A stretch of DNA of 64,000 nucleotides, taken from NCBI GenBank assembly GCA_963815095.1, contig CAWFFH010000003.1, forward strand, positions 800,001 to 864,000, given 5' to 3'. The stretch is from Candidatus Bathyarchaeota archaeon. Its GTDB lineage: Archaea; Thermoproteota; Bathyarchaeia; Bathyarchaeales; Bathycorpusculaceae. The notes under the pieces are model-generated. The model made no database searches. It saw only the letters and a program-made list of their open reading frames with translations, and was not told the origin of the DNA. Below are positions 1-64,000 of this stretch, piece after piece. The first letter of the stretch is position 1. Every line of letters starts with the position of its first letter. The position numbers and the translations under genes are program-made.

Positions 1-151
1 TTTGGGTAGGTTGACGATTTGTTCCTGCATCTTTTTTGATCGGCTTACAGATCAAAGCGTCTTTTTTAGAACTTGAAGCTTATTTTGCTAATTTAAGAAA
101 GCAATATATTTAATCCAACATTAGGAATCTACCATAGAAAGGCCGTCTCAA

Positions 152-1531
152 ATGAAAATAACGCTAGTTAATCCGCCCTATCCGCAAAGCGTCCATTCAC
201 ACCCTCCCTTCATTCCACTGGGCATAGCTTATTTGGGCGCAGTGGCGGAGAAAGCAGGGCACCAAGTCACAGTTATCGACTGTCAAGCTGAGAAATTAAC
301 TTATGAAACTTTCCGCGAGCGAATTACACAAACTCCTTCTGACTTAATTGGCTTAACAGCTACAACGTTGCTCTACAAGTCAGCCATGAAACTAATTACC
401 TTAGCTAAGCAGACTCAGCCGCAGGCTGTTACGGTGCTTGGGGGGTCGCATGGAACTTTCTGGGACGAAAACGCCCTCAAAGAATACCCGAGTTTAGATA
501 TAGTTGTAAGACGTGAAGGCGAAGAAACCTTCATAGAACTTCTCAATAAACTCCAAACTCACTCAAGCCTCAGCAACGTGTTAGGCATCACATATCGAAA
601 CGGCGACACAATTGTCCAAAATCCAGATAGACCCTTCATTGAAGACTTAGATGCATTACCTTTCCCTGCCCATCACCTATTGCCACTTGAAAGCCTAAAG
701 CATAACGGCAAAATAATTTTCCCTTTAGTTAGCAGCCGCGGATGTGTCTATTGGTGTGACTTCTGCAGCACCGTCCGCATGTTCGGCAGAGGATACCGCA
801 TGCGCAGCCCAAAAAACGTCGTAGACGAAATGCAACTTGTCCACGACAAATACGGAATCGACCAAGTTACCTTTTATGATGACGCTTTTAGCGTTGACCG
901 CAACCGAGTGGTAAAGATTTGTCAAGAACTAAAAGATAGAAAACTGCAAATGAAGTGGGATTGCGGCACCCGCGTCGACATGGTTGACCGGGAACTAATG
1001 AAAACGATGCGTGATGCAGGCTGCTTCGCGGTTTGGTTGGGTGTAGAGTCTGGTTCAGAAGTAATGCTTGGCGCCATGAACAAACGCATCAAACTGAATC
1101 AGACAAGACTGGCATATAAGACAGCTCATGAGTTAGGGCTGATGACTATTGCCAACGTCGTTTTGGGCTTTCCAGGAGAAACAGAACAGACTGCTCGAGA
1201 AACAATACGTTTTGTTAAAGAACTAAACCCTGACGACGTGGGTTTCTACATTGCCACGCCCTATCCTGGAACACCAATGTATGAATTGGTAAAAAAGAAT
1301 GGTTGGCTAAGAGTCACGGATTTTGACAAGTATGACACTGCGGGTCCAACTTTTGAGACCCCCTCTTTAAGTATGGAGAAATTAGTTGAACTTCGTTACA
1401 AAGCTTACCAAGATTTCTATCTGCGCCCACGCTACGTGTTTAAGATGATGCGTAAAGGCAATGTCTATGGAATTGCTGCGGTGAAAACTTCAGGCGCTTA
1501 CCTTCTCAGGTACTTGCACATTAAGCCCTGA
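152..1531 (+). CDS. Cobalamin-binding (class B-like) radical SAM protein
   Basis: N-terminal B12-binding Rossmann domain (PLGIAYLGA...VLGGSHGT), radical SAM motif SRGCVYWCDFC, GVESGS and ATPYPGT motifs. Confidence 0.9.
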   Translation: MKITLVNPPYPQSVHSHPPFIPLGIAYLGAVAEKAGHQVTVIDCQAEKLTYETFRERITQTPSDLIGLTATTLLYKSAMKLITLAKQTQPQAVTVLGGSHGTFWDENALKEYPSLDIVVRREGEETFIELLNKLQTHSSLSNVLGITYRNGDTIVQNPDRPFIEDLDALPFPAHHLLPLESLKHNGKIIFPLVSSRGCVYWCDFCSTVRMFGRGYRMRSPKNVVDEMQLVHDKYGIDQVTFYDDAFSVDRNRVVKICQELKDRKLQMKWDCGTRVDMVDRELMKTMRDAGCFAVWLGVESGSEVMLGAMNKRIKLNQTRLAYKTAHELGLMTIANVVLGFPGETEQTARETIRFVKELNPDDVGFYIATPYPGTPMYELVKKNGWLRVTDFDKYDTAGPTFETPSLSMEKLVELRYKAYQDFYLRPRYVFKMMRKGNVYGIAAVKTSGAYLLRYLHIKP

Positions 1532-1891
1532 AAACTCTCTACTTTTCAAAACTAATGCGATTACTGCAAGAACTAAAACTAAAGTGCTAAGGGAAACGGT
1601 TATTGAAGTAAAAGTAATCCCGATTGGTGATAAACCCAAAAATAAGCCAATTAACCCTGTTAAACCAAAACTTAACGCGACCGATAGAACTAATTGTTCG
1701 ACAAAATCTATTTTATTTTTTCCTAAGAATAGAATGTTTACTAAACAATATCCAGGAAGAAAAGCAATAAAAATAAACCCTAAAACATAACGCAAACCAA
1801 CAATCAATGAATCACTTGGGACAAAATAAGTAACCAGTAGCGTTAAAACCGTGAACCCGACGATAATTTCAAACCATCTAAGCGGTTTCAG
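1490..1891 (-). CDS. DUF1616-like small membrane protein
   Basis: FLPGY...LVLSVALSF motif and hydrophobic helices. The frame is open 28 codons upstream of the track start (1807) to a CTG at 1891 preceded by GAGGT. Confidence 0.7.
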   Translation of the reverse strand: MKPLRWFEIIVGFTVLTLLVTYFVPSDSLIVGLRYVLGFIFIAFLPGYCLVNILFLGKNKIDFVEQLVLSVALSFGLTGLIGLFLGLSPIGITFTSITVSLSTLVLVLAVIALVLKSREFSGLNVQVPEKVSA

Positions 1892-1906
1892 ATTTTAACC
1901 TCAAAA

Positions 1907-1928
1907 ATTTAAAAAAAAATAAAAAATA
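1907..1928 (-). terminator. Oligo-T terminator-like tract downstream of the mtrH-like gene
   Basis: Long A runs on + (T runs on -) just after the stop of 1942..2853. Confidence 0.5.
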
Positions 1929-1941
1929 AGGGAAGAATTTT

Positions 1942-2853
1942 TTACATGAACATCTTGTAGATTGGATGAGACTCTTCGAGGGGTCTTGTTCCAAGGTCAC
2001 CGGCTGCTGAAGCTATGTATGTGTCAGTGACTGCGACTGCTGGAAATACCCATTCCGCTTGTTCTGCTGGACCAATCATTAGCCAGTTTGCGCCTGCCAT
2101 TTGCATAATTGAGTTTGTAGAGGTTCTGCAGCCTGGACGGAATTCTTTAGCGACATTTGCTTTTACCCAACCCATGGTTGTGACAACGTTTCCGCTGCCT
2201 AAGCCTACAGGGTGACCATACTTCTCTTTCATGACAGGTATAGTTCTGACGGCTGTGCCCATGTCTGGTTCGAAAGCTGGGATAGCTGTGTCGATAAGAG
2301 GTTTTGTGATTCCGCCTTTCTCTGCTAATGCGAGCGCTTCAACAATGACTTTCATTTTGCCTTCCATTGTTGTATCTTTTGGATCATCAGCAAGCACTAT
2401 GGACATTTTAATCCCGCTTTCTTTGAGGTTTGCAAGTTCAGCATCGGTTACGCCTTTGTAAACAGAGTTGTAGAGGCATCTGTCTGAAAGACCCATCTTT
2501 TTTGCTAAGGTTGCTGCTCCCATACGGGTCTTTGGACTCATTGCATCTAGCATGAGTGGTGCATCAGTGTGTTTCGGTACGAAGTCAATATATTTTTCGA
2601 ATGCGGCTTCTGTTGTTCCGACAATGTCAAGAGCAAATTTGACACCGGTTATGTCGCTTTGGGTTTGGCATGTGTTAATGATTTGTTCAGCTGCTTTAGC
2701 ATCAAAAATTCCTTTGTTTGCATCGGTAACCATTTTTTGGCCTAGCCAAAAGATGGAGCCGATCAGAAAAGTTGGATTTTCTCCAGGTTGACCGCCTATT
2801 TTTGCTCCAGCAAGGTCATATATTTTTTGTTCGGTATTGAACTTAAAGGACAT
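1942..2853 (-). CDS. mtrH: MtrH/MtxH-family methyl-H4MPT(H4F):corrinoid methyltransferase
   Basis: IGGQPGENPTFLIGSIFW...KGIFD N-terminus, LYNSV, PLIDTA, G.PVG.G.GN motifs typical of MtrH. Confidence 0.9.
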   Translation of the reverse strand: MSFKFNTEQKIYDLAGAKIGGQPGENPTFLIGSIFWLGQKMVTDANKGIFDAKAAEQIINTCQTQSDITGVKFALDIVGTTEAAFEKYIDFVPKHTDAPLMLDAMSPKTRMGAATLAKKMGLSDRCLYNSVYKGVTDAELANLKESGIKMSIVLADDPKDTTMEGKMKVIVEALALAEKGGITKPLIDTAIPAFEPDMGTAVRTIPVMKEKYGHPVGLGSGNVVTTMGWVKANVAKEFRPGCRTSTNSIMQMAGANWLMIGPAEQAEWVFPAVAVTDTYIASAAGDLGTRPLEESHPIYKMFM

Positions 2854-2870
2854 TGTTCCACATCGGACGA

Positions 2871-3296
2871 TTATTTCTTCAATGCTTTCTTTGCAAGTTC
2901 TGGAGCTTCTTCTTTGTTCTTGCCGAAGAGTGCCCCGATTGCGTCTGCGTCTTCTTTTTTGACTGCTGCGCCGCCCATGATTATGCCGACTTTGTCTTTG
3001 AGACCTGCTGCTTTGAGAAGTTCGTCGAGTTTTGCAACGTTGTTCTTTGCTGGGACTGTATTAACGGAAACTGCAATCAAGTTTGCATTATTTTCTTTTA
3101 CTTTGTCAATGAAGACTTGTGGTGCAACGCTTTTTCCAACGTCGATGGTTTTGAATCCAGCACGTTTCAGTGATCGTCTAACTGCTTCTTTTGCTGTGTC
3201 GTGCATGTCTGGTTCGATGTTACCGATAACGACTATGCCGATTGGATTTTCTGGTTCTGGTGGTTCTTTTTCCATCATAGATTTAAGCCAAGACAT
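2871..3296 (-). CDS. Stand-alone corrinoid (B12-binding) protein
   Basis: DMHDTAK (variant of DxHxxG), GF.TIDVG, SV and MGGAA motifs; no N-terminal cap domain; 17 bp upstream of mtrH. Confidence 0.85.
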   Translation of the reverse strand: MSWLKSMMEKEPPEPENPIGIVVIGNIEPDMHDTAKEAVRRSLKRAGFKTIDVGKSVAPQVFIDKVKENNANLIAVSVNTVPAKNNVAKLDELLKAAGLKDKVGIIMGGAAVKKEDADAIGALFGKNKEEAPELAKKALKK

Positions 3297-3401
3297 TTAA
3301 ACACCTTTTTTCCTTTTGATACTCTGGGCTTTTTATACTCGAAATCCATATTTAACCTTTTACCAACAATTCAAACGTAAGTATATCAAGTGGGAAAGTA
3401 A

Positions 3402-5741
3402 ATGCTCAAAGCAAACAGAACATATGTCTTATTGCTGTTAATCTTTACTTTCTCATTCGTTTATCGCTTGCTTATGATGTTTTGGAGTAATTATCCATCT
3501 GGTGCCGACATTGGTCTGCATAACAGTGTAATTTCCTCTATTACAGGGTCAGGGTACACCAATTTTATGAATAATTTCTATCAGATGGGTGGAGGCATTT
3601 CGCTAACTTTTCCGGGATATCACATCTTTGCTTCAACCATAATCTTGATGACGGGAATGACTGGGTACATTGCGCAGGCAGTCATAGTGGCTTTGTTCTC
3701 ATCACTTATTGTTTTATGCGCATTTTTAATAACCAGGAATATTTGGACGGAGTCAGCCGCTTTTATTGTTGCCTTTTTAGTGGCTATCTCACGCTTTGAT
3801 ATAGAAATGCTCCTTTGGGGAGGTTACCCCAACGTAATAACGCTTCTTTTGATTCCTTTAACTTTTTATTTGTACCTACAAAAAGACCGATTTTCTTTGA
3901 CGCCTTTTCTGGTTTCGACATCTATTTTGGCCGGCTCCATATTCCTAACTCACTCGTTGAGCGCAGGCATTTTCGTCGGTGTTGCATTCCTCACTTTGCT
4001 TTTTGTTCTCGTTTCTCCCAAAACCTTCAGTACTTCAAGAAAAACTGTACTCTATTGGCTTTCTCCGATGATTATAGGAGGCGTCCTTGTTTTACCCTTC
4101 TTAGCGCAGGCTGTACCCACATATTTGCATGATAACTCTTCAGCCCCTGGCGTTCAAGGGGTCGGCGACATAACGTCTGCAATATTATCAACAAGAATCC
4201 TTCCGTTAGAAATGGTTTTGCCGCTCTTTCTAATAATATTAGCCTTCGCATTGTTCTCCAAAAAGTACAATGGACGATTTTTAAGTATTCCAACATTCCT
4301 TCTTTCTATGTGGCTGTTTGTTCCCTTATTTTTAACGCAAGGTTATCTGTTCGGATTTATCATCGATTATAATAGATTTCTATACTTTATTATTTTACCA
4401 GCAATAATTTTCATTGCTGTCCTAATAGACCACGCTTCAGAGTTCTTCACAAAAATAATCAGCACTTTCCGAGCTTTGACAAACCAAATGCAAAAAACAA
4501 AAAAAATAACTAACACCAAAATTGCGTGGCTCTCGGCACATTTGACAAGTAAGGCTCTTTATGGAGTCTTTGTTTTGTTTTTCTTGCTATTCTCCTTTAT
4601 TGCACTACCCATCTTTATGGCTCCCTCGCAGAATGTTGGCGAGACAATCCAAAGTTATTACCAAGTCATGAACAACCCAGGTTGGGAAGCGATTCAGTGG
4701 GCAAAGCAGAACACGCCTACAAACTCAGTGTTTGTTTCAGATGCACTCTATGGATGGTGGCTTGGTGGTTTCGCACAGAGACCAACGTTGAGTGCTGTTG
4801 ATCCACAGTACATAACGAGTGCCCGAGAGGTAGCACCAGCAAAGAACGCCACCTACCTGCTTGATACGGATTACTTGGTTGATAATGGTTTAGTTCAGGT
4901 TCGCGAGGATGGCGGTTATGTTGCTCGCCATAATCCTGAAATTTTGGCAGACCTCAATTGGACTTATTTTCCATATTCCTTTTTCACCTTTGATAGCAGC
5001 AGAACTGAAATCAGCTACAAAGTTGGGCAAGGAAACTTTTCGTCGTCTCTGGCTGATCTTGCGATGAAAGAAATGCATTTAGAGAATTATACTGATCATA
5101 AGACCATTGTAGTAAGCAGAGGTAACGACTTTTTCAATTATACTCAGTTTACAACTGTGTATGATCAATCAGCTTTTGTTAATTTGACTTCGACAATTGA
5201 AACCACTATTCCCGGTGTTTCTTTGGAGTCGGTTGAAATTAAAATTCAAAGTAAAGGCACACAAGTTACATTCGATGATGGACGCACATTAGCCTTCATC
5301 GACCAAGGTGTAAAAGTGTTAGGTCAATTAATCTTTGACCAAAATCAGAGAAATACCGTAGTCTGGAATGACGAAAACCCAGTACTAATAGAGTTAAAGT
5401 ACGATCTTCAGAATAGTTCTAATGGCCAAATTCAACTTATGGCAAGCGCAACCTCAGTATCTGATTCGCTGCAGTATTACGGAAACCAAGCTACCATAAA
5501 CCATTACTTCAAGCCTCTCATAGCTGGAAACCTAACATCTATTCAACTGTCTACGCCTATAGAGTTTAAAGAATGTTTTGATTATCGATTGGAATTGCAA
5601 AGAAACAATGTATCATATATTGCGTGCAGAAATGCTGAGTTAGATGTGAAATTTAGGGGAGACCCTGCGTTTAGCTTGGTATTTATTAACAGTGAAGTTG
5701 CAATCTTTAAGGTAAATGGGAACCTCAATCAAAACGGGTGA
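3402..5741 (+). CDS. Multi-pass GT-C-fold (polyprenyl-phosphate-sugar dependent) glycosyltransferase-like protein with C-terminal extracellular domain
   Basis: About 12 TM segments, GADIGLH first loop, THSL motif, W.KQNTP.NSVFVSD soluble domain. Confidence 0.65.
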   Translation: MLKANRTYVLLLLIFTFSFVYRLLMMFWSNYPSGADIGLHNSVISSITGSGYTNFMNNFYQMGGGISLTFPGYHIFASTIILMTGMTGYIAQAVIVALFSSLIVLCAFLITRNIWTESAAFIVAFLVAISRFDIEMLLWGGYPNVITLLLIPLTFYLYLQKDRFSLTPFLVSTSILAGSIFLTHSLSAGIFVGVAFLTLLFVLVSPKTFSTSRKTVLYWLSPMIIGGVLVLPFLAQAVPTYLHDNSSAPGVQGVGDITSAILSTRILPLEMVLPLFLIILAFALFSKKYNGRFLSIPTFLLSMWLFVPLFLTQGYLFGFIIDYNRFLYFIILPAIIFIAVLIDHASEFFTKIISTFRALTNQMQKTKKITNTKIAWLSAHLTSKALYGVFVLFFLLFSFIALPIFMAPSQNVGETIQSYYQVMNNPGWEAIQWAKQNTPTNSVFVSDALYGWWLGGFAQRPTLSAVDPQYITSAREVAPAKNATYLLDTDYLVDNGLVQVREDGGYVARHNPEILADLNWTYFPYSFFTFDSSRTEISYKVGQGNFSSSLADLAMKEMHLENYTDHKTIVVSRGNDFFNYTQFTTVYDQSAFVNLTSTIETTIPGVSLESVEIKIQSKGTQVTFDDGRTLAFIDQGVKVLGQLIFDQNQRNTVVWNDENPVLIELKYDLQNSSNGQIQLMASATSVSDSLQYYGNQATINHYFKPLIAGNLTSIQLSTPIEFKECFDYRLELQRNNVSYIACRNAELDVKFRGDPAFSLVFINSEVAIFKVNGNLNQNG

Positions 5742-5765
5742 GTTACCTTCTTCGCCTTAAGTGCT

Positions 5766-8048
5766 ATGAGTAAAGAGAAAAAAATCGAAATCACCTTCAT
5801 CACCATCTTTTCAGTGCTTATCTTTGCCATCTTCTTCACACTTATATCAATGAACGGGGTGGTTTTGGGAAATGACCCTGCGGTTCACTTAGAAAAAGCA
5901 CAAATTTTCCTCAATACAGGCAAAATTCCACTAGCAAATTTGGGTTGGACTCCGCCTCTCTACGAGATTGTGCTTGCAATGTTCATTTCTCTCACTGGAG
6001 CAACTGACATTGGGCAACTAATATTTCTAGTTAAAGTTTTGGCAGCTATAATTGATTGGCTCCTATTCCTCTCAGTTTATCTGATTGCTAGTAAATTTTT
6101 CAGCAAAAAAGTTGGAGTTGTAGCCTCTGTTTTGCTTTTGATGTGTTTTCCAATTTACGAAGTTAACCAGTTCGGCGGATACACCACCGTTTTAGCTTTG
6201 GTGTTCATGCTCTTAGTATTTCTCTACACGCCCCTAGCCGTAGAACGTTTTGGGTATTTGGTGGTTACTTTTTTTGTCGCTTTTGGGGTTGTTTTGTCCC
6301 ATCAACTTGCTGCTTTTCTTGCAATTTTCATAATGCCGCCTATCCTAATTTTTATGTTAATAAAATCCAAGGGTGCCTATCTAAAAGTTGTAATGGCGTT
6401 GATTTTGGGCGGAGGAATAGCGTTCTTTCTATACTATTTCCAAGCAATGATCGGTTACCTTGATATAGTCATCGAATACGTGTTTTTCGCTGTAAAAGCT
6501 TATGCATACCAGATTCCAGCGGTCAGCTTTTATTCTTTTATGGTTAATTTTGGCTTCGTATTTTTCTTAGCGTTAACCGGTATTTTTGTTTCATATTATT
6601 TGTTAAAGAAGCAAAAGAAGATCATTTTTTTTGTAACCTTAATGCTTAGTTTCTTTGTTCCGCTCTTCTTTGCTGAATCATACCTTTTTGGTTTTTACAT
6701 GCCGTTTGGCTGGTTTATCTATTATCTGACACCCTTGATAGCCGTTTTAGGAGCTGTACCCACTGTATTCTTAGCTGATAAATTCGTATCTTTTTACATC
6801 AAAAACAAATCAATGTTTAGAAAAAACTGGTTAAGAATAGCCACGGTCTCCATAATTATTCTTTTGTCGTTCATGTTTGTTGCACGTTCTGATATAGTAT
6901 ATGGAAAAATCAATGAAGCCAGCGTTTATTATTCAACTACAGACGTAAAAGCTTTAGATGCAGGAGTTTGGCTTAAAACAAACTACCCTGAAAATAGCAC
7001 CGTTGTGGCTACTGAGATTCCGGGTTTTTGGTTCCAAGAGTTTTCAGGCAAAAACGTGATTGCACAAACAGATCCTACAGTACAGAGAAATGAAATTGCC
7101 GAGTCAGTTTTGAGTTTATCTTATGAAATAGAGCATTCGCAAAGTCTCATTAGAGCTTACCAAGCTAAAGGCGATATCTCTGATGAAACCTACATTTCTA
7201 TTGATCAGGTTTGGAACAGGATTTCTCATTCTTCAGAAACCGGCGACTCCCTCTCGTACACAGTAAACGGCACTAACTACCAGTTCAAACTTGCCGACTT
7301 AAACAAACAAATAGTGTTTGATGAGCAACATTCACCTAAGGAAATAGAGTTCATCTACTCTAACGAACATGTTGCATTAACCGAGGCAGTTGTTGTTGAA
7401 AACACGAGTTACCCGCTTAATATTTCGTGGAGCTTGACACCTTTAAAGAGCGAACTATTCAATGCAACACTTTATTTAAGCACGTTTTTTGACCTAAAAT
7501 ACGACTTTGACAAGGCCCAAATTCCTCAGTTGCTTGATTGGGTAAACCCATGGGATGCACTTGCAGCCATAAGAACTGTTGAAGGAAAAACCTGGGCAGT
7601 TGCTAGCTTTACAAATACAACTTTGAAGGATAACTACATTGGCCTTTATGATGACAAAAATGATATCGCTTTTGCGTTTAAATTTAATGATTTACCTGAT
7701 TGGGGAAACATTGGGGCTCTTGCAAATAGGCAAATTGACGCAGTCAGGTTCCAGTACCAATTCAACGACTTAAGCATAAACCAGACAGCGTCGCGTTCAT
7801 ATCAGATGCTAACAATGTCTAAAAACAGTTTCCCAACGTTGCAACCCGATACATTGCAGGGATTGTTTGACTTTAAACCTGGTGAATTCACGGTTGCCAC
7901 GAGATATTACATGGACTACATAAATGGTAACAATATAGGCTTCATCGTTTACGATCGAAACCACCTAGATACCCAAATACTCAACAGCAAAATCCTGCAG
8001 CTTATTTACTCAAATGACCGATATGACATCTTCAAAATTATGAAATAA
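5766..8048 (+). CDS. GT-C-fold glycosyltransferase-like protein, paralog of upstream gene
   Basis: GNDPAVH loop, WTPPLY, SHQL, WLKTNYPENSTVV; same architecture as 3402..5741. Confidence 0.65.
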   Translation: MSKEKKIEITFITIFSVLIFAIFFTLISMNGVVLGNDPAVHLEKAQIFLNTGKIPLANLGWTPPLYEIVLAMFISLTGATDIGQLIFLVKVLAAIIDWLLFLSVYLIASKFFSKKVGVVASVLLLMCFPIYEVNQFGGYTTVLALVFMLLVFLYTPLAVERFGYLVVTFFVAFGVVLSHQLAAFLAIFIMPPILIFMLIKSKGAYLKVVMALILGGGIAFFLYYFQAMIGYLDIVIEYVFFAVKAYAYQIPAVSFYSFMVNFGFVFFLALTGIFVSYYLLKKQKKIIFFVTLMLSFFVPLFFAESYLFGFYMPFGWFIYYLTPLIAVLGAVPTVFLADKFVSFYIKNKSMFRKNWLRIATVSIIILLSFMFVARSDIVYGKINEASVYYSTTDVKALDAGVWLKTNYPENSTVVATEIPGFWFQEFSGKNVIAQTDPTVQRNEIAESVLSLSYEIEHSQSLIRAYQAKGDISDETYISIDQVWNRISHSSETGDSLSYTVNGTNYQFKLADLNKQIVFDEQHSPKEIEFIYSNEHVALTEAVVVENTSYPLNISWSLTPLKSELFNATLYLSTFFDLKYDFDKAQIPQLLDWVNPWDALAAIRTVEGKTWAVASFTNTTLKDNYIGLYDDKNDIAFAFKFNDLPDWGNIGALANRQIDAVRFQYQFNDLSINQTASRSYQMLTMSKNSFPTLQPDTLQGLFDFKPGEFTVATRYYMDYINGNNIGFIVYDRNHLDTQILNSKILQLIYSNDRYDIFKIMK

Positions 8049-8279
8049 CGATTTTTGGAGCATTTATAGATGCCATTTATACTTTTTGCCGGCGTTAACC
8101 ATGAAATTATTGTGTTTTTAGCAACCCGCCATCAAAATAAATGCTCTGAATTTTTTAATCACAGGATTTTTCTGCGGGCTGTTTTGAAGCTAAATGGATA
8201 GATGCTTGAGCAGATTTGTGGTTTAATTGGTTGTTACAAATTATTTGGTTTTCGAAGGCGTTTAAAAAATTAAGTAGAT

Positions 8280-8414
8280 TTAACGCCTAAATGCAAGCAT
8301 GTGTCCCTTGTGTGCAACCATCCTGTGATCACGAAGCTCGTCAGGAGTCTGAAAAGTTGAGGAACATATTCGGCATTTAAATTTTTCTTGGATAAGCTTT
8401 TCGTAAGTATACAT
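8280..8414 (-). CDS. 44-aa single C2H2 zinc-finger protein (below ORF-track cutoff)
   Basis: My translation: MYTYEKLIQEKFKCRICSSTFQTPDELRDHRMVAHKGHMLAFRR, matching F-x-C-x2-C-x3-F-x5-L-x2-H-x4-H. Confidence 0.8.
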   Translation of the reverse strand: MYTYEKLIQEKFKCRICSSTFQTPDELRDHRMVAHKGHMLAFRR

Positions 8415-9090
8415 CTAACATTAGCCTTCTCACTTGTTTTCTTGCAAAAAATGAGTCTTTTACAAGTTCACTAAATAATAGATGTTCGCAGACTTATAAA
8501 GGAATTAGGATTTCTAAACAAAACAATGGACAAAGCCAATCATTCTCGTTTGAAATATATTATTTTTTATCGGCACCCTAAATAGTTACGATGTACTGTA
8601 ATAGCACAAATCCTGCTGGAAAGCCAAGGAGGGACTAGACGCTTGAATAAAAAGACCAAACTTAAAGGCAAAGGAGCAAAATATTACCAAAACACTCACG
8701 GCAAAGTTTACAGAGTTAAACCAAACCCTAAAGCAAATAAACGAAAGTTGCTGCAAAAACGCCAGAGAAAAATAGATGCCCAACTTAAGGCAGCTGCTTA
8801 ATTTTTCTTAACAATTTATCAACTTTTCTTATTATCCCCCCAATTAGTATCGAAGCGATTTTTTCTTAATTCTTTCTGGTAAACTTGCTTAGTAACTGAT
8901 TCTTCTGAGGCGTGAAAAAAACAAAATATTCATTCAAACCCACTTCATTGCGTTATCGGGTAGGGAAAGGCTTTGAGTTGACCTCACAAAAACTTTTCAA
9001 GCGAACAGAATGCAAAGGCTGTATGTATAAATCAAATTCGTATTGTCAGAGTCAATATTTCTTTAATTTTTGGCTAAAATCAAAGTATGA

Positions 9091-9333
9091 TTATGTTGTT
9101 CCGTTAGGGTGTTTTTGCATCCAGTCCTCAGCGCATGTGTCGGCTTTAGCTTTAGTGGCATACTCGGGCGAGATTATTTTGCCTTCATCTTTATCGGTTT
9201 GTCCACACTCGAACAATTGTACATGGTAATTTTGGCTATAATCTTTTTTCAAAACCATCAATGTCTGCCCTGATGTATCGTTTAGGTAGCCGCACTCGTG
9301 GCTAAGTCTTTTCCAACCCTTAATTAGCTTCAT
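9091..9333 (-). CDS. Hypothetical protein (80 aa)
   Basis: ATG start with upstream AAGGA, protein-like composition, C-terminal W-M-x-K-H-P-x-G. Confidence 0.6.
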   Translation of the reverse strand: MKLIKGWKRLSHECGYLNDTSGQTLMVLKKDYSQNYHVQLFECGQTDKDEGKIISPEYATKAKADTCAEDWMQKHPNGTT

Positions 9334-9464
9334 TTTTTATCCTTCAATATTTTTGTGCATGTCAACTTTCTGGAAAATCGTCTTTGTGCACAATCAATAG
9401 AACTAGGAATCCTTCAACTTAAGGTTATCATGCAAAAAATAAAACTAAAAAGAAGAAAAGGAAA

Positions 9465-10367
9465 CTATTTGTATAGTTTTTCCCATCGGGTGAAGAGGTC
9501 TAAGACTTCGTCGCCGCCGTGACCCTTAAGGAACTCACGTGTTTCTTTGTCAGCAACTGCGTTCTTCTGGAACTCTTGAATCCACTGGGCTTTTTCTGCC
9601 AAGAATATGATTCCGTCTACGCCTTGTCTTGCAACACGTGTAGCAACAGTCATAATTTGCTTTGTTGGTGCAACGGTATCCCATGTTTCATTTGGACCCC
9701 GGACATAGAAGTTTACGAAGACGGGTTTCTTTAGAATGCTCTTGAAACCTCTTGCGATGGTTTCCCAGTACCAGGGGGTCGGGTAAGCCTTGCTGAACAT
9801 TGGGATAACGAAGTAATCCGCGTATTGTGCCATGGCTTCAAAGTCATAGCCGAAGCGTTCTCTGCCCATTAATGGATCAGGGAGAAGGTTGACAAAGAGT
9901 GGTTTGCCGGAGACTACTTCTTTAACTTCAGCTAAGAAGTCAGTTACTACTTTTGCCCGCCAATCAAGCCATTTTAAGCCGCTTTTTCGTTGTTGTTCGA
10001 TGCATCTCGGGCAGGTGCAGAAATGCTGGTCTGCAAAGTGTTGGCTGCTGATGCTTATGCCTGGTGTGACTTTGGCGGATTCAGCGATGATTTTTAGATT
10101 ATATTCTCTTGCTTCTGGGTTAGTCATACATACGACGTCCCAGCGGAGGTTGTAGCGTTTATTGGTGCGGAGCGCTGGACCCCATGAGCTTACAGAGTTC
10201 CAGTCTGGACGCTTCGCCGCCATAAAGTTGTCACCGAAGCATGCGATGTTAGTATACATTTCCGGGTTGGGGTTTCCAACAATTCCTGATTCTGATTTTA
10301 ATCGGTAGAAGTTGTAATCGACGCCTTCAACAGGCTCGGGTTGATAGAGAAATACGCCGAATTTCAA
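9465..10367 (-). CDS. Uncharacterised TIM-barrel-like (GHL10/GH42-like) protein with HF.DQ..CxCxxC motif
   Basis: Probable TTG start at 10367 by alignment to paralog 11765..12661; VVCMTNP, HFADQHFCTCPRC, W..WR, ERFG.DF, DYF..P. Confidence 0.75.
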   Translation of the reverse strand: MKFGVFLYQPEPVEGVDYNFYRLKSESGIVGNPNPEMYTNIACFGDNFMAAKRPDWNSVSSWGPALRTNKRYNLRWDVVCMTNPEAREYNLKIIAESAKVTPGISISSQHFADQHFCTCPRCIEQQRKSGLKWLDWRAKVVTDFLAEVKEVVSGKPLFVNLLPDPLMGRERFGYDFEAMAQYADYFVIPMFSKAYPTPWYWETIARGFKSILKKPVFVNFYVRGPNETWDTVAPTKQIMTVATRVARQGVDGIIFLAEKAQWIQEFQKNAVADKETREFLKGHGGDEVLDLFTRWEKLYK

Positions 10368-10434
10368 GTTAATACACCATTTTTTCTGTTGTTTTATTAC
10401 GGAATAAAAGTGCAAGTTATTTAAGTCTTTTCAG

Positions 10435-11478
10435 TTAAGGCTTAGATTGGGCGGTTTTGACAATTTTGATTAGTGTATGTTTTAAGAAGGGAGGTAGGTC
10501 CACAGTGGGATAATTTGGCACTTTAGAATTATCATGTTTGGAGATTACAGATACCCCAAAAAATTTGCTCGCATCTACCCAATCCACAAAGTCGGTTGGC
10601 AACAGGTTTTTCTTGTAATCGTCATCCATTTTCGCAGCAGCCAAAAGCCACATTCCAGCCGATGGATTCTTCTTGAGAATTTCAACCAAATCTCCAGCAG
10701 TAACCATTAAGCCTTCAGTTTTGGAAACTTCCACGGCCAATTTTTCAAGCGGCAAATGCCTCTCTTTGAGCCTGTCTAACACTGTGCGGCAAGCCCAAAT
10801 CGGCTCTTGCTTAAGCAATGCCTCAGTTACAGCATGTCTCGCACAATATCCCACTATCTTGCCTAACTTCGACGCCGGACCCGCTAAGATTAGCTTTTTA
10901 CCCCTACAAGTTGAGGCAATGGTGACGCTGTCGGTTATTGAACCTGTAGCGGAATCGCCAGTATAGCGGCTTCGGACATCAAAATCCCGCAGCACAGCTG
11001 ACTTGGCTTCAGTAGCTGTAATTAACGCGGCAACCATACAACTCTCCGATGGGTTCCCGTCGATGAAAACGATGATGTTTATGGTGCCCATGAGTTCCTG
11101 GACATCCATCTCTTCACCTGAAGATTCGCCATGTGAACAGCCCGCGGTTGCAACAACGTGAACTGAGAAGTTGTCGGCTTTTTTAGTGACTAAACTGTAA
11201 TTTTTAATTTTTGCTGCTGTAACCATAGCAAGGTAGTCTTTAGTTAATCCCACTTTTCCCGCGGATGTTGTGATAAGTTCGAGCGGGTCAAGATGCAAGG
11301 AGCGGTCGCTGTAGCCTTCAGGCACTCCTACATTAAGGACAGCTTTAACCTGATTGTATCCGCCATTATAGATTGCTGAGCTAACTGTTTTTAAAGCATT
11401 ATTACAAAAAACGCCTAGTACGTTCTCTTTCAAAACAAATCTTACGCCTTCAGCAAGCTCCAGTTCTTCCAAACCCAT
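10435..11478 (-). CDS. cbiZ: Adenosylcobinamide amidohydrolase CbiZ
   Basis: SSAIYNGG, AMVTAA, VATAG, GTINI, TATEAKS, ATGSITD motifs. Confidence 0.9.
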   Translation of the reverse strand: MGLEELELAEGVRFVLKENVLGVFCNNALKTVSSAIYNGGYNQVKAVLNVGVPEGYSDRSLHLDPLELITTSAGKVGLTKDYLAMVTAAKIKNYSLVTKKADNFSVHVVATAGCSHGESSGEEMDVQELMGTINIIVFIDGNPSESCMVAALITATEAKSAVLRDFDVRSRYTGDSATGSITDSVTIASTCRGKKLILAGPASKLGKIVGYCARHAVTEALLKQEPIWACRTVLDRLKERHLPLEKLAVEVSKTEGLMVTAGDLVEILKKNPSAGMWLLAAAKMDDDYKKNLLPTDFVDWVDASKFFGVSVISKHDNSKVPNYPTVDLPPFLKHTLIKIVKTAQSKP

Positions 11479-11487
11479 TTCACACAG

Positions 11488-11718
11488 CTATTTTTGGGGT
11501 CTACTGTCATTTATAGTGATGGCTTTTGTGGGACAGAGATTAACACAGACACCACAACGCGTGCACTGTACGACGTCGATAACCTGGGGTTTGCGGTTCT
11601 TGCCTTCTTCGAGGGCCCCAACTGGACAAATGCCGATGCAGATTTGCCCAGTGCACGGTTGGCACTTTGCCGCGTCGATTGTAACTGGGGCTTTTCGCTT
11701 GTCCATTTGAATCAACAA
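11488..11718 (-). CDS. 2[4Fe-4S]-type ferredoxin
   Basis: CQPCTGQICIGICP and CTRCGVCVNLCP. Confidence 0.9.
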   Translation of the reverse strand: MLIQMDKRKAPVTIDAAKCQPCTGQICIGICPVGALEEGKNRKPQVIDVVQCTRCGVCVNLCPTKAITINDSRPQK

Positions 11719-11758
11719 TTAAATAAGCACCGATAATATATTTGTTGCGAGCAAGGTA

Positions 11759-12661
11759 TTGGGCATGAAAATAGGCTTAGTCACATACACTCCTGAAAGG
11801 GTCGAAGGTTTTAACCCGCATGTTTTCTTCGCCAAATGGGTTGATGGACAAGTTTTTCCCGCAGCCGAAGGAATGCAGAATGATGTGACTGTTTTCTGCG
11901 ATGCCAAAGCAATCCGCGAGGACCCAAGCATCGTTGCCCTCTCAAAAGGCGGACCAGCACTACGCCGCAATAGAAAATCCAATTTAGCTTTTGACTTCGT
12001 CTGCCCAACTCATCCACAATACCGCGCGAAAGTCTTTGACTATCTTGACACCATTTCAAAACAGGACATAAGCGGCGTCACACTGAATCTATACCACTTT
12101 CCAGACCAAGATTATTGCATCTGTCCAAGATGTACCGAGCAAAGGCAGAAAAGCGGCTTGGATTGGACACAATGGCGAGCCCAGACAATAACGTCTTTTC
12201 TGAAAGAAGCAAAAACTCATTGCAAGGGCACTTTTGCTGTGGAAATGTTTCCTGACCCCGTCTTGGCTAAAGAACGGTTTGGAATAGACTTCAGCGCGAT
12301 AGCTGAACTGGTGGATTATTTCCATGTACCTCTTTCATCGAGGGATTATTTGACTAATTATTGGGTTGACACAATAGTCCGCGACTTCGTTGCCATCCTA
12401 AAGAAACCTGTGGTGGTAGAGCTCAGCGCTGAAATGCCCACTGACGAAAAACTTGACGCGCTACTAAAAACGGTTGCTTACATTTCCCGCCATAAAATCG
12501 AGGCTGTTTTGCTGCTTGTGCATAACTCGGAAAACGCTCGGCAAGTGACAAGGTTTGCTGTACAGAACGCTGACTTCCGCGAATGGCTAGCAAAGTATGA
12601 GTTTGCGGAAATGAACCGAATCGTTGACGATTGGGCCAAGACTTCTTTATTTAAACCCTGA
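11759..12661 (+). CDS. Uncharacterised TIM-barrel-like protein, paralog of 9465..10367
   Basis: FVCPTHP, HFPDQDYCICPRC, WTQWRA, PDP..AKERFGIDF, DYFHVP; colinear with the paralog over its full length (likely start ATG 11765). Confidence 0.75.
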   Translation: MGMKIGLVTYTPERVEGFNPHVFFAKWVDGQVFPAAEGMQNDVTVFCDAKAIREDPSIVALSKGGPALRRNRKSNLAFDFVCPTHPQYRAKVFDYLDTISKQDISGVTLNLYHFPDQDYCICPRCTEQRQKSGLDWTQWRAQTITSFLKEAKTHCKGTFAVEMFPDPVLAKERFGIDFSAIAELVDYFHVPLSSRDYLTNYWVDTIVRDFVAILKKPVVVELSAEMPTDEKLDALLKTVAYISRHKIEAVLLLVHNSENARQVTRFAVQNADFREWLAKYEFAEMNRIVDDWAKTSLFKP

Positions 12662-12720
12662 CATGTTGACCATATGTCAACAAAAGAAATTAGTGGCCAA
12701 CACGGTGGGCGGTTCCAAGG

Positions 12721-13473
12721 TTAAGCTTTGCTGAGTTGCGCTCGGTAGTCTCTTAACACTTGCATGTCTAAGTCCGCGCTTAAAATCGAGTCTTCCGGTG
12801 AATCGGTGACTTCTCCAAGAACGCCCCATGGGGCGATAATTGCGCTTCGTCCTCCTCTCATGTTGGAGCAAACGTTGCCGACTTTTAAGATGTAGAAACC
12901 GAAGTTTCTCGCAATTCCAACCGTTAAGGGGTGACCTTGAACTGTGGGATGGGTTCCCATTGCAGCTACGGGCAACGAGATGATTTCCGCACCCATCATA
13001 GCTACTTTGGTTACGACATCTGGGTTGAAGGTGTCAGCGCACACAATCATTCCTAGCTTGCCCAAATTTGTGTCAACCACGACGGGCTCAAAGCCTTTGG
13101 AGACACCTGCTTCCGTCTCCGCTTTTATGGGGCTGATTTTCTTGTATTTAGCCAGCATTTTACCGTTTTTCCAGAGTGTGCTTGTATTGTAATATTTGCT
13201 TTCGTCTTCTTCTAGTACAGTGCCGCCCAGAAGGTAGATTTCTCCGATGGTTCTTGAGACTTCCTCGAGGAACTGCAGTGTTTTTTTGGAGGTTTCCTGT
13301 GAGATTTTTTGGGCATTAGTGAAGTCGGCCATGCAGTTGGGAACGGTAAAGTATTCGGGAAGGGCGATTAGAGCTGGTTTTTGTTTTGCGGCTTTGAGGA
13401 CGGCGGTTTTGGCGGCGGTTAGGTTGTCTTGTAGTGTGAGGCGGATTTTCATGTGTAGTACGCTGACTTTCAT
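12721..13473 (-). CDS. Carbon-nitrogen hydrolase (nitrilase superfamily)
   Basis: Glu-Lys-Cys triad in ALPEYF / YKKIS / IVCAD; GRSAIIAPWG; likely start ATG 13473. Confidence 0.9.
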   Translation of the reverse strand: MKVSVLHMKIRLTLQDNLTAAKTAVLKAAKQKPALIALPEYFTVPNCMADFTNAQKISQETSKKTLQFLEEVSRTIGEIYLLGGTVLEEDESKYYNTSTLWKNGKMLAKYKKISPIKAETEAGVSKGFEPVVVDTNLGKLGMIVCADTFNPDVVTKVAMMGAEIISLPVAAMGTHPTVQGHPLTVGIARNFGFYILKVGNVCSNMRGGRSAIIAPWGVLGEVTDSPEDSILSADLDMQVLRDYRAQLSKA

Positions 13474-13690
13474 GCAGGATGCCTTCTGTTTTGTGTATTG
13501 ATTTTTGTTTTTGAGCATTTAAACTTAATTGGTTAATGTGATTATTGGACTATTCTTCGCGAATGGTGGCCGTTTGTCCAGCATTATTTTGGAGTTCCGC
13601 ACAGATGTCTATTAATTGACGCCATTTATATGCATGCGGATAACCTTAAATACTGCCTGAAAGACAAACTCTGTAAAGCGAGGGACAAAA

Positions 13691-14674
13691 ATGGCAATAA
13701 ACGAATCAGAGGTTAACAAACTCCTCCCCGAAGTAAGAACCCTAATTAACAAAGTCGTCAAGAAAAACATGGCAGACGGCTTCCTATTCTCAGCTGGAAC
13801 CGACACCCAAATAATCGCCTACGAAGCAGTCAAATACAACCCCGACATACCCTGCCTCACATTAGCCTTCAAACACGGTCAGCCCAAAGACACCGAATAC
13901 GTCAAGAAAATGGTTGCACTCCTTCACCTTAAACACGAAACCTACCAATTCGGCAAAGAAGATGTAATGAAATTTTTCCCCAAAGTCGTCGAAGCACTCA
14001 AAAAATACGACCCCATGGAAATCAGAAACAGCCTCCCAGTCTACATCGGCTTAACTCTTCTAAAACCCAAAGGAATAAAAACCGTTTTTACAGGAGACGC
14101 CTTAGACGAGCTTTTTGGTTACCCCTGGCAATTCCATCTGTCCGAAGAACAGTTCGCCGTGAAACAACAGGAAATGTGGGCTGAAATGGGGTTCTCCTCA
14201 TTCCCGATGGCAGAGTCTCTTGGAATGCAAATCAAAGCACCCTACAGAGATCCCGAATTCATGGCTTGGGCAATGAAACTACCTATCAAATACAAGATTA
14301 ACATGTACAACGGCGTAAAATACGGCAAATGGATTCTGCGCAAAGCGTACGAAGACGTCATACCTAACGACATAATTTGGAGGCCCAAAGCACCCTTGGA
14401 AGCCGGAACAGGAACAGAAACATTACGCACCTACTTCAACGACATGATAACCGACAAAGAGTTCAATGAGAAGAAAGTAGCCATAAAAGCAGCCGACGAC
14501 GTGGAAATCCAAGATAAAGAACAGCTTCTCTACTACGAGGTCTTCCGTCAAAAATTCGGCAAACCAAAAGACGTGTTCCCAAAAGTCGAAGGCGCAATAC
14601 AATGTCCCAAATGCCACAGCTATATTAAAACTAAGATACAATTCTGCAAAACATGCGGAGCTTATCCCATCTAA
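13691..14674 (+). CDS. Asparagine-synthetase C-terminal (ATP pyrophosphatase) domain protein lacking glutaminase domain, with C-terminal Zn ribbon
   Basis: PP-loop variant FSAGTDT, TGDALDELFGY, KWILRKAY, WRPKAP; CPKC...CKTC. Confidence 0.85.
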   Translation: MAINESEVNKLLPEVRTLINKVVKKNMADGFLFSAGTDTQIIAYEAVKYNPDIPCLTLAFKHGQPKDTEYVKKMVALLHLKHETYQFGKEDVMKFFPKVVEALKKYDPMEIRNSLPVYIGLTLLKPKGIKTVFTGDALDELFGYPWQFHLSEEQFAVKQQEMWAEMGFSSFPMAESLGMQIKAPYRDPEFMAWAMKLPIKYKINMYNGVKYGKWILRKAYEDVIPNDIIWRPKAPLEAGTGTETLRTYFNDMITDKEFNEKKVAIKAADDVEIQDKEQLLYYEVFRQKFGKPKDVFPKVEGAIQCPKCHSYIKTKIQFCKTCGAYPI

Positions 14675-14767
14675 TTCCTTCTTTATTTTTTTGAAAAACG
14701 CCATTTTAACTGCTTTTTTCAGGAAAGACTTAATTCTTTAGTCTGTACTTTTGGAAAACAAAAAGGG

Positions 14768-15844
14768 TTGAGTCTGATGGCTAAGCTGAGTGATTTGAAG
14801 TGGGCTATGGGCACAAGCATCTTTGCCGCTAGCTTCATCTTTGGCATATTTTTACTAGGTGTTATTTTCCTGCTACAATATTATGTAGTGGGTTTTGACT
14901 TAGTAACCGGTTTGATTTTGGCTCTAGGCGGTACTTTATTGTTCATACTCTTCGAATACGCAATCGGTCCAGTCATAGTCTCCTTAACCACCCGTTTACA
15001 CTTTCTAAAGCCCGGAGAGAATCCATGGTTGGAAAACACCGTTAAGGAGTTAGCTGCCAAAAGCAATATTCCGATGCCTAAACTGGCCATTGTCCCAAAT
15101 AATACCCCTAACGCCTTCACTTATGGTCGAACCAGTAGCAGCGCCGTTCTGGCGGTTCATGAAGGGCTCCTTAGAAGCCTCAATGAAGATGAGATTCGGG
15201 GAGTAATCGCCCATGAACTTGGACATATTAAACATAAAGATTACATTGTAATGACAGTTCTTTCAGCTCTGCCGCTTATTGCTTATTGGATAGCGCAGAT
15301 TGCATTAAACGCAGCATGGTTTAGTGGTGGATCCTCAAGAAGAAACAAAGACCAGGGAAACGCTGGTATCGTACTCATTGTTATCGGTGTTGCCTCTTTT
15401 GTAGTTTATATCCTGAGCTTTCTTGCCGTAATGCGTCTTAGCAGATTACGTGAACACTTCGCCGATGCATACAGCGCTTACCTAACAGGAAACCCCCGAA
15501 ACCTTCAAAGCGCCCTTGCGAAAATTACCTACGGTTTATCTCTTGCTCCAAAAGCTACTGCGGAAGCGCGGAGCTTCTATATAGAAGACCCAAGCCAAGC
15601 AAAACAGGAAGTTGCTGAAATAATGAATAAAAAAGATGAATACGACCTTGACCACGACGGCGTTTTGGACCAGCGCGAGTTAGAGTTGGCGATGGAGAAA
15701 GAATCAAAGAGTACATGGGTACAAATGAACAGTTTATTTGCTACGCATCCACCAACTTTTAAGCGCATTTTGCTCCTAAAAGAAATCGAACAGGAAATGG
15801 GCACTGGGAATTACAGCAATGACAATATGTATAATCATGTGTAA
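14768..15844 (+). CDS. htpX: HtpX-type M48 zinc metalloprotease
   Basis: PNAFTYG, HELGH, SRLREHFAD, FATHPP; TM helices. Confidence 0.92.
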   Translation: MSLMAKLSDLKWAMGTSIFAASFIFGIFLLGVIFLLQYYVVGFDLVTGLILALGGTLLFILFEYAIGPVIVSLTTRLHFLKPGENPWLENTVKELAAKSNIPMPKLAIVPNNTPNAFTYGRTSSSAVLAVHEGLLRSLNEDEIRGVIAHELGHIKHKDYIVMTVLSALPLIAYWIAQIALNAAWFSGGSSRRNKDQGNAGIVLIVIGVASFVVYILSFLAVMRLSRLREHFADAYSAYLTGNPRNLQSALAKITYGLSLAPKATAEARSFYIEDPSQAKQEVAEIMNKKDEYDLDHDGVLDQRELELAMEKESKSTWVQMNSLFATHPPTFKRILLLKEIEQEMGTGNYSNDNMYNHV

Positions 15845-15938
15845 TACTCTTTTTTTGCCTAAAAATGTTGAATTACATGCGAAGACTAATATCCACCCAG
15901 AAATAAATTACTAACAAACCTCAAAAGAGAAACCAAAA

Positions 15939-16145
15939 ATGGTAAATTACTGTCCAGAGTGCGGTGGAGAAATACAATATATCTCGTTGACTAAACATTA
16001 CGTCTGCAAAAGCTGCGGATTATCCTGTACAGGACAGGAACTCAATGACTTGCATGACAAGAATAGGCCTGCCGATGAAACCGCTGAAGAAGTTAGACAA
16101 AACCGCAGAAAAGAATACCTTAAATGGTATCTTAGCAAAAAATAA
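15939..16145 (+). CDS. Small zinc-ribbon protein
   Basis: CPECGG...CKSCG. Confidence 0.75.
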   Translation: MVNYCPECGGEIQYISLTKHYVCKSCGLSCTGQELNDLHDKNRPADETAEEVRQNRRKEYLKWYLSKK

Positions 16146-16268
16146 AATTGCCAAAAAAAGGGTAATCACCTTTTTCGTTAGCCTTGACGCTGTTTTATCA
16201 GCGCCTATAACTAAAGAATTAACTTTAAATCGACTCGCCCGGTTAATTAAAATGGTGTAGGCGACTTT

Positions 16269-16835
16269 ATGTTTCAGCGAGTTAATGTTCTGGCTTTTGC
16301 GGGAAGTCTACGCAAAGGCTCATTTAACAAGGCCCTAATCCGTGCCGCCGTGGAATTGGCACCCGAAAACGTTGTAATCGAAGTTTTTGATTTAGAAGGT
16401 ATTCCGCCGTTTAACCAAGACTTTGAAGCTACTCCACCTCAAAGAGTCAAAGAGTTTAAGGAGAAAATCAGAGAGGCTGATGCCCTTTTGATAGCCACCC
16501 CCGAATATAATTATTCGGTTTCAGGAGTTTTAAAAAACGCGCTTGATTGCGCCTCAAGACCAAGAGTGGATATGCCTTTGGAAGGTAAACCTGTAGCCAT
16601 CATGAGCGCTTCAACTGGAAGATTTGGCGGTGCAAGGGCACAGTATCATCTGCGGCAATCATTCATTTTTCTCAACATGCTACCCATTAACCGCCCTGAA
16701 GTCATGCTTACAGATTCAATGCACAATGTTGATGCCAATGGAAATCTAACCAACGAGCAAACACGCAAACTCATCGTGCAACTGCTCGAAGCGCTCGCAG
16801 CATGGACCATTAAACTCAAAGATAAGCCACAATAA
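16269..16835 (+). CDS. NAD(P)H-dependent FMN reductase (ChrR/SsuE flavodoxin-like)
   Basis: GSLRKGSFN, TPEYNYS, LKNALD, GGARAQ. Confidence 0.92.
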   Translation: MFQRVNVLAFAGSLRKGSFNKALIRAAVELAPENVVIEVFDLEGIPPFNQDFEATPPQRVKEFKEKIREADALLIATPEYNYSVSGVLKNALDCASRPRVDMPLEGKPVAIMSASTGRFGGARAQYHLRQSFIFLNMLPINRPEVMLTDSMHNVDANGNLTNEQTRKLIVQLLEALAAWTIKLKDKPQ

Positions 16836-16909
16836 CTTCACCAGTTTTCACGTTGACACAGCAAAGCCTTAAAATGGCAATGTGTCTCGTAAAGTATTGG
16901 CGAATCAAT

Positions 16910-18208
16910 ATGAGAGTCATAGCTGACCTGCACATTCACGGTCGTTTCAGCCGAGCAACAAGCGAACAAATGAATATTCCCGAAATAGGTAAGTACGCAA
17001 AAATTAAGGGACTCAACCTAATTGGTACAGGCGATTTTACTCATCCCGATTGGCTCAAGGAAATCAAACAGACCCTGACGCCCGAGCAAGATACAGGGCT
17101 CTTCAAACTAACCCATATGGATTCTGCGATACGTTTCATTCTTCAAACTGAAGTTTGCACGATCTTTGATTACAAGGGCGAATCCAAAAAAATCCACCAC
17201 GTCATATTAACTCCAAGCTTAGAAACCGCTATTCAAATCAATGAGCGCCTTCAAAGCTTTGGGAGTTTAAGCTCAGACGGCAGACCAATCCTTAATGTAT
17301 CCGCTCCTCAATTTGTTGAAGAAGTTATGGCAGTTTCAGATGATAACATAGTATTTCCAGCACACGCTTGGACACCATGGTTTAGCATCTTCGGAGCATT
17401 TAGCGGCTTTGACACAATGGAAGACTGCTACCAAGACATGACCAAACACATCCATGCGTTGGAAACGGGTTTATCATCTGACCCGCCTATGAATTGGCGT
17501 CTCAGCAAACTTGACAGATACACGTTGATTTCTAATAGTGACTGTCACAGTTTTTGGCCTTGGCGCATCGGCAGAGAAGCCAACGCGTTTGAGTTGGAAA
17601 CGTTCAGCTACAAAGAAGTCACAGAAATAATAATCGCTAAAGATTCTTCACACTTCAAGTTCACCATTGAAACTGACCCTGCCTATGGCAAGTATCATTT
17701 GACAGGGCACAGAAACTGCAAAGTTTCCCTATCACCAGCCGAAGCCACAAAATTCGGCAACATCTGCCCTGTTTGCCACAGAAGTCTCACTAAAGGTGTC
17801 GAGCAACGGGTGGAAGAACTCGCTGATCGCCCAGCAGATTTTAAGCGTGAAGGTGCACATGGGTTTATGAGGTTGCTTCCGCTCTCCGAAATCATCGCGG
17901 CAGTGCTTGGGACTGATTCGCCTGCAACTAAGGCCGTTTGGAAAAACTATAATTTGTTAACGGAGAAATTCAGTGATGAGTACAAGGTGCTGATTGATGC
18001 GCCTTTAGATGCGTTGGCACAAGTGGTGGGTGCATCGATTGCACAGGTTATCGTTAAGGTTAGAGAGGGTAATGCTAAAGTTACACCGGGATACGACGGT
18101 GTTTACGGTCAACTGGTTTTAGGCATCAATGTTCCTCCAGCTGTTAAACTCAAGCCTAAACTAATTCAACCAATTGTTAAGCAGAAGAGTATGACTGATT
18201 TCTGGTAA
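16910..18208 (+). CDS. endoQ: Endonuclease Q family (PHP domain plus Zn finger) DNA-repair nuclease
   Basis: ADLHIHGRFSRATS, GTGDFTHP, PAHAWTPW, ETGLSSD, SNSDCHS, GKYH..GHR.C, CPVC; C-terminal PIP-box-like QKSMTDFW. Confidence 0.88.
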   Translation: MRVIADLHIHGRFSRATSEQMNIPEIGKYAKIKGLNLIGTGDFTHPDWLKEIKQTLTPEQDTGLFKLTHMDSAIRFILQTEVCTIFDYKGESKKIHHVILTPSLETAIQINERLQSFGSLSSDGRPILNVSAPQFVEEVMAVSDDNIVFPAHAWTPWFSIFGAFSGFDTMEDCYQDMTKHIHALETGLSSDPPMNWRLSKLDRYTLISNSDCHSFWPWRIGREANAFELETFSYKEVTEIIIAKDSSHFKFTIETDPAYGKYHLTGHRNCKVSLSPAEATKFGNICPVCHRSLTKGVEQRVEELADRPADFKREGAHGFMRLLPLSEIIAAVLGTDSPATKAVWKNYNLLTEKFSDEYKVLIDAPLDALAQVVGASIAQVIVKVREGNAKVTPGYDGVYGQLVLGINVPPAVKLKPKLIQPIVKQKSMTDFW

Positions 18209-18274
18209 GCCACAATATTCAAGCAAATTGTTTAATTCCCCCAAACAATTCTATTTTGAAAGGTACCGATTACC

Positions 18275-19661
18275 TTGAAAGACCTTCTAACCAAAATCAA
18301 CAAGATAGCCACCCAAAAGTTTGGCGCCCAATATGCTGAAGCCCGAGCCCAAAAACTCTACAAAACTGCCCTCACCCTAAAAGAGGAACGCGTAGAAGCC
18401 GCCAAACAGGGAATTGAAAACGGCGTCGCCCTCCGAGTGCTCGTGAATGGTGCTTGGGGTTTTGCGTCAGTGGGCTCGTTGGATTCGACTATTTTGGAGG
18501 ATGCTGTATCAGATGCTTGTAGGATGGCTAAACTTGCAAGCGGACGGCTAAAAACACCCATTAAACTAGCATATGCCAAAGTTGTGGAGGACCATGTTTT
18601 ATCCAAGCCAAAGAAGAATCCCGCGGACATCCCGATAGAAGACAAAATAAAAACTGCTCTTGCCGTAAACAAGACGAGTTTGAGCTTTGACAAACGCATC
18701 AAAAGTTGCTCAATAGATTACTTTGATTTGACTGGATCAAGCTTTTTCTTGAACAGTGAGGGCACGAGTATAGAGCAGGACAAGTTGTATGTCTGGGCAA
18801 GGATGACTGCTTCTGCCGTAACTGAAGGCGTCTTCACTTTTAGTCGGGAAGAAATTGGTTCCACAAAAGGTTACGAACTCTTCGATGAACAAGCCCCTGA
18901 AGCGTTAGGTGAGAAAGTTGCCAAGCTTGCGATTGAACAATTAAATGCCAAAGCTCCGAAGGGTGGAAAATTTCCCGTTGTTTTGGGTCCCAATGTTGTG
19001 GGGGTTTTTGTTCATGAAGCGTTTGGGCATTTGGCTGAAGCTGATTTGGCTCTTTCAGGTGGAGTGTTGGCTGATAATTTTGGGAAAAAAATTGGTTCTA
19101 ATTTGGTAACGTTTTATGATGATGGCACAATTGATGGAGCGTTTGGTGCATTCAAATACGATGATGAAGGCGTTCCAGCTCAGAAAACCTTGCTCATAAA
19201 AGACGGCGTAGTATCTGGCTTGATGCATAACCGCGAAACCGCATCAGAAATTTAATGCTCAACCCACTGGTAACGCGCGGGCAGAAGACTTCCGTGTGGA
19301 GCCAATCATTCGGATGCGTTGTACTTATATGGCACCCAGAGACCAAACCTTCGAAGAATTAATTGAAGATGTAAAGTCAGGTTATTACTTTAAGAGTTTT
19401 AGGGGCGGGCAAGCGAACCTTGACGGCACTTTCCAAGTGGGCATTCAAGAAGGCTACGAAATTGTGAACGGCAAAATCGGCGCCCCCGTCCGCAACGCAT
19501 CAATAAGCGGAAATACTCTTGAAACATTGCATCAGGTGGATGCTGTGGGAAAGGATTTCCTCTTAGACCCTGGTCGATGCGGCAAGGGTCAGACAGCTTT
19601 TATTAGTGACGGTGGACCGCACATTAGAATCAGTAAGGTGGTTGTCGGTGGCAGTGCTTGA
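18275..19661 (+). pseudogene. tldD: TldD metalloprotease, interrupted by a +1 frameshift near 19244-19255
   Basis: HEAFGH, YDDEG in frame 1; continuation QKFNAQPTGNARA...PIIRM...CGKGQ in the +1 frame. Confidence 0.85.
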
Positions 19662-21012
19662 AAAAAACACAATGATAAGTTTAGCTGAGAACGCTGTTAA
19701 AGCAGCGCTCAATAAAGGAGCACAAGACGCTGAAGCTTATGTTTACGAGGGGCAAGCATCAAACATTGGGATTGAACTGGGTCAAATCAGCAAAACAAAC
19801 AGAATAATTGACCGCGGCTTAGGAGTTAGAGTGGCCCTTAACAAAGCAATCGGGTTTGCCTATACAAACATCGTGGAGGACGCAAAGGCTGTCGACGGCG
19901 CTGTTAATAGCGCATTGAGTTCGGCAAGGGCAAGTAAACCTGACCCAGACTGGAACGGGCTTTCTCAAAAGAAACCCTATGTCCAGACGCATAAGACTTT
20001 TGACAAAAAAATCGTTGCCTTAAGCTCCGAAGAGTTAGTAGGCATTGCCGTAACTATGCTAGATGCTGCTGGGCAAGTGGATAAACGTGTTTTCCCAATT
20101 GAAGGCGGCGTAGGCAGCGCTTATCTATCTAACGCCATCGCCAACTCAAACGGCATAACAGGCTTTGATAAGGGAACAGTGATCGAGTGCAGTGTGGCTA
20201 CGTTAGCTAAAGAAGGCAATTCCGTTACACCTGTATGTTTCGAGTTTAACGCTGCAAGAACCTACGACCTTGACCCTGCTTGGGTTGGAAGAGAAGCAGC
20301 CAAAATGGCGCTTTCAGCATTAAAAACCCAGTCGGTAGAAACCAAATCAGGCAAGGTTATCCTTACACAATTTGCATTACAAGAACTTCTATCTTACACT
20401 TTAGTCAACGCGATCCGGGCCGATAGTGTTCAGCGGGACCAGTCTCCGTTTAAGGGAAAAATCGGGGAAAAAGTTGCCTCAGAAAACCTCACAATTTACG
20501 ACGATGGCTTATTTGCCGGTGGATTACGCACAGGGATGTTTGATGGCGAAGGCGTACCACACCAAAAAACTCCAGTCATAGAGAAAGGTATCCTGCGCAA
20601 CTTTTTGTACGATAATTATTCGGCCAAGAAAGAGGGCAAAGAAAGCACAGGTAACGCTTCACGGGCTGGATACCTCTCAACACCTGGAATCGATACAACT
20701 AATTTCCATATCATTCCAGGAAACAAAACATCTAACGAAATGCTAGGCGAAGTCGACGATGGTTTAATTGTCTATTACCTCCAAGGTGCTCACAGCAGTA
20801 ACCCAGTCAGTGGCGAATTCTCTGTCGTTGCGACCCCTGCTTGGAAGATCAAGAAAGGAGAAATAACCCATTGCTCAAGAGGGGTTATGTTGGCTGGCAA
20901 TATCTTTGAATTGCTAAAAAACATTAGCGTGGTCGGCAGTAACGAGAGGCAGATGGGGCAGCTGATTTCGCCTTGGCTACAAGTTGAGAATGTTCGAGTG
21001 ATTGGGCAATAG
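19654..21012 (+). CDS. pmbA: TldE/PmbA partner subunit
   Basis: [27 protein letters not shown]; no HExxxH; follows tldD. Confidence 0.9.
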
Positions 21013-21025
21013 TTCTCTGATTTTT

Positions 21026-22234
21026 CTACCTACTTGCCCAAAAGCTCTTTGAATACTCGCCTAAGACTCCCTCGTAGATTTGCAAGGTCTGTTGGGCGAT
21101 TTTTTCCCAATCATACTTTTCCAGGACTCGTTTGTAAGCGTTTTCCTTGAGATATTTAGCGTAGTTGCCGTCAAGCAAGACTTTTGCAATCCCCCATGCT
21201 AGTGAATCAGGATTGTTGGGATATACTTTAACGCCGGTTACGTCATGTTCGATAATTTCAGATAAGCCACCTGTGTCGGATGCAACTACTGGACTCTGAG
21301 CCGCCATAGCCTCCAAAGCAACGATACCAAAGGGTTCAAAAAGCGAAGGCACAACAGACACATCAGCTACTCTTTGAAGTTTAAGCAATGTTGCTTCATC
21401 CATGAAGCCTTCAAAGAGCACTTTGTGCTCCAACCCCATGCTGCGGACGATGTTTAGGAGTTGTTCTTTCATGTAACCACTGCCAACGATTATGAATTTA
21501 GCGTTGGCTTTGCTCAGGATTTTTGGAACAGCGTTTATCAGAACATGGATGCCTTTTTCGTAAACTAAGCGTCCGACGAAGAGTACTATTTTTTCTTCGG
21601 GCAAAGCATACTTGCTTCTGAAATCCTTCATGTCATTGTTGCCGTCATAGTTGTGTGTGTTTACGCCGTTTGGAACCATAACTAGCTTGTCGTTTGGTAA
21701 CCCGAAAACGTATTTTACATGGGAAATCATGTAGTCGCTGCAGCAAATAACTTTCCATGCTTCGTAGGTAAGCCATGCTTCGGTTTCATGAATCATTCTT
21801 TCAGTAGTTGTGTGTACCCCATCTCGTCTGCCCATTTCGGTTGAATGCATGGTCGCAAGAAGAGGTTTTCTGAAAACGTGTTTTAACCCGATTCCTGCGT
21901 TTGCGACGAGCCAATCGTGAGCGTGGAAAACGTCAATTTTGTCGGCTATTTTTCTTGCTATCGCAGCGGTTTCTCGTTGCATGTTCATGTTCATCAAGTA
22001 AACCCATGTAGCGAAGTCGGGTGCTGGGTTTTTGTACGAATCCACTCTATAGACTTCTACGTCGTCAATTACTTCATGGGCTGGTGCTCCGGGGAAATCG
22101 CAGGTTACTACATAAACTTTAACGCCTTGTTTAGCTAGGTTTTTGGATAAGAAGTATACGTGGGGCGATATGCCTCCGATTACTCTCGGCGGGTACTCCC
22201 AGCTTAACATCATGACACTTAATTTATCTTTAAT
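21026..22234 (-). CDS. GT4 (glycogen synthase-like) glycosyltransferase
   Basis: SWEYPP...GG, HAHDWL, TMHSTE.GR, FVGRLVYEKG, EPFGIVALEAM; start either ATG 22213 or ATT 22234. Confidence 0.92.
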   Translation of the reverse strand: MKDKLSVMMLSWEYPPRVIGGISPHVYFLSKNLAKQGVKVYVVTCDFPGAPAHEVIDDVEVYRVDSYKNPAPDFATWVYLMNMNMQRETAAIARKIADKIDVFHAHDWLVANAGIGLKHVFRKPLLATMHSTEMGRRDGVHTTTERMIHETEAWLTYEAWKVICCSDYMISHVKYVFGLPNDKLVMVPNGVNTHNYDGNNDMKDFRSKYALPEEKIVLFVGRLVYEKGIHVLINAVPKILSKANAKFIIVGSGYMKEQLLNIVRSMGLEHKVLFEGFMDEATLLKLQRVADVSVVPSLFEPFGIVALEAMAAQSPVVASDTGGLSEIIEHDVTGVKVYPNNPDSLAWGIAKVLLDGNYAKYLKENAYKRVLEKYDWEKIAQQTLQIYEGVLGEYSKSFWASR

Positions 22235-22853
22235 GTTTGTTTGCCTCCGCCACCTTGTTGTATGACTTCACGACTTCTTTTACTAAAGAACTGGGGTCAG
22301 TTGAAATTACTGCTATTTTTTCTTTGGGAACTTTATAAATTCTAATAACCTCATCTCTCATCCACTCGGATTTTACGTTAACTCTTGCAGCTTCATAGAA
22401 TCCAAGCCACTCTATGCTTTTGATGGCCATGTTGTAGGATGAGTTTGTGTTTGGTGACCGATGGTCTTCTAGGCTTTCAACTGAGTAAATAAACGGGATG
22501 CCTAATCCGTTTTTTAAAGTGACAGCCGCGGGTATAAAGTGCCAATCAAAAACGTCTATTAGGTCAACCTGCTTTTGGGAGTCATAGTAAATGTCGGTTG
22601 CAGCCCGTTCAATTTCCTGATTTAATGTGAGTACCCATGTTAATACTCCAATATGGGTTCGCACGGGGTTAGCTACTCTGAAAGTTTTTACGCCGCTGGG
22701 CTCCTGTGTTTGACCTGTTGCGGAGTCATCATAAGTTACAACGTTAACATCCACTTTGCTATTGGCAAGTTGTGTAGATAGAGAACTGACGTATCCAGAG
22801 AGTTGACCAACAACCCTAGGCGGATACTCCCAAGAAAAAATGATGACACGCAT
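22230..22853 (-). CDS. GT4 N-terminal-domain-only protein
   Basis: SWEYPPRVVG paralogous to downstream GT4; lacks the whole donor-binding C-terminal domain. Confidence 0.8.
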   Translation of the reverse strand: MRVIIFSWEYPPRVVGQLSGYVSSLSTQLANSKVDVNVVTYDDSATGQTQEPSGVKTFRVANPVRTHIGVLTWVLTLNQEIERAATDIYYDSQKQVDLIDVFDWHFIPAAVTLKNGLGIPFIYSVESLEDHRSPNTNSSYNMAIKSIEWLGFYEAARVNVKSEWMRDEVIRIYKVPKEKIAVISTDPSSLVKEVVKSYNKVAEANKH

Positions 22854-22860
22854 ATTTCCA

Positions 22861-23112
22861 CTACGTGAAAAGTGAGCAGACCTTAATTATTCCTCTTCCA
22901 TTGAGATAGTATCGTTTCTTGCCTTCATTGTCGTAGAAACTTTCGGCGAAACCCTCCGATTTGTATCGGTCTAGGATGCCTTCGATTTCGTTGGGATCTT
23001 TCTGCAGAAGTCGTGCTACTTCCTCGCCTCTTCGAGCTAAATCAGCGGCGGTAGCGCACAAGTTATGCAGCGTCTGAAGGACTTTATCGGGAAATGGAAG
23101 TTCTTCTCTCAT
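22861..23112 (-). CDS. Small winged-helix protein
   Basis: Helix pattern followed by wing KKRYYLNGRG. Confidence 0.65.
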   Translation of the reverse strand: MREELPFPDKVLQTLHNLCATAADLARRGEEVARLLQKDPNEIEGILDRYKSEGFAESFYDNEGKKRYYLNGRGIIKVCSLFT

Positions 23113-23179
23113 TTTGTATGCACCATGCCATCAGAGAGTACATCGACTTATCTTATAAACGCATGCGGGTTTGCTTTTC

Positions 23180-24727
23180 TTAGAAAAGCTGGGTTGCATC
23201 CTGTACTTCCTTGATTTGGGCGGTGTATCGCTTTTTTGCTTCATCAACCATGTCTTTTCTAAGTTTTTCGCCTCTTGCTCCGGACGTTTTTAGTGCCTTG
23301 AGCTTGGCTGCTAATTTCTTGTCTTTTAGCGAGCTCTGGACCCAACTTTCGAAATCGCCGTTGTCAATGTGGAATTCTATAGCTTTGGTGTCTACTTCTT
23401 GTAGTGTTTTGATGAATCCCTTCAAGCTCCAAGCCATCATGTTCGTATAGAATTCCTTTCCAATGCCTGTGTAGAATAGGAATGGTTCGTTAGCCGTTAA
23501 AATTGTAAGTCTTAGCCTTGCTTCGAAATCGTTGAGTAATGTCTGGGCAGCTACAAAAGCGTCCATGGGTGACTCATATGGGCTAAAGTAGGAGTGGACT
23601 TCTCCAGGTCCGCCTCCTGCAGTGAACATATAGTAAAGGTGGTCGCTTGTTTGGAAGTCACGCCACAACCTGAGAAACTCGCTATCCTCTGCTTCTTTTA
23701 TCATTGGTTCTAATCTGCGCAGGGTTGTGTAGTACGCCCATTGCATTACATTGCCAAGCCACCCAGATTGGTCTCTTTGAATGTCAGCCCACGAAACGGT
23801 GCCTCCAGCTTCTGGGACATCAATTTCTCCTGCCGAAGCATGTTTGTCAATAACTTCAGAAGGTGTAACCATCTGCAGGTGGTCAAACTTTAGTATCTCA
23901 TCTGGGAGATGTTGAAGGAAACCATGGATTCCTGTTTCTGGCCAGTGGTGTTCGCCAAAGGTTTCGTAGTCGGGAAAGATATTGATACATTCGCCCTTTG
24001 TTTCAGCTAGCCACCGAGCGTATTTGTCTGCGGTTAGAGGCCACTCTGGCCACCATCTTGCCGAAAACCTAAAGCCGATGTCGTCAGTTAACTTGTAATT
24101 TCGTAGTAGAACACGGATTTTTTTGGTACCTTTAGGTGTGTAAATGAAATTGGGTGATTTTTCACCAAGTATTTTCTCGATACCTTCAGTGTAAATGCCC
24201 TTGTAACCCATGCCTTCAACGGTTTTGGCGATGGTGTTGTTATAGAGTAGTTCTGTGTTCTCAAAAATGTGCGGTGTATAACCCAGCAAGTCCTTGACGG
24301 TTTGTTTGTGCATTTTTGCTTGTTCAATGAACTCTTCTTTTTCAGGGTAGAGGCTGGAAATTGAGTGGTAGTATGTTTGGTTTAAAAACTCGACGCATCC
24401 TGAAGTTGAAAGTTGTTTAAAGCTTTCCAGGAGGTCCTTGTCGAACATTTCACATTGTTCAAGAAAAACCCCTGAAACGCTAAACGAAACTTTAACCTGT
24501 TTGCGGTCATGTTTGTGTCGGTCAATTACGTCGAGAAGTATTTGGTTTGAGGGAAAGTAGCATTTACGTGCAGCTCTTTTGAAGATTTCCCTGTCAATTT
24601 CATTATCAAAATAATAGTTGAATAGTTCATTTTTCAATAAGCGCCTAAATGTCTTGCCTTCCCAAAACAGGTTTCTTCTCAACCTGTGAGGTTGATGCAC
24701 TTCAAAGACAAACACAACATCGGTCAT
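23180..24727 (-). CDS. GH57 alpha-amylase with C-terminal DUF5752-like domain
   Basis: FEVHQP, QTYYHS, ENTELLY, DYETFGEH, TSDHLYYM; C-terminal PF.F...SLKGF...IEFH..NGDFESWV. Confidence 0.9.
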   Translation of the reverse strand: MTDVVFVFEVHQPHRLRRNLFWEGKTFRRLLKNELFNYYFDNEIDREIFKRAARKCYFPSNQILLDVIDRHKHDRKQVKVSFSVSGVFLEQCEMFDKDLLESFKQLSTSGCVEFLNQTYYHSISSLYPEKEEFIEQAKMHKQTVKDLLGYTPHIFENTELLYNNTIAKTVEGMGYKGIYTEGIEKILGEKSPNFIYTPKGTKKIRVLLRNYKLTDDIGFRFSARWWPEWPLTADKYARWLAETKGECINIFPDYETFGEHHWPETGIHGFLQHLPDEILKFDHLQMVTPSEVIDKHASAGEIDVPEAGGTVSWADIQRDQSGWLGNVMQWAYYTTLRRLEPMIKEAEDSEFLRLWRDFQTSDHLYYMFTAGGGPGEVHSYFSPYESPMDAFVAAQTLLNDFEARLRLTILTANEPFLFYTGIGKEFYTNMMAWSLKGFIKTLQEVDTKAIEFHIDNGDFESWVQSSLKDKKLAAKLKALKTSGARGEKLRKDMVDEAKKRYTAQIKEVQDATQLF

Positions 24728-24882
24728 AACAATTTAGCCTTCAATCATCATAACAGAACTTACAGGTATTTCTAATTTTTCTTCATTCTGCAACCTACAA
24801 TTCTATTTGGGTTTTTTACTGTGAGTTTGAGAAAGTTTTAATGCTTTTCATTTACCATTATAGGTTAAGCGGTTGAGGCGGG

Positions 24883-26157
24883 TTGGCTGAGGGCAAAGAA
24901 GAAATTTACTCAACTATGTTTAGTTCGCTTAAACATCCTGCCCGCCGCAAAATACTTCGAATATTAGCTGATAAGCCCTTGACTTTTTCGGAAATGCTTG
25001 AGTTGTTGGGTGTTTCCAGCTCCAACTTAACCTACCACCTTGAAAGTTTAGGAGAACTTATAGCCAAAGACGACAATGGCGTTTACAGATTATCCACATT
25101 TGGATTGGCTTCTGTTAGCACAATGAAGATCGTGGAAGAAGCACCTCCCGTTCAGCCCAAAAAACGTACGTCTCTATCGTTGAAGTGGAAAACTATCCTC
25201 GGAGTTTTACTAGTCGGCTTAATAGTATTTGCCAGCATGGCTGCACTGCAATATGGCGTTTTAAATCAAACATCCAGCGAACGGGACAGTTTGAAGTCAA
25301 AATACAATCAACTGCTATCCTGGAGCGCTTCCACAAACAACGCCATAAATTTCTTGCAGCAAGTAACCCAACTCGACACTTCACACTATCAAGCAACTCT
25401 TTTAAGCAATACTATCGAGCAGCGGTCTGATTTAGGTGGTGCCTTAGAGCAGGTAATGACTTATTCTTTGACCAGTATTGACAGCAAGATAGATGTAGTT
25501 TTCAGGTTCCGCAATAACCAGTTGTCCCGTTACCAACTTATTCTGCTGGATGGTGCGCCAGTTTATTCTCAAGCACAATCCCATAGCGAACTGGATGACG
25601 TAAAGAATCTGATCAGTAGGTTTGCGACGTTTGAGGGTAACTCCTATCTGGCTAACATGAGTAGTTTGTTGGCATTGGTTGTCGAGCCACAAAATATTGA
25701 AATAAAAGAAGGTAACCTAAAACTCAACGCCTCCTTCTCCGGCAACGGCGCACAAATACTTATAATGTATACAGAGAACGGGGTTGATTTTTCGCCTAAG
25801 AGTCTGAGTTTAATTTTTGATAACGGTGACTTGGAAACTTTAGCTGATGGTTACTTCTTGTTCAATGTTGGAAGCACTGTGATTAACGTATCAAGCGACA
25901 AAGCATTAGAACTTGCAAGAGTCGCTCTTGGAAGTTACAGCTGGACCGCAGAAGGAAACGTTGTTTCTAGTTTTCAAGTGCTTCCTCAACCAACCGTGAT
26001 TTTCCACCCTAATACCAAAAACTCTCTTGCTCTCTACCCGCAATACACGATAATATTTTATCTCGACAAAGTATACCCTGGCGGAGTAAACTCGATAGCT
26101 GTTGAAGTTTGGGCAGATAACGGAAGTATTGCTCAGATTAAGACCCAAAACAGTTAA
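24883..26157 (+). CDS. Membrane-anchored ArsR-like wHTH regulator with large extracytoplasmic domain
   Basis: LKHPARRKIL...LTYHL wHTH, single TM (ILGVLLVGLIVFASMAAL), about 300-aa C-terminal domain. Confidence 0.75.
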   Translation: MAEGKEEIYSTMFSSLKHPARRKILRILADKPLTFSEMLELLGVSSSNLTYHLESLGELIAKDDNGVYRLSTFGLASVSTMKIVEEAPPVQPKKRTSLSLKWKTILGVLLVGLIVFASMAALQYGVLNQTSSERDSLKSKYNQLLSWSASTNNAINFLQQVTQLDTSHYQATLLSNTIEQRSDLGGALEQVMTYSLTSIDSKIDVVFRFRNNQLSRYQLILLDGAPVYSQAQSHSELDDVKNLISRFATFEGNSYLANMSSLLALVVEPQNIEIKEGNLKLNASFSGNGAQILIMYTENGVDFSPKSLSLIFDNGDLETLADGYFLFNVGSTVINVSSDKALELARVALGSYSWTAEGNVVSSFQVLPQPTVIFHPNTKNSLALYPQYTIIFYLDKVYPGGVNSIAVEVWADNGSIAQIKTQNS

Positions 26158-26289
26158 ACCTTCAGAAAATTGGCTTCTACACAATTAGATTGTGTTTGCG
26201 ATAAAATGGTGTCAATCTTTGGTTTTCTTAAAAAGAATTATTTTGCGATTAAACAAAAAAAGAAAAGAAAGGAAAGTTTTCTTGCTTCT

Positions 26290-28911
26290 TTACTGTCTTT
26301 TCTTCAGCAGTAGTAAGATCATTACTATTGCCACTACGATTATGAGGACAAATAATCCTGCGATTGCTGGCACGAAGTAGATGTCTACCATTGATGCTAA
26401 AGTCGTTGGTGCTGGTGTTGCTGTTGGGGCTGCCGGATCAACTGTGAAAGCAGTTATAGCGTGTGCTGGCCAGTAGGATTCAGAGCCTCCGAACGATGCA
26501 TAGACGGTGTATTGTCCTTCTATGTCGGGTTTCCAGTTTAAGCTAAAGAATCCATCGGTGCTTACTGTGGTGCCTATCTCTCGGTAGTTGCCGTTTGCAT
26601 CAACAACGCTAATGACGATTGGAACGCCAACTATGTCTGTGGGACGTGGTTTCTGCATGTAAACGTACTCCATCCATCCGGTTTGGCTTGCATCAGAGAC
26701 TGCTGGAACGCCGTTGGGGAATCGTGCTGCTTGCTCTTTTTGTTTTGTGCCTGCCGCTATGTCGGTGATTGTGCCCTTAATCATGATGCTGCTTCCGCTT
26801 GGAATAACATCGTTGGTGACTGAGACTGTCATTTGGCTTGGTCCTTTTCCGACAGTGTACACTTGCATGTCATAGGTATTAAGGAAGACAAAGAATCCAT
26901 CCGCAACGCGATCGTATGTTGCGTCCATGCCTGTGCCCCAGCCCATCAAAGTCCATATTTCTGTTCCGTCTGTAGCGTTAATGACTCTGTATTGCACATC
27001 TTTGTAGAATGGTGAGTTGGGCGAGTGTTCTGTGGATCCTAAGAATAGTTTTCCATCCGCAATAACGTCGAGGTCATATGGGTAGGTTCCGTAGGATGTT
27101 TCAAGACCTGCAAATGTGCTGTTTCCGGGACCGCCGTTTCCGTAGGTCCATAATAGGTCTCCATTGGTTATGTCGTAGGCGTAGAGTTCTCCGCCATAGC
27201 CTGTTACGTATATTTTGCCGTAAGCGACCGCTGGATAGTTCCTGAAGTAAATGTAATCATTCATGGGTTCAACTGGTCCCCATATTTTTTCGCCGTTGGT
27301 TAAGCTATAGCCCGCCATTGTTGTGGTCTCTTTGTCATATAGTATAAAGACGCCTCGTTGAGGATCCCAGTTTGCAAGACCACGAGTTACGTTGCCTTCT
27401 GCGGGTTCAAAGTGTTTTGTCCATAGTACTTGTCCTCTTGAATTCGGGTTCAGGCTTATGGCTGTAACGTTCGCTCCTTCTAAGGATACAGTTGCAAAGG
27501 GAGCAGTTGGATGCCCTCCGAAACTGCCTTGAACCAGAAGCATTATGTTATCCAGACTAGCTCTATCAACGCGCCATGTACCAGAGTTTGAGAGTGTTAT
27601 TGATACGTTGTAGTCATAGTTAGCTGGTGTGCTTGCGTCTATTTGTCCTGAGTACCATCCGCCTGCTGCTGTTCCTGCTGCTGTTGCGATAGATTTAGAG
27701 GAATTCCATTGAAGAAGGCGCCAGTCAGGATTAGCAGTTGTGCCTTTGTTGACAACTGAGTATCGTATTACTTCGCCGTTTGGACCTGGAACTGCTGCAA
27801 GATTAGTGTTTGTTGACGGAACGCCTGTTACGTTTAATGCGGTTGGAAGTCCTGTTGTTGGGTCGTATGATCTTCCGAAGTTGCTTGAGAACAGAAGTCC
27901 ATTCGGTAGGATGCCGTGTTGGTTGGGAGTGTCAAGTGAGGGTAGTAAACCAAAGCTTATGCTAGGTAATCCAGATCCAGATCTTCCTATGTCCGGGTTG
28001 TACCAGATTTGCTCGCCGGTTTGTAAATCTATGCAGACCCATCCGCCACCTACGCCAGAATTGCCGTACGGGAGTTCGTAGTATAGTCTTCCATTCATGA
28101 TTAGGGCGTTAGAGAATCGAGTTTGGTATGAGCCGCCTGTGTAATACATTTCGCCTGGGATAGCAGTGTTGTTTCCGCCAACTACACCTCCATCTTGAAG
28201 AGGTTTGCTCCACATTATGTGTGCGCTGTTTGGTGCGGTTCCATCGGGTTGTACTCTCGCAATGTAGAGGCCAGAGGTGCCTCCTCCGACCGAGGCGCCG
28301 GATAGGATGAATGGTTCTCCAAGCCAGTTTGACGAGATTGAATACCAGTCTGTGTTTTGTCCTTCTATTGGGCGTGTCCAGTATTCGGTTGGCAGCGGAT
28401 AGCTGTTTTTGGGTGCCGGAAGCGGGTCTTGCTGAACTGTTAACTCAAATGTATCGTGCGCCGCTGTAAATACATCGCCGTTCCATGTTTTCTCAGTTGA
28501 TGAGCTATTCCAAGTATATGTTTGTTCAGGATAGTTAAAGTTGAGAGTGTATGTGCCGACTTGAGTTGGTGTATAGCTGATGAATTGAACGCTGGTTGGG
28601 TCTGAAACTATTGGCCAGTTGTATGATTGTTCTTTTCCATCAGGAGCTGTTACCGTTAATGTATAATCATGGCGTCTGATGTCGTTGTCTACGGTTGCAC
28701 CAGGAAGAGGACCGTCAACCCACATTATAATAAGGACGGATTGACCGACACCAACAGGGTTGGGTCCAGCCTGAAGATAACCGTAGGAGTCAATAGTCCA
28801 TTTAGGTGAGTGCGCAGTTGTCGTTGGCATTAGCAAAATCGATGTAGTCATTGAAATTATTAGAAACAAAGCAATCAAAATAGTTGTAACTCTATTTTTT
28901 GAGTTTTTCAT
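26290..28911 (-). CDS. Large secreted, C-terminally anchored PQQ-type beta-propeller surface protein
   Basis: Signal peptide; repeated D.xTGE.IW / NG..LW blades; Ig-like end domains; PTATPAPTT linker, TM and KKRQ tail. Confidence 0.8.
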   Translation of the reverse strand: MKNSKNRVTTILIALFLIISMTTSILLMPTTTAHSPKWTIDSYGYLQAGPNPVGVGQSVLIIMWVDGPLPGATVDNDIRRHDYTLTVTAPDGKEQSYNWPIVSDPTSVQFISYTPTQVGTYTLNFNYPEQTYTWNSSSTEKTWNGDVFTAAHDTFELTVQQDPLPAPKNSYPLPTEYWTRPIEGQNTDWYSISSNWLGEPFILSGASVGGGTSGLYIARVQPDGTAPNSAHIMWSKPLQDGGVVGGNNTAIPGEMYYTGGSYQTRFSNALIMNGRLYYELPYGNSGVGGGWVCIDLQTGEQIWYNPDIGRSGSGLPSISFGLLPSLDTPNQHGILPNGLLFSSNFGRSYDPTTGLPTALNVTGVPSTNTNLAAVPGPNGEVIRYSVVNKGTTANPDWRLLQWNSSKSIATAAGTAAGGWYSGQIDASTPANYDYNVSITLSNSGTWRVDRASLDNIMLLVQGSFGGHPTAPFATVSLEGANVTAISLNPNSRGQVLWTKHFEPAEGNVTRGLANWDPQRGVFILYDKETTTMAGYSLTNGEKIWGPVEPMNDYIYFRNYPAVAYGKIYVTGYGGELYAYDITNGDLLWTYGNGGPGNSTFAGLETSYGTYPYDLDVIADGKLFLGSTEHSPNSPFYKDVQYRVINATDGTEIWTLMGWGTGMDATYDRVADGFFVFLNTYDMQVYTVGKGPSQMTVSVTNDVIPSGSSIMIKGTITDIAAGTKQKEQAARFPNGVPAVSDASQTGWMEYVYMQKPRPTDIVGVPIVISVVDANGNYREIGTTVSTDGFFSLNWKPDIEGQYTVYASFGGSESYWPAHAITAFTVDPAAPTATPAPTTLASMVDIYFVPAIAGLFVLIIVVAIVMILLLLKKRQ

Positions 28912-29134
28912 TTTATTTTTTCTCCAAATATTGAACGAAAACCTTTAGGATTTCGCTCATGCTTTAATGTATTTTGATTGTATGTCTATATAAAAATTTG
29001 CAGAGTAACACTGACGACAAAAAAAAACAGCGTTTAGTAAAAGAAATTGTTTCTGTTTATGGTAAGCCCTTGAAAATAAAATATTTTGAGTTCGATGGGG
29101 AAAATTTATATGACGAGCCGTTGACTACCATGAC

Positions 29135-29761
29135 ATGGCTCCCAACAAAAAACGTAAACCTGCAAAACGTAAATCCTACAACACACTGTTCATAGGCGTA
29201 GCCGTAATACTTATAGTAGTTTTCGGCGTCGCAGCTTACATGGCAGTAGCTAACCAGGGTTCACCAACAAAGACGTTTCCTCCCACCAAAGTTTTGCTAG
29301 AAACCTCCGCAGGGAACATAACCATCGATTTAAGAACAGATAAACCGATTACTTCAGCAAACTTTGCAAACCTCGTTAAAGATGGTAAGTACGATGGCAC
29401 AATCTTCCACCGAACGATTACTGGCTTCATGATTCAAGGTGGAGAAGTTAGCGGTTCAGTTCCAACAATACCTGATGAGATAGGCAACAACAACCGCAAC
29501 ACACCATACACAATAGCGATGGCAAAGACCAGCGCACCCAACTCTGCAACGAGCGGATTCTTCATAAACGTCGAAGATAATGGACAAAAGTATGCTCCAA
29601 GCTTCGATGCAACCTACACAGTGTTCGGCACAGTAATCTCAGGCAAAGACGTTGTTGACGCAATAGCTAATGCTCCAGTAACAGAAAACCCCAACATTCC
29701 TGGTGAAATGAGCCTCCCAGTAAACCCTGTTACGTTGATAAAAGCGATGATTCTACCATAA
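29135..29761 (+). CDS. Membrane-anchored cyclophilin-type peptidyl-prolyl isomerase
   Basis: N-terminal TM; YDGTIFHR, FMIQGG, IAMAK, FFIN, YTVFG. Confidence 0.9.
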   Translation: MAPNKKRKPAKRKSYNTLFIGVAVILIVVFGVAAYMAVANQGSPTKTFPPTKVLLETSAGNITIDLRTDKPITSANFANLVKDGKYDGTIFHRTITGFMIQGGEVSGSVPTIPDEIGNNNRNTPYTIAMAKTSAPNSATSGFFINVEDNGQKYAPSFDATYTVFGTVISGKDVVDAIANAPVTENPNIPGEMSLPVNPVTLIKAMILP

Positions 29762-29877
29762 GCAAAAATAAAAAATCATTTTTTTCTTTTCTTTAATTAT
29801 GAGAGAAGAGTGTTATAGATGTCTTTTTGCGATAGCAATAATAGTTATCATTTTAATTGGTATTGAGGTCATAAATT

Positions 29878-30366
29878 ATGAGTGCAAGTAAAGATGAATA
29901 CTCAAATGCAACCAAAGTTCTTCTCCACACAAGCATGGGTGACATAACCATCGCTCTAAGAAATGACATGCCAATAACAACTGGCAACTTCAAAAACCTT
30001 ATCCAAAAAGGAACCTACAACGGCACAATCTTCCATAGAGTCATACCGGGTTTCATGATTCAAGGCGGGGACCCAACAGGAACCGGATATGGAGACCCAT
30101 CCATTCCCGAGATAAAAGATGAATTCACAAGAACCAACCGCAATGACAAAGGCACAATATCTATGGCGAATGCGGGTCCAAATACCGGAAGCAGCCAATT
30201 CTTCATCAACCAAGTAAACAACAACTTCTTAGACGACAAGCATCCAGCGTTTGGCAAGGTTGTCTCTGGAATGGATGTTGTCGATGTGATCGCTAAAGTG
30301 CCAAGAAACTCAAACGATAAACCCAAAACAAACGTAACAATAATCAACGCATCAATAGTGCCATAG
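29878..30366 (+). CDS. ppiA: Cytoplasmic cyclophilin-type peptidyl-prolyl isomerase
   Basis: FHRVIPGFMIQGGDPTGTG, SMANAGPNTGSSQFFI. Confidence 0.93.
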   Translation: MSASKDEYSNATKVLLHTSMGDITIALRNDMPITTGNFKNLIQKGTYNGTIFHRVIPGFMIQGGDPTGTGYGDPSIPEIKDEFTRTNRNDKGTISMANAGPNTGSSQFFINQVNNNFLDDKHPAFGKVVSGMDVVDVIAKVPRNSNDKPKTNVTIINASIVP

Positions 30367-30396
30367 ACAAAAAATGAGAACTAAAAAGACCAATAG

Positions 30397-30612
30397 TTAC
30401 TTTTCTTTCTTTTCTTCTTTCTCTTTAGGCTTAGAACCGATTTCGACAACTTGAATGCCGATTTGGTATCTTTTTCCGCCTGCGACCATCTTGCCTGTTC
30501 CATAATAGCCTTTGCTGCCTGTTTTGAAATCTTTCTTGTCAAGGATGAAGTTTTGTTTATCGCTACATAACTGTATGGTTGCCATATTTACATCGCTCAT
30601 TTCAAAGTTCAC
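30397..30612 (-). CDS. Small conserved-looking beta-rich hypothetical protein
   Basis: F.TGS.GYY..GK...GKRYQ....VEIGSK pattern; charged tail. Confidence 0.65.
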   Translation of the reverse strand: MNFEMSDVNMATIQLCSDKQNFILDKKDFKTGSKGYYGTGKMVAGGKRYQIGIQVVEIGSKPKEKEEKKEK

Positions 30613-30689
30613 CTAACATTCATCTAATCAATGCGCTGTTGCTTTTCACCTTTTCGCTCTCCAAACAAAGGTCGTTTCTGATTTTCAGA

Positions 30690-31151
30690 TTATTTTCTTA
30701 TTTTCATTATGCCCAAATCTACCGCCAGCATGAAAATGAAAGGTAATGCAAGGTAGAAAAACGCAAAAAACACATTGCCAAACAACAAAGTGAAGGGCTG
30801 AGAAAGAACATTTGGATTGGAAAAGTCAAGTCCAACTACATCAAGCACCCCCAACAAAGCCGAACCAGCCACCGTTAACCCTAAACTTACCATAAACTGC
30901 ATTGTGAGTTTTCTTTCCTTTCCAAACATGACAATTGAAATAATCGCTGACAAAACAAACATCCATGCAAAAGAACAAACAAAAATGGCAGCGCCCGTGT
31001 TTGAATTAATCCAGAAGGCCAATGGTGGAGCAGAAACTGCAAAAGAAGTTGCAACTGTAGTTAAGGCTGATTGAGTAAAAATTTGGTAGCTTACCATTAA
31101 AACCCAAGCTACAACCAAATAAGCAACCTTTTTCGGGATTGACCTAACCAC
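30690..31151 (-). CDS. Hypothetical membrane protein (about 4 TM)
   Basis: Hydrophobic helices throughout. Confidence 0.65.
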   Translation of the reverse strand: MVRSIPKKVAYLVVAWVLMVSYQIFTQSALTTVATSFAVSAPPLAFWINSNTGAAIFVCSFAWMFVLSAIISIVMFGKERKLTMQFMVSLGLTVAGSALLGVLDVVGLDFSNPNVLSQPFTLLFGNVFFAFFYLALPFIFMLAVDLGIMKIRK

Positions 31152-31288
31152 TCAAGCACCAATGACAATAGCGCAAGGATGGTTTTATAACATTTCCCAT
31201 TACAGATGACTATTCTGCCAAAACCATTTCTGGTTAAAAAACTCCCCTACAATTGCTATATGAACGGGATTAAAAGTTGGTGTGGAAT

Positions 31289-31367
31289 TGGTGCGGTCGC
31301 CGGGATTTGAACCCGGGATCATTAGCTTGGAAGGCTAAAGTCCTAAACCAGACTAGACGACGGCCGC
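31289..31367 (-). tRNA. tRNA-Gly (anticodon TCC), intronless, CCA encoded
   Basis: Reverse complement GCGGCCGTCGTCTAGTCTGGTTTAGGACTTTAGCCTTCCAAGCTAATGATCCCGGGTTCAAATCCCGGCGACCGCACCA; anticodon arm TTAGC-CTTCCAA-GCTAA; T-loop GTTCAAATC. Confidence 0.96.
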
Positions 31368-31535
31368 GCATCCTAAGTCCATATTCTCAGGCGTAATTTA
31401 AGTTTATCTGGACTTGAAGATGTTCAAGGGAGAAATGTTCTTTGGTTTTTGTAAAATTTTGAATTTTACAATGGGAAATATGTTTTTGTAGGGAAGCCTA
31501 TATCTTAGTCACGACTATGAATATGGTAGTTTAGG

Positions 31536-31826
31536 TTGGACAAAATGAGTTCAGGAAAGGATAGGCATAAAATTCCCGGCAGCCGAATGAAAATCCTAAC
31601 TAAAGATGCCAAACAAATGGTGAATGGACCTTACTACTGCCCAAAATGCCGAAAAGAACTTTTACAGATATGTGCGAACGTTACAAAGAAGGAAGTGTAC
31701 GCAGTCTGTAAATGCGGGCTTGAGTGGCCATTAACTTACGCGCCTGTTTTTCAACCTGTCGATTACTATAACAAGTTCAGGGATGCCTGGAAAAAACAGA
31801 GCTACGGCATAATTAAACAAAAATAA
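31536..31826 (+). CDS. Elf1-like zinc-ribbon protein (transcription elongation factor family)
   Basis: Y.CPKC...VCKCGL...FQPVDYYNKFRD resembles the Elf1 C-terminal QPVDVY motif. Confidence 0.6.
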   Translation: MDKMSSGKDRHKIPGSRMKILTKDAKQMVNGPYYCPKCRKELLQICANVTKKEVYAVCKCGLEWPLTYAPVFQPVDYYNKFRDAWKKQSYGIIKQK

Positions 31827-31926
31827 CCCCTTATTCTCGCACCACATTTTTCGAGATTTTGGATAGCTTTCAAAACAAATTATCTATAAGCAGGAAACCC
31901 TCCGTACTATAAATGGAGCAAACGCT

Positions 31927-32385
31927 TTGACTGAAGAAAAACTTGACTTCACTCGCAAATTACTTGTCTTGGGAAACCTTGGGCTTCTCGGATGGGTTTT
32001 TCTAGCCTTCTTTAGCGTGTTGTTTTACAATTTTATTTACAGTTGGCTCTACTTAGTTTTCTTAGCCTTCATGATTTATGCGGTTACGCGTCGGATAGGC
32101 TGCAGTAATTGCTACATGTGCAAGGCGTGCACGAGCGGTTTTGGCAGATTAGCAGGGGCTTTTTTTGGAAAAGGGTTCGTTAAGAAGGAAAGTGTCGGCA
32201 ACAGAATCGGATTAGTGGCTTTTGTCTACTTTTTGTTGTTGCCTCTTCCAATTGCCTTGTTGTCTGTTTCGATTTTAGGCTCATTTTCATACCTTAAAGT
32301 GTTGGTGATGGTTTGCCTTTTAGCGGTAGCGGTTTACAGTTTAAGCAGTTGGTTCAACAGTCCAACAGCACCCAAAAAGTTATGA
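31927..32385 (+). CDS. Membrane protein with CxxCxxCxxC loop
   Basis: 4 TM helices; CSNCYMCKAC between TM2 and TM3. Confidence 0.7.
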   Translation: MTEEKLDFTRKLLVLGNLGLLGWVFLAFFSVLFYNFIYSWLYLVFLAFMIYAVTRRIGCSNCYMCKACTSGFGRLAGAFFGKGFVKKESVGNRIGLVAFVYFLLLPLPIALLSVSILGSFSYLKVLVMVCLLAVAVYSLSSWFNSPTAPKKL

Positions 32386-32435
32386 TTTGGGGCAAATTTT
32401 AAACGGTAGACCCAGAACAGTTACCTATCATCGAA

Positions 32436-33578
32436 ATGGTTAAAATGGGCAAACTTTCGCTTAAACAAAGACCAATCAGACTGTTAATTATTCTTATTTT
32501 AGCTCTTATCATATCTGCTCCCATTGTTTTTCCTCACCAAGTCGCTGCGCAAACCAGTGGGTACTATAATAGATCATTTTCGTGGGATTATGACGGAAAA
32601 CATTGGGATTGGAACCTTAGCATTCCACAAAATCCATACGACGCCTACAAGGCGGTTCCAGATTCCACTCGAACACGCGATGGACCCCCAGGTTACGACC
32701 TTATGGTCACGACTCAAGATACCTATGTACAAAACCTTGCTGAAAGGCTGAATGCAACCACATCACAACTCGGATATAATTCATACGATCAAGCAAACTT
32801 TGTTTTAGCTTTTGTCCAAAGTATTCCTTACAACTCAGATCTTAACACAACCGGGCATGAAGAGTACCCTCGATTTCCAATTGAAACTTTAGTGGATCAA
32901 ACTGGAGATTGCGACTGCAAAGCCATACTTTACGTCACATTAATCCTTACGCTAGGCGACGGAGCAGTTTTCATTAATCCAACAGACCATCTAGCTGTCG
33001 GCATATTGGGAAATAACCTTCATGGTACCTACTGGACCCACAACAATCAAACATACTACTATGCTGAAACCACCGGAATAGGATTCACAATTGGACAGTT
33101 GCCTGACGAATTCCAAGGGCAAACCGCTTTTATCTATGATATCGATGAAAGCAAACAATATGTTCCAACTATTGCGGTATCATCACCCGGAGAATCATCT
33201 TTAACCAGTGGACAAAGCATTTCAACGTCGCCTAGGCAAACTTCGGCGCCATTGGGACCCAACACAACCAGCTCGATTTCTCCTAATATCTCTGGACCAA
33301 GCATTCAACCAGTTATGCCACTATCAGTCAACTTAATCGCAAAAGACCCAATCTTGTTCATAGTTATCATATTCGCAATTGTAGTTTCAGTCACTCTTTC
33401 AGTTTGGTCAGTTCGAAGACCAAAGCATCTATCTGTCGAATCCCCCACAATTTCTGAAACGAGCAGTTCACAATCAGATACTCCCATTTTAGAAAGTAAC
33501 AAGTTCTGCATCTTTTGTGGTTCAAACAACAAAGCAATCGCTGCATACTGCGAGAAATGCGGCCAAAAAGTAGCATAA
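32436..33578 (+). CDS. Secreted transglutaminase-like Cys protease domain, TM, cytoplasmic double Zn ribbon
   Basis: FVQSIPY..D, YPRFPIETL...GDCDCKA, HLAVG, YYYAETT; S/T/P linker; FCIFCG...YCEKCG. Confidence 0.8.
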   Translation: MVKMGKLSLKQRPIRLLIILILALIISAPIVFPHQVAAQTSGYYNRSFSWDYDGKHWDWNLSIPQNPYDAYKAVPDSTRTRDGPPGYDLMVTTQDTYVQNLAERLNATTSQLGYNSYDQANFVLAFVQSIPYNSDLNTTGHEEYPRFPIETLVDQTGDCDCKAILYVTLILTLGDGAVFINPTDHLAVGILGNNLHGTYWTHNNQTYYYAETTGIGFTIGQLPDEFQGQTAFIYDIDESKQYVPTIAVSSPGESSLTSGQSISTSPRQTSAPLGPNTTSSISPNISGPSIQPVMPLSVNLIAKDPILFIVIIFAIVVSVTLSVWSVRRPKHLSVESPTISETSSSQSDTPILESNKFCIFCGSNNKAIAAYCEKCGQKVA

Positions 33579-33663
33579 TAACGCATTTCGGATAAGCATC
33601 TTTGATTTCTAAGCTAACTGTGCGTTGTAGCCGCGAACACCCAGTCCCGTAAGCAAATGGTTG

Positions 33664-34323
33664 TTATTGTGGTTTTTCGTCGTTTTTATAAAGTCGCTTT
33701 TGATATTGTGATGATTTGAATTTTAAACCTCTGACTGGCTGACGTGGCATAGCGCGTTGTCGTTCGAGGTTCTTAATTCTTGCATAAAGTTTGGAAACTT
33801 TGGTATTCGATGGAATCCTGGACCTTGGTCCATGAACTGGCACTGGAGTGAACGGTTGGGTGATCTCCAGTTTTTTCTGTTTGGATTTCTTGAATGCCAC
33901 GTTGCGAACTTTCTTGAAGGTTGCGTAACCTTCTTTGAAGTTAACCTCTTGGACTTCCCAGCCTGCATCCAACCAAGCCTTTGCATGAAGGCTCGAAGAC
34001 GTATTGCTCCACCATGTTTGATCTCGATAAGCAGCCATAGGAAGGTTGCTACCGATTAATCCGTCAATACGAGCAAACGTTAGTTTTACGGTATCTGTGA
34101 ATGCAGCTCTAAACTTTAGGTGCCCTTCAAGTCCAGCCCACATTGAAACAGTCCTTGGCGAAACCACCCGTCTAGCGCAATGAAGACAAAGCATCGCATT
34201 TGAGTCGCCGGTTGCAACATCAGGGGTCATACAATCTCGGCAAAACATCTTCTTGCAACGTTGACACTGCCGCATATACGTTGTGCGCATAACTCTGCCG
34301 CAGATTCCGCATTCATCCTTCAT
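33664..34323 (-). CDS. Multi-Cys zinc-finger protein fused to DUF7662-like domain
   Basis: CGIC...CQRCKKMFCRDC...CLHC; LTFARID.LIG..LP...WWSN...AWLDAGWEV; basic C-terminus. Confidence 0.7.
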   Translation of the reverse strand: MKDECGICGRVMRTTYMRQCQRCKKMFCRDCMTPDVATGDSNAMLCLHCARRVVSPRTVSMWAGLEGHLKFRAAFTDTVKLTFARIDGLIGSNLPMAAYRDQTWWSNTSSSLHAKAWLDAGWEVQEVNFKEGYATFKKVRNVAFKKSKQKKLEITQPFTPVPVHGPRSRIPSNTKVSKLYARIKNLERQRAMPRQPVRGLKFKSSQYQKRLYKNDEKPQ

Positions 34324-34383
34324 CGATGAGACACCCTAAAGCGAAACAAGATTGCTTAAATGAAGAATAGTTTTTAGAAGATA

Positions 34384-35925
34384 TTAATTTTCACTCGTTA
34401 AAGCATTATTTTCGTCTTTTAAACCATTGTTTTTTGATATTAACTGTTTTAGGGTGCCTTTGATTTCTTCCCATATTAATCTAAGAAGCTCTCTGGCTTG
34501 GGCATCAATGACAAGCAACATGGCTAGGTAGAGTGCAAAACCCCCAATGGCTTTTGCTACTGTAGAAAGTAGTGTTGAGGTGGTTGGAAGAAGGAAAAGT
34601 ACAATTCCCATAAGTAATGCCGCCAAAATGTATTTGGCTATGCTTTTCCAAGCTACAGAAATCTTAACGGAGTGACGCATAAAATAATAAAGTCCAAGCA
34701 AAGTTGAAATGTGGACAATCATAAGTATCACCACAACATCCACTGTTGCTTGTACTGGGTTAGCCACCGGCAAACTTGTCAAAACGAAATATGTCAATGA
34801 AATAGCAATTGCAGCTTGAATATAGGGAATACTTAAAACTTTAAAGATTTTACTGCGGATAAGTTTGCGGAATACGATTTTTCCTTCAGCGTCGAATGCT
34901 TCTACACCCATTAGACAACTGGTATAAAATGTGTAGACGATAACAATTAATGTATCAACCGTTAATGCGACGAGAACTGGCCAAGCAACACTGTAGGAGA
35001 TTTTTAGAATGGTTAGAAATGACATGGACATAGCCATAGTTATGGTTGCGAAAGGAATGGCTAACATCATTACTGTTCTAAACGAAACACCTACTTGTTC
35101 ATCATTGCAGGTTTTGGCTAAAAGTTTAGGATACAATGCAAATGCCAAAGAATTCGCGTAACTAATTATTACCGTGAAAGTGAGGGCTGCTTGATAGTAA
35201 GCCCTGGCTCCTGAGCCACCGTATAAGAAAAGCAAGATAAAAACAGTGGACATCAATTGTCCACCTATGGCGTTATAGGCAATTGCAGGAGACCCCTTCA
35301 GCCACTCTTTAAGATAACCCCAATGTATTTTTTGTTTAAAGTAGCTCCGTAAAAGATACCCATAAAAAAATACTTGAACCACACAAGAAACAACTAACCC
35401 CAATATGGCGCCAAGGAACAATAGCTTAAAACCCAAAATCAAAACTAAAGCGACAGATACCTTGACTATTTCCTCAATCATCAAACCGTACCCAACGAAT
35501 TGAGGCTTAATACACTGCAGAATGCTTTCGAAAATTGTGATTGAGTAAAAAGTCAAAATATAGAAACCTGCGATAAGATAAATTACCAAGTAACTACTGG
35601 TTCCAATACTTCTCGAAATCAAAACAATAACGGGAAAATAAATTAATGTCGAAGCAAGAGCAATCGTCAACTGTGCTTAAACGCTGGTTTTAACTGCGCC
35701 TTCTTTGCCTCTAGCCACAAATCTGGTTGCCCAGAAGGGCAACACAGGGTTAAAGAGTAAGAAATAACCTGTGTAATCAAAAATATTTGTCCAAATATTA
35801 AACTGGTCAGTACTCATGTTTCTTGTTAAAAGAAGCGTAAAAACAAGCCCAGTGATTAAGCTCAGCACTTGTGTGGTAAACACTATAAATCCGCTGTACC
35901 GGAGCCTAACTTGGTTCGAACTCAA
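34384..35925 (-). pseudogene. MOP-superfamily (oligosaccharide flippase-like) exporter with one in-frame TAA at 35677-35679
   Basis: ORFs 35677..35925 and 34384..35670 are in the same frame (GAVKTSV*AQLTIALAS); about 13 TM helices. Confidence 0.75.
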
Positions 35926-36064
35926 ACGCTTATTCCTGCTGCGTTGAATTAGTTTTCCATTATGCTTTGTTCAACCGTTAAATATAGAATTACCCAAATC
36001 AAACCCAACTGAAAAAAGGGGGAAATCCTAAAATCCTCTTCTATTTGGCTAAAAAAGTGGCATT

Positions 36065-37543
36065 TTATCCTTTTACGACTGCCAACGGAACAAGCCTTGC
36101 AACTTTAGTAGCTATCCCAACTTTGTCGCTTACATCCGCTACTATGTCAACGTTCTTGTATGCTGAATCGGCTTCTTCAGCCAGAACTGACGCACTTGCT
36201 GCACGAACCACGATGCCGCGTTTCTCCAAAGCAGACTTTATATCTCCGCCCCAATATTGACGTTTTGCGGCTGAACGACTCATCATCCTGCCTGCACCGT
36301 GCGCTGTAGAACCGAATGTTAAATCCATCGCTTTCTGCGAACCCACCAGAATCCACGAGCTTGTACCCATACTGCCTGGAATAAGCACTGGTTGCCCTTC
36401 GCTGCGGTAGTCGTCTGGAACATCTGGGTGTCCTGCTGGGAAAGCGCGTGTTGCTCCCTTGCGGTGAACCCAAACCTTCTTTTGAATTCCGTCAATGTTG
36501 TGGGTTTCTGCTTTCGCTATGTTGTGGGCAACGTCGTAGACAAGGTTTAAGCCGAATTTTTCGGGGTCTTGGCCGTAGACTTGCTGGAAACTCTGGCGGA
36601 CCCAATGCATAATCGCCTGTCGATTGGCAAAGGCGTAGTTGACTGCGCAAGCCATCGCCTCAATGTAGTCTTTGGCTTCATTGCTGTTTCCGGGCGCGCA
36701 AGCTAATTCGCGGTCAGGTAAAACGATTTTGTATTTTTGTACGGCGTGCTCCATAACGCGGAGGTAATCTGAGCACACTTGGTGGCCATAACCTCTTGAG
36801 CCACAGTGAATCATAACCGTAACTTGACCCTCATGGGTAATTCCGAAAGCTTTGGCGGTTTTTTGGTTGATGATTTTGTCTACTTTTTGAATTTCGAGGA
36901 AATGGTTTCCTGAGCCTAATGTGCCGATTTGGGTTAAGCCACGGTTTTTCGCGGTGTTAGAAACCTTGTCTGGGTTGGCGTTTTTCATTTGTCCATTTTC
37001 TTCGCAGTGCTTTGCGTCTTCAGACCAGCCTAAACCGCGGTCGATTAGCCATTGTACGCCTTCGGTAACGAGTTTTTCTAGGTCGCTATTGGATATGGTG
37101 AAGTCTTTTCGTTTGCTACCAAGACCTGAGGGAACGTTGCGGAAAATAGCTTCTGCTAAGGGTGCAAGTTTAGGGCGGATATCTTTTTCCGAGAGATTTG
37201 TTGATAGGAGGCGGACACCGCAGTTGATGTCATAGCCGACTCCACCTGGACTTATTACGCCGTTTTCGTAGTCGGTTGCTGCTACTCCGCCAATAGGGAA
37301 CCCGTAACCTTCGTGTCCATCTGGAAGTGTAATTGCATGCTTGTAGATGCCGGGCAACTGGGCAACATTTGAGCATTGCCACAGTGTGCGGTCGGTCTGC
37401 ATCTTCTCGAGTAGCTCTTGATTAGCAAAAATCATGCCTGGAACACGCATCTCTGGCTTGTACTTAGGAATCTGCCACATGTAATCGTTAATTTTTTCTA
37501 AGGGAACTCGCTCTGGAGTGGCTCTGCTTTCATTTTCGCCCAA
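36065..37543 (-). CDS. rtcB: tRNA-splicing ligase RtcB
   Basis: LPDGHEGYGFPIGGV, GVGYDINCG, GTLGSGNHFLE, HCGSRG, HRKGAT, PGSMG, STAHGAGR. Confidence 0.97.
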   Translation of the reverse strand: MGENESRATPERVPLEKINDYMWQIPKYKPEMRVPGMIFANQELLEKMQTDRTLWQCSNVAQLPGIYKHAITLPDGHEGYGFPIGGVAATDYENGVISPGGVGYDINCGVRLLSTNLSEKDIRPKLAPLAEAIFRNVPSGLGSKRKDFTISNSDLEKLVTEGVQWLIDRGLGWSEDAKHCEENGQMKNANPDKVSNTAKNRGLTQIGTLGSGNHFLEIQKVDKIINQKTAKAFGITHEGQVTVMIHCGSRGYGHQVCSDYLRVMEHAVQKYKIVLPDRELACAPGNSNEAKDYIEAMACAVNYAFANRQAIMHWVRQSFQQVYGQDPEKFGLNLVYDVAHNIAKAETHNIDGIQKKVWVHRKGATRAFPAGHPDVPDDYRSEGQPVLIPGSMGTSSWILVGSQKAMDLTFGSTAHGAGRMMSRSAAKRQYWGGDIKSALEKRGIVVRAASASVLAEEADSAYKNVDIVADVSDKVGIATKVARLVPLAVVKG

Positions 37544-37589
37544 AAATCTTCACCTTTCACAACAAAGGATGAAGGAGACTATAAAATGT

Positions 37590-38509
37590 TTATGAACTTT
37601 GCTTTTGTTTGGCGTATCCAATGAAGCCTAATATGCAATTTTCCAGCATAGTCTTCGAGTAGATTCGATTTGACCTAACAAAGTCGGCGATTTGATTCAT
37701 CGCTTTATCTTCAGTAATGATTCGGTCGCGAATCTGTTCTAAACTTTGGTTTTTCCTCACTCCGTCCAAGGCTATGTCTGCCCATAGGTTTAGCTGAACT
37801 TTGTATTCTCTTAGGCGTTTCAATGCATCGTTTGCTTTTCCGAAATGGCTAAAATAGAGCACAGTTGGTTTTAGGCTAATCAGTTTGTCTAAAGAAGCCA
37901 ACGCTGCATCTAAATAGAATGGGGGTGGTGTGGTTGGAACAACAACATCAAATTCAGGAAGATATGTCCCCGCTGCGTCACCAGGAAAAACGCCGTCATT
38001 AAAAGATTCTTGGAAACTCAAGTTATGCGAAGCATGACCAACCGTTTCGGTTACGATTAATTTTTCTCCGGAGCCTAAATCAAAGGAGCCTTCAGTAAGA
38101 GGGATTACTCTATCTTTTGGGACAGGCTCGGGCTTGCCAAAGATTTCGCTCACAAACCCCAAAACTTTTTGTGATGAAGGCCACAGGCGTTCGGGGTCAA
38201 TGAGGTGCGGCATACCTCTCGGATGCACTATGACTTTCGCGTTTGGCAAAGCTTTTAGTAACGTGCCAGCGCCGCCACCGTGGTCAAGGTGCACATGAGT
38301 GACAGCAACATATTCTACATCCTCAAACTTTACATCAAGCTCCTTTAAGCCAGAGAGCAGATTCGGGATGGAATTAGTCGGACCCGCTTCTATAAGAACG
38401 GTCTTTTTGCCTTTGAGAACGTAGCTACATATGAGGTTTCTGAAGCCCCCCGTCTCCAGTTCCACCATGAACAGGTTTTCCTCAACTTCTTTAGTACGCA
38501 CGGTCTGCA
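37590..38509 (-). CDS. Metallo-beta-lactamase fold hydrolase
   Basis: THVHLDHGGG, GHASH, GDAAG, HFG; start uncertain (GTG about 38509). Confidence 0.88.
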
Positions 38510-38620
38510 CCTTTACCTTGTGTTTAAGGGTTTTGTGGCATAAATATTTCCTTGAAAATCGGGCAGGCATAAAATTTAATTATACATTGCTATTGTATGA
38601 AAAGACAATAGGCGAAATCT

Positions 38621-39277
38621 ATGTTGAAAGCGATTATCTTTGGAGCGCCAGGCGCAGGAAAAGGCACATACGCCTCAAGACTCCAAGCCAAACTTGGGGT
38701 TGACGTCATTTCGATGGGAGATATTTTCCGTGAACTTGTTAAAGAAAAATCTGAACTTAGTAGCAAAGTTAAAAGTTACATGGACAAAGGCTCCTTGGTT
38801 CCTGACGACGTTGTTGTTGAAGTTTTAAAGGCTCACTTGGCTAAAATTTCTAAAGGAAAAGGCTTCATCCTGGATGGGTACCCTCGCACTCTTGATCAAG
38901 CAAAAAAACTTGACGGCATAACAAAAATTGATGTCATCATGCAATTGAATGTTCCCGATTGGATAATCATCGAACGCTTGTCAACTCGGCGAATCTGCAA
39001 AAACTGCGGAACAGTTTACAACGTAAAATTCCTAAAACCCAAAGTTGAAGGCGTTTGCGACAAATGCGACGGACCACTCTACCAACGTTCAGACGACAAC
39101 CCTGAAACTATCAAGAACCGACTTAAAGTATACCAAGAGCAAACAACCCCGCTGATTGCATTCTACAAAGAAAAGAATGTTCCATTCATAGAACTTGAAA
39201 CAAAAACCTTAGACCAACCACCGGAACCCATGGTTGAAAAACTGTTTTCGGAACTAAAAAGACTAAAGTTTGCTTAG
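38621..39277 (+). CDS. adk: Adenylate kinase (bacterial-type, Zn-lid)
   Basis: GAPGAGKGT, GFILDGYPR, CKNC...CDKC lid, QRSDD. Confidence 0.95.
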   Translation: MLKAIIFGAPGAGKGTYASRLQAKLGVDVISMGDIFRELVKEKSELSSKVKSYMDKGSLVPDDVVVEVLKAHLAKISKGKGFILDGYPRTLDQAKKLDGITKIDVIMQLNVPDWIIIERLSTRRICKNCGTVYNVKFLKPKVEGVCDKCDGPLYQRSDDNPETIKNRLKVYQEQTTPLIAFYKEKNVPFIELETKTLDQPPEPMVEKLFSELKRLKFA

Positions 39278-39735
39278 ATATCTAAGATAAACTCCAAAAT
39301 CACCCTATCCATCTCTCGAATAATTACCATGAGATGGTAAGTTATGGCTTTAACCGCGACTTTCTGTGGGTGCTTTTGAGGGTCAAATTTTTCTCCCCAA
39401 ATTTTAGCTTTTATCTTAAAGTTCTCGTTTGTCTCTTTCCAACTGGTTATTTGAAATTTTGAATAAAGCATATCTAAGGTTTCTGATTTTACCAGCAAAG
39501 CCTCCAACCAATTGTAGAGAAGCGCATAATGGTCTTCTGCTTCAACTTCAAGCGAATCTTCTTGGGCAGGAACAACCTTTTCAGTGTCTGTGATAGTTTC
39601 AAACATTGAAAGCGCAGCGTTTTCGTAAGCTTCCTGCATCGTTTTGCCGTGTGCCCGAACATAAACATCTGCCGTGTGTTCTAAAAACTCGAATTTTCCA
39701 GCGAATTTATCAGGTTTACTCATGCCTAAGACCAC
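39274..39735 (-). CDS. Archease (RtcB activator)
   Basis: FEFLEHTAD, VKAITYH, FILDI. Confidence 0.93.
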   Translation of the reverse strand: MVLGMSKPDKFAGKFEFLEHTADVYVRAHGKTMQEAYENAALSMFETITDTEKVVPAQEDSLEVEAEDHYALLYNWLEALLVKSETLDMLYSKFQITSWKETNENFKIKAKIWGEKFDPQKHPQKVAVKAITYHLMVIIREMDRVILEFILDI

Positions 39736-39783
39736 TTTAGAATAGAAGAAAGAGAGAATTAAAACAATTGGTAAAGAAAAAAA

Positions 39784-40827
39784 TTAAAAGTATTTAGTAG
39801 CTTTTTTGATGGCTGAGGCTGTCAGTTTAGCGGAGTTTTCGATGTCTTTTAGGCTGAGCATGCCGACGGGGCTATGGATGTATCGTGTTGCGATTGATAT
39901 GTTTCCGCATGGTATGCCTTGGCGTGTGATGGATATTCTTGCTGCGTCTGTGCTGCCAAGTAAGCCTGATTCGAGTTGGAAGGGAATTTTTTCTTCTTCC
40001 GCCGTTTCGATGAGCCACCTCAAAACCTTCGGGTGTGTAATCAAGCCGGAGTCGGAAATTGTGAGTGCGGGACCTTTACCCATCTTTACGCTGGTGTCGA
40101 ATTCTCTTACGCCTGGAACGTCACCTGCGATGGTTACATCTAGGGCTATTGCAAGGTCTGGGTCAACTCCAAACGCTGCTGTTGATGCACCGCGTAAACC
40201 AACTTCTTCTTGGACTGTTCCGACTGCGCACACAGTGCAATCGGTTTGCGTTAGTAGTTTTAGAGTTTCAACCATTACGATGCAGCCGGCACGATTGTCA
40301 AATGCTTTGCCCATCACTACGTCATTGCCAAGTTTGACGTATTTTATATCGAAGGCTATCGGATCGCCGACTGCCACGCCAATATTGGCTGCGGCTTCTT
40401 TGTTTTCTACGCCAACGTCAATGAAGAGATCATCATAGTTCAAGATTTTTTTGCGTTCTTCTTCTTTTTGGATGTGAGGCGGTTTGGACCCAATAATGCC
40501 TGGAAGTTGTCCTTTTTTGGTGTAAAGGGTGACTTTTTGAGCGGGTAGAATGCGGTCGTCTATGCCGCCCATTTTTGAAAATTGTATGAATCCGTCTTTT
40601 GTGATTGTTTTCACCATTAAGCCAACTTCGTCTATGTGAGCAGCTAACATGATTTTTGGTGCTTTGGCTTTGCCTTTTTTGATGGCAATTACGTTCTCCA
40701 TTTTGTCAATTTGGATTTCGTCAGCATAAGGAGTCATGAATTGAACCATCAAGTTTCTAACTTCTTCTTCTCTACCTGTCACTCCACAAGCATTGGAGAG
40801 TTTTTCGAGATTAGTATTTACAGACAA
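39784..40827 (-). CDS. M42 family (TET) aminopeptidase
   Basis: AAHIDEVG, GGID, KAFDNRAG, QEEVGLRGA, STDA, RYIHSP. Confidence 0.93.
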   Translation of the reverse strand: MSVNTNLEKLSNACGVTGREEEVRNLMVQFMTPYADEIQIDKMENVIAIKKGKAKAPKIMLAAHIDEVGLMVKTITKDGFIQFSKMGGIDDRILPAQKVTLYTKKGQLPGIIGSKPPHIQKEEERKKILNYDDLFIDVGVENKEAAANIGVAVGDPIAFDIKYVKLGNDVVMGKAFDNRAGCIVMVETLKLLTQTDCTVCAVGTVQEEVGLRGASTAAFGVDPDLAIALDVTIAGDVPGVREFDTSVKMGKGPALTISDSGLITHPKVLRWLIETAEEEKIPFQLESGLLGSTDAARISITRQGIPCGNISIATRYIHSPVGMLSLKDIENSAKLTASAIKKATKYF

Positions 40828-40994
40828 TCAGGATGCCTTCTTGATTTCAATGGTTAAAGCTCTGAGGACTTGGTTATTAAACAGTTGCGGTTTTAAGATT
40901 GTAAGTTTCGAGTTTCGTTTCTTAGTCTTCATTTAGGGTTTGGATAATTCTTAAATCGTTAAACTGTATTCACAAACAAGGTAAGGTGTAAAAA

Positions 40995-41930
40995 TTGGCA
41001 CAACAACCAAGTTATAAAACAGTTTTCGTTTTCCTAGACACTGATAAATATTGCAGTCCTTTCGACATGCTTGTAGCTATAGATGCGTTTCCAGACTCAA
41101 TGATTTTCAAATATGAAAACGTCACAGGTGAAGACGCCCCAAAAATCGTCTACGACCTTCTCTTCCCACGCGGACCTGAAGGAGCAAAACATACCAAAGT
41201 TTTCATCAACGGAAGCAACTTTGAAATGGTTGAACAAGTGGTCGCTGCAACACAGAAAGCCATGAAGTCAGCTCCATGGGGAAACAGCATCATAGTTGAC
41301 CCACGAGGCGGATACTCTACAGCTGCAGCTGCAGTGGCAAAGACCTTCGGAGCTGCAATGGAGAAAGGTTTCGGATCCTTAGAAGGCAAGAAAGTCACAG
41401 TTCTCGCAGGCACAGGACCAGTCGGGCAAACAGCAGCAAGAATCTATGCAGCAGAAAAAGCAAACGTAACCATAACAAGCCGCTCACTTGCAAAAGGCCA
41501 AGTCGTAGCAGATAAAATCAACGCTGAATGCGGCGCAGCAAGAGTCAAAGTCGTCGAAGTTACAAAACCTGAACAGACAGCTGCAGCAATTAAGGGCGCT
41601 GAAATTGTTCTCTCTGCAGGTGCAGGAGGAATCCAACTTCTCTCAGCAGCAGACCTTAACGCTTCTCCAACCTGCAGAATAGTTGCAGACATAAACGCTA
41701 TCAAACCACTCGGAGTTGAAGGTTTAACACCAAACGACGACGGTAAAGAACTCAAAGCGGGTGTATATGGCATTGGCGCTTTAGCTATTGGCAAACTTAA
41801 AATTAAAACTGAAACAGAAATGATTAAACGTGCAACTGCAGAGCCATCAGGACTCTTCGACTACGCAATCGCCTACACTATAGCTAAAGACCAAATCCTA
41901 AAGAAACTCGCAAAAGCAGCTGCCAAATAA
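40995..41930 (+). CDS. NAD(P)-dependent methylene-H4MPT dehydrogenase (MtdA/MtdB/MtdC family)
   Basis: SPFDM..A.DA, FPRGPEG..HT..FI.G, DPRGGYSTAAAAVA, LAGTGPVG, DINA..P.G, GALAIG.LK. Confidence 0.85.
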   Translation: MAQQPSYKTVFVFLDTDKYCSPFDMLVAIDAFPDSMIFKYENVTGEDAPKIVYDLLFPRGPEGAKHTKVFINGSNFEMVEQVVAATQKAMKSAPWGNSIIVDPRGGYSTAAAAVAKTFGAAMEKGFGSLEGKKVTVLAGTGPVGQTAARIYAAEKANVTITSRSLAKGQVVADKINAECGAARVKVVEVTKPEQTAAAIKGAEIVLSAGAGGIQLLSAADLNASPTCRIVADINAIKPLGVEGLTPNDDGKELKAGVYGIGALAIGKLKIKTETEMIKRATAEPSGLFDYAIAYTIAKDQILKKLAKAAAK

Positions 41931-41940
41931 ACGCAGCTAA

Positions 41941-42020
41941 TTTCTTATCTTTTTGTTTTCTATTATCATTTTTATCTGCTTTTTTTTAATTATTTATCCT
42001 TACACTTTTTGTTCATCTTT
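41941..42020 (+). terminator. Extended oligo-T terminator region
   Basis: Several T5-T8 runs directly after the stop at 41930. Confidence 0.55.
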
Positions 42021-42179
42021 TGGCCCCAATTGACACTTTCTCTAAACCTGATAAAGAAGTAATTTTGACTTTTTGATCAATTAAAAACTAGAACTTGCTT
42101 GCGCAGATAAAACCCAGTTTCCAAGCATAGCAGATATAAGGAACCCTTACAATATTGACGGCACAGAAGTGTTTAGTTC

Positions 42180-42359
42180 ATGTCAGAAAAGTTGTCCTTA
42201 GTCACATGTACAAGTTGCGGAAAACCAATCCCGCCCGGCAGCGAATCCACAAAGTTCCTCTGCCCAAACTGCGGAGATATCCAAATTAAACGCGACGGAA
42301 AATGCCGCAAATTCGGACGCCTCTACAAATGCCCCAAATGTGGGTTTAGCGGACCATAA
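42180..42359 (+). CDS. Small Zn-finger protein (HVO_2753/DUF1610-like), below ORF-track cutoff
   Basis: My translation: MSEKLSLVTCTSCGKPIPPGSESTKFLCPNCGDIQIKRDGKCRKFGRLYKCPKCGFSGP; usual position upstream of EF-1beta. Confidence 0.9.
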   Translation: MSEKLSLVTCTSCGKPIPPGSESTKFLCPNCGDIQIKRDGKCRKFGRLYKCPKCGFSGP

Positions 42360-42373
42360 AATAGGCGAATAAA

Positions 42374-42652
42374 ATGGGCAGCGTATTAGTAACCTACAAG
42401 GTTTTTCCCGAAGACATTATGCCCAGCTTTGAGGGTCTCAAAGAGAAAATTAAAGCTATTCTCCCTGAATTTGCAGCAATTGAGGGATACGGTGAAGAAC
42501 CTGTAGCTTTTGGGCTAGTAGCACTTTTAGTTCAAATAAGATATCCTGAAGATAAATCAGGTTTGGTCGATGAATTCGAAGAAAAACTCGCAAAAATTCC
42601 TGGTGTAAGCCAAGCTCAAACGTTCCAAATTCGCAGAACCAGCCGCGATTAA
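42374..42652 (+). CDS. ef1b: Translation elongation factor EF-1beta
   Basis: V.V.YKVFPED, EEPVAFGLVAL. Confidence 0.92.
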   Translation: MGSVLVTYKVFPEDIMPSFEGLKEKIKAILPEFAAIEGYGEEPVAFGLVALLVQIRYPEDKSGLVDEFEEKLAKIPGVSQAQTFQIRRTSRD

Positions 42653-42790
42653 GCTACAAACCTCCTAAAACATCTCTTTATTTAAGCTCGAGCGCTTTTG
42701 CGCTTACAATTTAAAGTTTATATAGGAATAACTGCTTTTTCAAACACACATCCCAAAAAGGTACCTCAGATTATTTAGGAGAAATTTTAC

Positions 42791-44962
42791 ATGAGCGAAA
42801 TACAATTACGCGTTGGAGACGCACGGCAAAGAGATGTTGGCAGAGGAATCGCCCGTATTGACCAGCGAACCATGCAGAAACTAGGCATAAGCGCTGGAGA
42901 CGTAATTGAAATTGTGAACAAACGCACTACCTCCGCTATTGCTTGGCCAGCCTATAGCGAAGACCAAAATCGTGACATCATCCGTATCGATGGCTTCACT
43001 CGCAAAAACAGTGGAGTGGCCATAAACGAGTATGTGGTTATACGGCCTGCAAAAGTCAAAACTGCCCTTGCAATAACACTTGCACCAGTAGATATGCGCC
43101 TTAACGTGGATGAAGATTTTACTAACTTTGTTAAGAATCGCCTCATGGAACGCACCTTAGTCGAAGGTGACACAACCCTTGTTATGATGCTTGGACATGC
43201 AATCCCATTTACTGTTTCCAAAACACGTCCCCATGGAATCATAAAGGTTACCGCCGAATCCCGGCTTACAATCCTAAACGAGCCGGCGCCTGAAGGTAAA
43301 GGCTTACCCAGAACAAACTACGAAGACATCGGAGGACTCCAAGTAGAGATCCAGCGGGTACGCGAAATGGTAGAGTTGCCGCTTCGTCACCCTGAACTAT
43401 TCCAACGCTTAGGCATAGAACCTCCTAAAGGCGTGCTGTTGCATGGTCCTCCAGGATGCGGGAAAACTCTCCTTGCACGAGCAGTTGCTAACGAGTCAGA
43501 AGCCAATTTCTACTCTATCAATGGCCCTGAAATCATGAGTAAATTCTATGGAGAATCAGAAGCACGCTTACGCGAGATTTTCCAGCAAGCCCAACAAAAC
43601 GCACCAAGCATAATCTTCGTTGATGAACTCGATGCCATTGCACCAAAACGTGAAGAAGTCACTGGCGAAGTGGAAAGACGCGTTGTTGCTCAACTTCTCG
43701 CATTGATGGATGGGCTCTCTGGAAGAGGAAACGTCATAGTCATAGGCGCAACTAACAGACCAGGCGCACTTGACCCAGCCTTGCGTAGACCCGGACGGTT
43801 TGATCGAGAAATAGAAATCGGTGTTCCAGACAAGAAAGGTCGTTACGAAGTTCTCCAAATCCACACCCGTGGCATGCCGCTTGCTGAGGATGTTGACTTA
43901 CCGAAACTTTCTGCAATGACTCATGGCTACACGGGCGCTGACTTATCTGCGCTTGGCCGAGAAACCGCTATGAAAGCACTCCGAAGATACCTGCCCCAGA
44001 TTAACCTTGAAGAAGAACGCATCCCACCAGCCGTCCTCGAAAAGATGGAAGTTAGAATGGATGATTTCCTTGGTGCATTCAAAGAAGTTACTCCTACCGC
44101 AATGAGAGAAGTCTACATTGAAGTCACAACTGTCCACTGGGAAGATGCAGGAGGACTTGACGATGTAAAACAACATCTCATTGAAGCTGTTGAATGGCCA
44201 ATTAAGACGCCTGAAATATTCACTAAACTCGGGATACGCCCGCCTAAAGGCATCCTGCTATATGGTCCACCAGGTTGTGGAAAAACTTTGCTCGCACGCG
44301 CAGTGGCAACTGAAAGTGAAGCTAACTTCATATCAATTAAGGGCCCCGAAGTATTCAGCAAATGGGTTGGCGAATCAGAAAAAGCAATCCGCGAAGTCTT
44401 CCGCAAAGCCCGCATGGCAGCACCCGCCGTAGTATTCCTCGACGAAATAGACTCACTAACACCAAAACGTGGAATGGGTATGTCTGACAGTGGCGTTTCA
44501 GAACGCGTCATAAGCCAACTTCTGACAGAGATGGATGGAATAACCACCTTGCACGATATCGTAATTATCGCAGCCACTAACCGCCCTGACATGGTTGATT
44601 CCGCAGTTCTCCGTCCTGGACGCTTTGACCGTTTAATCTATGTGCCTGAACCTGATGAGAAAAGCCGTATGCAAATCCTCAAAATCTACACCAAAGGTAT
44701 GCCGATTAGCAAAGATGTGGACTTGAACCAGATTACAATTGCAACCAGGTACTATTCTGGCGCTGACATAGAATCTCTCTGCCGCGAAGCCGCAATGCAT
44801 TCACTGCGAAAGAACGTAAACTCAAGCGAAGTCACAATGAAAGATTTCCAGGATGCCCTAAAAGAGATGGGTCCATCGATTACACCTGACGTTGAGAAAT
44901 GGTACAAGAGCTTCATGCAGCAAATCCGACAAGTACAAAAGCCCGCTACTCCAGTAGCTTAG
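42791..44962 (+). CDS. cdc48: CDC48/VCP-family AAA+ ATPase
   Basis: N domain [10 protein letters not shown]; two AAA modules GPPGCGKT with DELD/DEID and RPGRFDR. Confidence 0.97.
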
Positions 44963-44973
44963 AAGGAACGCTT

Positions 44974-45210
44974 ATGCCGCAGATTAAAACTTGGAAAACA
45001 CGCCCAGCCTACTTTTTCCTCTTGGAAGTTTTAACCAAGAAAGGCGACCTGACTGACGATGATCTCTTTGACCAACTTAAAAGTGAATATGAAGATTTAG
45101 GCTTCAAAGACTTTAACGAACTTCTGCTTAAACTTGAGGTAAGCGGCAAAATTCGTACATCATCGATGTCTCGGGGCAAACGTCGAGTCGAACTAGTTCA
45201 CCCACGCTAA
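44974..45210 (+). CDS. Small winged-helix protein downstream of cdc48
   Basis: ATG 44974 after the cdc48 stop; LTDDDLF...FNELLLKLEVSGKIR wHTH pattern. Confidence 0.75.
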   Translation: MPQIKTWKTRPAYFFLLEVLTKKGDLTDDDLFDQLKSEYEDLGFKDFNELLLKLEVSGKIRTSSMSRGKRRVELVHPR

Positions 45211-45254
45211 TTCTATACGGTGAGTTAAGAAAGAATTTTTTCTTTCTTTTTGTT

Positions 45255-45713
45255 TTATTCTATTTGTGATGTTCCTGGTTGGGTAAAGGGTTCAGTCATC
45301 CCGACGAGGAATTTGCCGAATATGTTTATGTGGGTTTCTTCTTCAGCTAAAATCTCTTCCAGAAGTCGCCTTGTAGTGTAGTCGCCTTCTTCAGCTGCCA
45401 CCTGTATTGCTTGCTTGTAGAGGTTGATAGCTTTTTCTTCGTCTTGTTCGTTTTGTTTGAGCATTTCGATGAGGCTGCCTCTGACGAAAATTGGGTCAGG
45501 TTTGATTGTTGCTACGCCGTTGAGGTAGTCTAAGCGTTCTGCTAGGCGTTCGGCGTGTTTCATTTCTGCGATGGCGGTTTTGCGGAAAACATCTTCCACT
45601 ATGGCGCCGTCTGTGCCTGTAACTTGGATGTGTTGCCACATGTATTGAATGCTTACTTGCAGTTCACGAGCTATGCCTTTGTTTAAATAATCTAAAAGTT
45701 TTTGAGAGGCCAA
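45255..45713 (-). CDS. Ferritin-like (bacterioferritin-type) protein
   Basis: RELQVSIQY, EMKHAE.L.ERL, E..AI.LY, EEETH di-iron ligands; probable TTG start at 45713. Confidence 0.88.
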   Translation of the reverse strand: MASQKLLDYLNKGIARELQVSIQYMWQHIQVTGTDGAIVEDVFRKTAIAEMKHAERLAERLDYLNGVATIKPDPIFVRGSLIEMLKQNEQDEEKAINLYKQAIQVAAEEGDYTTRRLLEEILAEEETHINIFGKFLVGMTEPFTQPGTSQIE

Positions 45714-45823
45714 AATTATCCCTACAAAAATTAGGTCAACTCGGTATATAAATTGATTGCAGTCTAAATTGACCCCAAAATATAATAGCGTAATCGTATC
45801 AAACTCAAATGTCTGTGACACTT

Positions 45824-46285
45824 ATGAAAACGCTAATTATTTGTTTTTCTTATCATCATAAAAATACTGAGACAATCGCTTCGGTCTTCTCGAAGATTCT
45901 TGATGCAGAAATAAAAACTCCTACCGAAGTTGACTTAAATGCGCTCTCTGATTTTAATATGGTCGGGTTTGGTTCGGGAATTGCCTTTGGAAGCAACTAC
46001 GAAGTTCTGCTTGATTTAGCTGACAAGTTGCCCACAGTAATCAACAAGAAAGCGTTCATTTTCTCTACCAGCGGTCGAAAAGGGAACGGACCTAAATTCC
46101 ATAGAAAATTGCGGGAGAAACTTGAATCTAAAGGTTTTAGCATTGCTGGTGAATTTAACTGCACCGGGTTTGACACTTATGGGGCGCTCAAAATTTTTGG
46201 GGGCATACAGAAGGGGCACCCTGATGAAGAGGACTTAAAGCAAGCGGAGGTTTTCGCTCAAAGTCTCAAGGAAACAGGAAAGTAA
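45824..46285 (+). CDS. Flavodoxin family protein
   Basis: SYHHKNTE.IA, GFGSGI, FIFSTSG, GHPDEEDL. Confidence 0.85.
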   Translation: MKTLIICFSYHHKNTETIASVFSKILDAEIKTPTEVDLNALSDFNMVGFGSGIAFGSNYEVLLDLADKLPTVINKKAFIFSTSGRKGNGPKFHRKLREKLESKGFSIAGEFNCTGFDTYGALKIFGGIQKGHPDEEDLKQAEVFAQSLKETGK

Positions 46286-46308
46286 CGTCTTATCAAGCTG
46301 GAAGTTAA

Positions 46309-46866
46309 ATGAAAACTTTGATTATTTATGGCACCAGATATGGCGCTACGGAAGGTACCGCAAAGGAAATTGCAAAGGTGCTCGAGGAAGAAAAATTCGA
46401 TGTCAAAGTAGTTAACGTTAAAGAAGAAAAAATCAACGACATCTCTTCTTATGAACTCATCATAGCCGGAACAGGGCTACAGATGGCAAGGTGGGTTGGC
46501 GAAGTCGAGGATTTCCTCAAAAAACACCAAAAAGAATTGGCTCAGAAAAAAGTAGCGCTTTTTTTGTCAACTATGAAAACCGTCAGCGAACGGGAGGGTA
46601 AACTTGAAGATTTAGCGAAAGCTAAAAAGATGGAGCTCGACAGCAAACTCGGCAAATACAATTTCGAATTTCTAAGCATCGGGTTCTTTGGCGGTGTGTT
46701 AAATTTTAATAAAATGAATATAATCTCTCGGAAAGCTTTTGGCTCTTTGAGGGCAAGGCTGGAAAAGGATGGGTTTAAAGAAATTGAGCCGGGCTTGTTT
46801 GAGTTGCGTGATTGGGAAGAAATCCGCGGTTGGGCTAAAGAATTAGCAATTAAGTCACGGCAGTAG
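46309..46866 (+). CDS. Flavodoxin (HemG-like long-chain) protein
   Basis: YGTRYGAT..TA..IA, FFGG, RDWEEIRGWA. Confidence 0.85.
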   Translation: MKTLIIYGTRYGATEGTAKEIAKVLEEEKFDVKVVNVKEEKINDISSYELIIAGTGLQMARWVGEVEDFLKKHQKELAQKKVALFLSTMKTVSEREGKLEDLAKAKKMELDSKLGKYNFEFLSIGFFGGVLNFNKMNIISRKAFGSLRARLEKDGFKEIEPGLFELRDWEEIRGWAKELAIKSRQ

Positions 46867-47547
46867 GGCTGGATTTTCTGGTTGTTGAGTACTTTTTGTT
46901 TCTTCAGGCTTGCCCTTTTTGCCTCTAATTATGGGGATGACAAATTCAAGAACTACAAGCAACAGTATTAGCCCAACTATCACTGGCAAGCCCCATGAGT
47001 TGTTCCTTAAAAACAAGGTTACCCATCCAAACCATGGAATGCGCATAACTACTTTGCCTATCACGAGGTTTTGGGGAACGCCTTGTCCGCCGCTCCAAAG
47101 GGTGTTGGAGTCGTATTGGAGTGATGAGACAGGTGTTGGCCATTGGTCACCGTTGCCATCTCCTTTTGTTTGAAAGTACAATGTGCCGTTGATTCTGTTT
47201 ACGGCAACTATACGGTGAACGATTGGCGTGGATGTTGGGTTGGTTGGGTTTTCATAAACGATGATATCGCTGTTGGGGTAATTTGTGTTAAGGTCAGCTG
47301 GGTTTACTTCTTGAATGACTATAATATCGCCTATATGTAAGGTCTGGGCAAAGGGATGGCTCCAGCCATTGCAAGCGCCGTCATAAGGAACACACATACT
47401 GCCGCTTTCAACAACCCTTACTGGAACACCCGTTCCGAGAACTAGTTGTAAACCAAAAAATAATCCTAGAACTATAGCTACAATTACGGCGATAACGATT
47501 GCTGACTTGAAATATTCGTTTCGACGAATTTTTGTAGCAATGCTCAA
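46855..47547 (-). CDS. sec11: Signal peptidase I (Sec11/S26B type), copy 1
   Basis: VVESGSM, GD, IVHRI, TKGDGN, GKVV..IPW.G; N- and C-terminal TM. Confidence 0.9.
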   Translation of the reverse strand: MSIATKIRRNEYFKSAIVIAVIVAIVLGLFFGLQLVLGTGVPVRVVESGSMCVPYDGACNGWSHPFAQTLHIGDIIVIQEVNPADLNTNYPNSDIIVYENPTNPTSTPIVHRIVAVNRINGTLYFQTKGDGNGDQWPTPVSSLQYDSNTLWSGGQGVPQNLVIGKVVMRIPWFGWVTLFLRNNSWGLPVIVGLILLLVVLEFVIPIIRGKKGKPEETKSTQQPENPALLP

Positions 47548-47680
47548 TGTCTTGCCTTCAGCAGTTAACTCCTAAACGAAATAGAAACACCATTAATAAA
47601 GTAATTTCTTTCTTCGATTTATCAAATTAGAATTGTTTCGGCAAGCGTTGGAGCAATAGCATTGCATACTTTTTAATTGT

Positions 47681-48379
47681 TCAAGATTTTTGTTTAGTCT
47701 CTTGTTGTGGTGTCTTTTTTCTTCTGAACACTGGAATAACGAACTCTACAACTATCAACAAGAGTATGATCGCAATAATTATTGGGAGCCCCAATGAGTT
47801 ATCTCTTAAAAGTAAGGTGATCCAGCCCAACCATGGAATACGTAAAATTACTTTTCCTTCTACAAGATTTTGGGGAACGCCTTGTCCATGCCCATTGTAG
47901 ACGGTGTTTGAATCGTAAATTGTAGCTGGTGGTATTAGGGGCCATTGTTGTTCGTTTCCATCTCCTTTTGTTTGGAAGTACAGAGTGCCGTTGATCTTGT
48001 TCACAGCGACTATACGGTGAACGATGGGTGTATCAGAGGGGTTAGTAGGGTTCCGATAGACTATGATGTCGCTGTTTGGATAATTTGTATTCAAGTCTTT
48101 CGCGTTAACTTTTTGAATAATTATTAAATCGCCTGTGTCGAGGGTTCGGTCAAAGGGATGCTCTAAGGTTTGTAAGAAATTATTCAAAGAGTAGGGCGGT
48201 CCAGTTATGAAATTGAGTGGAAGACTCATACTACCGCTTTCCACAACCCTAATTGGAACTGAGGTGCCAAGAACCAGTTGTAAACCAAAGAAAAGTCCTA
48301 AAATTACTGCAATAATTATTCCGATAACAACTACTGAGGTGAAGTATTTGTTTTGTCGAATTGTCTTGACTATGCTCAA
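47681..48379 (-). CDS. sec11: Signal peptidase I (Sec11/S26B type), copy 2
   Basis: Same motifs; close tandem paralog of 46855..47547. Confidence 0.9.
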   Translation of the reverse strand: MSIVKTIRQNKYFTSVVVIGIIIAVILGLFFGLQLVLGTSVPIRVVESGSMSLPLNFITGPPYSLNNFLQTLEHPFDRTLDTGDLIIIQKVNAKDLNTNYPNSDIIVYRNPTNPSDTPIVHRIVAVNKINGTLYFQTKGDGNEQQWPLIPPATIYDSNTVYNGHGQGVPQNLVEGKVILRIPWLGWITLLLRDNSLGLPIIIAIILLLIVVEFVIPVFRRKKTPQQETKQKS

Positions 48380-48499
48380 TATTCTGCCTTCGACTGTTGG
48401 TTCTGAGAGGAAAAGAATGCACCATTAATAAACCACGTTCTTTTTTTGAAATAGCAAACAAAAAATAGTTCTAAGCTAGCTTTCTTTTGGGTTTATGGC

Positions 48500-49693
48500 G
48501 TGTTTAAGAGTAAATGGACACAAAGAGCCTTCTTCTTTGTAATATGCGCCATAGGCTTTTTTGCAATTTTTAGTTCAACTATGTCAAAGAACCCAGTTCT
48601 CAAACCCTTCGCAAGCAGCCTTGGTACCCCCAGCGACCTGTTGGGCATAGTCGCTTCCGCCTCAACTATCCCCGGTATCCTCATCAGTTTACCTGCCGCT
48701 TCGCTCTCCAACGTCTTTGGAAGACGCAAGGTTCTGTTGTTTGCCGCTTTTGTTTTTGCTTCGGCGCCTTTTCTTTATTTAGGGGTAAATTCGTGGTGGA
48801 CATTGGCGCTTGTGCGTTTCTATCATGGATTTGCAACTGCAATTTTTATGCCTGTGGCTGAAGCTACAATCGCAACGTTGTTTCCGACTAAGCGGGGCGA
48901 ACGTATGTCACTTTTTAATTCCGCAACTGCCGTAGGCAGAGCCATGGCACCGTTCATAGGTGGTTCCATTCTTTTTGCAACCAACCAGAGCTTCTTTACT
49001 CTTTACGTTGCCGTTGGAATTGCCGGAGTTACAGCTTTTGTTATTGCCCTGCTTTTCTTGGTTGAGAAAAGGGCGGGTGTAACCGAGGTGCCTTTGGAAA
49101 AGTCGCCAAGAAAAATGTTCAGCGGATGGCTATCTATACTAAAAAATACCAGTGTTTTAGGTGTCAGCTTTGTTCAAGCAATTCAATACTATGTTTTTGG
49201 AACGGTTGATTTCTTTTTGGTTGGATACTTAACTGACGTTGTTGGCTTGAACATTTTCTTGATAGGGGTCATAACAGGCAGTGAGATTATTGCGCTGATT
49301 GTTGTTAGACCTTTAATTGGCAGGATATCTGACAGAACCGGAAGAACAAAACCAATCATAATTGGCATCGTCGCCAGCTGCTTAATTGTTGCAGCAATAC
49401 CATTCACAACCCAATTTCCGCTTTTACTTTTGTTAGCGATTGGTTATGGGGCATCTTTTGCCACGGTTCTATCCTCCACTTCGCCCTTAGTGTGCGACTT
49501 AGTGCCTGCATTGCTGGTGGCTTCTTCAGTGGGGTTCATTTCAACCATGATGGATATTGGGCAAACTCTGGGACCAATAGCTAGCGGTGTAATCTTTGCA
49601 TCTTCACTTGGGTATTCGGGAATGTTTCTTTCTCTTAGTTTTCTGTTGATAATTTCAATAGTAATTTTTGTGTTGTCCACGAAGAAAAGATGA
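48500..49693 (+). CDS. MFS transporter
   Basis: 12 TM; SLSNVFGRRKV and GRISDRTGR motif A copies. Confidence 0.9.
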   Translation: MFKSKWTQRAFFFVICAIGFFAIFSSTMSKNPVLKPFASSLGTPSDLLGIVASASTIPGILISLPAASLSNVFGRRKVLLFAAFVFASAPFLYLGVNSWWTLALVRFYHGFATAIFMPVAEATIATLFPTKRGERMSLFNSATAVGRAMAPFIGGSILFATNQSFFTLYVAVGIAGVTAFVIALLFLVEKRAGVTEVPLEKSPRKMFSGWLSILKNTSVLGVSFVQAIQYYVFGTVDFFLVGYLTDVVGLNIFLIGVITGSEIIALIVVRPLIGRISDRTGRTKPIIIGIVASCLIVAAIPFTTQFPLLLLLAIGYGASFATVLSSTSPLVCDLVPALLVASSVGFISTMMDIGQTLGPIASGVIFASSLGYSGMFLSLSFLLIISIVIFVLSTKKR

Positions 49694-49698
49694 TTTTT

Positions 49699-50364
49699 TT
49701 AGAATTGTTTTCTTTCAAACAGAGTTATGGCCACTGTGAGGAGTGCGATTGTGACTGCGGCTGCTAAACCTACGGTGAATAAGTTTGCGTTAGGTAAGTT
49801 CAGCAGGGTTGGAATTAGGGGAATGACGGATGTTTGGTTTCCTCCGTAAATGACCAATATGGCTCCGACAAGAACTGTCGGAGAGGCCACGCCGATGAGT
49901 ACGCCTGCTGAGCATGCGACTGCAACCATTGACAGGCTTATGGCTAAAGATTGAGCGGTGTCGTTGAGGACTGTGGCTGGAAATGCGCCCGCTGTAAAGA
50001 AGTCGGCCATTAAACCCGCGAGAATTGCTATAAAACTTGCAATCGCGACACAGGTGTACACTGAAAAGAATTTTGCAAGCATCAAATCTCTGCGTTTTAG
50101 TGGTCTTATTACGAATAATTCGTAAACGTGTCGGTTTTTTTCGTTAATTATTGAGACTGCAAGCATTACTGCGGCTAAGGTTCCGGCAAGGCTGGAAACT
50201 ACTAATGAAGAGATAACTGTGAAAGATATTGCCTGTCCTGTGGTGCTGACTTGGATAAAGCGGAACAATAGTGCGATGACTGGTAGGCCTATCCAGAGGA
50301 AGAGCATTACTTTGGATTTGTAGAAGCCCCTTAATTCGTCAACGTAGAGTAGTTGTAGCTTCAT
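49699..50364 (-). CDS. ABC-2 type exporter permease
   Basis: 6 TM; SIINEKNR...RPLKRRDLMLAKF. Confidence 0.85.
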   Translation of the reverse strand: MKLQLLYVDELRGFYKSKVMLFLWIGLPVIALLFRFIQVSTTGQAISFTVISSLVVSSLAGTLAAVMLAVSIINEKNRHVYELFVIRPLKRRDLMLAKFFSVYTCVAIASFIAILAGLMADFFTAGAFPATVLNDTAQSLAISLSMVAVACSAGVLIGVASPTVLVGAILVIYGGNQTSVIPLIPTLLNLPNANLFTVGLAAAVTIALLTVAITLFERKQF

Positions 50365-51329
50365 GCTGTTTCCCCCTTTTGGATATAGTTCAGGTAAATT
50401 TCATCTAGCGAAGGCGATAGCAACGTTACGCCGAGGATGCGAATGCCAAGTTTGGTTATGGTTTGCACGAGGTCGTTGATTACTTGGTCTTCGTCTGCTC
50501 CTGTCTGAAGATAGATTAAGATTCTGCCGGGTGAGGTCTGCTCGACTTTGCTTACATTCGCAATTGAGCTGAATTGTTGCCATTTGTCGGTGACGTATGA
50601 GAGGAGTACTTCGACTATTTTTTGGTTAGACAGTTGGGATTTGAGTTCATTCATGGAGCCGACCATTTTGATTTTTCCGCGGCTTAGGATTCCAATTCGG
50701 TCTGCTACGTCTTGGACGTCGCTTAGGATATGTGATGAAAACAGAATTGTGGTGCCGTTCTTTGCGAGTTTTAGAACAATTTCTTTGAATTGGTGGCGGC
50801 TCAACGGGTCCAATCCGCCTAAGGGTTCATCCATAACCAAAAGTTTGGGATCATGCAAAAGCGCCTGCGCTAACCCAACCTTCTGTGCCATGCCGCCGGA
50901 GAGCTGAGAAATCTTTTTGTGACGCACATCACTAAGAGACATCAACTCCAAAATTTTGGGTATGCGTTCCTCCACTTCCATTTCGGTGAGCCCTGAAAGT
51001 TTCCCAAACGTCTTAAGTGCATGGTCAACGGTGCGCCACTCTTGGAAAGCCACGTTTTGGGGCAGGTATCCCAGTAATTTATGTGCCTCAAATTTCTGTT
51101 TTGGCAAGCTGTAACCGCCTATGAGGACTTCTCCCTGAAAATCGTTAATTAATCCAACCAGAATTTTGAGGGTAGTGGTTTTTCCTGCCCCGTTGGGACC
51201 AATGTACCCAAAGATTTCTCCTTCTTTAATTTCAAAAGACACGTTGTCTAGGGCGCGGAATTGGTTGTAGTTTTTGGTTACCTCGCGAAGTACAACGCAT
51301 GCATTTTGGTTGGGGGAATAGTTAGCCAT
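50361..51329 (-). CDS. ABC transporter ATP-binding subunit
   Basis: GPNGAGKTT, LSGGM, MDEP, SSH. Confidence 0.95.
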   Translation of the reverse strand: MANYSPNQNACVVLREVTKNYNQFRALDNVSFEIKEGEIFGYIGPNGAGKTTTLKILVGLINDFQGEVLIGGYSLPKQKFEAHKLLGYLPQNVAFQEWRTVDHALKTFGKLSGLTEMEVEERIPKILELMSLSDVRHKKISQLSGGMAQKVGLAQALLHDPKLLVMDEPLGGLDPLSRHQFKEIVLKLAKNGTTILFSSHILSDVQDVADRIGILSRGKIKMVGSMNELKSQLSNQKIVEVLLSYVTDKWQQFSSIANVSKVEQTSPGRILIYLQTGADEDQVINDLVQTITKLGIRILGVTLLSPSLDEIYLNYIQKGETA

Positions 51330-51429
51330 TTTTTAACCTGTTCCATTTATTCTGTGACTTGTCTTTTTATGTTATTCGAATCATTTTAAGAAAAAACATC
51401 CAAGCGAAGTAGGATAATCAAATGTGCCT

Positions 51430-52791
51430 CTAATTTGGTGAATCGACCCAGCCAAAACTTTTCTTAACCGCCCAAACAATGAAAGGAAACACCAAGCTGA
51501 GTGCTATCAAAACAAAGGCTGAAGTATGAAACAGTTGAAAGTAATTATTCATCGGTCCAGAGAAAACGTTAAACCCATAATATGTGACGGAGTCCACGCC
51601 GAAAGCCACAAACCCAACCCACTTATCCAGAAAAGTGATGCTTTCGATTAAAGAAGCAAACAGTAAAACTAACCCAATTCCAATGAGAATTGGCTTAATC
51701 CAATGAACTCTCTTTTTCCAATTTGCTGAAGCAATCAGTAAGGTGCCTTTATCTGCCAAAGACGCAGCCAGCAAACAGTAAAACGGCAAAGCCAGATAAT
51801 TGTACTTAAAAGCGCTAACGTAGGGAACTGTTAAATGAGAACCAAACACCAAAAACAAATCCAGCACAGCAACCGCTACTATAGTTCCAACACAGAGAGC
51901 ATCCAACCAAACAATTTTTGCCAAAACTTTCCTATAGAGACGTGATAATACCAAAGAGAAAAGTCCCGCGGCAAACAGAAACCACCCGGCACTCTTAACC
52001 AGGGTGATGGGCAAAAACAACAGCGAAGGATTAGACACCAACACTGGATGGGTTATGTCGCTTGCTAAGTAGACTCCGAAGAAGTTTTGGTTGGCAAACC
52101 CTCCAAACCAAACCGCCTGCAACACAAAAGAGGGTGCAAGAAAAATCAGCACTTTAGGCAATGTTAGTTTGAATTGGTACTCTTTTCTTTGCAGAAGAAT
52201 CATTAACAAAAGGGGAACGAGCATAAAGACAGCAAAGAGTTTGGTCATTAATGCGACGGCAAAAAAGACCCCTGATAGCGCCAGTAGCTTTTGGGAATTT
52301 TTGCGAACAGCAAAAACCCCTGCAATCAAGAATAGCAGGCTGAAGAACAGGCTTTGGTTGTCTATGAGGAAGATTCTTGACATGTAAAGGTGCCAGGGAA
52401 CGATGCCGAAGAGTGCAGCAGCCACCAACCCTGTTCGTTTTCCGTATAGCAAGGTGCCTAAAGCATAGACGAGCAAGACGCAGCCAAGTCCAAAGGCAGT
52501 AACCACATCTACCCCGTTAAGGTAGGATAACCCGAATGCCTGGAAGACAGGTGCATCCATGTAGAAGCCCAAGGGCGGCTGATTAATCATAAGCCCAGTG
52601 GTCACATAAGGAAACCCACTCGATATTACACTTGACGCGGCTTGAAACTCAAGCTGCGCATCCCAATTGGTGTAAGTGCCCGTTGAAACTGACACGAGGA
52701 AGGCGCCAAGTAAAACTCCAATTAGTTGGTAGTGTGCATCCAAATGGGATCTAAAATTTCTTGTTTTCACTTTGCCTTCCTGCAGTAGCAT
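51430..52791 (-). CDS. GT39/ArnT-like (PMT-2) GT-C glycosyltransferase
   Basis: NWD, NQPPLGFY, LYGKRTGLVAAALF, SRIFLID, ALMTK. Confidence 0.8.
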   Translation of the reverse strand: MLLQEGKVKTRNFRSHLDAHYQLIGVLLGAFLVSVSTGTYTNWDAQLEFQAASSVISSGFPYVTTGLMINQPPLGFYMDAPVFQAFGLSYLNGVDVVTAFGLGCVLLVYALGTLLYGKRTGLVAAALFGIVPWHLYMSRIFLIDNQSLFFSLLFLIAGVFAVRKNSQKLLALSGVFFAVALMTKLFAVFMLVPLLLMILLQRKEYQFKLTLPKVLIFLAPSFVLQAVWFGGFANQNFFGVYLASDITHPVLVSNPSLLFLPITLVKSAGWFLFAAGLFSLVLSRLYRKVLAKIVWLDALCVGTIVAVAVLDLFLVFGSHLTVPYVSAFKYNYLALPFYCLLAASLADKGTLLIASANWKKRVHWIKPILIGIGLVLLFASLIESITFLDKWVGFVAFGVDSVTYYGFNVFSGPMNNYFQLFHTSAFVLIALSLVFPFIVWAVKKSFGWVDSPN

Positions 52792-52969
52792 ACTTGGTGT
52801 TTACTGTTTTAAAATTTCGCAATCAAACCCTGATTATCTCGTTGGGATCTGTATTTTTGGTTTGGGAAATTTGGGGTTTGTGGTAAGTTTTAAAAAGGTT
52901 TCGTGGTTTAGTAAGAATTACTATTTGAGGTGGATAAGTTGTGGCGATGTTTGGCTGGAGGGTTTACCT

Positions 52970-53488
52970 TTGAGGGGAAAGGCATGGTCGATTGATGAAG
53001 AGCGGCTATTACGACAACTCGTTGAAGAAGGAAGGGATATCGATGGAATTTCCCAAGTTATGGGTATAACGCGAATTTCCATAAAGGGTAAAATTAGCAA
53101 TTTAGGATTAAAACTGATTGTTGCAACTGGTCTGCAGAATTCAGTTGCAGCAGCAGCAACAACTTCTCCGGTTCCAACCTTCGATTCCGCTGGGGTTGTT
53201 GATCCAGCTTCAGTCGTCCATTCTGTTATAGTCGAGAAGGTTGAAGCGGAATTGAAGATAAAAAGACCCTTACCCAGCATCGAGGAGAAAATGCGGGAAG
53301 TGGATGATGCTTCAAGAGCGTTACATCAAAAGGGTCTTAATCCAACAGAGATTAAACGATTAAGTAAGATCATCGACGCTGCGAAAGTGTACAACCAACT
53401 CTTTGAAAAGTATGCACACTACCGCGACTTAGAAAATGAACTCATCGAGTTGAGGCGCCAGCTTGCGACAGAAAGATCCAAAAAGTAA
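52970..53488 (+). CDS. Myb/HTH-like DNA-binding protein with C-terminal coiled coil (terminase small subunit candidate)
   Basis: TTG at 52970 after GGAGGG; GKAWSIDEERLLRQLVEEG...ISQVMGITRISIKGK; overlaps start of TerL. Confidence 0.6.
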   Translation: MRGKAWSIDEERLLRQLVEEGRDIDGISQVMGITRISIKGKISNLGLKLIVATGLQNSVAAAATTSPVPTFDSAGVVDPASVVHSVIVEKVEAELKIKRPLPSIEEKMREVDDASRALHQKGLNPTEIKRLSKIIDAAKVYNQLFEKYAHYRDLENELIELRRQLATERSKK

Positions 53489-54923
53489 CGCTCAAAGTCG
53501 TCGATGCTTCCACCCAGATGAGCTTCAAGCTCAGTGGGAAGGTCTTCGGGAAGACTACCGGCTCCATCAGGCGTCCAAGGTTGCGCAGGTTGATGCAGTT
53601 AAGGGTGATACTGGAAAGTTCTTCAGCGAAATTTGCCATCTTAAACCTTTTGCATATCAGCTTGAGCTAGCAGAGTTGTATCGGCGTTATCAGTTTTTGG
53701 CTGTTAGGTGGCCTAGGCAGACGGGCAAGAGCACCTCCATCGGTGGACTCCTTTTGGAGGATGCCTATGAGAATAACGATCTCAATATTGGGTTCATTGG
53801 ACCCAGCTTTCGCCAAACCAAACTCAACCTCCGGCGCGTAGCGGGTTTTTGCCGCAACCTACCTTCTGGAACTTGTAGCATTCAAAGAACCCGCATAAGC
53901 TTCAAAAACGGCTCCTTCATTGAAGCTTTTCCAAATAATCCTGAAACAATTCGAGGCAATACTTTTCATAGGCTTTGGTGGGATGAGACCAACTTTACTG
54001 CAGGTGATGACGACCTCTACGACGCCATCCTGTTCACCTTGGGAACCACAAACGGCAAGCTCATCGCTAGCAGTACTCCCTTCAACACCGACTCCCTGTT
54101 CTGGAGAATGTGCAACCACAAAGACTTCACCGACTTTGCAAGACACCATTTCTCCTTCGAGGCAGCCTTGGATCCTAAGGGTCCACTTAATGCGGCGATG
54201 GTTGAGCGGATAAGGAAACAGTTTGGGGATGACCCAACTCGGTGGCGGCGGGAGATGGAGGCGGAGTGGGCTGAAGATGAGGATGTGTGGTTACCGCAGA
54301 GCTTGATTGTTTCGTGTATTGGCACGGCTAAGAATTGTGGTTGAGACCTCGAAGTTTACGATACTGAAAAGTGTTATAGTGGAGATTTTTTTGTTGGCTT
54401 AGATATAGGTCAAGTAAGAGACTACACCTCCCTGACTGTTGTCGAGCGGGTTGATGACATGATCTATTTGAGGCATCAAAAGCTGTTTCCACATCCCACC
54501 AATCATGCACACATCTTAGGCTACCTCAAACGATTGCAGGACCAATGGGGGGGCTTCCAGAAAATTCGCGTAGATTTCACCCGCGAAGGACCCAGCCTAA
54601 TCAAAGACATGGAAACTGCAGGGATAGAAAACGCTGAAGGCGTAAACTTTAGTGTTCCCCGCAAAAGCGAAATGGCGTATCTTTTAAAAAAACGGATGAT
54701 GAATCAACAAATCCGCTTTCCCTTGCTTACCTGGGAAAAACCCTACCGAAGCGACATATGCACCGAACTAAACGTTGAAAAATACCAACTGCGCAAAGAC
54801 GGCAACATAGGATACAGCCACCCAAACGGGACCCACGACGATGTATTCTGGAGCTTCGCGTTGGCTGTTTACGGAACAGTTGACATGGAACCCGAACCAT
54901 TCTTGGCTATAGTGCCTCGATAA
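53463..54923 (+). pseudogene. Phage terminase large subunit (ATPase plus RNase H-like nuclease) with in-frame TGA at 54342-54344
   Basis: PFAYQ, Walker A WPRQTGKST, Walker B LWWDE, STP, RREMEAEW. After the TGA the same frame gives FFVGLDIGQVRDYT, RVDFT, GTHDDVFW. Confidence 0.88.
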
Positions 54924-55136
54924 ACTGTTAGTTTGTATCAGAAAACGAGAAATGAGTTAAAATGGTTCGAGGTCAGCCCCAGTCCGCAGGAAAAGGTCTC
55001 CTGTTGGCAAAAAACTCAGCCAGAGGAGGGTATAAAGCTAAAAAGTTTGGTATTTTATTTTGTTGTGATGTTAAGCTATTTGGCGGTAAGTCTTTCCTAC
55101 GGTATCCCCGATTTTGGAAAGGCCTTGGTTGGATGT

Positions 55137-55388
55137 TCAAGCGGAATTGCTGGCAACAATTAGAACTTGATCAGTCAAGAAATCTGTCAATTTTTTTAAG
55201 CTTGCTTTCTTGTGTGTGGCTAAATGATTCTTTATGGCGCCGTTCATAGCCTTCAAGTCGGGCACTACTAGAATTTCAAAGCCGCAGGAACATTTGATAA
55301 TTGGCATGCGTGTTTGATTTTCAACAAACTTGCTGGTCTGATCTTGGGTAAAAATGAAGTTTGTTTCTTGGGTGCCTTTTTTCTTCAT
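55137..55388 (-). CDS. Small CxC...H-x3-H zinc-binding protein
   Basis: IKCSCGFEILVVPDLKAMNGAIKNHLATH; likely start ATG 55388. Confidence 0.65.
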   Translation of the reverse strand: MKKKGTQETNFIFTQDQTSKFVENQTRMPIIKCSCGFEILVVPDLKAMNGAIKNHLATHKKASLKKLTDFLTDQVLIVASNSA

Positions 55389-55662
55389 GATTATTTCTTT
55401 GCTCCGAGAATGGAAGTTTATTGTTGTTTGGCAAAATTTATTGACTTGTTGTAGGCGTGGCACAGTCACAACTGCATCGCAATTTATGGGTAATTCTTCT
55501 TATTTATGTATCATTCAATTTATTTTGTTGCAATAACATGTAATATGCTAATAAAAAGCAAAATTGCTTGAATTAAACAACAGCAAAACAACAAAGCTTA
55601 TTACATTCTGCTTCATAACATACAGATATATATGAATAAATTCGAAGGAAAGGAAATTAAAG

Positions 55663-55956
55663 ATGAGACGATCAAAACTCGAAATGTACATTGACATCAT
55701 TAAAATGTTGGCACACTCAGGTCCATCAAAGTTAACACACATCATGTACAAAGCTAACCTCAACTGCAGCATTCTCAACGAGTATTTGGACTTCTTAATC
55801 AAACAGGGTCTTGTCGAAAAACGAACCATTGAAAAAGATCATACAGTTTTCGTAGTTACTCAAAGAGGCATAAATGTACTGAAGTATTTCCGAGAACTCA
55901 CGCAATCGCTGCCGCTAGAACAAGAAACCCAACGACAAAAGACACAATTGCTATAA
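55663..55956 (+). CDS. Archaeal winged-helix transcriptional regulator
   Basis: RRSKLEMYIDI, THIMYKANLN, YLDFL..QGLV, VTQRG. Confidence 0.88.
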   Translation: MRRSKLEMYIDIIKMLAHSGPSKLTHIMYKANLNCSILNEYLDFLIKQGLVEKRTIEKDHTVFVVTQRGINVLKYFRELTQSLPLEQETQRQKTQLL

Positions 55957-56349
55957 TAACCGACCAATGGTCTTTAGAACCACGCCACAGAGAATTACCG
56001 AAAACTTGCGATGCTTTCTTAAAAGGTGTCGTATCTGACAAAAAAACCTTGAATACCTTTAATATTTTTTAAAGGTCTGATTATAAGGCAAATGCTTTTT
56101 ATTATAAGGACACAAATTTGGGGCTCCATTAAATTTTAATAACTTTAAAAGATGCTTAAAACAAAACAAATATTCTATCTATTGAAAAACATTTTTCAGG
56201 TAAAATCAATTCACTTATTCAAAGTCAGAGTTAAAATAAGACCCAAAATTGAAGCCTAAAGAATTAAGCAGTGAGTGTTCTCTCTCAACTATTAGGAATC
56301 GATAATAATTACCTAAGATATATGGGTACACAATATATGAGTTGATGTC

Positions 56350-57135
56350 TTGGATTATCTGTCGCCTCTTAGATCAGAACTTAAACTTAAAATTTTATTA
56401 AGTCTCTTAACCGGTGAGAGAAAAATAGCTGACCTTAGATCTGATGTTGAGACCCGAGATACCACCATTCTTCACGTTCTTGGAGAATTTGGTGAGCTAG
56501 GCCTAATAACAAAGTCGCAAGGAGTGTACCGATTGTCTTCTCTTGGTCTACTTGAAACCAACGTTTTTAAAGAGCTCATTTCAACAACCGACGTTATTGA
56601 AAAGTTTAAGGACTTTTGGTTGTCACACAACGTTACTGATATACCCTCATATCTTCTTCTAAACTTAGGTGCATTAAGCGACGCTTCGATAGTTCGCACT
56701 GAAGCGACCGATCTGAACCTCGTTCACGAAAAAATCGTAAATATTCTAAAATCCTCAAAAAGGATCATGGGAATTTCGCCAGTATTTCATGGCGATTATG
56801 TTCCGGTTGTCGAAAAATCGTTGAAAGAAGGCAATTCTGTGACCTTAATATTTACCCCTAAAGTTCTAAAGAAAGCTTCGGCGTTAGCAGAGACAGGAAT
56901 CATAAAAAAATATGTTCTGGAAGGGAAATTGAAAATCTTCGTAAATGAGGACGTAAAGATTGCTCTAACTGTGGCCGAGAATAGTTTTTCTATGGGCTTA
57001 TTTAATCTAAACGGTGAATACGATTATGGCATAGACTTGATGTCCACAAGCAAGGCAGCCATCGAATGGGGTGAACATCTCTTTGAAGATGTCGCTAAAC
57101 GAAGTATGCCAATGGACATAAAGTCATTGATTTAA
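56350..57135 (+). CDS. HTH plus DUF1724 (FilR1-like) transcriptional regulator
   Basis: N-terminal wHTH; FW.SH....IP; LGLF...GEYD; AIEWGEHLF. Confidence 0.8.
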   Translation: MDYLSPLRSELKLKILLSLLTGERKIADLRSDVETRDTTILHVLGEFGELGLITKSQGVYRLSSLGLLETNVFKELISTTDVIEKFKDFWLSHNVTDIPSYLLLNLGALSDASIVRTEATDLNLVHEKIVNILKSSKRIMGISPVFHGDYVPVVEKSLKEGNSVTLIFTPKVLKKASALAETGIIKKYVLEGKLKIFVNEDVKIALTVAENSFSMGLFNLNGEYDYGIDLMSTSKAAIEWGEHLFEDVAKRSMPMDIKSLI

Positions 57136-57273
57136 GAAAGCGATTCTTGCGTTTTCTTCAATTGGATTAAGTCGTTAATTTTAACTCGATTTTCACTTGA
57201 TTATCTGAATGGGTAAATGTGGATTTTGAATATAGATTAGGTCTTCATAAGTCTCAATACTTATCGAGAATCT

Positions 57274-58206
57274 ATGTTTGGATGGAGAAAGTTCATGAAG
57301 GCTCTATCCACTAAAATAGAACCAGCCAAACCCTCAAAAAATTATGCAAATCACCTTCTGAAAATAACCTATTTTCGAGCAAGCAAAATTACAAAATTCA
57401 TGACTTCAACATCACTCTTCCTATCTTTGTATGCATCATTGGTAGTAGTTTTTAGTTTTCTCGTATATGGACATAGCATTGCCCCCGAGATTGTCTTGGC
57501 AGCATTCCTGGTAACCTTTTCAATATATAGTTTGAATAAGGCCACTGATAAGATAGAGGATGCGATCAATTCCCCAAATATTGAGTCAAGATCTCGCTCA
57601 TATTATGTGATTGCTTCGGTTTCCGCAATGATTGCCTGTCTCTCAATTGGCGTATTAGATGGTTTGAAGGTTCTTCTTGTTTTATCAATGCCTTTTGCGA
57701 TCGGTCTTGTTTACAGTGTTAGAGTAGCTAAAACCTTGCCTCGCCTTAAAGAAATTACAGGGGTGAAAAGCTTTATAGTCGCACTTAGCTGGGCTGTGAC
57801 AGGCGCTTTTCTGCCATATGCGCTTGGAGCCGTACAATTTCAAATAGTATTCTTCGTTTTCACTTTCATATTTATTCAAGTGCTGGTAAAAGAAGTTATT
57901 TTTGACTCCTTGGATATGAAAGGAGACAAGGTTTCTGGAGTAACTACGATTCCTATGGTTTTGGGAAAACGGAGGACAAAATTCTTTTTAGTGATTATAA
58001 ACGCATTCTCCGGATTACTGGTAATGTTTTCCACTTTTAGTGGCTTAATTGTTCAATTTGTTTCTTTATCGATCTTCGGTATCGTGTTTAGTTTCTTAAT
58101 AATTTGGCTTTTTGTTGGCAAAGATCATAAGAAACTCCATGGGGAACCAGTTGTTGAAGGAAAATGGATGCCTGTAGCAGATTTAATAAAATCTATCCTG
58201 CGTTAA
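57274..58206 (+). CDS. UbiA-family prenyltransferase
   Basis: NKATDKIEDAINSP and FDSLDMKGD...GVTTIP Asp-rich motifs; about 8 TM. Confidence 0.85.
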   Translation: MFGWRKFMKALSTKIEPAKPSKNYANHLLKITYFRASKITKFMTSTSLFLSLYASLVVVFSFLVYGHSIAPEIVLAAFLVTFSIYSLNKATDKIEDAINSPNIESRSRSYYVIASVSAMIACLSIGVLDGLKVLLVLSMPFAIGLVYSVRVAKTLPRLKEITGVKSFIVALSWAVTGAFLPYALGAVQFQIVFFVFTFIFIQVLVKEVIFDSLDMKGDKVSGVTTIPMVLGKRRTKFFLVIINAFSGLLVMFSTFSGLIVQFVSLSIFGIVFSFLIIWLFVGKDHKKLHGEPVVEGKWMPVADLIKSILR

Positions 58207-58441
58207 TCAAATAGATTATCGAGTTTCACGGATGAAATAAGATTTGATAAGATTTGTTTAATACTCAACTGTCCAAAAGTTAGGTGTTAGTGCTGGTCTA
58301 ACTCGTATGATCTCGCAGTCTGTTATTCCTCTTAGTTACAGTTGTTTTGGCTGTTGGATTTGTGAAAAGTTAATCCACATAATTGTAGTGAGTCGTAAGA
58401 CTTATAAGAATAGCTAATGCAATAAAACAGTTGACCCAAAA

Positions 58442-59245
58442 TTGAATAGCGTCTCGAGTAATACTAAATCTGTCAGCAGAACTATCTTTCTTATCTCAGT
58501 CGTAATATTACTCGTGGTTTGCGTTACAGTCGGTTTTGTAGGGTACAACAACACAAATAATCTCCAAACCAGCTACAACTTACTGCAAACCGACCAACAG
58601 AACCTTAATTCTACATACACCCAGTTACAAACAACATATAATCAGTTACAAGAATCAAACCAGAACCTGCAGATACAATTAGCATTACTTCAATCAAACA
58701 ATAGTCAACTTCAAAATACCAACATCATCCTTCAATCCCAGTGGGGTTTACTCGACGACCAATTTACCTCACTTAACAGTCAGTACAAACAATTGCAATC
58801 AACCAACAATCAGTCCCAGACACAGATAGCTAATCTTCAACACCAGATTGCAAGCCTTCAGTCACAATTATCGAACGCGACAATTTTAATCGCTCAGTTG
58901 CAAGGTCAAACAGGAATCATACCCTCGTACATAGACCTGCATTACGTCGAACCCACAGGTTCACCGAGTTATTACTTTTTGCAATTGTCACTGAAAAATA
59001 CTGGAGAAGTGCCCATAAAACAGATATTTGTTACTTTCAATTCTGTCCGGATTCCGATGACCTTCACGTATCTGAATTCAACGATTAGTGCTGACATACC
59101 ACTTCCTCCAAACCAAACGACTAATGGAGGTCAGAGCGTCACGCCGCCAGTCAATAACGTTGGCACCTATCCACTGGTAATCCAGGGATGGGCCACCAAC
59201 TCGTCAGTCTATACCTATCAAACAACAATAACTGCCCACCTATAA
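58442..59245 (+). CDS. Membrane-anchored Gln/Asn-rich coiled-coil protein with C-terminal beta domain
   Basis: N-terminal TM, about 16 heptads of LQ...NQ type, LSLKNTGEVPI. Confidence 0.75.
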   Translation: MNSVSSNTKSVSRTIFLISVVILLVVCVTVGFVGYNNTNNLQTSYNLLQTDQQNLNSTYTQLQTTYNQLQESNQNLQIQLALLQSNNSQLQNTNIILQSQWGLLDDQFTSLNSQYKQLQSTNNQSQTQIANLQHQIASLQSQLSNATILIAQLQGQTGIIPSYIDLHYVEPTGSPSYYFLQLSLKNTGEVPIKQIFVTFNSVRIPMTFTYLNSTISADIPLPPNQTTNGGQSVTPPVNNVGTYPLVIQGWATNSSVYTYQTTITAHL

Positions 59246-59680
59246 TCAGTCATCGCAGTGGTTCTGTAGGGTAAATTTTTGGATTGAAAAACGCTAGTGC
59301 GAATTGTACCACTCAACAATTGTGCGCGCAATCTGCTCTGAATAACCAGCCTTAACTAACATTTGGACAAATTCTTGATCGCTCAAACGCATTACCCACC
59401 ACATCTCAAGCCTCGATTAATATTAAGCGATATTTCGGTTCTGTGAATATTTCGGAAAATATTCCCGACGGACCTTACATTGATTGAGCACATGAAAACA
59501 TAACATTTTAAGTGCCAATTAGCCAAATGTCAATAGTTTGAAAGAATGTCAGCACAGTCATACTAAATAACAAAGCGTTATGATATTGATTGTTTAATTT
59601 TTCATAACAATTATGAACAGATCTCAACCACATTTATATCGAGTCAAAGGTAATCAATATCAAGAAAGCAAGGTGAAAAA

Positions 59681-59743
59681 ATGGAAAAAACAACCCCAAA
59701 GAAAACTGCCCCAAAAGAAACCCTGTACTTCCCACACGTATAG
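59681..59743 (+). CDS. 20-aa micro-ORF MEKTTPKKTAPKETLYFPHV
   Basis: AGGTGA-A5-ATG RBS; TATA-like TTTATAT about 45 bp upstream. Confidence 0.4.
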   Translation: MEKTTPKKTAPKETLYFPHV

Positions 59744-59752
59744 GTGAAAAAA

Positions 59753-59875
59753 ATGATTGCAGAAATAGTATTTGCTCTAAGCACAAGCATGTTGATGGCA
59801 GCCTTTGCATATTACAACATCAAATACCGAAAATTCATCAAATACAACACTTCCAAACATAACAACAGGAGATGA
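59753..59875 (+). CDS. 40-aa single-TM micro-protein MIAEIVFALSTSMLMAAFAYYNIKYRKFIKYNTSKHNNRR
   Basis: Same AGGTGA-A-run RBS overlapping the previous stop; hydrophobic N-half, basic tail; oligo-T at 59934-59938. Confidence 0.5.
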   Translation: MIAEIVFALSTSMLMAAFAYYNIKYRKFIKYNTSKHNNRR

Positions 59876-60090
59876 CCATATCAGACCAGGAATTATCAAA
59901 CCAAAATCTTTCGAGAATACCTTCAATTCCTCTTTTTTAATCAAAATATAGCTCGCCTATGACACCAAACTAAATATCTTGCAAGGCAAAGACCTGAAAA
60001 AATTGGCAGGTTAGAATAGATGCTAGCCGTTCATCAAAATACTGAAACTTTAATATCCCGCTTCTTTCCAATAAAATGTGAAGCATTATT

Positions 60091-60930
60091 ATGACAATTT
60101 TTCAGGCACCAACTAAGCTTTCGAAAGGCATGCGCCTTATCTTGCTAGCAGCGAGCATTCTTGTTCTTTCAGCAGGAGTTGATCTCACCCTCCTCACTGA
60201 ACAGACTGCCACCTCGTTTGCTTGGACCATCCAATCCTCAATAACAGCTGCCTTCCTAGGCGCAGGCTACCTAGCTAGCTTCCTGCTTGAATTTCTTGCG
60301 TATCGGCAAAAGACATGGGCCAACGCCCGTATAGCCGTACCATCAGTTCTCATATTCACAGTCCTAACTCTGATTACAACCATTTTACACTTCGACAAAT
60401 TCCATTTTAACAGTCCCATATTTTCAGCTATGTTAGCCGCTTATCTATGGTTAGCTATTTACGTCGCAGTCCCAATCGTCTTGCTGATTATTCTTATCAA
60501 TCAAATCAGGCTGCAAAGTTCGACACCGAAACGAAAAGCCCCACTGTACACTTGGATGCGCCTTGTACTCGCAACTCAAGGAATAATAATGCTGGTTACA
60601 GGCTTGATCTTATTCTTGTTGCCTTCGACAGCCTCAACCTTCTGGCCTTGGGCACTCACCCCATTAACGAGTGGCGCGATTGGTTCCTGGCTTCTTGGAA
60701 TTGGCATTATAGCATTGCATATGACGTGGGAAAACGATCATCAGCGCAACAAGATTGCATATATAAGTTATACAGCGCTGGGGGTACTTCAAGCGCTATC
60801 ATTAGTGCGCTATAGCGGGGAGGTCGGCTGGTCCACGGAGGGCAGCTGGGTTTATCTGATTTTTGTCGTCAGCATTATTGCAACGGGATTATTAGGGTGG
60901 AAAGCTTCAAGGCAAGTAAAAATCGATTAA
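60091..60930 (+). CDS. Multi-pass membrane protein with internal duplication
   Basis: FAWTI.SSITAAFLGA and FWPWALTPLTSGAIGS repeats; 8 TM. Confidence 0.75.
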   Translation: MTIFQAPTKLSKGMRLILLAASILVLSAGVDLTLLTEQTATSFAWTIQSSITAAFLGAGYLASFLLEFLAYRQKTWANARIAVPSVLIFTVLTLITTILHFDKFHFNSPIFSAMLAAYLWLAIYVAVPIVLLIILINQIRLQSSTPKRKAPLYTWMRLVLATQGIIMLVTGLILFLLPSTASTFWPWALTPLTSGAIGSWLLGIGIIALHMTWENDHQRNKIAYISYTALGVLQALSLVRYSGEVGWSTEGSWVYLIFVVSIIATGLLGWKASRQVKID

Positions 60931-61279
60931 TCTCCAATAGCGTAGCAGTGAGAAATTTGACTTTAAAGGCCACATCCGACTGGAAATAGGATCTCTATCT
61001 GTAAAAAAAATACCTATTTGAAAGAGTTCGATTTTTCCTTAGCTGTTGTGGTTTGACCCATGGTTCAAATCCCATGGAAACCAACATGATCCACATCAAC
61101 CCGTTCAGGTAAGTCCAGTCTGACTATATCTCAACATCTTCTTATCAGTTAATGGAGATAAAATTCCCACGTTTTAGGTTCTTAATACAATAATTATTCT
61201 ATTAATATTCCGTATGAAACGTGAGCCAATAGAGTTATATTGACTGTGCAACCATCTGATTTATAGGAGAATTTTTGAA

Positions 61280-61666
61280 ATGACTACTGATGGGAACAAA
61301 GTCATCGTTCTCAGATTCATCAAAGAAGTTTTGGGCGGCGGCAATATCGATCTTATCGACGAATTGCTAGCACCGAACTATGTGAATCCGAGTATGGGCG
61401 TCACTAATCGACTTGGTTTCAAGGCTGTGATTTCCGGTCTGAAGACCACTGCGCCAGCACGCGATTTTCAAATCGCAGACCTAGTGGCCGAAGGCGACTC
61501 AGTCGTATTTCGAGGCAGCATGAACTTTACCCTCTCCACCGGGAAAAAAGCCTCTGCCAGAGTTATCACCTATTACCGTCTCGTCAACGGGAAGATCGTA
61601 GAAGATGAACCGATAAGTACCCCACCTCTAACCGAATTGTTGGCCGACATGATGCCGCCGAAATAA
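61280..61666 (+). CDS. SnoaL-like / NTF2-fold ester cyclase family protein
   Basis: NKVIVLRF..EV...GN.DLIDELLAP.Y, LVAEGD.V, YRLVNGKIVE. Confidence 0.85.
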   Translation: MTTDGNKVIVLRFIKEVLGGGNIDLIDELLAPNYVNPSMGVTNRLGFKAVISGLKTTAPARDFQIADLVAEGDSVVFRGSMNFTLSTGKKASARVITYYRLVNGKIVEDEPISTPPLTELLADMMPPK

Positions 61667-61791
61667 GGTTCCTAAGCTACATCTTCAAAAGTAAGAGTCT
61701 TGCGAGTGCTTATTGGGCCAAGGATCCCCTCATGATTGATATTTCGGAAATGACCAATGGGATTTTTTTTAAACATTTTCCTTAAATTTTT

Positions 61792-62350
61792 TCAAGTTAA
61801 TTTTGTGGGTTTGTGGCTCTTGATGAAGGTTCCCTCTTCGAGTTCTTCGAACGCTTTGTCTAATTCCTCTTCAGTGTTCATCACAATTGGTTCTCTCCAC
61901 GCAACTGGCTCGTTCAAAGGTTCACCAGCTACAAAAAGAAATCGAGCACCAGATAGGCTTGAAATTTTAACTGAATCGCCTCTACTGAAAACGGCGCATT
62001 GTCCATTTTTAATTTTCTGATCAGCAACTTCGACAGATCCGTTTATGAAGTAAATAAAAACTATAAGGTTTTTGTGCGTCAAATGTTGGAATTCTTTTCC
62101 AGCAGCCAACTCAACGTCAAAATATTCGGTTTCAGTCGACTGGTCCCGAACGGGTCCTTCAACTCTATCTATTTTACCCGCTATGACTTCAATCGTTTGA
62201 ACGTCTTTCACGAATGTAGGTATTTGCTCATTTGTTATCCCCGATATTTTGGATCAGTCATCTTCCTTTTAGCTGGCTGATTCACCCAGAGCTGAAATCT
62301 CTGCATTAAACCGTCATATTTTTGGAGCAATTCTTGATGGAAAATGCCTG
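61792..62350 (-). pseudogene. Pirin pseudogene (5'-truncated and frameshifted)
   Basis: SGIFHQE...FQLWVN.PA..KM..P.Y in one frame, frameshift about 62237, then AGEPLNEPVAW.EPIVMNT.EEL..AF; N-terminal cupin half missing. Confidence 0.85.
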
Positions 62351-62363
62351 ATTTTAGATTCAT

Positions 62364-62387
62364 TGGTGTTTGAGTTTTGTCACTCAC
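62364..62387 (+). repeat. 24-bp direct repeat copy 1 (TGGTGTTTGAGTTTTGTCACTCAC) containing palindrome TGAGT-N6-ACTCA
   Basis: Identical to 63203..63226. Confidence 0.9.
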
Positions 62388-62457
62388 CCATCCTAATATT
62401 GAATGAACTCTAACTAATTTTTCGCATATGACTTTAGCGTTTGAGGGAGGTGAAAAA

Positions 62458-63054
62458 ATGAATAAGAAAATCTTAGCTTTCATATCTGTACTTCTATTGG
62501 CATCTATGGCCGTACCCGCTCTTGTTCAGGCAACACCTCTGAAGGAAAAAAACAATGACAAATTCCTAACCTGGAGCGACTCAGCAACCTTTAGCCTTTT
62601 TAACATACTCGGTGGTGACCATCAATACGTTCCTTCAGTTGAAGAAACGAATAAACTAGTTATAAACTACGACGAATCATTCATAACTTATACAATTACA
62701 ATCGGCAGCCACACCTACAATCTGGGTACTGACTTCACATACACTGGTCACGTCGAATACACCTATTTTGACCCTGTGTTTGAAGGACCAGCAGGTCTAC
62801 TTTTCCCTTCGTCTTATAGCGCATCACAAGTTAAAGTCGACTATACACTTGACTTTTCAGCCATTGCAGGTGGCGTAGACGGAACCGTTAACATGAGGGC
62901 AGTGTTTGGCCCCGGGAACAGCGGAATAACGAGTTTGTCAGGAACAGGTGACTTACAAAACGTTCAGGTAAAACTTGCCAACGGAGAGTCAGGGGTATCC
63001 GGCTACGTAGTTAGTATCGCGCACGCAGGCTTAGTTTCTGGTTGGCCAGAATAA
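62458..63054 (+). CDS. Secreted beta-rich hypothetical protein
   Basis: GGAGGTGA RBS before ATG 62458; signal peptide MNKKILAFISVLLLASMAVPALVQA; GTGDLQNV motif; oligo-T after stop. Confidence 0.8.
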   Translation: MNKKILAFISVLLLASMAVPALVQATPLKEKNNDKFLTWSDSATFSLFNILGGDHQYVPSVEETNKLVINYDESFITYTITIGSHTYNLGTDFTYTGHVEYTYFDPVFEGPAGLLFPSSYSASQVKVDYTLDFSAIAGGVDGTVNMRAVFGPGNSGITSLSGTGDLQNVQVKLANGESGVSGYVVSIAHAGLVSGWPE

Positions 63055-63202
63055 ATGTGATAGCCGTTAACACTTTTCCCTTTTTTTTTAAATCTTTCAA
63101 GTTAATCCTGCATGAAGCTACATCAACAAAGGAATTAATATTAAAACACAATTTCGAAGTACACTTAGTCTTCTCAACTTATGCTTACCCAACGGAATGC
63201 AA

Positions 63203-63226
63203 TGGTGTTTGAGTTTTGTCACTCAC
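63203..63226 (+). repeat. 24-bp direct repeat copy 2
   Basis: Identical to 62364..62387; 51 bp upstream of ATG 63278. Confidence 0.9.
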
Positions 63227-63277
63227 TTAATCCTATATGCTGAAATCAACTGTTAGGTTAATTGTAAAGGGCGAATT

Positions 63278-63673
63278 ATGCCAGAAATCAAATGGACAAC
63301 ACTATCCCAAGTTAATCCTCAACAAAACTACTTCGCCTATGCTGCACTTGCAGAACGGAAAACCGCTTGGTCCTATTTTAGTTACCTTATGAGAGCACGA
63401 AAAATCCAAAACCAGCTAAACCACACGGAAGGAATAGTTGGTTTTACGGCGCGATTGGATTTCCTCAGCAAAAAAGTAATCCAGTTAGCCGTCTTCAAAA
63501 ATGAAAACTCTCTCAAAGAGTTTGCGCATTCTGGACAACACGCCAACTGCATGGCAAACACAAAAAGCAGCATGAAATGGCTCAAACAATCCACTTGGAA
63601 TATTTTAGGCTCTGAAATTCCTCCAAACATGCCTGATGCTCTTAATAGGATTGAAGCGGAGGTGAGAACATAA
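63278..63673 (+). CDS. DUF3291/ABM-like dimeric alpha-beta barrel protein
   Basis: QL....GIVGF, F.NE.SLKEFA.SG.H...M pattern. Confidence 0.65.
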   Translation: MPEIKWTTLSQVNPQQNYFAYAALAERKTAWSYFSYLMRARKIQNQLNHTEGIVGFTARLDFLSKKVIQLAVFKNENSLKEFAHSGQHANCMANTKSSMKWLKQSTWNILGSEIPPNMPDALNRIEAEVRT

Positions 63674-64000
63674 CTAGAATTGAAAGAACCCTTGAAATTA
63701 ATGCATAACCAGAAAAAATCTTTGGTCTTCTAAATTGGGAAAACAGTGTTCAATGGTATTCAGCGTTTAAGACAGTTCAGCGTACTTCTACAATTAAGAA
63801 TGCTGTAGGCGAAACTGTTCATATAATTGGCGAAGTTGCTGGCACTAAAGCGGAATGGGATGGAGAGACAACTGAATCAGTGGAGAATGTAAGGCATGCC
63901 TGGCGTTCAATAGGTGGAAGCTTTACTGGTTTTGGATCCTTTAATCTCGCCCCGACTGACAACGGAACTAAAGTGTCAATGATGATGGATTATGAGTTAC
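63670..64000 (+). pseudogene. SRPBCC/polyketide cyclase family pseudogene, runs off window end
   Basis: After GGAGGTGA: (ATA)TRIERTLEINA*PEKIFGLL.W...W...AWRS...F.L.PT.NGTKV....DYEL; ATA in place of ATG and in-frame TAA at 63706-63708. Confidence 0.75.

Follow-up and report, generated by a model that had tools for sequence, protein, structure and literature searches.

MT1 enzymes such as MtaB and the O-demethylase MT1 of the bacterial and Methermicoccus types take a methyl group from their substrate and place it on Co(I) of the cognate corrinoid protein, generally on a TIM-barrel architecture and, in the case of MtaB, with a catalytic zinc. The same job in the pathway is fulfilled by MtgB from Candidatus Baizosediminiarchaeum ligniniphilus, for which no sequence homology to known MT1 enzymes was reported (Yu et al., 2023, mLife; PMC10989822, here and below according to the available parts of its text). 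After expression, MtgB_2 took methyl groups from guaiacol and vanillin and passed them to Co(I)-MtgC, and it was active in vitro without a partner paralog (PMC10989822). An independent follow-up of the MtgB biochemistry was not found in the literature searched, and the claim rests on one study.

The window analyzed here, 64,000 nucleotides from Candidatus Bathyarchaeota archaeon (GCA_963815095.1, CAWFFH010000003.1:800001-864000), harbors a region which, taken as a whole, quite probably represents the MT1-plus-cofactor half of a bathyarchaeal 'mtg' methoxy-aromatic O-demethylase cluster. An earlier note on this DNA had pointed to two paralogous proteins of about 300 aa flanking cbiZ and a ferredoxin gene. 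This arrangement was confirmed, with the paralogs, termed copy A and copy B in the following, aligning end to end at 103/301 identities (34%, E 3e-60, BLASTP) and the enclosed genes matching PF01955 and Fer4 families. The features are as follows:

152..1531, plus strand, B12-binding radical SAM enzyme (PF02310 and PF04055)
1942..2853, minus strand, MtrH-family methyltransferase of the MtgA type, predicted MT2 (methyl-corrinoid to H4MPT; PF02007, 264 bits)
2871..3296, minus strand, corrinoid protein of the MtgC type, 141 aa (PF02310)
3402..8048, plus strand, two large membrane proteins (779 and 760 aa), separating the MtgB module from the MtgC/MtgA pair
9465..10370, minus strand, copy A, predicted MtgB-type MT1, 300 aa, TTG start at 10370
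10435..11478, minus strand, CbiZ, adenosylcobinamide amidohydrolase, second copy (PF01955)
11488..11718, minus strand, small ferredoxin with two [4Fe-4S] motifs (Fer4 families), leading the fdx-cbiZ-mtgB unit
11719..11764, no strand, divergent intergenic region of 46 bp (sequence inspection)
11765..12661, plus strand, copy B, MtgB-like barrel of a separate clade (homology, tree)
12721..13518, minus strand, CN-hydrolase (Pfam)
13691..14674, plus strand, Asn-synthase-like PP-loop protein without glutaminase domain (Pfam)

The full open reading frame of copy A covers 9465..10415 (minus strand), and the TTG start at 10370, resulting in the N-terminus (M)KFGVFLY, is backed by homology; the published forward primer for mtgB_2 falls on the equivalent TTG start in locus L015 of a related genome (G098). 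For copy B, the open reading frame extends over 11759..12661 (plus strand), with the ATG at 11765 being the likely start. The ferredoxin gene (start at 11718) and copy B are divergent, as noted before, with an actual gap of 46 bp in place of the 'about 40 bp' first given, and this gap, bearing the AT-rich stretch gataatatattt at 11732-11743, might possibly act as a shared archaeal promoter. An Rfam scan of window positions 1..20000 gave nothing at gathering score, and the search for sequencing runs yielded no RNA data and six soil-metagenome DNA sets with word shares of at most 0.30.

Both published mtgB_2 primers match a single gene of G098 (L015:7856-8758), the sole mismatch being TTG versus ATG at the start codon. 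This gene and its neighbor share 135/301 identities, corresponding to 44.85%, which is the identity given for MtgB_1 versus MtgB_2, and the gene order in L015 is as published, i.e., CP, MtrH, membrane protein, MtgB_1, and MtgB_2 (Yu et al., 2023; PMC10989822). When compared with the primer-matched MtgB_2 gene, copy A shows 167/298 identities (56%, E 2e-132) and copy B 111/299 (37%, E 2e-61). In a midpoint-rooted family tree of 33 rows, copy A is found in clade I alongside MtgB_1 and MtgB_2 (support 100/100), while copy B is placed outside of the MtgB_1/MtgB_2 clade, in clade II with members from btu operons. NCBIfam holds no model for either paralog. MtgB, too, measures about 300 aa, and its cluster likewise encodes a membrane protein and an MT2 of the MtrH type besides a short corrinoid protein (Yu et al., 2023). 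Judged by homology, copies A and B are members of the MtgB family and do not constitute a new enzyme class. Copy A is the positional ortholog of MtgB_2 and should be an MT1, that is, an aryl methyl ether:corrinoid methyltransferase, a function we infer here by transfer at 56% identity from one assayed enzyme. Likewise, the suspicion that the missing MT1 for the MtrH/corrinoid pair is encoded here fits copy A, but with a function that has already been published. An MT1 role of copy B is a guess, because it shows 37% identity, has kept Glu221 and stands nearer to the btuFCD members in the tree. It is also a guess that copy B corresponds to 'group 3' of Yu et al. (2023).

The gene neighborhoods agree with this assignment. 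The copy A type adjoins cbiZ in 10/11 genome loci, in the same slot as MtgB_2. MtrH and CP are encoded 6.6 kb upstream of the module in the window, behind the two membrane-protein genes, and thus do not form one operon with copy A, while they are adjacent to the module in five of the 11 loci from relatives (L007, L013, L014, L015, and L016). The corrinoid protein consists of the B12-binding domain only, bears the motif D-M-H-D-T-A and is 60-93% identical to neighbors of MtgB genes at other loci. No Pfam family was found at threshold for the two membrane proteins; their homologs adjoin MtgC in L007, L013, and L016, and a membrane protein is likewise part of the published mtg cluster (PMC10989822). 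The radical SAM type encoded at 152..1531 adjoins MtgB-type genes as well (L008-L010, L186, L203, L223, L235, and L236). Unlike in the published cluster, MtgB_1-type copies are dispersed in this genome (L005 and L006). Within the taxonomic family, MtrH is present in 20/23 family-positive versus 20/78 family-negative genomes.

Upstream of copy B-type genes, a ferredoxin gene is found in 29/32 metagenome loci that have sufficient flank and in 11/11 genome loci, and CbiZ is encoded nearby in 21/22 metagenome loci. In 18/19 metagenome loci with flank, a paralog of clade I is encoded no more than 5.5 kb away, and the pair of copies A and B is compact in 10/11 genome loci. Constant neighbors of copy B are also the CN-hydrolase, present downstream in all 34 metagenome loci with flank and 7/11 genome loci, and the Asn-synthase-like protein. 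The corrinoid neighborhood is kept across families at 33-50% identity. The unit of copy B, ferredoxin, cbiZ, and MtgB is strongly conserved. Such near-constant co-occurrence (18/19 metagenome and 10/11 genome loci) could also be read as copies A and B forming one heterodimeric MT1. We consider this improbable: MtgB_2 does not need a copy B type protein for its activity in vitro, and the published cluster, in the available text, names only MtgB_1 and MtgB_2, both belonging to clade I by the present tree (PMC10989822). Besides, the genes for copies A and B are divergently transcribed and not co-translated.

The AF2 model of copy B (pLDDT 96.3) has its best structural matches among barrels of the glycoside hydrolase type, with Z values of 20.9 for Cwp19, 19.4-19.7 for PgaB/BpsB, 18.9 for GH151, and 15.7-17.3 for GH42 β-galactosidases (3TTS and 1KWK), the extra domains of the latter being absent here. 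Superposition with GHL10 Cwp19 (5OQ2) and the C-terminal domain of GH153 PgaB/BpsB (4F9D and 6AU1), which are hydrolases of cell-wall or exopolysaccharide substrates, extends over 242-265 residues at an rmsd of 2.8-3.5 Å and Foldseek E values from 2.7e-10 to 1.4e-9, yet at only 11-13% identity. Single-sequence searches against solved structures retrieved only Cwp19 for copy B (E 0.29) and nothing for copy A. Solved corrinoid methyltransferases are absent among the 50 best VIA-align and the listed Foldseek matches, with a distant likeness being possible. DUF4015 (PF13200), DUF4838, and GHL10 (PF02638) give sub-threshold matches (for DUF4015, 22.8 bits with copy A, below the cut-off of 27, and no match with copy B), while L018, a cousin from a btu operon, exceeds the DUF4015 cut-off at 38.8 bits.

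The family profile aligns with the GH42 entry 3tts in the C-P-x4-Y-R and C-x-C-x-x-C motifs common to the family and the GH42 Cys-Zn cluster (PMC8573354, available parts), albeit with a profile E value of only 0.053. This alignment and the structural matches bear out the likeness to GH42 and GHL10 proteins that had been recognized from sequence. The four cysteines (C82, C120, C122, and C125, numbered after copy B) do not vary in 26/26 family representatives, and each of the seven groups in the comparison has them at 100%, the 76 haloarchaeal sequences included. In the Cys-Zn cluster of the GH42 enzyme Bca-β-gal, the metal stabilizes the domain and is not catalytic (PMC8573354), and by analogy the Cys4 motif is most likely a structural zinc site. 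The idea of an MtaB-like catalytic metal, put forward in the earlier note, is not supported. The histidine that had been listed as conserved along with the cysteines (H113) is retained at 75-100% in five multi-sequence bathyarchaeal groups and replaced by Gly in the haloarchaeal group and the single L022 sequence.

In GH42 catalysis, the acid/base belongs to the N-E-Y motif and the nucleophile is the Glu of M-E (PMC8573354). At the acid/base N-E position, the family profile shows F-P. As suspected, the acid at position 110 is lost in the window proteins: the btu-operon and haloarchaeal groups have Asp there and L022 has Glu, but copy A carries Ser and copy B carries Asn. Copy A has all of D110, D194, and E221 replaced, with Asn in place of the β7 Glu, and Glu221 is missing from clade I in general; copy B retains E221, but has N110, S193, and S194. 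A reading of both copies as ordinary GHL10/GH42-like glycan hydrolases with merely coincidental corrinoid neighbors could draw on the fold, on the sub-threshold domain matches and on one family member in G098 and G090 which adjoins acyltransferase_3 and GDSL esterase genes. However, with the carboxylates replaced, the corrinoid neighborhood conserved across families, and methyltransferase activity published for the ortholog MtgB_2 (PMC10989822), such a reading is hardly credible. Rather, we infer from sequence and model that the barrel is a recruited scaffold of the GH42/GHL10-type glycoside hydrolases in which the hydrolase carboxylates have been replaced. A GH42/GHL10-like fold with Cys4 kept and carboxylates lost was not found in the published literature searched, and in the available text of PMC10989822 there is no mention of cbiZ, of zinc, or of a fold resembling glycosidases.

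Compared with other CbiZ/CbiS salvage enzymes, the CbiZ of the window is distinguished as an extra copy inside a methyltransferase cluster. It matches PF01955 with 159.6 bits (cut-off 27) and the NCBIfam model CbiS with 119 bits, below the cut-off of 250, while its C-terminal extension weakly resembles YpjQ (1tlq, E 0.015); the protein is possibly CbiS-like. In this taxonomic family, the mtg-linked CbiZ proteins form a long-branch clade in the tree, and relatives (L008-L010) possess a short form of 240 aa. A degenerate copy was ruled out because the core residues are kept, with 36 invariant columns common to mtg-linked and btu-operon CbiZ. The organism's own genome (98.45% complete) encodes two CobS, two CbiZ, and one btuFCD operon, in which the other CbiZ is located. 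Neither CbiC nor CbiD gave a match in this genome and, with these markers of corrin-ring synthesis missing, the organism presumably has to salvage and rebuild corrinoids. Also absent from the same genome is an activase of the RACo/RamA type (RACo_C_ter, PF14574; 0 matches), the model giving a match in Methanosarcina acetivorans as control. The MtgB organism likewise lacks this type of activase, and the missing activating enzyme has been remarked on in two papers (one of them PMC10989822).

In clade II, some relatives of copy B are linked to corrinoid uptake. Members in two bathyarchaeal families (L018-L021) are embedded between btuF and btuC and adjoin cbiB, cobT, cbiZ, cobS, or cobQ. Of the metagenome singletons whose upstream flank measures 1.1 kb or more, 9/24 are btuF/btuC-embedded, across several lineages and at 43-100% identity, while 15/24 do not have BtuF directly upstream. 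These btu-operon members keep D110, D194, and E221, of which copy B has lost two. From such neighborhoods, combined with the ties of copy B to the ferredoxin (29/32) and cbiZ (21/22) and with the lacking activase, it might be argued that copy B is not an O-demethylase but joins the ferredoxin and the mtg-linked CbiZ in a unit for corrinoid maturation or reactivation. Copy B would then bind a corrinoid, be it free or on a protein, and take off or transfer its upper ligand or, alternatively, help to load or re-reduce the MtgC cofactor; the unit would stand in for the lacking activase, and the MT1 clade would derive from a corrinoid-handling ancestor. We see this as a possibility with roughly one chance in its favor for several against. 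No ATPase is encoded in the unit, whereas known reductive activases use ATP. Moreover, the singletons without BtuF directly upstream weaken the link, the different carboxylates of the btu-operon members may mean a different function, and copy B resembles the assayed MT1 clade in having H113 and lacking D110 and D194. A complex prediction for copy B with the corrinoid protein, run without controls, ended at a score of 0.00 (mark 0.32) and speaks neither for nor against a pairing. More generally, it is conceivable, though rather doubtful, that clade II represents an unrecognized corrinoid-handling enzyme on a glycosidase barrel with MtgB as a later offshoot. If so, clade II, the ferredoxin, and the extra CbiZ would replace the activation and maturation machinery of corrinoid-auxotrophic archaea. 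The role in corrinoid remodeling once suggested for both paralogs would be conceivable for copy B, whose clade has members in btuFCD and cobamide-salvage operons.

Distant homologs were found in at least 80 haloarchaeal loci, and corrinoid genes within 7 kb were present in 0/80 of these. Corrinoid chemistry is therefore not implied by family membership alone. Carboxylates kept and corrinoid genes missing, a combination that according to the earlier note would speak against a corrinoid function, are thus encountered in the haloarchaeal branch, not in the two proteins of the window. Seven singleton loci of the taxonomic family f29 (L136-L142) gave only an ABC ATPase match and no BtuC, BtuF, or cobamide gene, with Pfam assigning an ABC-2 exporter and trp genes to two of them. 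The MtgB family has been called Bathyarchaeia-only (Yu et al., 2023; PMC10989822); considering the haloarchaeal homologs, the MT1 clades do show this distribution, but the wider family does not. The conserved unit, the btuFCD-embedded cousins and the haloarchaeal homologs were not found in the published literature searched.

Returning to the preferred reading of an O-demethylase cluster, copy A would have an aryl methyl ether bound at the TIM barrel's top and use it to methylate Co(I) of the MtgC protein (2871..3296), as has been shown for MtgB_2. From there, the MtrH homolog MtgA (1942..2853) would move it on to tetrahydromethanopterin. CbiZ and the ferredoxin would serve the cofactor supply of a highly used corrinoid protein, with the ferredoxin giving low-potential electrons. 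Copy B would represent an older sister lineage of the MtgB family fixed beside the ferredoxin, cbiZ, and mtgB genes; most likely, it acts on corrinoid cobalt, either as a second MT1, possibly for different substrates, or in handling the cofactor.

Through MtgB, methoxy groups from lignin have been proposed to enter the carbon metabolism of Bathyarchaeia (Yu et al., 2023; PMC10989822). In this group, which is among the most abundant archaea in anoxic sediments, copy A is no longer an unknown protein. The barrel with its Cys4 motif and replaced carboxylates, the paralog clade locked to ferredoxin and cbiZ, and the btu-operon relatives provide handles on the mechanism and origin of MtgB, and the same three results bear on how these organisms, with no known activating enzyme, may keep their corrinoid protein in a loaded and reduced state.

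The cbiZ gene of the window is enclosed by two paralogous genes, copy A and copy B, which were assigned from ORF calls and homology, while CbiZ and the small ferredoxin between them were assigned from ORFs and domain searches.

Genes of the unit (window positions, strand, product)
ORF 9465..10415, minus strand, copy A
10435..11478, minus strand, CbiZ
11488..11718, minus strand, small ferredoxin
ORF 11759..12661, plus strand, copy B

Both copies encode proteins of about 300 aa that align end to end with 103/301 identical residues (E 3e-60), and C82, C120, C122 and C125 (copy B numbering) as well as G30, G175 and Y197 are invariant in a 26-member family alignment. Hence, the ORFs, the pairwise alignment and the invariant cysteines bear out the description of two paralogs around cbiZ and a ferredoxin in the earlier note. 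Since orthologs of copy A begin with (M)KFGVFLY and those of copy B with MKIGLVTY, translation likely starts at TTG 10370 and ATG 11765, respectively. The ferredoxin and copy B starts are divergent, with 46 bp between them.

Domain models hardly recognize the two proteins: copy A gives sub-threshold Pfam matches to DUF4015 (22.8 bits, cut-off 27) and DUF4838, copy B has no Pfam match and neither copy is matched by an NCBIfam model. The barrel family is of small size: a set of 1.84 billion proteins contains 91 representatives of it at 50% identity (E up to 0.001). The nearest Atlas clusters carry the label Candidatus Bathyarchaeota. According to the text of Yu et al. (2023, mLife; PMC10989822), the pair MtgB_1/MtgB_2 consists of proteins of about 300 aa "without homology to known MT1" that are clustered with the corrinoid protein MtgC, the MtrH-type MT2 MtgA and a membrane protein, and expressed MtgB_2 transfers the methyl groups of guaiacol and vanillin to Co(I)-MtgC. 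In the relative genome G098, the published primers for mtgB_2 match, with their gene-specific parts, a single gene (L015:7856-8758), exactly in the case of the reverse primer and with 1 mismatch, TTG versus ATG at the start codon, in that of the forward primer. Its product shares 135/301 residues (44.85%) with that of the neighboring gene L015:8988-9887, which is the value stated for MtgB_1 versus MtgB_2 in the published text, and the local order of corrinoid protein, MtrH, DUF1616 membrane protein, MtgB_1 and MtgB_2 agrees with the gene numbering there. Straight after MtgB_2 follow CbiZ, a ferredoxin and a gene of the copy B type. With this MtgB_2, copy A shares 56% and copy B 37% identity. 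Judged by sequence, copy A is an additional member of the already published MtgB family. The earlier note's interpretation is thus borne out in part: its alternative of a methyl-donor-activating MT1 is right for copy A, but this kind of enzyme has already been published.

In a maximum likelihood tree of 33 rows, clade I (100/100) comprises MtgB_2, MtgB_1, copy A and two further paralogs encoded in the window's genome. Copy B and its orthologs form a group of 12 rows (100/99) within clade II, to which other bathyarchaeal families contribute single-copy members. The genome encodes four barrel-family paralogs, and the two outside the window are solitary, one lying by an ammonium transporter and MarC, the other by a P-type ATPase. 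The same genome encodes a eukaryotic-type topoisomerase IB (Topoisom_I_N, Topoisom_I and Topo_C_assoc; L006:1840-3495, corresponding to C3:989839-991494).

The gene arrangement was surveyed at 11 loci, one per genome, in two taxonomic families. Copy B type gene, ferredoxin and CbiZ occur together at all of them, and a clade I gene is directly next in the unit at 10/11, the exception being L017, where it is inverted and 3.5 kb off. MtrH and the corrinoid protein adjoin the unit at five of the 11 loci and a CN-hydrolase at seven. Among metagenome loci having a copy B type gene and sufficient flank, which are mutually related and hence not independent, this gene is accompanied by the ferredoxin in 29/32, by CbiZ in 21/22 and by the clade I paralog in 18/19 cases, and is followed by the CN-hydrolase in 34/34. 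In 101 sampled genomes of the window's taxonomic family, the barrel family was found in 23 and MtrH in 40; MtrH is present in 20/23 barrel-family-positive genomes, whereas only 20/78 negative ones possess it, and the three positive genomes lacking MtrH are only 66–75% complete. Across the class, 90/401 genomes have a barrel-family homolog.

The AlphaFold2 model of copy B (pLDDT 96.3, pTM 0.92) resembles glycoside-hydrolase-type barrels, which both Foldseek and VIA-align rank top. Z scores are 20.9 for Cwp19, 19.7/19.4 for BpsB/PgaB, 18.9 for a GH151 fucosidase and 15.7–17.3 for GH42 enzymes, and corrinoid methyltransferases are not among the best 50 structural matches. In the profile comparison with the GH42 entry 3tts (E 0.053), the C-P-x4-Y-R and C-x-C-x-x-C motifs align, while the GH42 acid/base N-E corresponds to F114-P115 in the barrel family. 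For GH42, the text of PMC8573354 describes the catalytic motifs NEY and ME plus a Cys-Zn cluster and, citing Maksimainen 2012, the zinc of Bca-beta-gal as domain-stabilizing and non-catalytic. Hydrolase-type carboxylates are retained to different degrees in the groups of the barrel family.

Group-wise conservation of selected positions
Every group: D48, D166, R173 and Y197 retained
Haloarchaeal, btu-operon and L022-type members: D/E at 110; Y,D at 193-194; E at 221; at 113, H in btu-operon and G in haloarchaeal and L022-type members
Copy B type: N at 110; S,S at 193-194; E at 221; H at 113
Clade I (MT1s): S/N at 110; F or W at 193 and S at 194; N/G at 221; H at 113

From this pattern, we infer that the MT1 barrel would be a hydrolase scaffold from which carboxylates were lost stepwise. 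The four cysteines probably represent an inherited, putative zinc site of structural function.

Beyond the bathyarchaeal units, the haloarchaeal-looking query P0147 retrieved at least 80 loci (L023–L102), whose titles name Halobacteria genomes or MAGs in nearly all cases. Within 7 kb of these 80 loci, tblastn (E up to 1e-4) detected no BtuF, BtuC or BtuD, no CbiZ, CbiB, CobS, CobT or CobQ and no MtrH, corrinoid protein or ferredoxin; neighbors identified by Pfam at six loci are pyrB/pyrI, NUDIX and RNase P genes. This single-copy homolog, widespread in Halobacteria, retains D110, D194, E221 and the Cys4 motif, and is probably still a hydrolase. Single-copy clade II members, on the other hand, are placed between btuF and btuC in two other bathyarchaeal families. 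One (L018:4808-5599) adjoins cbiB-cobT-cbiZ-cobS, and its btu operon also includes a radical SAM gene; at L021, the neighbors of another are an aminotransferase, a zf-like gene and cobQ. Of 24 metagenome singletons, counted only with at least 1.1 kb upstream, nine have BtuF directly upstream (eight by script plus L181 with overlapping genes) and 15 do not. Seven singleton loci of the taxonomic family f29 that were examined show no BtuC, BtuF or cobamide gene, the sole match being an ABC ATPase; by Pfam, an ABC-2 exporter and trp genes were found at two f29 loci. Another family member lies beside acyltransferase_3 and a GDSL esterase. Taken together, the neighborhoods of singletons, f29 and haloarchaeal members indicate a real corrinoid link in part of clade II, which does not extend to the family as a whole. 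In G098, a 980-aa protein with three tandem BtuF-like periplasmic binding domains (PF01497 in three stretches; L145:11136-14078) is encoded 2.3 kb from a barrel-family member.

The corrinoid protein (2871..3296, minus strand) has only 141 aa, with a B12-binding domain devoid of the usual helical cap and the motif D-M-H-D-T-A; the classical B12-binding motif has Gly at its end. Two adjacent membrane proteins of about 770 aa (3402..8048, plus strand) show no Pfam family above threshold, only weak STT3 and PMT_2 rows, and in relatives their homologs adjoin the corrinoid protein. A counterpart may be the "transporter candidate" described for the published cluster, which is a far smaller DUF1616 protein in L015. 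A B12-binding radical SAM enzyme (152..1531, plus strand), whose best NCBIfam rows BchE, ApyD and HpnJ are all below cut-off, recurs beside MtgB-type genes at L008–L010, L186, L203, L223, L235 and L236. Bathy-8 archaea make butanetriol tetraether lipids, which are thought to need backbone C-methylation, and this enzyme might be a candidate C-methylase for them. Downstream of copy B (12721..14674), a CN-hydrolase is joined in a convergent/divergent pair by an Asn-synthase-like PP-loop protein with a C-terminal zinc ribbon and without glutaminase domain. The pair looks like a split glutamine-dependent amidotransferase; that it re-amidates salvaged corrinoids is pure speculation.

Regarding cofactor supply, the window's genome (98.45% complete) has no match to CbiC or CbiD and encodes two CobS. 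A second CbiZ belongs to the operon btuF-btuC-btuD-radical SAM/SPASM-DUF2284-cbiZ-(236-aa protein) at L105:3322-11199 (C3:47321-55198), which adjoins cbiM. A RACo/RamA-type activase was not found in this genome; likewise, the activating enzyme is unidentified in the organism of PMC10989822, as far as its text goes, and, according to that of Khomyakova et al. (2023; PMC10477458), in Bathyarchaeum tardum, where cobalamin synthesis is missing as well. The mtg-linked CbiZ forms a long-branch clade within the window's taxonomic family and retains the residues invariant among btu-operon copies; its C-terminal extension shows weak likeness to YpjQ (E 0.015) and the CbiS model. In G098, cobS adjoins the corrinoid protein gene.

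Among open papers and preprints, neither the glycosidase-type fold and GH42-like Cys4 site of the MtgB family nor the conserved copy B type-ferredoxin-cbiZ-MtgB unit nor btu-operon relatives of MtgB were found in print. The text of PMC10989822, figures apart, has no occurrence of cbiZ, cobinamide, glycos- or zinc and no mention of a TIM barrel, and a 2025 review, in the part available, merely restates the MtgB system. In the conserved unit, CbiZ and the ferredoxin would provide for salvage and reduction of the cofactor of a heavily used corrinoid protein.

Follow-up and report, generated by a model that had tools for sequence, protein, structure and literature searches.

The palindromic pattern TRAGT-N6-ACTYA, which the initial annotation had read as an element common to an array of co-oriented genes, is a post-hoc pattern that fits three unrelated things. 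As judged from sequence comparisons, it probably lumps two unrelated, ordinary regulator-binding sites in promoters together with one chance match. The window, i.e., the whole stretch of 64,000 nucleotides that was analysed, belongs to the 2.69-Mb MAG of a soil archaeon of the Bathyarchaeota (G000), and the genes concerned seem likely to occupy a variable chromosomal region in which each has its own promoter. Because the pattern amounts to a coincidental mix of unrelated sites, it gives no grounds to postulate a new gene-cassette system.

All four exact copies were found where they had been annotated (57248, 58389, 62371, and 63210), each upstream of a plus-strand gene. The window count of four, against 0.34 expected, was equaled or exceeded in none of 100 shuffles. 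Genome-wide, however, the pattern was at background, with 13 copies, including these four, vs 11.7 expected under a first-order Markov model. The non-coding copies numbered 10 vs 3.15 expected, or 6 vs 3.15 when the four local copies were subtracted, both with a crude ORF mask. A look-elsewhere scan of 8338-bp windows covered all palindromes with a 5-nt arm, one R/Y position, and a spacer of 3–10 nt; of 318 windows, 241 had some palindrome class with at least three distinct copies and 71 one with at least four. Ranked by the Poisson p of local vs genomic occurrence, the present stretch came 22nd of 328. With these counts, and with two of the copies forming one repeat (see below), the claim of a shared element beyond chance was not borne out. 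As a naive count, four of 13 genomic copies inside 6 kb is still unusual. The near-matches adduced in support were also at chance level (90 with up to two mismatches in the window vs 97.8 expected): conservation of the one at 56272 stopped at the two closest genomes, and the one at 61222 is a non-palindromic piece of a conserved BRE/TATA promoter.

The first copy (57248–57263) sits inside a promoter/operator block of about 52 nt (TGAATATnGATTAG..TTCATAAGTnTCATTACtTAT..GAAATCnATATT; 57227–57279, plus strand), delimited by a 17-locus alignment and dyad statistics, where it is nested in a dyad whose 11-nt arms are 30 nt apart. The block precedes a UbiA-family prenyltransferase gene (57295–58206, plus strand; PF01040, 50.6 bits), whose start, from start-codon conservation across loci, is the conserved ATG at 57295 with a GGAG Shine-Dalgarno sequence; the ATG at 57274 was rejected as the start. 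In 28 of 30 loci, the gene immediately upstream of the UbiA homolog, in the same orientation, is a FilR1-like (DUF1724) wHTH gene (here 56350–57135, plus strand; PF08350, 93.5 bits). The genes had been called functionally unrelated, which was partly wrong, as these two form a conserved pair; a histidine-kinase partner was absent near the FilR1-like gene. The block was kept upstream of UbiA in 17 loci, each time beside a FilR1-like regulator, while the flanks were unalignable. The sequence CATAAGTnTCA occurred in 17 of the 30 UbiA loci, down to 39–45% protein identity, with ATAAGT invariant (17/17). The small palindrome averaged 5.2 of 6 complementary positions and the outer 11-nt dyad 9.1 of 11, against 3.7 or less in slid registers, and one arm position covaried as A-T (4) or G-C (6). 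No RNA consensus fold was obtained for the block from the 17-locus alignment (−0.45 kcal/mol). The block is unique in G000: a PWM of it scored 69.5 bits at its own site vs 2.4 bits for the next best in the genome, and a PWM of its core found only 57244 (32.8 bits; next 18.1); the other three copies of the pattern gave no score with the block PWM. These data suggested that the 57248 copy is plausibly part of a module-specific operator/promoter block bound by the FilR1-like protein, which is proposed to regulate the UbiA promoter. The regulator would act as a dimer on the dyad, which has the TATA-like GAATATAG on one side and the Shine-Dalgarno sequence on the other, and would gate transcription of UbiA; the block may be its sole site in the genome and travels with the two-gene module of FilR1-like regulator followed by UbiA prenyltransferase.

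The copies at 62371–62386 and 63210–63225 are not independent, since both lie in one 30-nt direct repeat (62358–62387 and 63197–63226, plus strand) that is 28/30 identical with a 24-nt exact core and has only these two copies in the genome. Copy 1, which holds a degenerate GTGTT-N8-GTCAC dyad, is followed by a TATA-like CTAATAT and a secreted-protein gene (62458–63054, plus strand; 198 aa from the ATG); copy 2 is followed by a TATA-like CTATAT and a DUF3291-like gene of 131 aa (63278–63673, plus strand), with a weak PF11695 match below the cut-off (18.3 bits). Unlike the 30-nt element, the TATA-to-start part of the duplicated promoter has strongly diverged. The secreted protein was rare, 3 of 120 genomes (G000 included) having a match, and it was weakly similar to a secreted protein of G045 that is itself encoded behind the same element. 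DUF3291-like homologs were found in 6 of the 119 other genomes, the one in G105 behind the same element family and adjoining TrmB-family genes; TRAGT-N6-ACTYA was not found with the homologs in other genomes.

A TrmB-family regulator of 680 aa is encoded just past the window end (C3:864529-866571). Only its N-terminal HTH was above the Pfam cut-off, the sugar-binding domain being at threshold (22.0 vs 22.2 bits), and genomes of the genus had as many as 10 matches each to its family. A perfect GTGAC-N8-GTCAC palindrome (GTGACATCGATTTGTCAC) at C3:866588-866605, 16 nt upstream of the start of this gene, is the sole non-coding one among 6 such palindromes in G000. Sites of this type lay within 200 nt upstream of 7 of 42 paralog starts, five of the seven at 14–17 nt; the 42 upstream stretches total 8.65 kb, whereas gene bodies totalling 66.9 kb had 3 sites. 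The TRAGT pattern was absent from 138.6 kb around 29 paralogs. Next to paralogs of the 680-aa protein, other genomes also had the element core, TTTTGYSACYCAC (three or four genomes), and the underlying dyad of the GTGAC-N8-GTCAC type; TTTTGYSACYCAC-N5-9-ATAT gave 8 matches in 120 genus genomes vs 1 for a reversed control. Seven of the eight (two in G000, three in G105, and one each in G045 and G125, which count as one lineage because they are near-identical at the site) were located before a gene for a secreted or DUF3291 protein or no more than about 100 nt from a paralog start. An unbiased repeat search revealed three copies of a 42-nt version of the element in G105, whose arms read GTCAC...GTGAC where those of G125 read GTGAC...GTCAC; both arms had changed and the palindrome was kept. 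The 24-mer core itself was absent from the 119 other genus genomes (up to 3 mismatches) and from a metagenome collection, the search of which returned 8 degenerate matches that were unrelated. Since the left arm of the G000 promoter copies is poor in the GTGAC-N8-GTCAC register (GTGTT, 3/5) and the palindrome is perfect in the register of the initial annotation, TGAGT-N6-ACTCA, the latter could be the functional one in G000. Taken together, these data made it likely that the 62371 and 63210 copies constitute a separate operator family tied to the TrmB-family regulator, with the element just upstream of the TATA boxes of the secreted-protein and DUF3291-like genes. TrmB proteins activate from sites upstream of BRE/TATA and repress from sites at the transcription start; by this rule, the regulator would co-regulate, and probably activate, the neighbouring genes, and it may autoregulate via the perfect site before its own start.

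The remaining copy (58389–58404) precedes a strain-specific gene and showed no conservation. Together with the coiled-coil protein gene downstream of it (58442–59245, plus strand; 267 aa, only weak coiled-coil Pfam matches), it is carried by a 997-bp segment (58293–59289) that is missing in the closest relative, G112, where 37 bp occupy the position; contigs from public soil runs spanned both junctions. Matches to the gene were found in 5 of 120 genomes, G000 included, and the upstream region of the one good homolog (G001, 55%) was without TRAGT-N6-ACTYA. The right arm overlaps a TATA-like ACTTATAA. The copy is probably a chance match or a gene-private promoter sequence. This site and one G105 element copy have GTGAGTCG in common.

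The gene calls of the initial annotation (wHTH, FilR1/DUF1724-like, UbiA, coiled-coil, SnoaL, and DUF3291-like) agreed with Pfam; the secreted protein had no Pfam match but did have a signal-peptide-like N-terminus. The first wHTH gene encodes an HTH_45 winged-helix regulator of 97 aa (55663–55956, plus strand; PF14947, 68.2 bits) and lies between the arms of a 24-nt inverted repeat (55474–55497/55991–56014; 88% complementary) that is unique in the genome and conserved in G112; no link to any copy of the pattern was found. The spacers described as long are not empty, as the one at 59246–60090 holds an operon of two small ORFs (59681–59874, plus strand; 20 aa and a hydrophobic 40 aa) with its own promoter, indicated by coding-type substitutions in an 11-genome alignment and with DNA matches in many genus genomes. 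Downstream lie a gene for a 279-aa membrane protein (60091–60930, plus strand; no Pfam or PHROG match; DNA homologs of 77–81% in several genomes) and a SnoaL-like gene (61280–61666, plus strand; PF12680, 53.8 bits). The promoter and leader of the latter (61216–61279, plus strand) were conserved in a 14-genome alignment with differing left-hand contexts, and the near-match (61222–61237) overlaps its BRE/TATA. An own TATA-type promoter was present in all four genes compared across genomes (UbiA, SnoaL, DUF3291-like, and secreted protein). We infer all TATA boxes, start sites, and regulator assignments from sequence.

Next to copy 1 of the 30-nt element, homology to every relative ends at 62351/62352, a junction bridged by a soil-run contig. 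Here a 5.79-kb insertion begins, 6 nt from the element, and extends to C3:868141. It adjoins a pirin pseudogene (61792–62351, minus strand) that lacks its first 105 codons and has one frameshift, as indicated by tblastn with the intact pirin of G022 and by a match to Pirin_C only. The window also contains the start of an SRPBCC (Polyketide_cyc2) gene (63674–64000, plus strand), with an in-frame stop close to the 5' end; past the window end, the inserted module contains a TrmB HTH gene (115 aa), the 680-aa gene, and GTGAC-N8-GTCAC. Six indel or homology breakpoints were mapped against the relatives. Only 62351/62352 (6 nt from the repeat, 19 nt from the palindrome) was near a copy; at the other five, the motif was 31–96 nt away (96 nt at 58292/58293) or missing, as at the right junctions 59289/59290 and 68141/68142. 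Gene content probably changes through ordinary indels in which a gene and its promoter stay together, such as the 997-bp single-gene indel and the TrmB-module insertion that removed the 5' part of the pirin gene; the closeness of one insertion end to the element may reflect coincidence or selection for an intact promoter.

The initial annotation had offered two readings, a gene-cassette accretion system and a regulon of the wHTH regulators of the island. In the former, the palindrome is an Xer- or integron-like tyrosine recombinase core site at which single genes are inserted, excised, and reordered. With its 5-nt arms inverted around 6 nt of spacer, the palindrome does resemble such core sites, the 30-nt element forms direct repeats around one gene (839 bp apart), one insertion end lies close to copy 1, single genes are present or absent relative to G112, and integrons are known in archaeal MAGs (10.1101/2022.02.06.479319). 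Against this, the nearest PF00589 tyrosine recombinases are at C3:564396, C3:1217914, C6:10001, and, weakly, C4:44641, with none within 290 kb; the genes are not promoterless; five of the six breakpoints avoid the motif; the symmetry extended to 11-6-11 reaches only 8/11 (copy 1) and 6/11 (copy 2); the 24-mer has no counterpart in the 119 other genus genomes or the metagenome collection; and relatives of the element stand at fixed, operator-like distances from TATA boxes and the regulator start codon. No joints occurred in the contigs of four soil runs, a weak result at a depth of about 3. We therefore regard this mechanism as highly improbable.

The other reading is right in that three of the four sites are probably parts of promoter operators, but a common regulon, with a single dimeric wHTH of the island (55663 or 56350) co-regulating the UbiA, coiled-coil, secreted-protein, and DUF3291-like genes, is only slightly less improbable. 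It draws on the local density of exact copies upstream of genes, the two adjacent wHTH genes, and the copies abutting TATA-like sequences. However, the conservation of the UbiA block reaches far past the palindrome and is not common to the other sites; its core PWM finds a single site in the genome; two of the copies stem from the duplication of one element, and relatives of this element occur with TrmB-family rather than FilR1-like or HTH_45 genes; the position relative to TATA varies from downstream (UbiA) through abutting (58389) to 7–9 nt upstream (62371 and 63210); the near-matches are neither conserved nor above chance; and the motif is missing at the coiled-coil and DUF3291 homologs. 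That the four copies are without function, having arisen by chance in AT-rich promoter DNA and through one neutral, local duplication of a promoter piece, agrees with the genome-wide count, the unremarkable look-elsewhere rank, and the TATA overlap at 58389. Such an origin is unlikely for all four, given that the UbiA block persists in 17 divergent loci with unalignable flanks, that the 30-nt element stayed nearly identical beside a diverged TATA-to-start part, and that other genomes have its core next to members of the same gene families. Two separate operator types plus one chance match remained our preferred reading.

Archaeal BRE/TATA promoters are well established, and the TATA-like sequences overlapped by the near-match at SnoaL and by the right arm at 58389 are as far as expected from the starts led by Shine-Dalgarno sequences; these are plain promoters, with no difference. 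Integron cassette arrays and CALINs have been reported in archaeal MAGs (10.1101/2022.02.06.479319). They and Xer/pdif modules share with the present region co-oriented unrelated small genes, strain-level gain and loss, and short intergenic inverted repeats. The region differs in having no integrase and no attC-like structured sites at ORF 3' ends, in the own promoters of the examined genes, with repeats at promoter positions, and in breakpoints that, except once, lie off the repeats. Euryarchaeal TrmB-family sites are described as palindromes before BRE/TATA or at +1, with operators such as TACT-N3-AGTA, TATCAC-N5-GTGATA (Thermococcales glycolytic motif), and TACT-N7-8-GAGTA (Halobacterium) (PMC4158304). 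Relative to that description, the present system is alike in an HTH regulator encoded beside its putative targets, a short inverted repeat as the site, one site just upstream of the target BRE/TATA and another between TATA and start of the regulator gene, an autoregulation position, and half-sites containing GTGA/TCAC. It departs from it in the 680-aa regulator with a sugar-binding domain only at the Pfam threshold, the family size of up to 10 per genome in the genus, the other spacing and arm order of the candidate dyad (GTGAC-N8/9-GTCAC), putative targets that are small secreted and DUF3291-like proteins instead of sugar metabolism, and a Bathyarchaeota MAG as host. The FilR1-like protein resembles Methanosaeta harundinacea FilR1 (PMC3991700) and other DUF1724 wHTH regulators in its N-terminal wHTH plus FilR1_middle Pfam architecture and as a presumed DNA-binding transcription regulator; it differs in being encoded without a nearby histidine-kinase partner, in forming a pair with a UbiA prenyltransferase (28 of 30 loci), and in being accompanied by a conserved 52-nt, dyad-containing promoter block.

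The four exact copies of the palindrome TRAGT-N6-ACTYA (57248, 58389, 62371 and 63210), which the initial annotation had placed upstream of unrelated, co-oriented genes, were confirmed by a pattern search of the window. They were its only matches, against 0.34 expected, and none of 100 shuffled sequences reached four. The whole genome of the source MAG (G000; 2.69 Mb, 9 contigs, the window being C3:800001–864000) contained 13 matches, with the four in the window lying within 6 kb. Copies 62371 and 63210 were not independent, because both sit in one 30-nt direct repeat (62358–62387 and 63197–63226, 28 of 30 positions identical), the exact 24-nt core of which had only two copies in G000 with up to five substitutions allowed. 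A post-hoc test covered every palindrome class with a 5-nt arm containing one R/Y position and a spacer of 3–10 in all 8338-bp windows of G000. At least three distinct copies of some class were found in 241 of 318 windows and at least four in 71 of 318; when ranked by the smallest Poisson probability relative to the genome-wide class count, the target window came 22nd of 328 (3 distinct copies of 13, p ~1e-5). The same scan also flagged C3:~108394–116732, C3:~1317404–1325742 and a window on contig C1 from near 175000, one of them containing GCTYC-N7-GRAGC 20 times, which may be a CRISPR or another repeat array, and the other two with 13–15 RAAAA-type palindromes.

Scanned against background, the genome as a whole showed no enrichment of the motif (13 observed vs. 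11.7 expected under a first-order Markov model). Non-coding copies, as defined by a crude mask of ORFs of at least 100 aa (79% coding), numbered 10 vs. 3.15 expected, or 6 vs. 3.15 after removal of the four local copies. Matches with up to two mismatches were at expectation in the window (90 vs. 97.8), which deprives the proposed near-matches at 56272 and 61222 of any weight as motif copies. The motif was kept with its target orthologs at UbiA only, being missing upstream of the sole good homolog of the coiled-coil gene (G001, 55%) and of six homologs of the DUF3291-like gene. Thus, the local cluster excepted, the non-independence of the copies, the post-hoc fit, the genome frequency and the near-matches all speak against a shared palindrome beyond chance, and a single regulon defined by TRAGT-N6-ACTYA is improbable, since the motif shows neither genome-wide enrichment nor conservation with the orthologs of each target.

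The copy at 57248 lies between a gene for a FilR1-like regulator (56350–57135) and the UbiA gene. UbiA homologs were found in 44 of 120 genus genomes, G000 included, and a FilR1-like gene was located directly upstream on the same strand in 28 of 30 UbiA loci among the matches listed. The sequence CATAAGTnTCA was present in the FilR1-UbiA spacer at 17 of the 30 loci among the matches listed, even at 39–45% UbiA protein identity; the remaining 13 lack it because the two genes abut and leave no spacer. Alignment of the 17 loci revealed a conserved block of 52 nt, TGAATATnGATTAGTGnTTCATAAGTnTCATTACtTATtTGAAATCCATATT (57227–57279), upstream of which the DNA was unalignable, and a GGAG and start codon followed ~20 nt downstream. 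The ATG at 57274 was not conserved, and the start of UbiA is therefore the ATG at 57295. The left arm of the palindrome (inside ATAAGT) was invariant (17/17), and the right arm, ACTTA, was exact in 8 of 17; the inner 6-nt palindrome had a mean of 5.2 complementary positions out of 6 over the 17 loci. An outer 11-nt inverted repeat, GAATATnGATT...AATCnATATTy, with a 30-nt spacer surrounds the inner palindrome, with a mean of 9.1 of 11 complementary positions vs. at most 3.7 in slid registers, and one outer-arm position changes on both sides together (A-T in four loci, G-C in six). An RNA element at the block was considered and rejected, as RNAalifold on the 17-locus alignment gave −0.45 kcal/mol and no structure; a search of Rfam with positions 40000–64000 (E ≤ 0.1) gave no match. 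A weight matrix of the block scored 69.5 bits at 57227 vs. 2.4 at the next best genome site, and a core-only matrix 32.8 vs. 18.1 bits, with the other three motif copies not among the top matches. Because the block is conserved together with its dyad, shows no RNA fold and is unique in G000, the site reads as a single-target promoter/operator of a FilR1-like/UbiA module, and the adjacent FilR1-like regulator, whose sequence had no match in a PDB search, is its likely binder.

The copies at 62371 and 63210 are part of a promoter element of a different kind. Similarity between the promoters of the secreted-protein and DUF3291-like genes covers the 30-nt direct repeat and, less closely, the TATA-like sequence next to it (CTAATAT/CTATAT). 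Between TATA and start, the DUF3291-like promoter is similar to those of DUF3291 homologs in three relatives (G076, G077 and G012) that lack the repeat; as these homologs share the core promoter without it, the 30-nt element has been added in front of a core promoter that is older. In another relative, G105, a DUF3291 homolog (56%) is located beside a small TrmB-HTH gene and a paralog of TrmB-680, a 680-aa TrmB-family protein. An unbiased repeat search in G105 yielded three copies of a 42-nt element, each just upstream of a TATA-like sequence and before a different transcription unit (a secreted protein plus the small TrmB-HTH gene, the DUF3291 homolog, and a secreted 325-aa protein), and its promoter-proximal part, TTTTG[TC]GAC[TC]CAC, matches TTTTGTCACTCAC of G000. 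The pattern TTTTGYSACYCAC-N5-9-ATAT, built from the five copies of G000 and G105, had eight matches in the 120 genus genomes vs. one for the reversed control, seven of them in the same gene neighbourhood. Three matches were new, in G045, G125 and G016, the last without such context. G045 and G125 are near-identical here and were counted as a single lineage; in both, the match lies between a TrmB-680 paralog, whose start is 16 nt away, and a divergently oriented gene encoding a secreted protein of ~190 aa. The dyad is AGTGAC-TGACTTTT-GTCACT in G125 and, in the same frame and with the left arm degraded, GTGTT-TGAGTTTT-GTCAC in the promoters of G000; in G105 it is GTCAC-N9-GTGAC, the centre base of both arms being swapped and the palindrome kept. 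TGAGT-N6-ACTCA is a second, offset palindrome, arising in G000 from the same bases by a change of TGAC to TGAG, and, as far as sequence can tell, the functional register in G000 could be either this palindrome or the GTGTT/GTCAC dyad.

The TrmB-680 gene of G000 is located just beyond the window end (C3:864529–866571, minus strand). The TrmB HTH domain (PF01978) scored 50.6 bits in the 680-aa protein and 48.5 bits in a 115-aa protein (cut-off 25.6), while the sugar-binding TrmB effector domain (PF11495) scored 22.0 bits in the former against a cut-off of 22.2 and covered residues 291–403 only; the large C-terminal part had no confident family. Of the 120 genus genomes, 107 had matches to the family, as many as 10 in a single genome, and its copies were often clustered, several within 10 kb (G105:C12, G085:C1 and G125:C3). 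A perfect GTGACATCGATTTGTCAC was found at C3:866588–866605, 16 nt upstream of the TrmB-680 gene, and was the only non-coding one of six GTGACATCGATTTGTCAC-type palindromes in G000. Among 42 TrmB-680 paralog starts, seven had the dyad with at most one mismatch within 200 nt upstream, five of them (five paralogs from five genomes) at a distance of 14–17 nt; seven sites in 42 upstream stretches (8.65 kb) compare with three in 66.9 kb of gene bodies. The TRAGT pattern was absent from 138.6 kb around 29 TrmB-680 paralog loci (0.67 expected), and TGAGT-N2-20-ACTCA showed no excess near TrmB-680 loci (2 in 182.6 kb vs. 2.1 expected).

The neighbourhood of these sites is an ordinary chromosome, with genes for RtcB, archease, adenylate kinase, CDC48, ferritin, flavodoxins, an MFS transporter, ABC transporter parts and a PMT-type glycosyltransferase. 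After the last comes a large-terminase gene split into two ORFs (53463–54344 and 54459–54923; Terminase_6N and PHROG terminase matches). No further recognisable virion genes were seen close by, and DNA homologs of the terminase (66–81%) occur in most genus genomes, frequently more than one per genome. Most of the initial gene calls were backed by Pfam: an HTH_45 wHTH (55663), the FilR1_middle/DUF1724 regulator (56350), UbiA (57274/57295), the coiled-coil protein (58442), SnoaL (61280), a Pirin_C-only fragment (61792–62211, minus strand) and, by a weak match, the DUF3291-like gene (63278). The call of a secreted protein (62458) is left without any family, and the membrane protein (60091) likewise had no family match. 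The HTH_45 gene is bracketed by a 24-nt inverted repeat (55474–55497/55991–56014, 88% complementary), the sole such pair in G000 and kept in G112, the closest relative; as a general feature of HTH_45 homologs, such flanking repeats were discarded, with one weak case among eight loci elsewhere. A seemingly empty AT-rich spacer contains two tiny ORFs (59681–59743 and 59752–59874; promoter from ~59590) for products of 20 aa (MEKTTPKKTAPKETLYFPHV) and a hydrophobic 40 aa. This operon (59681–59874) could be aligned across 11 genus genomes, the substitutions being of a coding type, and a perfect palindrome, TTCATAAyAATTATGAA, is located ~20 nt upstream of its TATA box.

To G112, the window is collinear over 49221–62351 at 88–91% identity with two differences. 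The relatives of G000 are records titled Candidatus Bathyarchaeota MAGs. One difference is a 997-bp segment (58293–59289), replaced by 37 unrelated bases in G112, which comprises the coiled-coil gene, 149 nt of upstream DNA and 44 nt downstream; the motif copy at 58389 starts 96 nt inside its left junction. The gene behind this copy was present in 5 of 120 genomes (counting G000). The right arm of the copy extends into a TATA-like TTATAA, and GTGAGTCG, its first eight bases, is also how one G105 element copy begins; the copy was regarded as either promoter sequence private to this gene or a match by chance. The other difference is the absence of 61054–61190 (137 bp) from G112. A tRNA T-arm-like GGTTCAAATCCC lies at 61062–61074 in these 137 bp, and T-arm-like strings also occur ~110–150 nt upstream of SnoaL in G109 and G095. 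The segment may be an old tRNA or att remnant; GGTTCAAATCCC matches only the generic T-loop of many G000 tRNAs, and ARAGORN found no tRNA at this site or in the loci of 14 relatives.

At 62351|62352, similarity to G000 ends in every relative with a pirin homolog. Pirin is intact at this place in G022 and G009, the G022 copy adjoining succinyl-CoA ligase genes; the remnant in G000 covers residues 106–293 with one frameshift, and 5.79 kb (62352–68141) stand where G022 has 415 bp. This block contains the secreted-protein, DUF3291-like and SRPBCC genes, the 115-aa TrmB-HTH gene, the TrmB-680 gene (minus strand) and two small ORFs; neither terminal inverted repeats nor a transposase were seen for it. 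The SRPBCC (Polyketide_cyc2) gene, which follows the DUF3291-like gene (63674–64000 and on to C3:864107), is interrupted by an in-frame TAA close to the 5′ end, with no more than a C-terminal ORF of 75 aa left open, and is probably a pseudogene. Parts of the stretch were contained in five public soil runs, with no RNA run among those listed, and contigs of four (depth ~2–5) were compared. Because these independent contigs bridge junctions 58292|3, 59289|90 and 62351|2 without differences, the junctions are not assembly artefacts; no joints for circular or deleted forms were found in the contigs (as opposed to reads) of the four runs.

The initial annotation had offered two explanations, namely an archaeal system of gene-cassette accretion using the palindrome as a recombination site, or operators of a regulon. 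Integron arrays have an IntI tyrosine recombinase at or near them, a recombination site at each cassette boundary and mostly promoterless cassettes with a common promoter. A whole-genome search with PF00589 gave four matches in G000 (C3:564396, C3:1217914, C6:10001 and, below cut-off, C4:44641), none within 290 kb of C3:855–868 kb. When six breakpoints were mapped against G112, G022 and G009 (58292|3, 59289|90, 61053|4, 61190|1, 62351|2 and 68141|2), a motif copy lay nearby at 62351|2 only (the 30-nt element at 6 nt, the palindrome at 19 nt); 58292|3 was 96 nt from a copy, 61190|1 was 31 nt from a near-match, and the right ends 59289|90 and 68141|2 had no copy. The UbiA, SnoaL, DUF3291-like and secreted-protein genes each have their own TATA-type promoter, predicted from conservation, so these four at least are not promoterless. 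That of SnoaL, a block from GAAAYGTGAGCC through TTATAT and AGGAG to ATG, was kept in 14 genomes with very different left-hand neighbours, and near-match 61222 is its BRE/TATA part. Xer/dif-type (pdif-like) modules are 28-bp sites (11-6-11) with arm symmetry, flanking modules in inverted orientation. In G000, the copies are in direct orientation and their symmetry spans 5 nt, giving 8/11 (copy 1) and 6/11 (copy 2) when extended to 11 nt, and a module of this type was rejected on these grounds. The element 24-mer was absent from all 119 other genus genomes at up to three mismatches, its 22-mer had no match in the metagenome collection, and a degenerate 18-base pattern gave eight metagenome matches, all unrelated in GC content and context. 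Lacking a recombinase within 290 kb, with all but one of the breakpoints off the motif and genes with their own promoters, cassette accretion is not supported.

A further reading would make the 30-nt element also a joining site between genes and TrmB-680 modules, so that recombination at or next to it recruits new genes to the local regulon and TrmB-680 paralog modules become mobile, self-regulating gene cassettes in Bathyarchaeia. The 839-bp secreted-gene unit bracketed by direct element copies, the left end of the 5.79-kb module 6 nt from element copy 1, and the three tandem promoter copies before three different genes in G105 would fit it. We consider such joining highly improbable. Gene content varies in this part of the chromosome, where ordinary indels add and remove genes together with their promoters.

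Had it held, the initial interpretation would have pointed to gene capture of a new kind in archaea; the evidence does not bear this out, which helps to avoid a false lead. The operator explanation survives in changed form, as two separate, ordinary candidate regulator-operator pairs instead of a common regulon of one motif. One, inside the array as annotated, would consist of the FilR1-like regulator and the conserved 52-nt dyad block before the UbiA prenyltransferase; the other, with its regulator just past the window end, of the expanded TrmB-680 family and a GTGAC-N8-GTCAC-type site before small secreted proteins. The TATA boxes, transcription starts, binding and direction of regulation in both are predictions from conservation and the TrmB literature. 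To our knowledge, no regulator site has been mapped experimentally in the uncultured Bathyarchaeia. As this case shows, promoter duplication can bring unrelated neighbour genes under one regulator.

Integrons exist in archaeal MAGs (10.1101/2022.02.06.479319), and this locus differs from them in having none of their defining parts. The UbiA site shares with operators of dimeric wHTH regulators a conserved dyad, a fixed place and an adjacent regulator. Known TrmB-family sites, as far as summarised in PMC4158304, are short palindromes such as TACT-N3-AGTA, TATCAC-N5-GTGATA and TACT-N7-8-GAGTA, leading to activation when before BRE/TATA and to repression when at the transcription start. The TrmB-680 sites likewise are palindromes before a predicted TATA box or start that recur with the regulator in other genomes and, because their positions are analogous to those of known TrmB-family sites, we infer that TrmB-680 would repress its own gene and control, probably activate, the secreted-protein and DUF3291-like genes.
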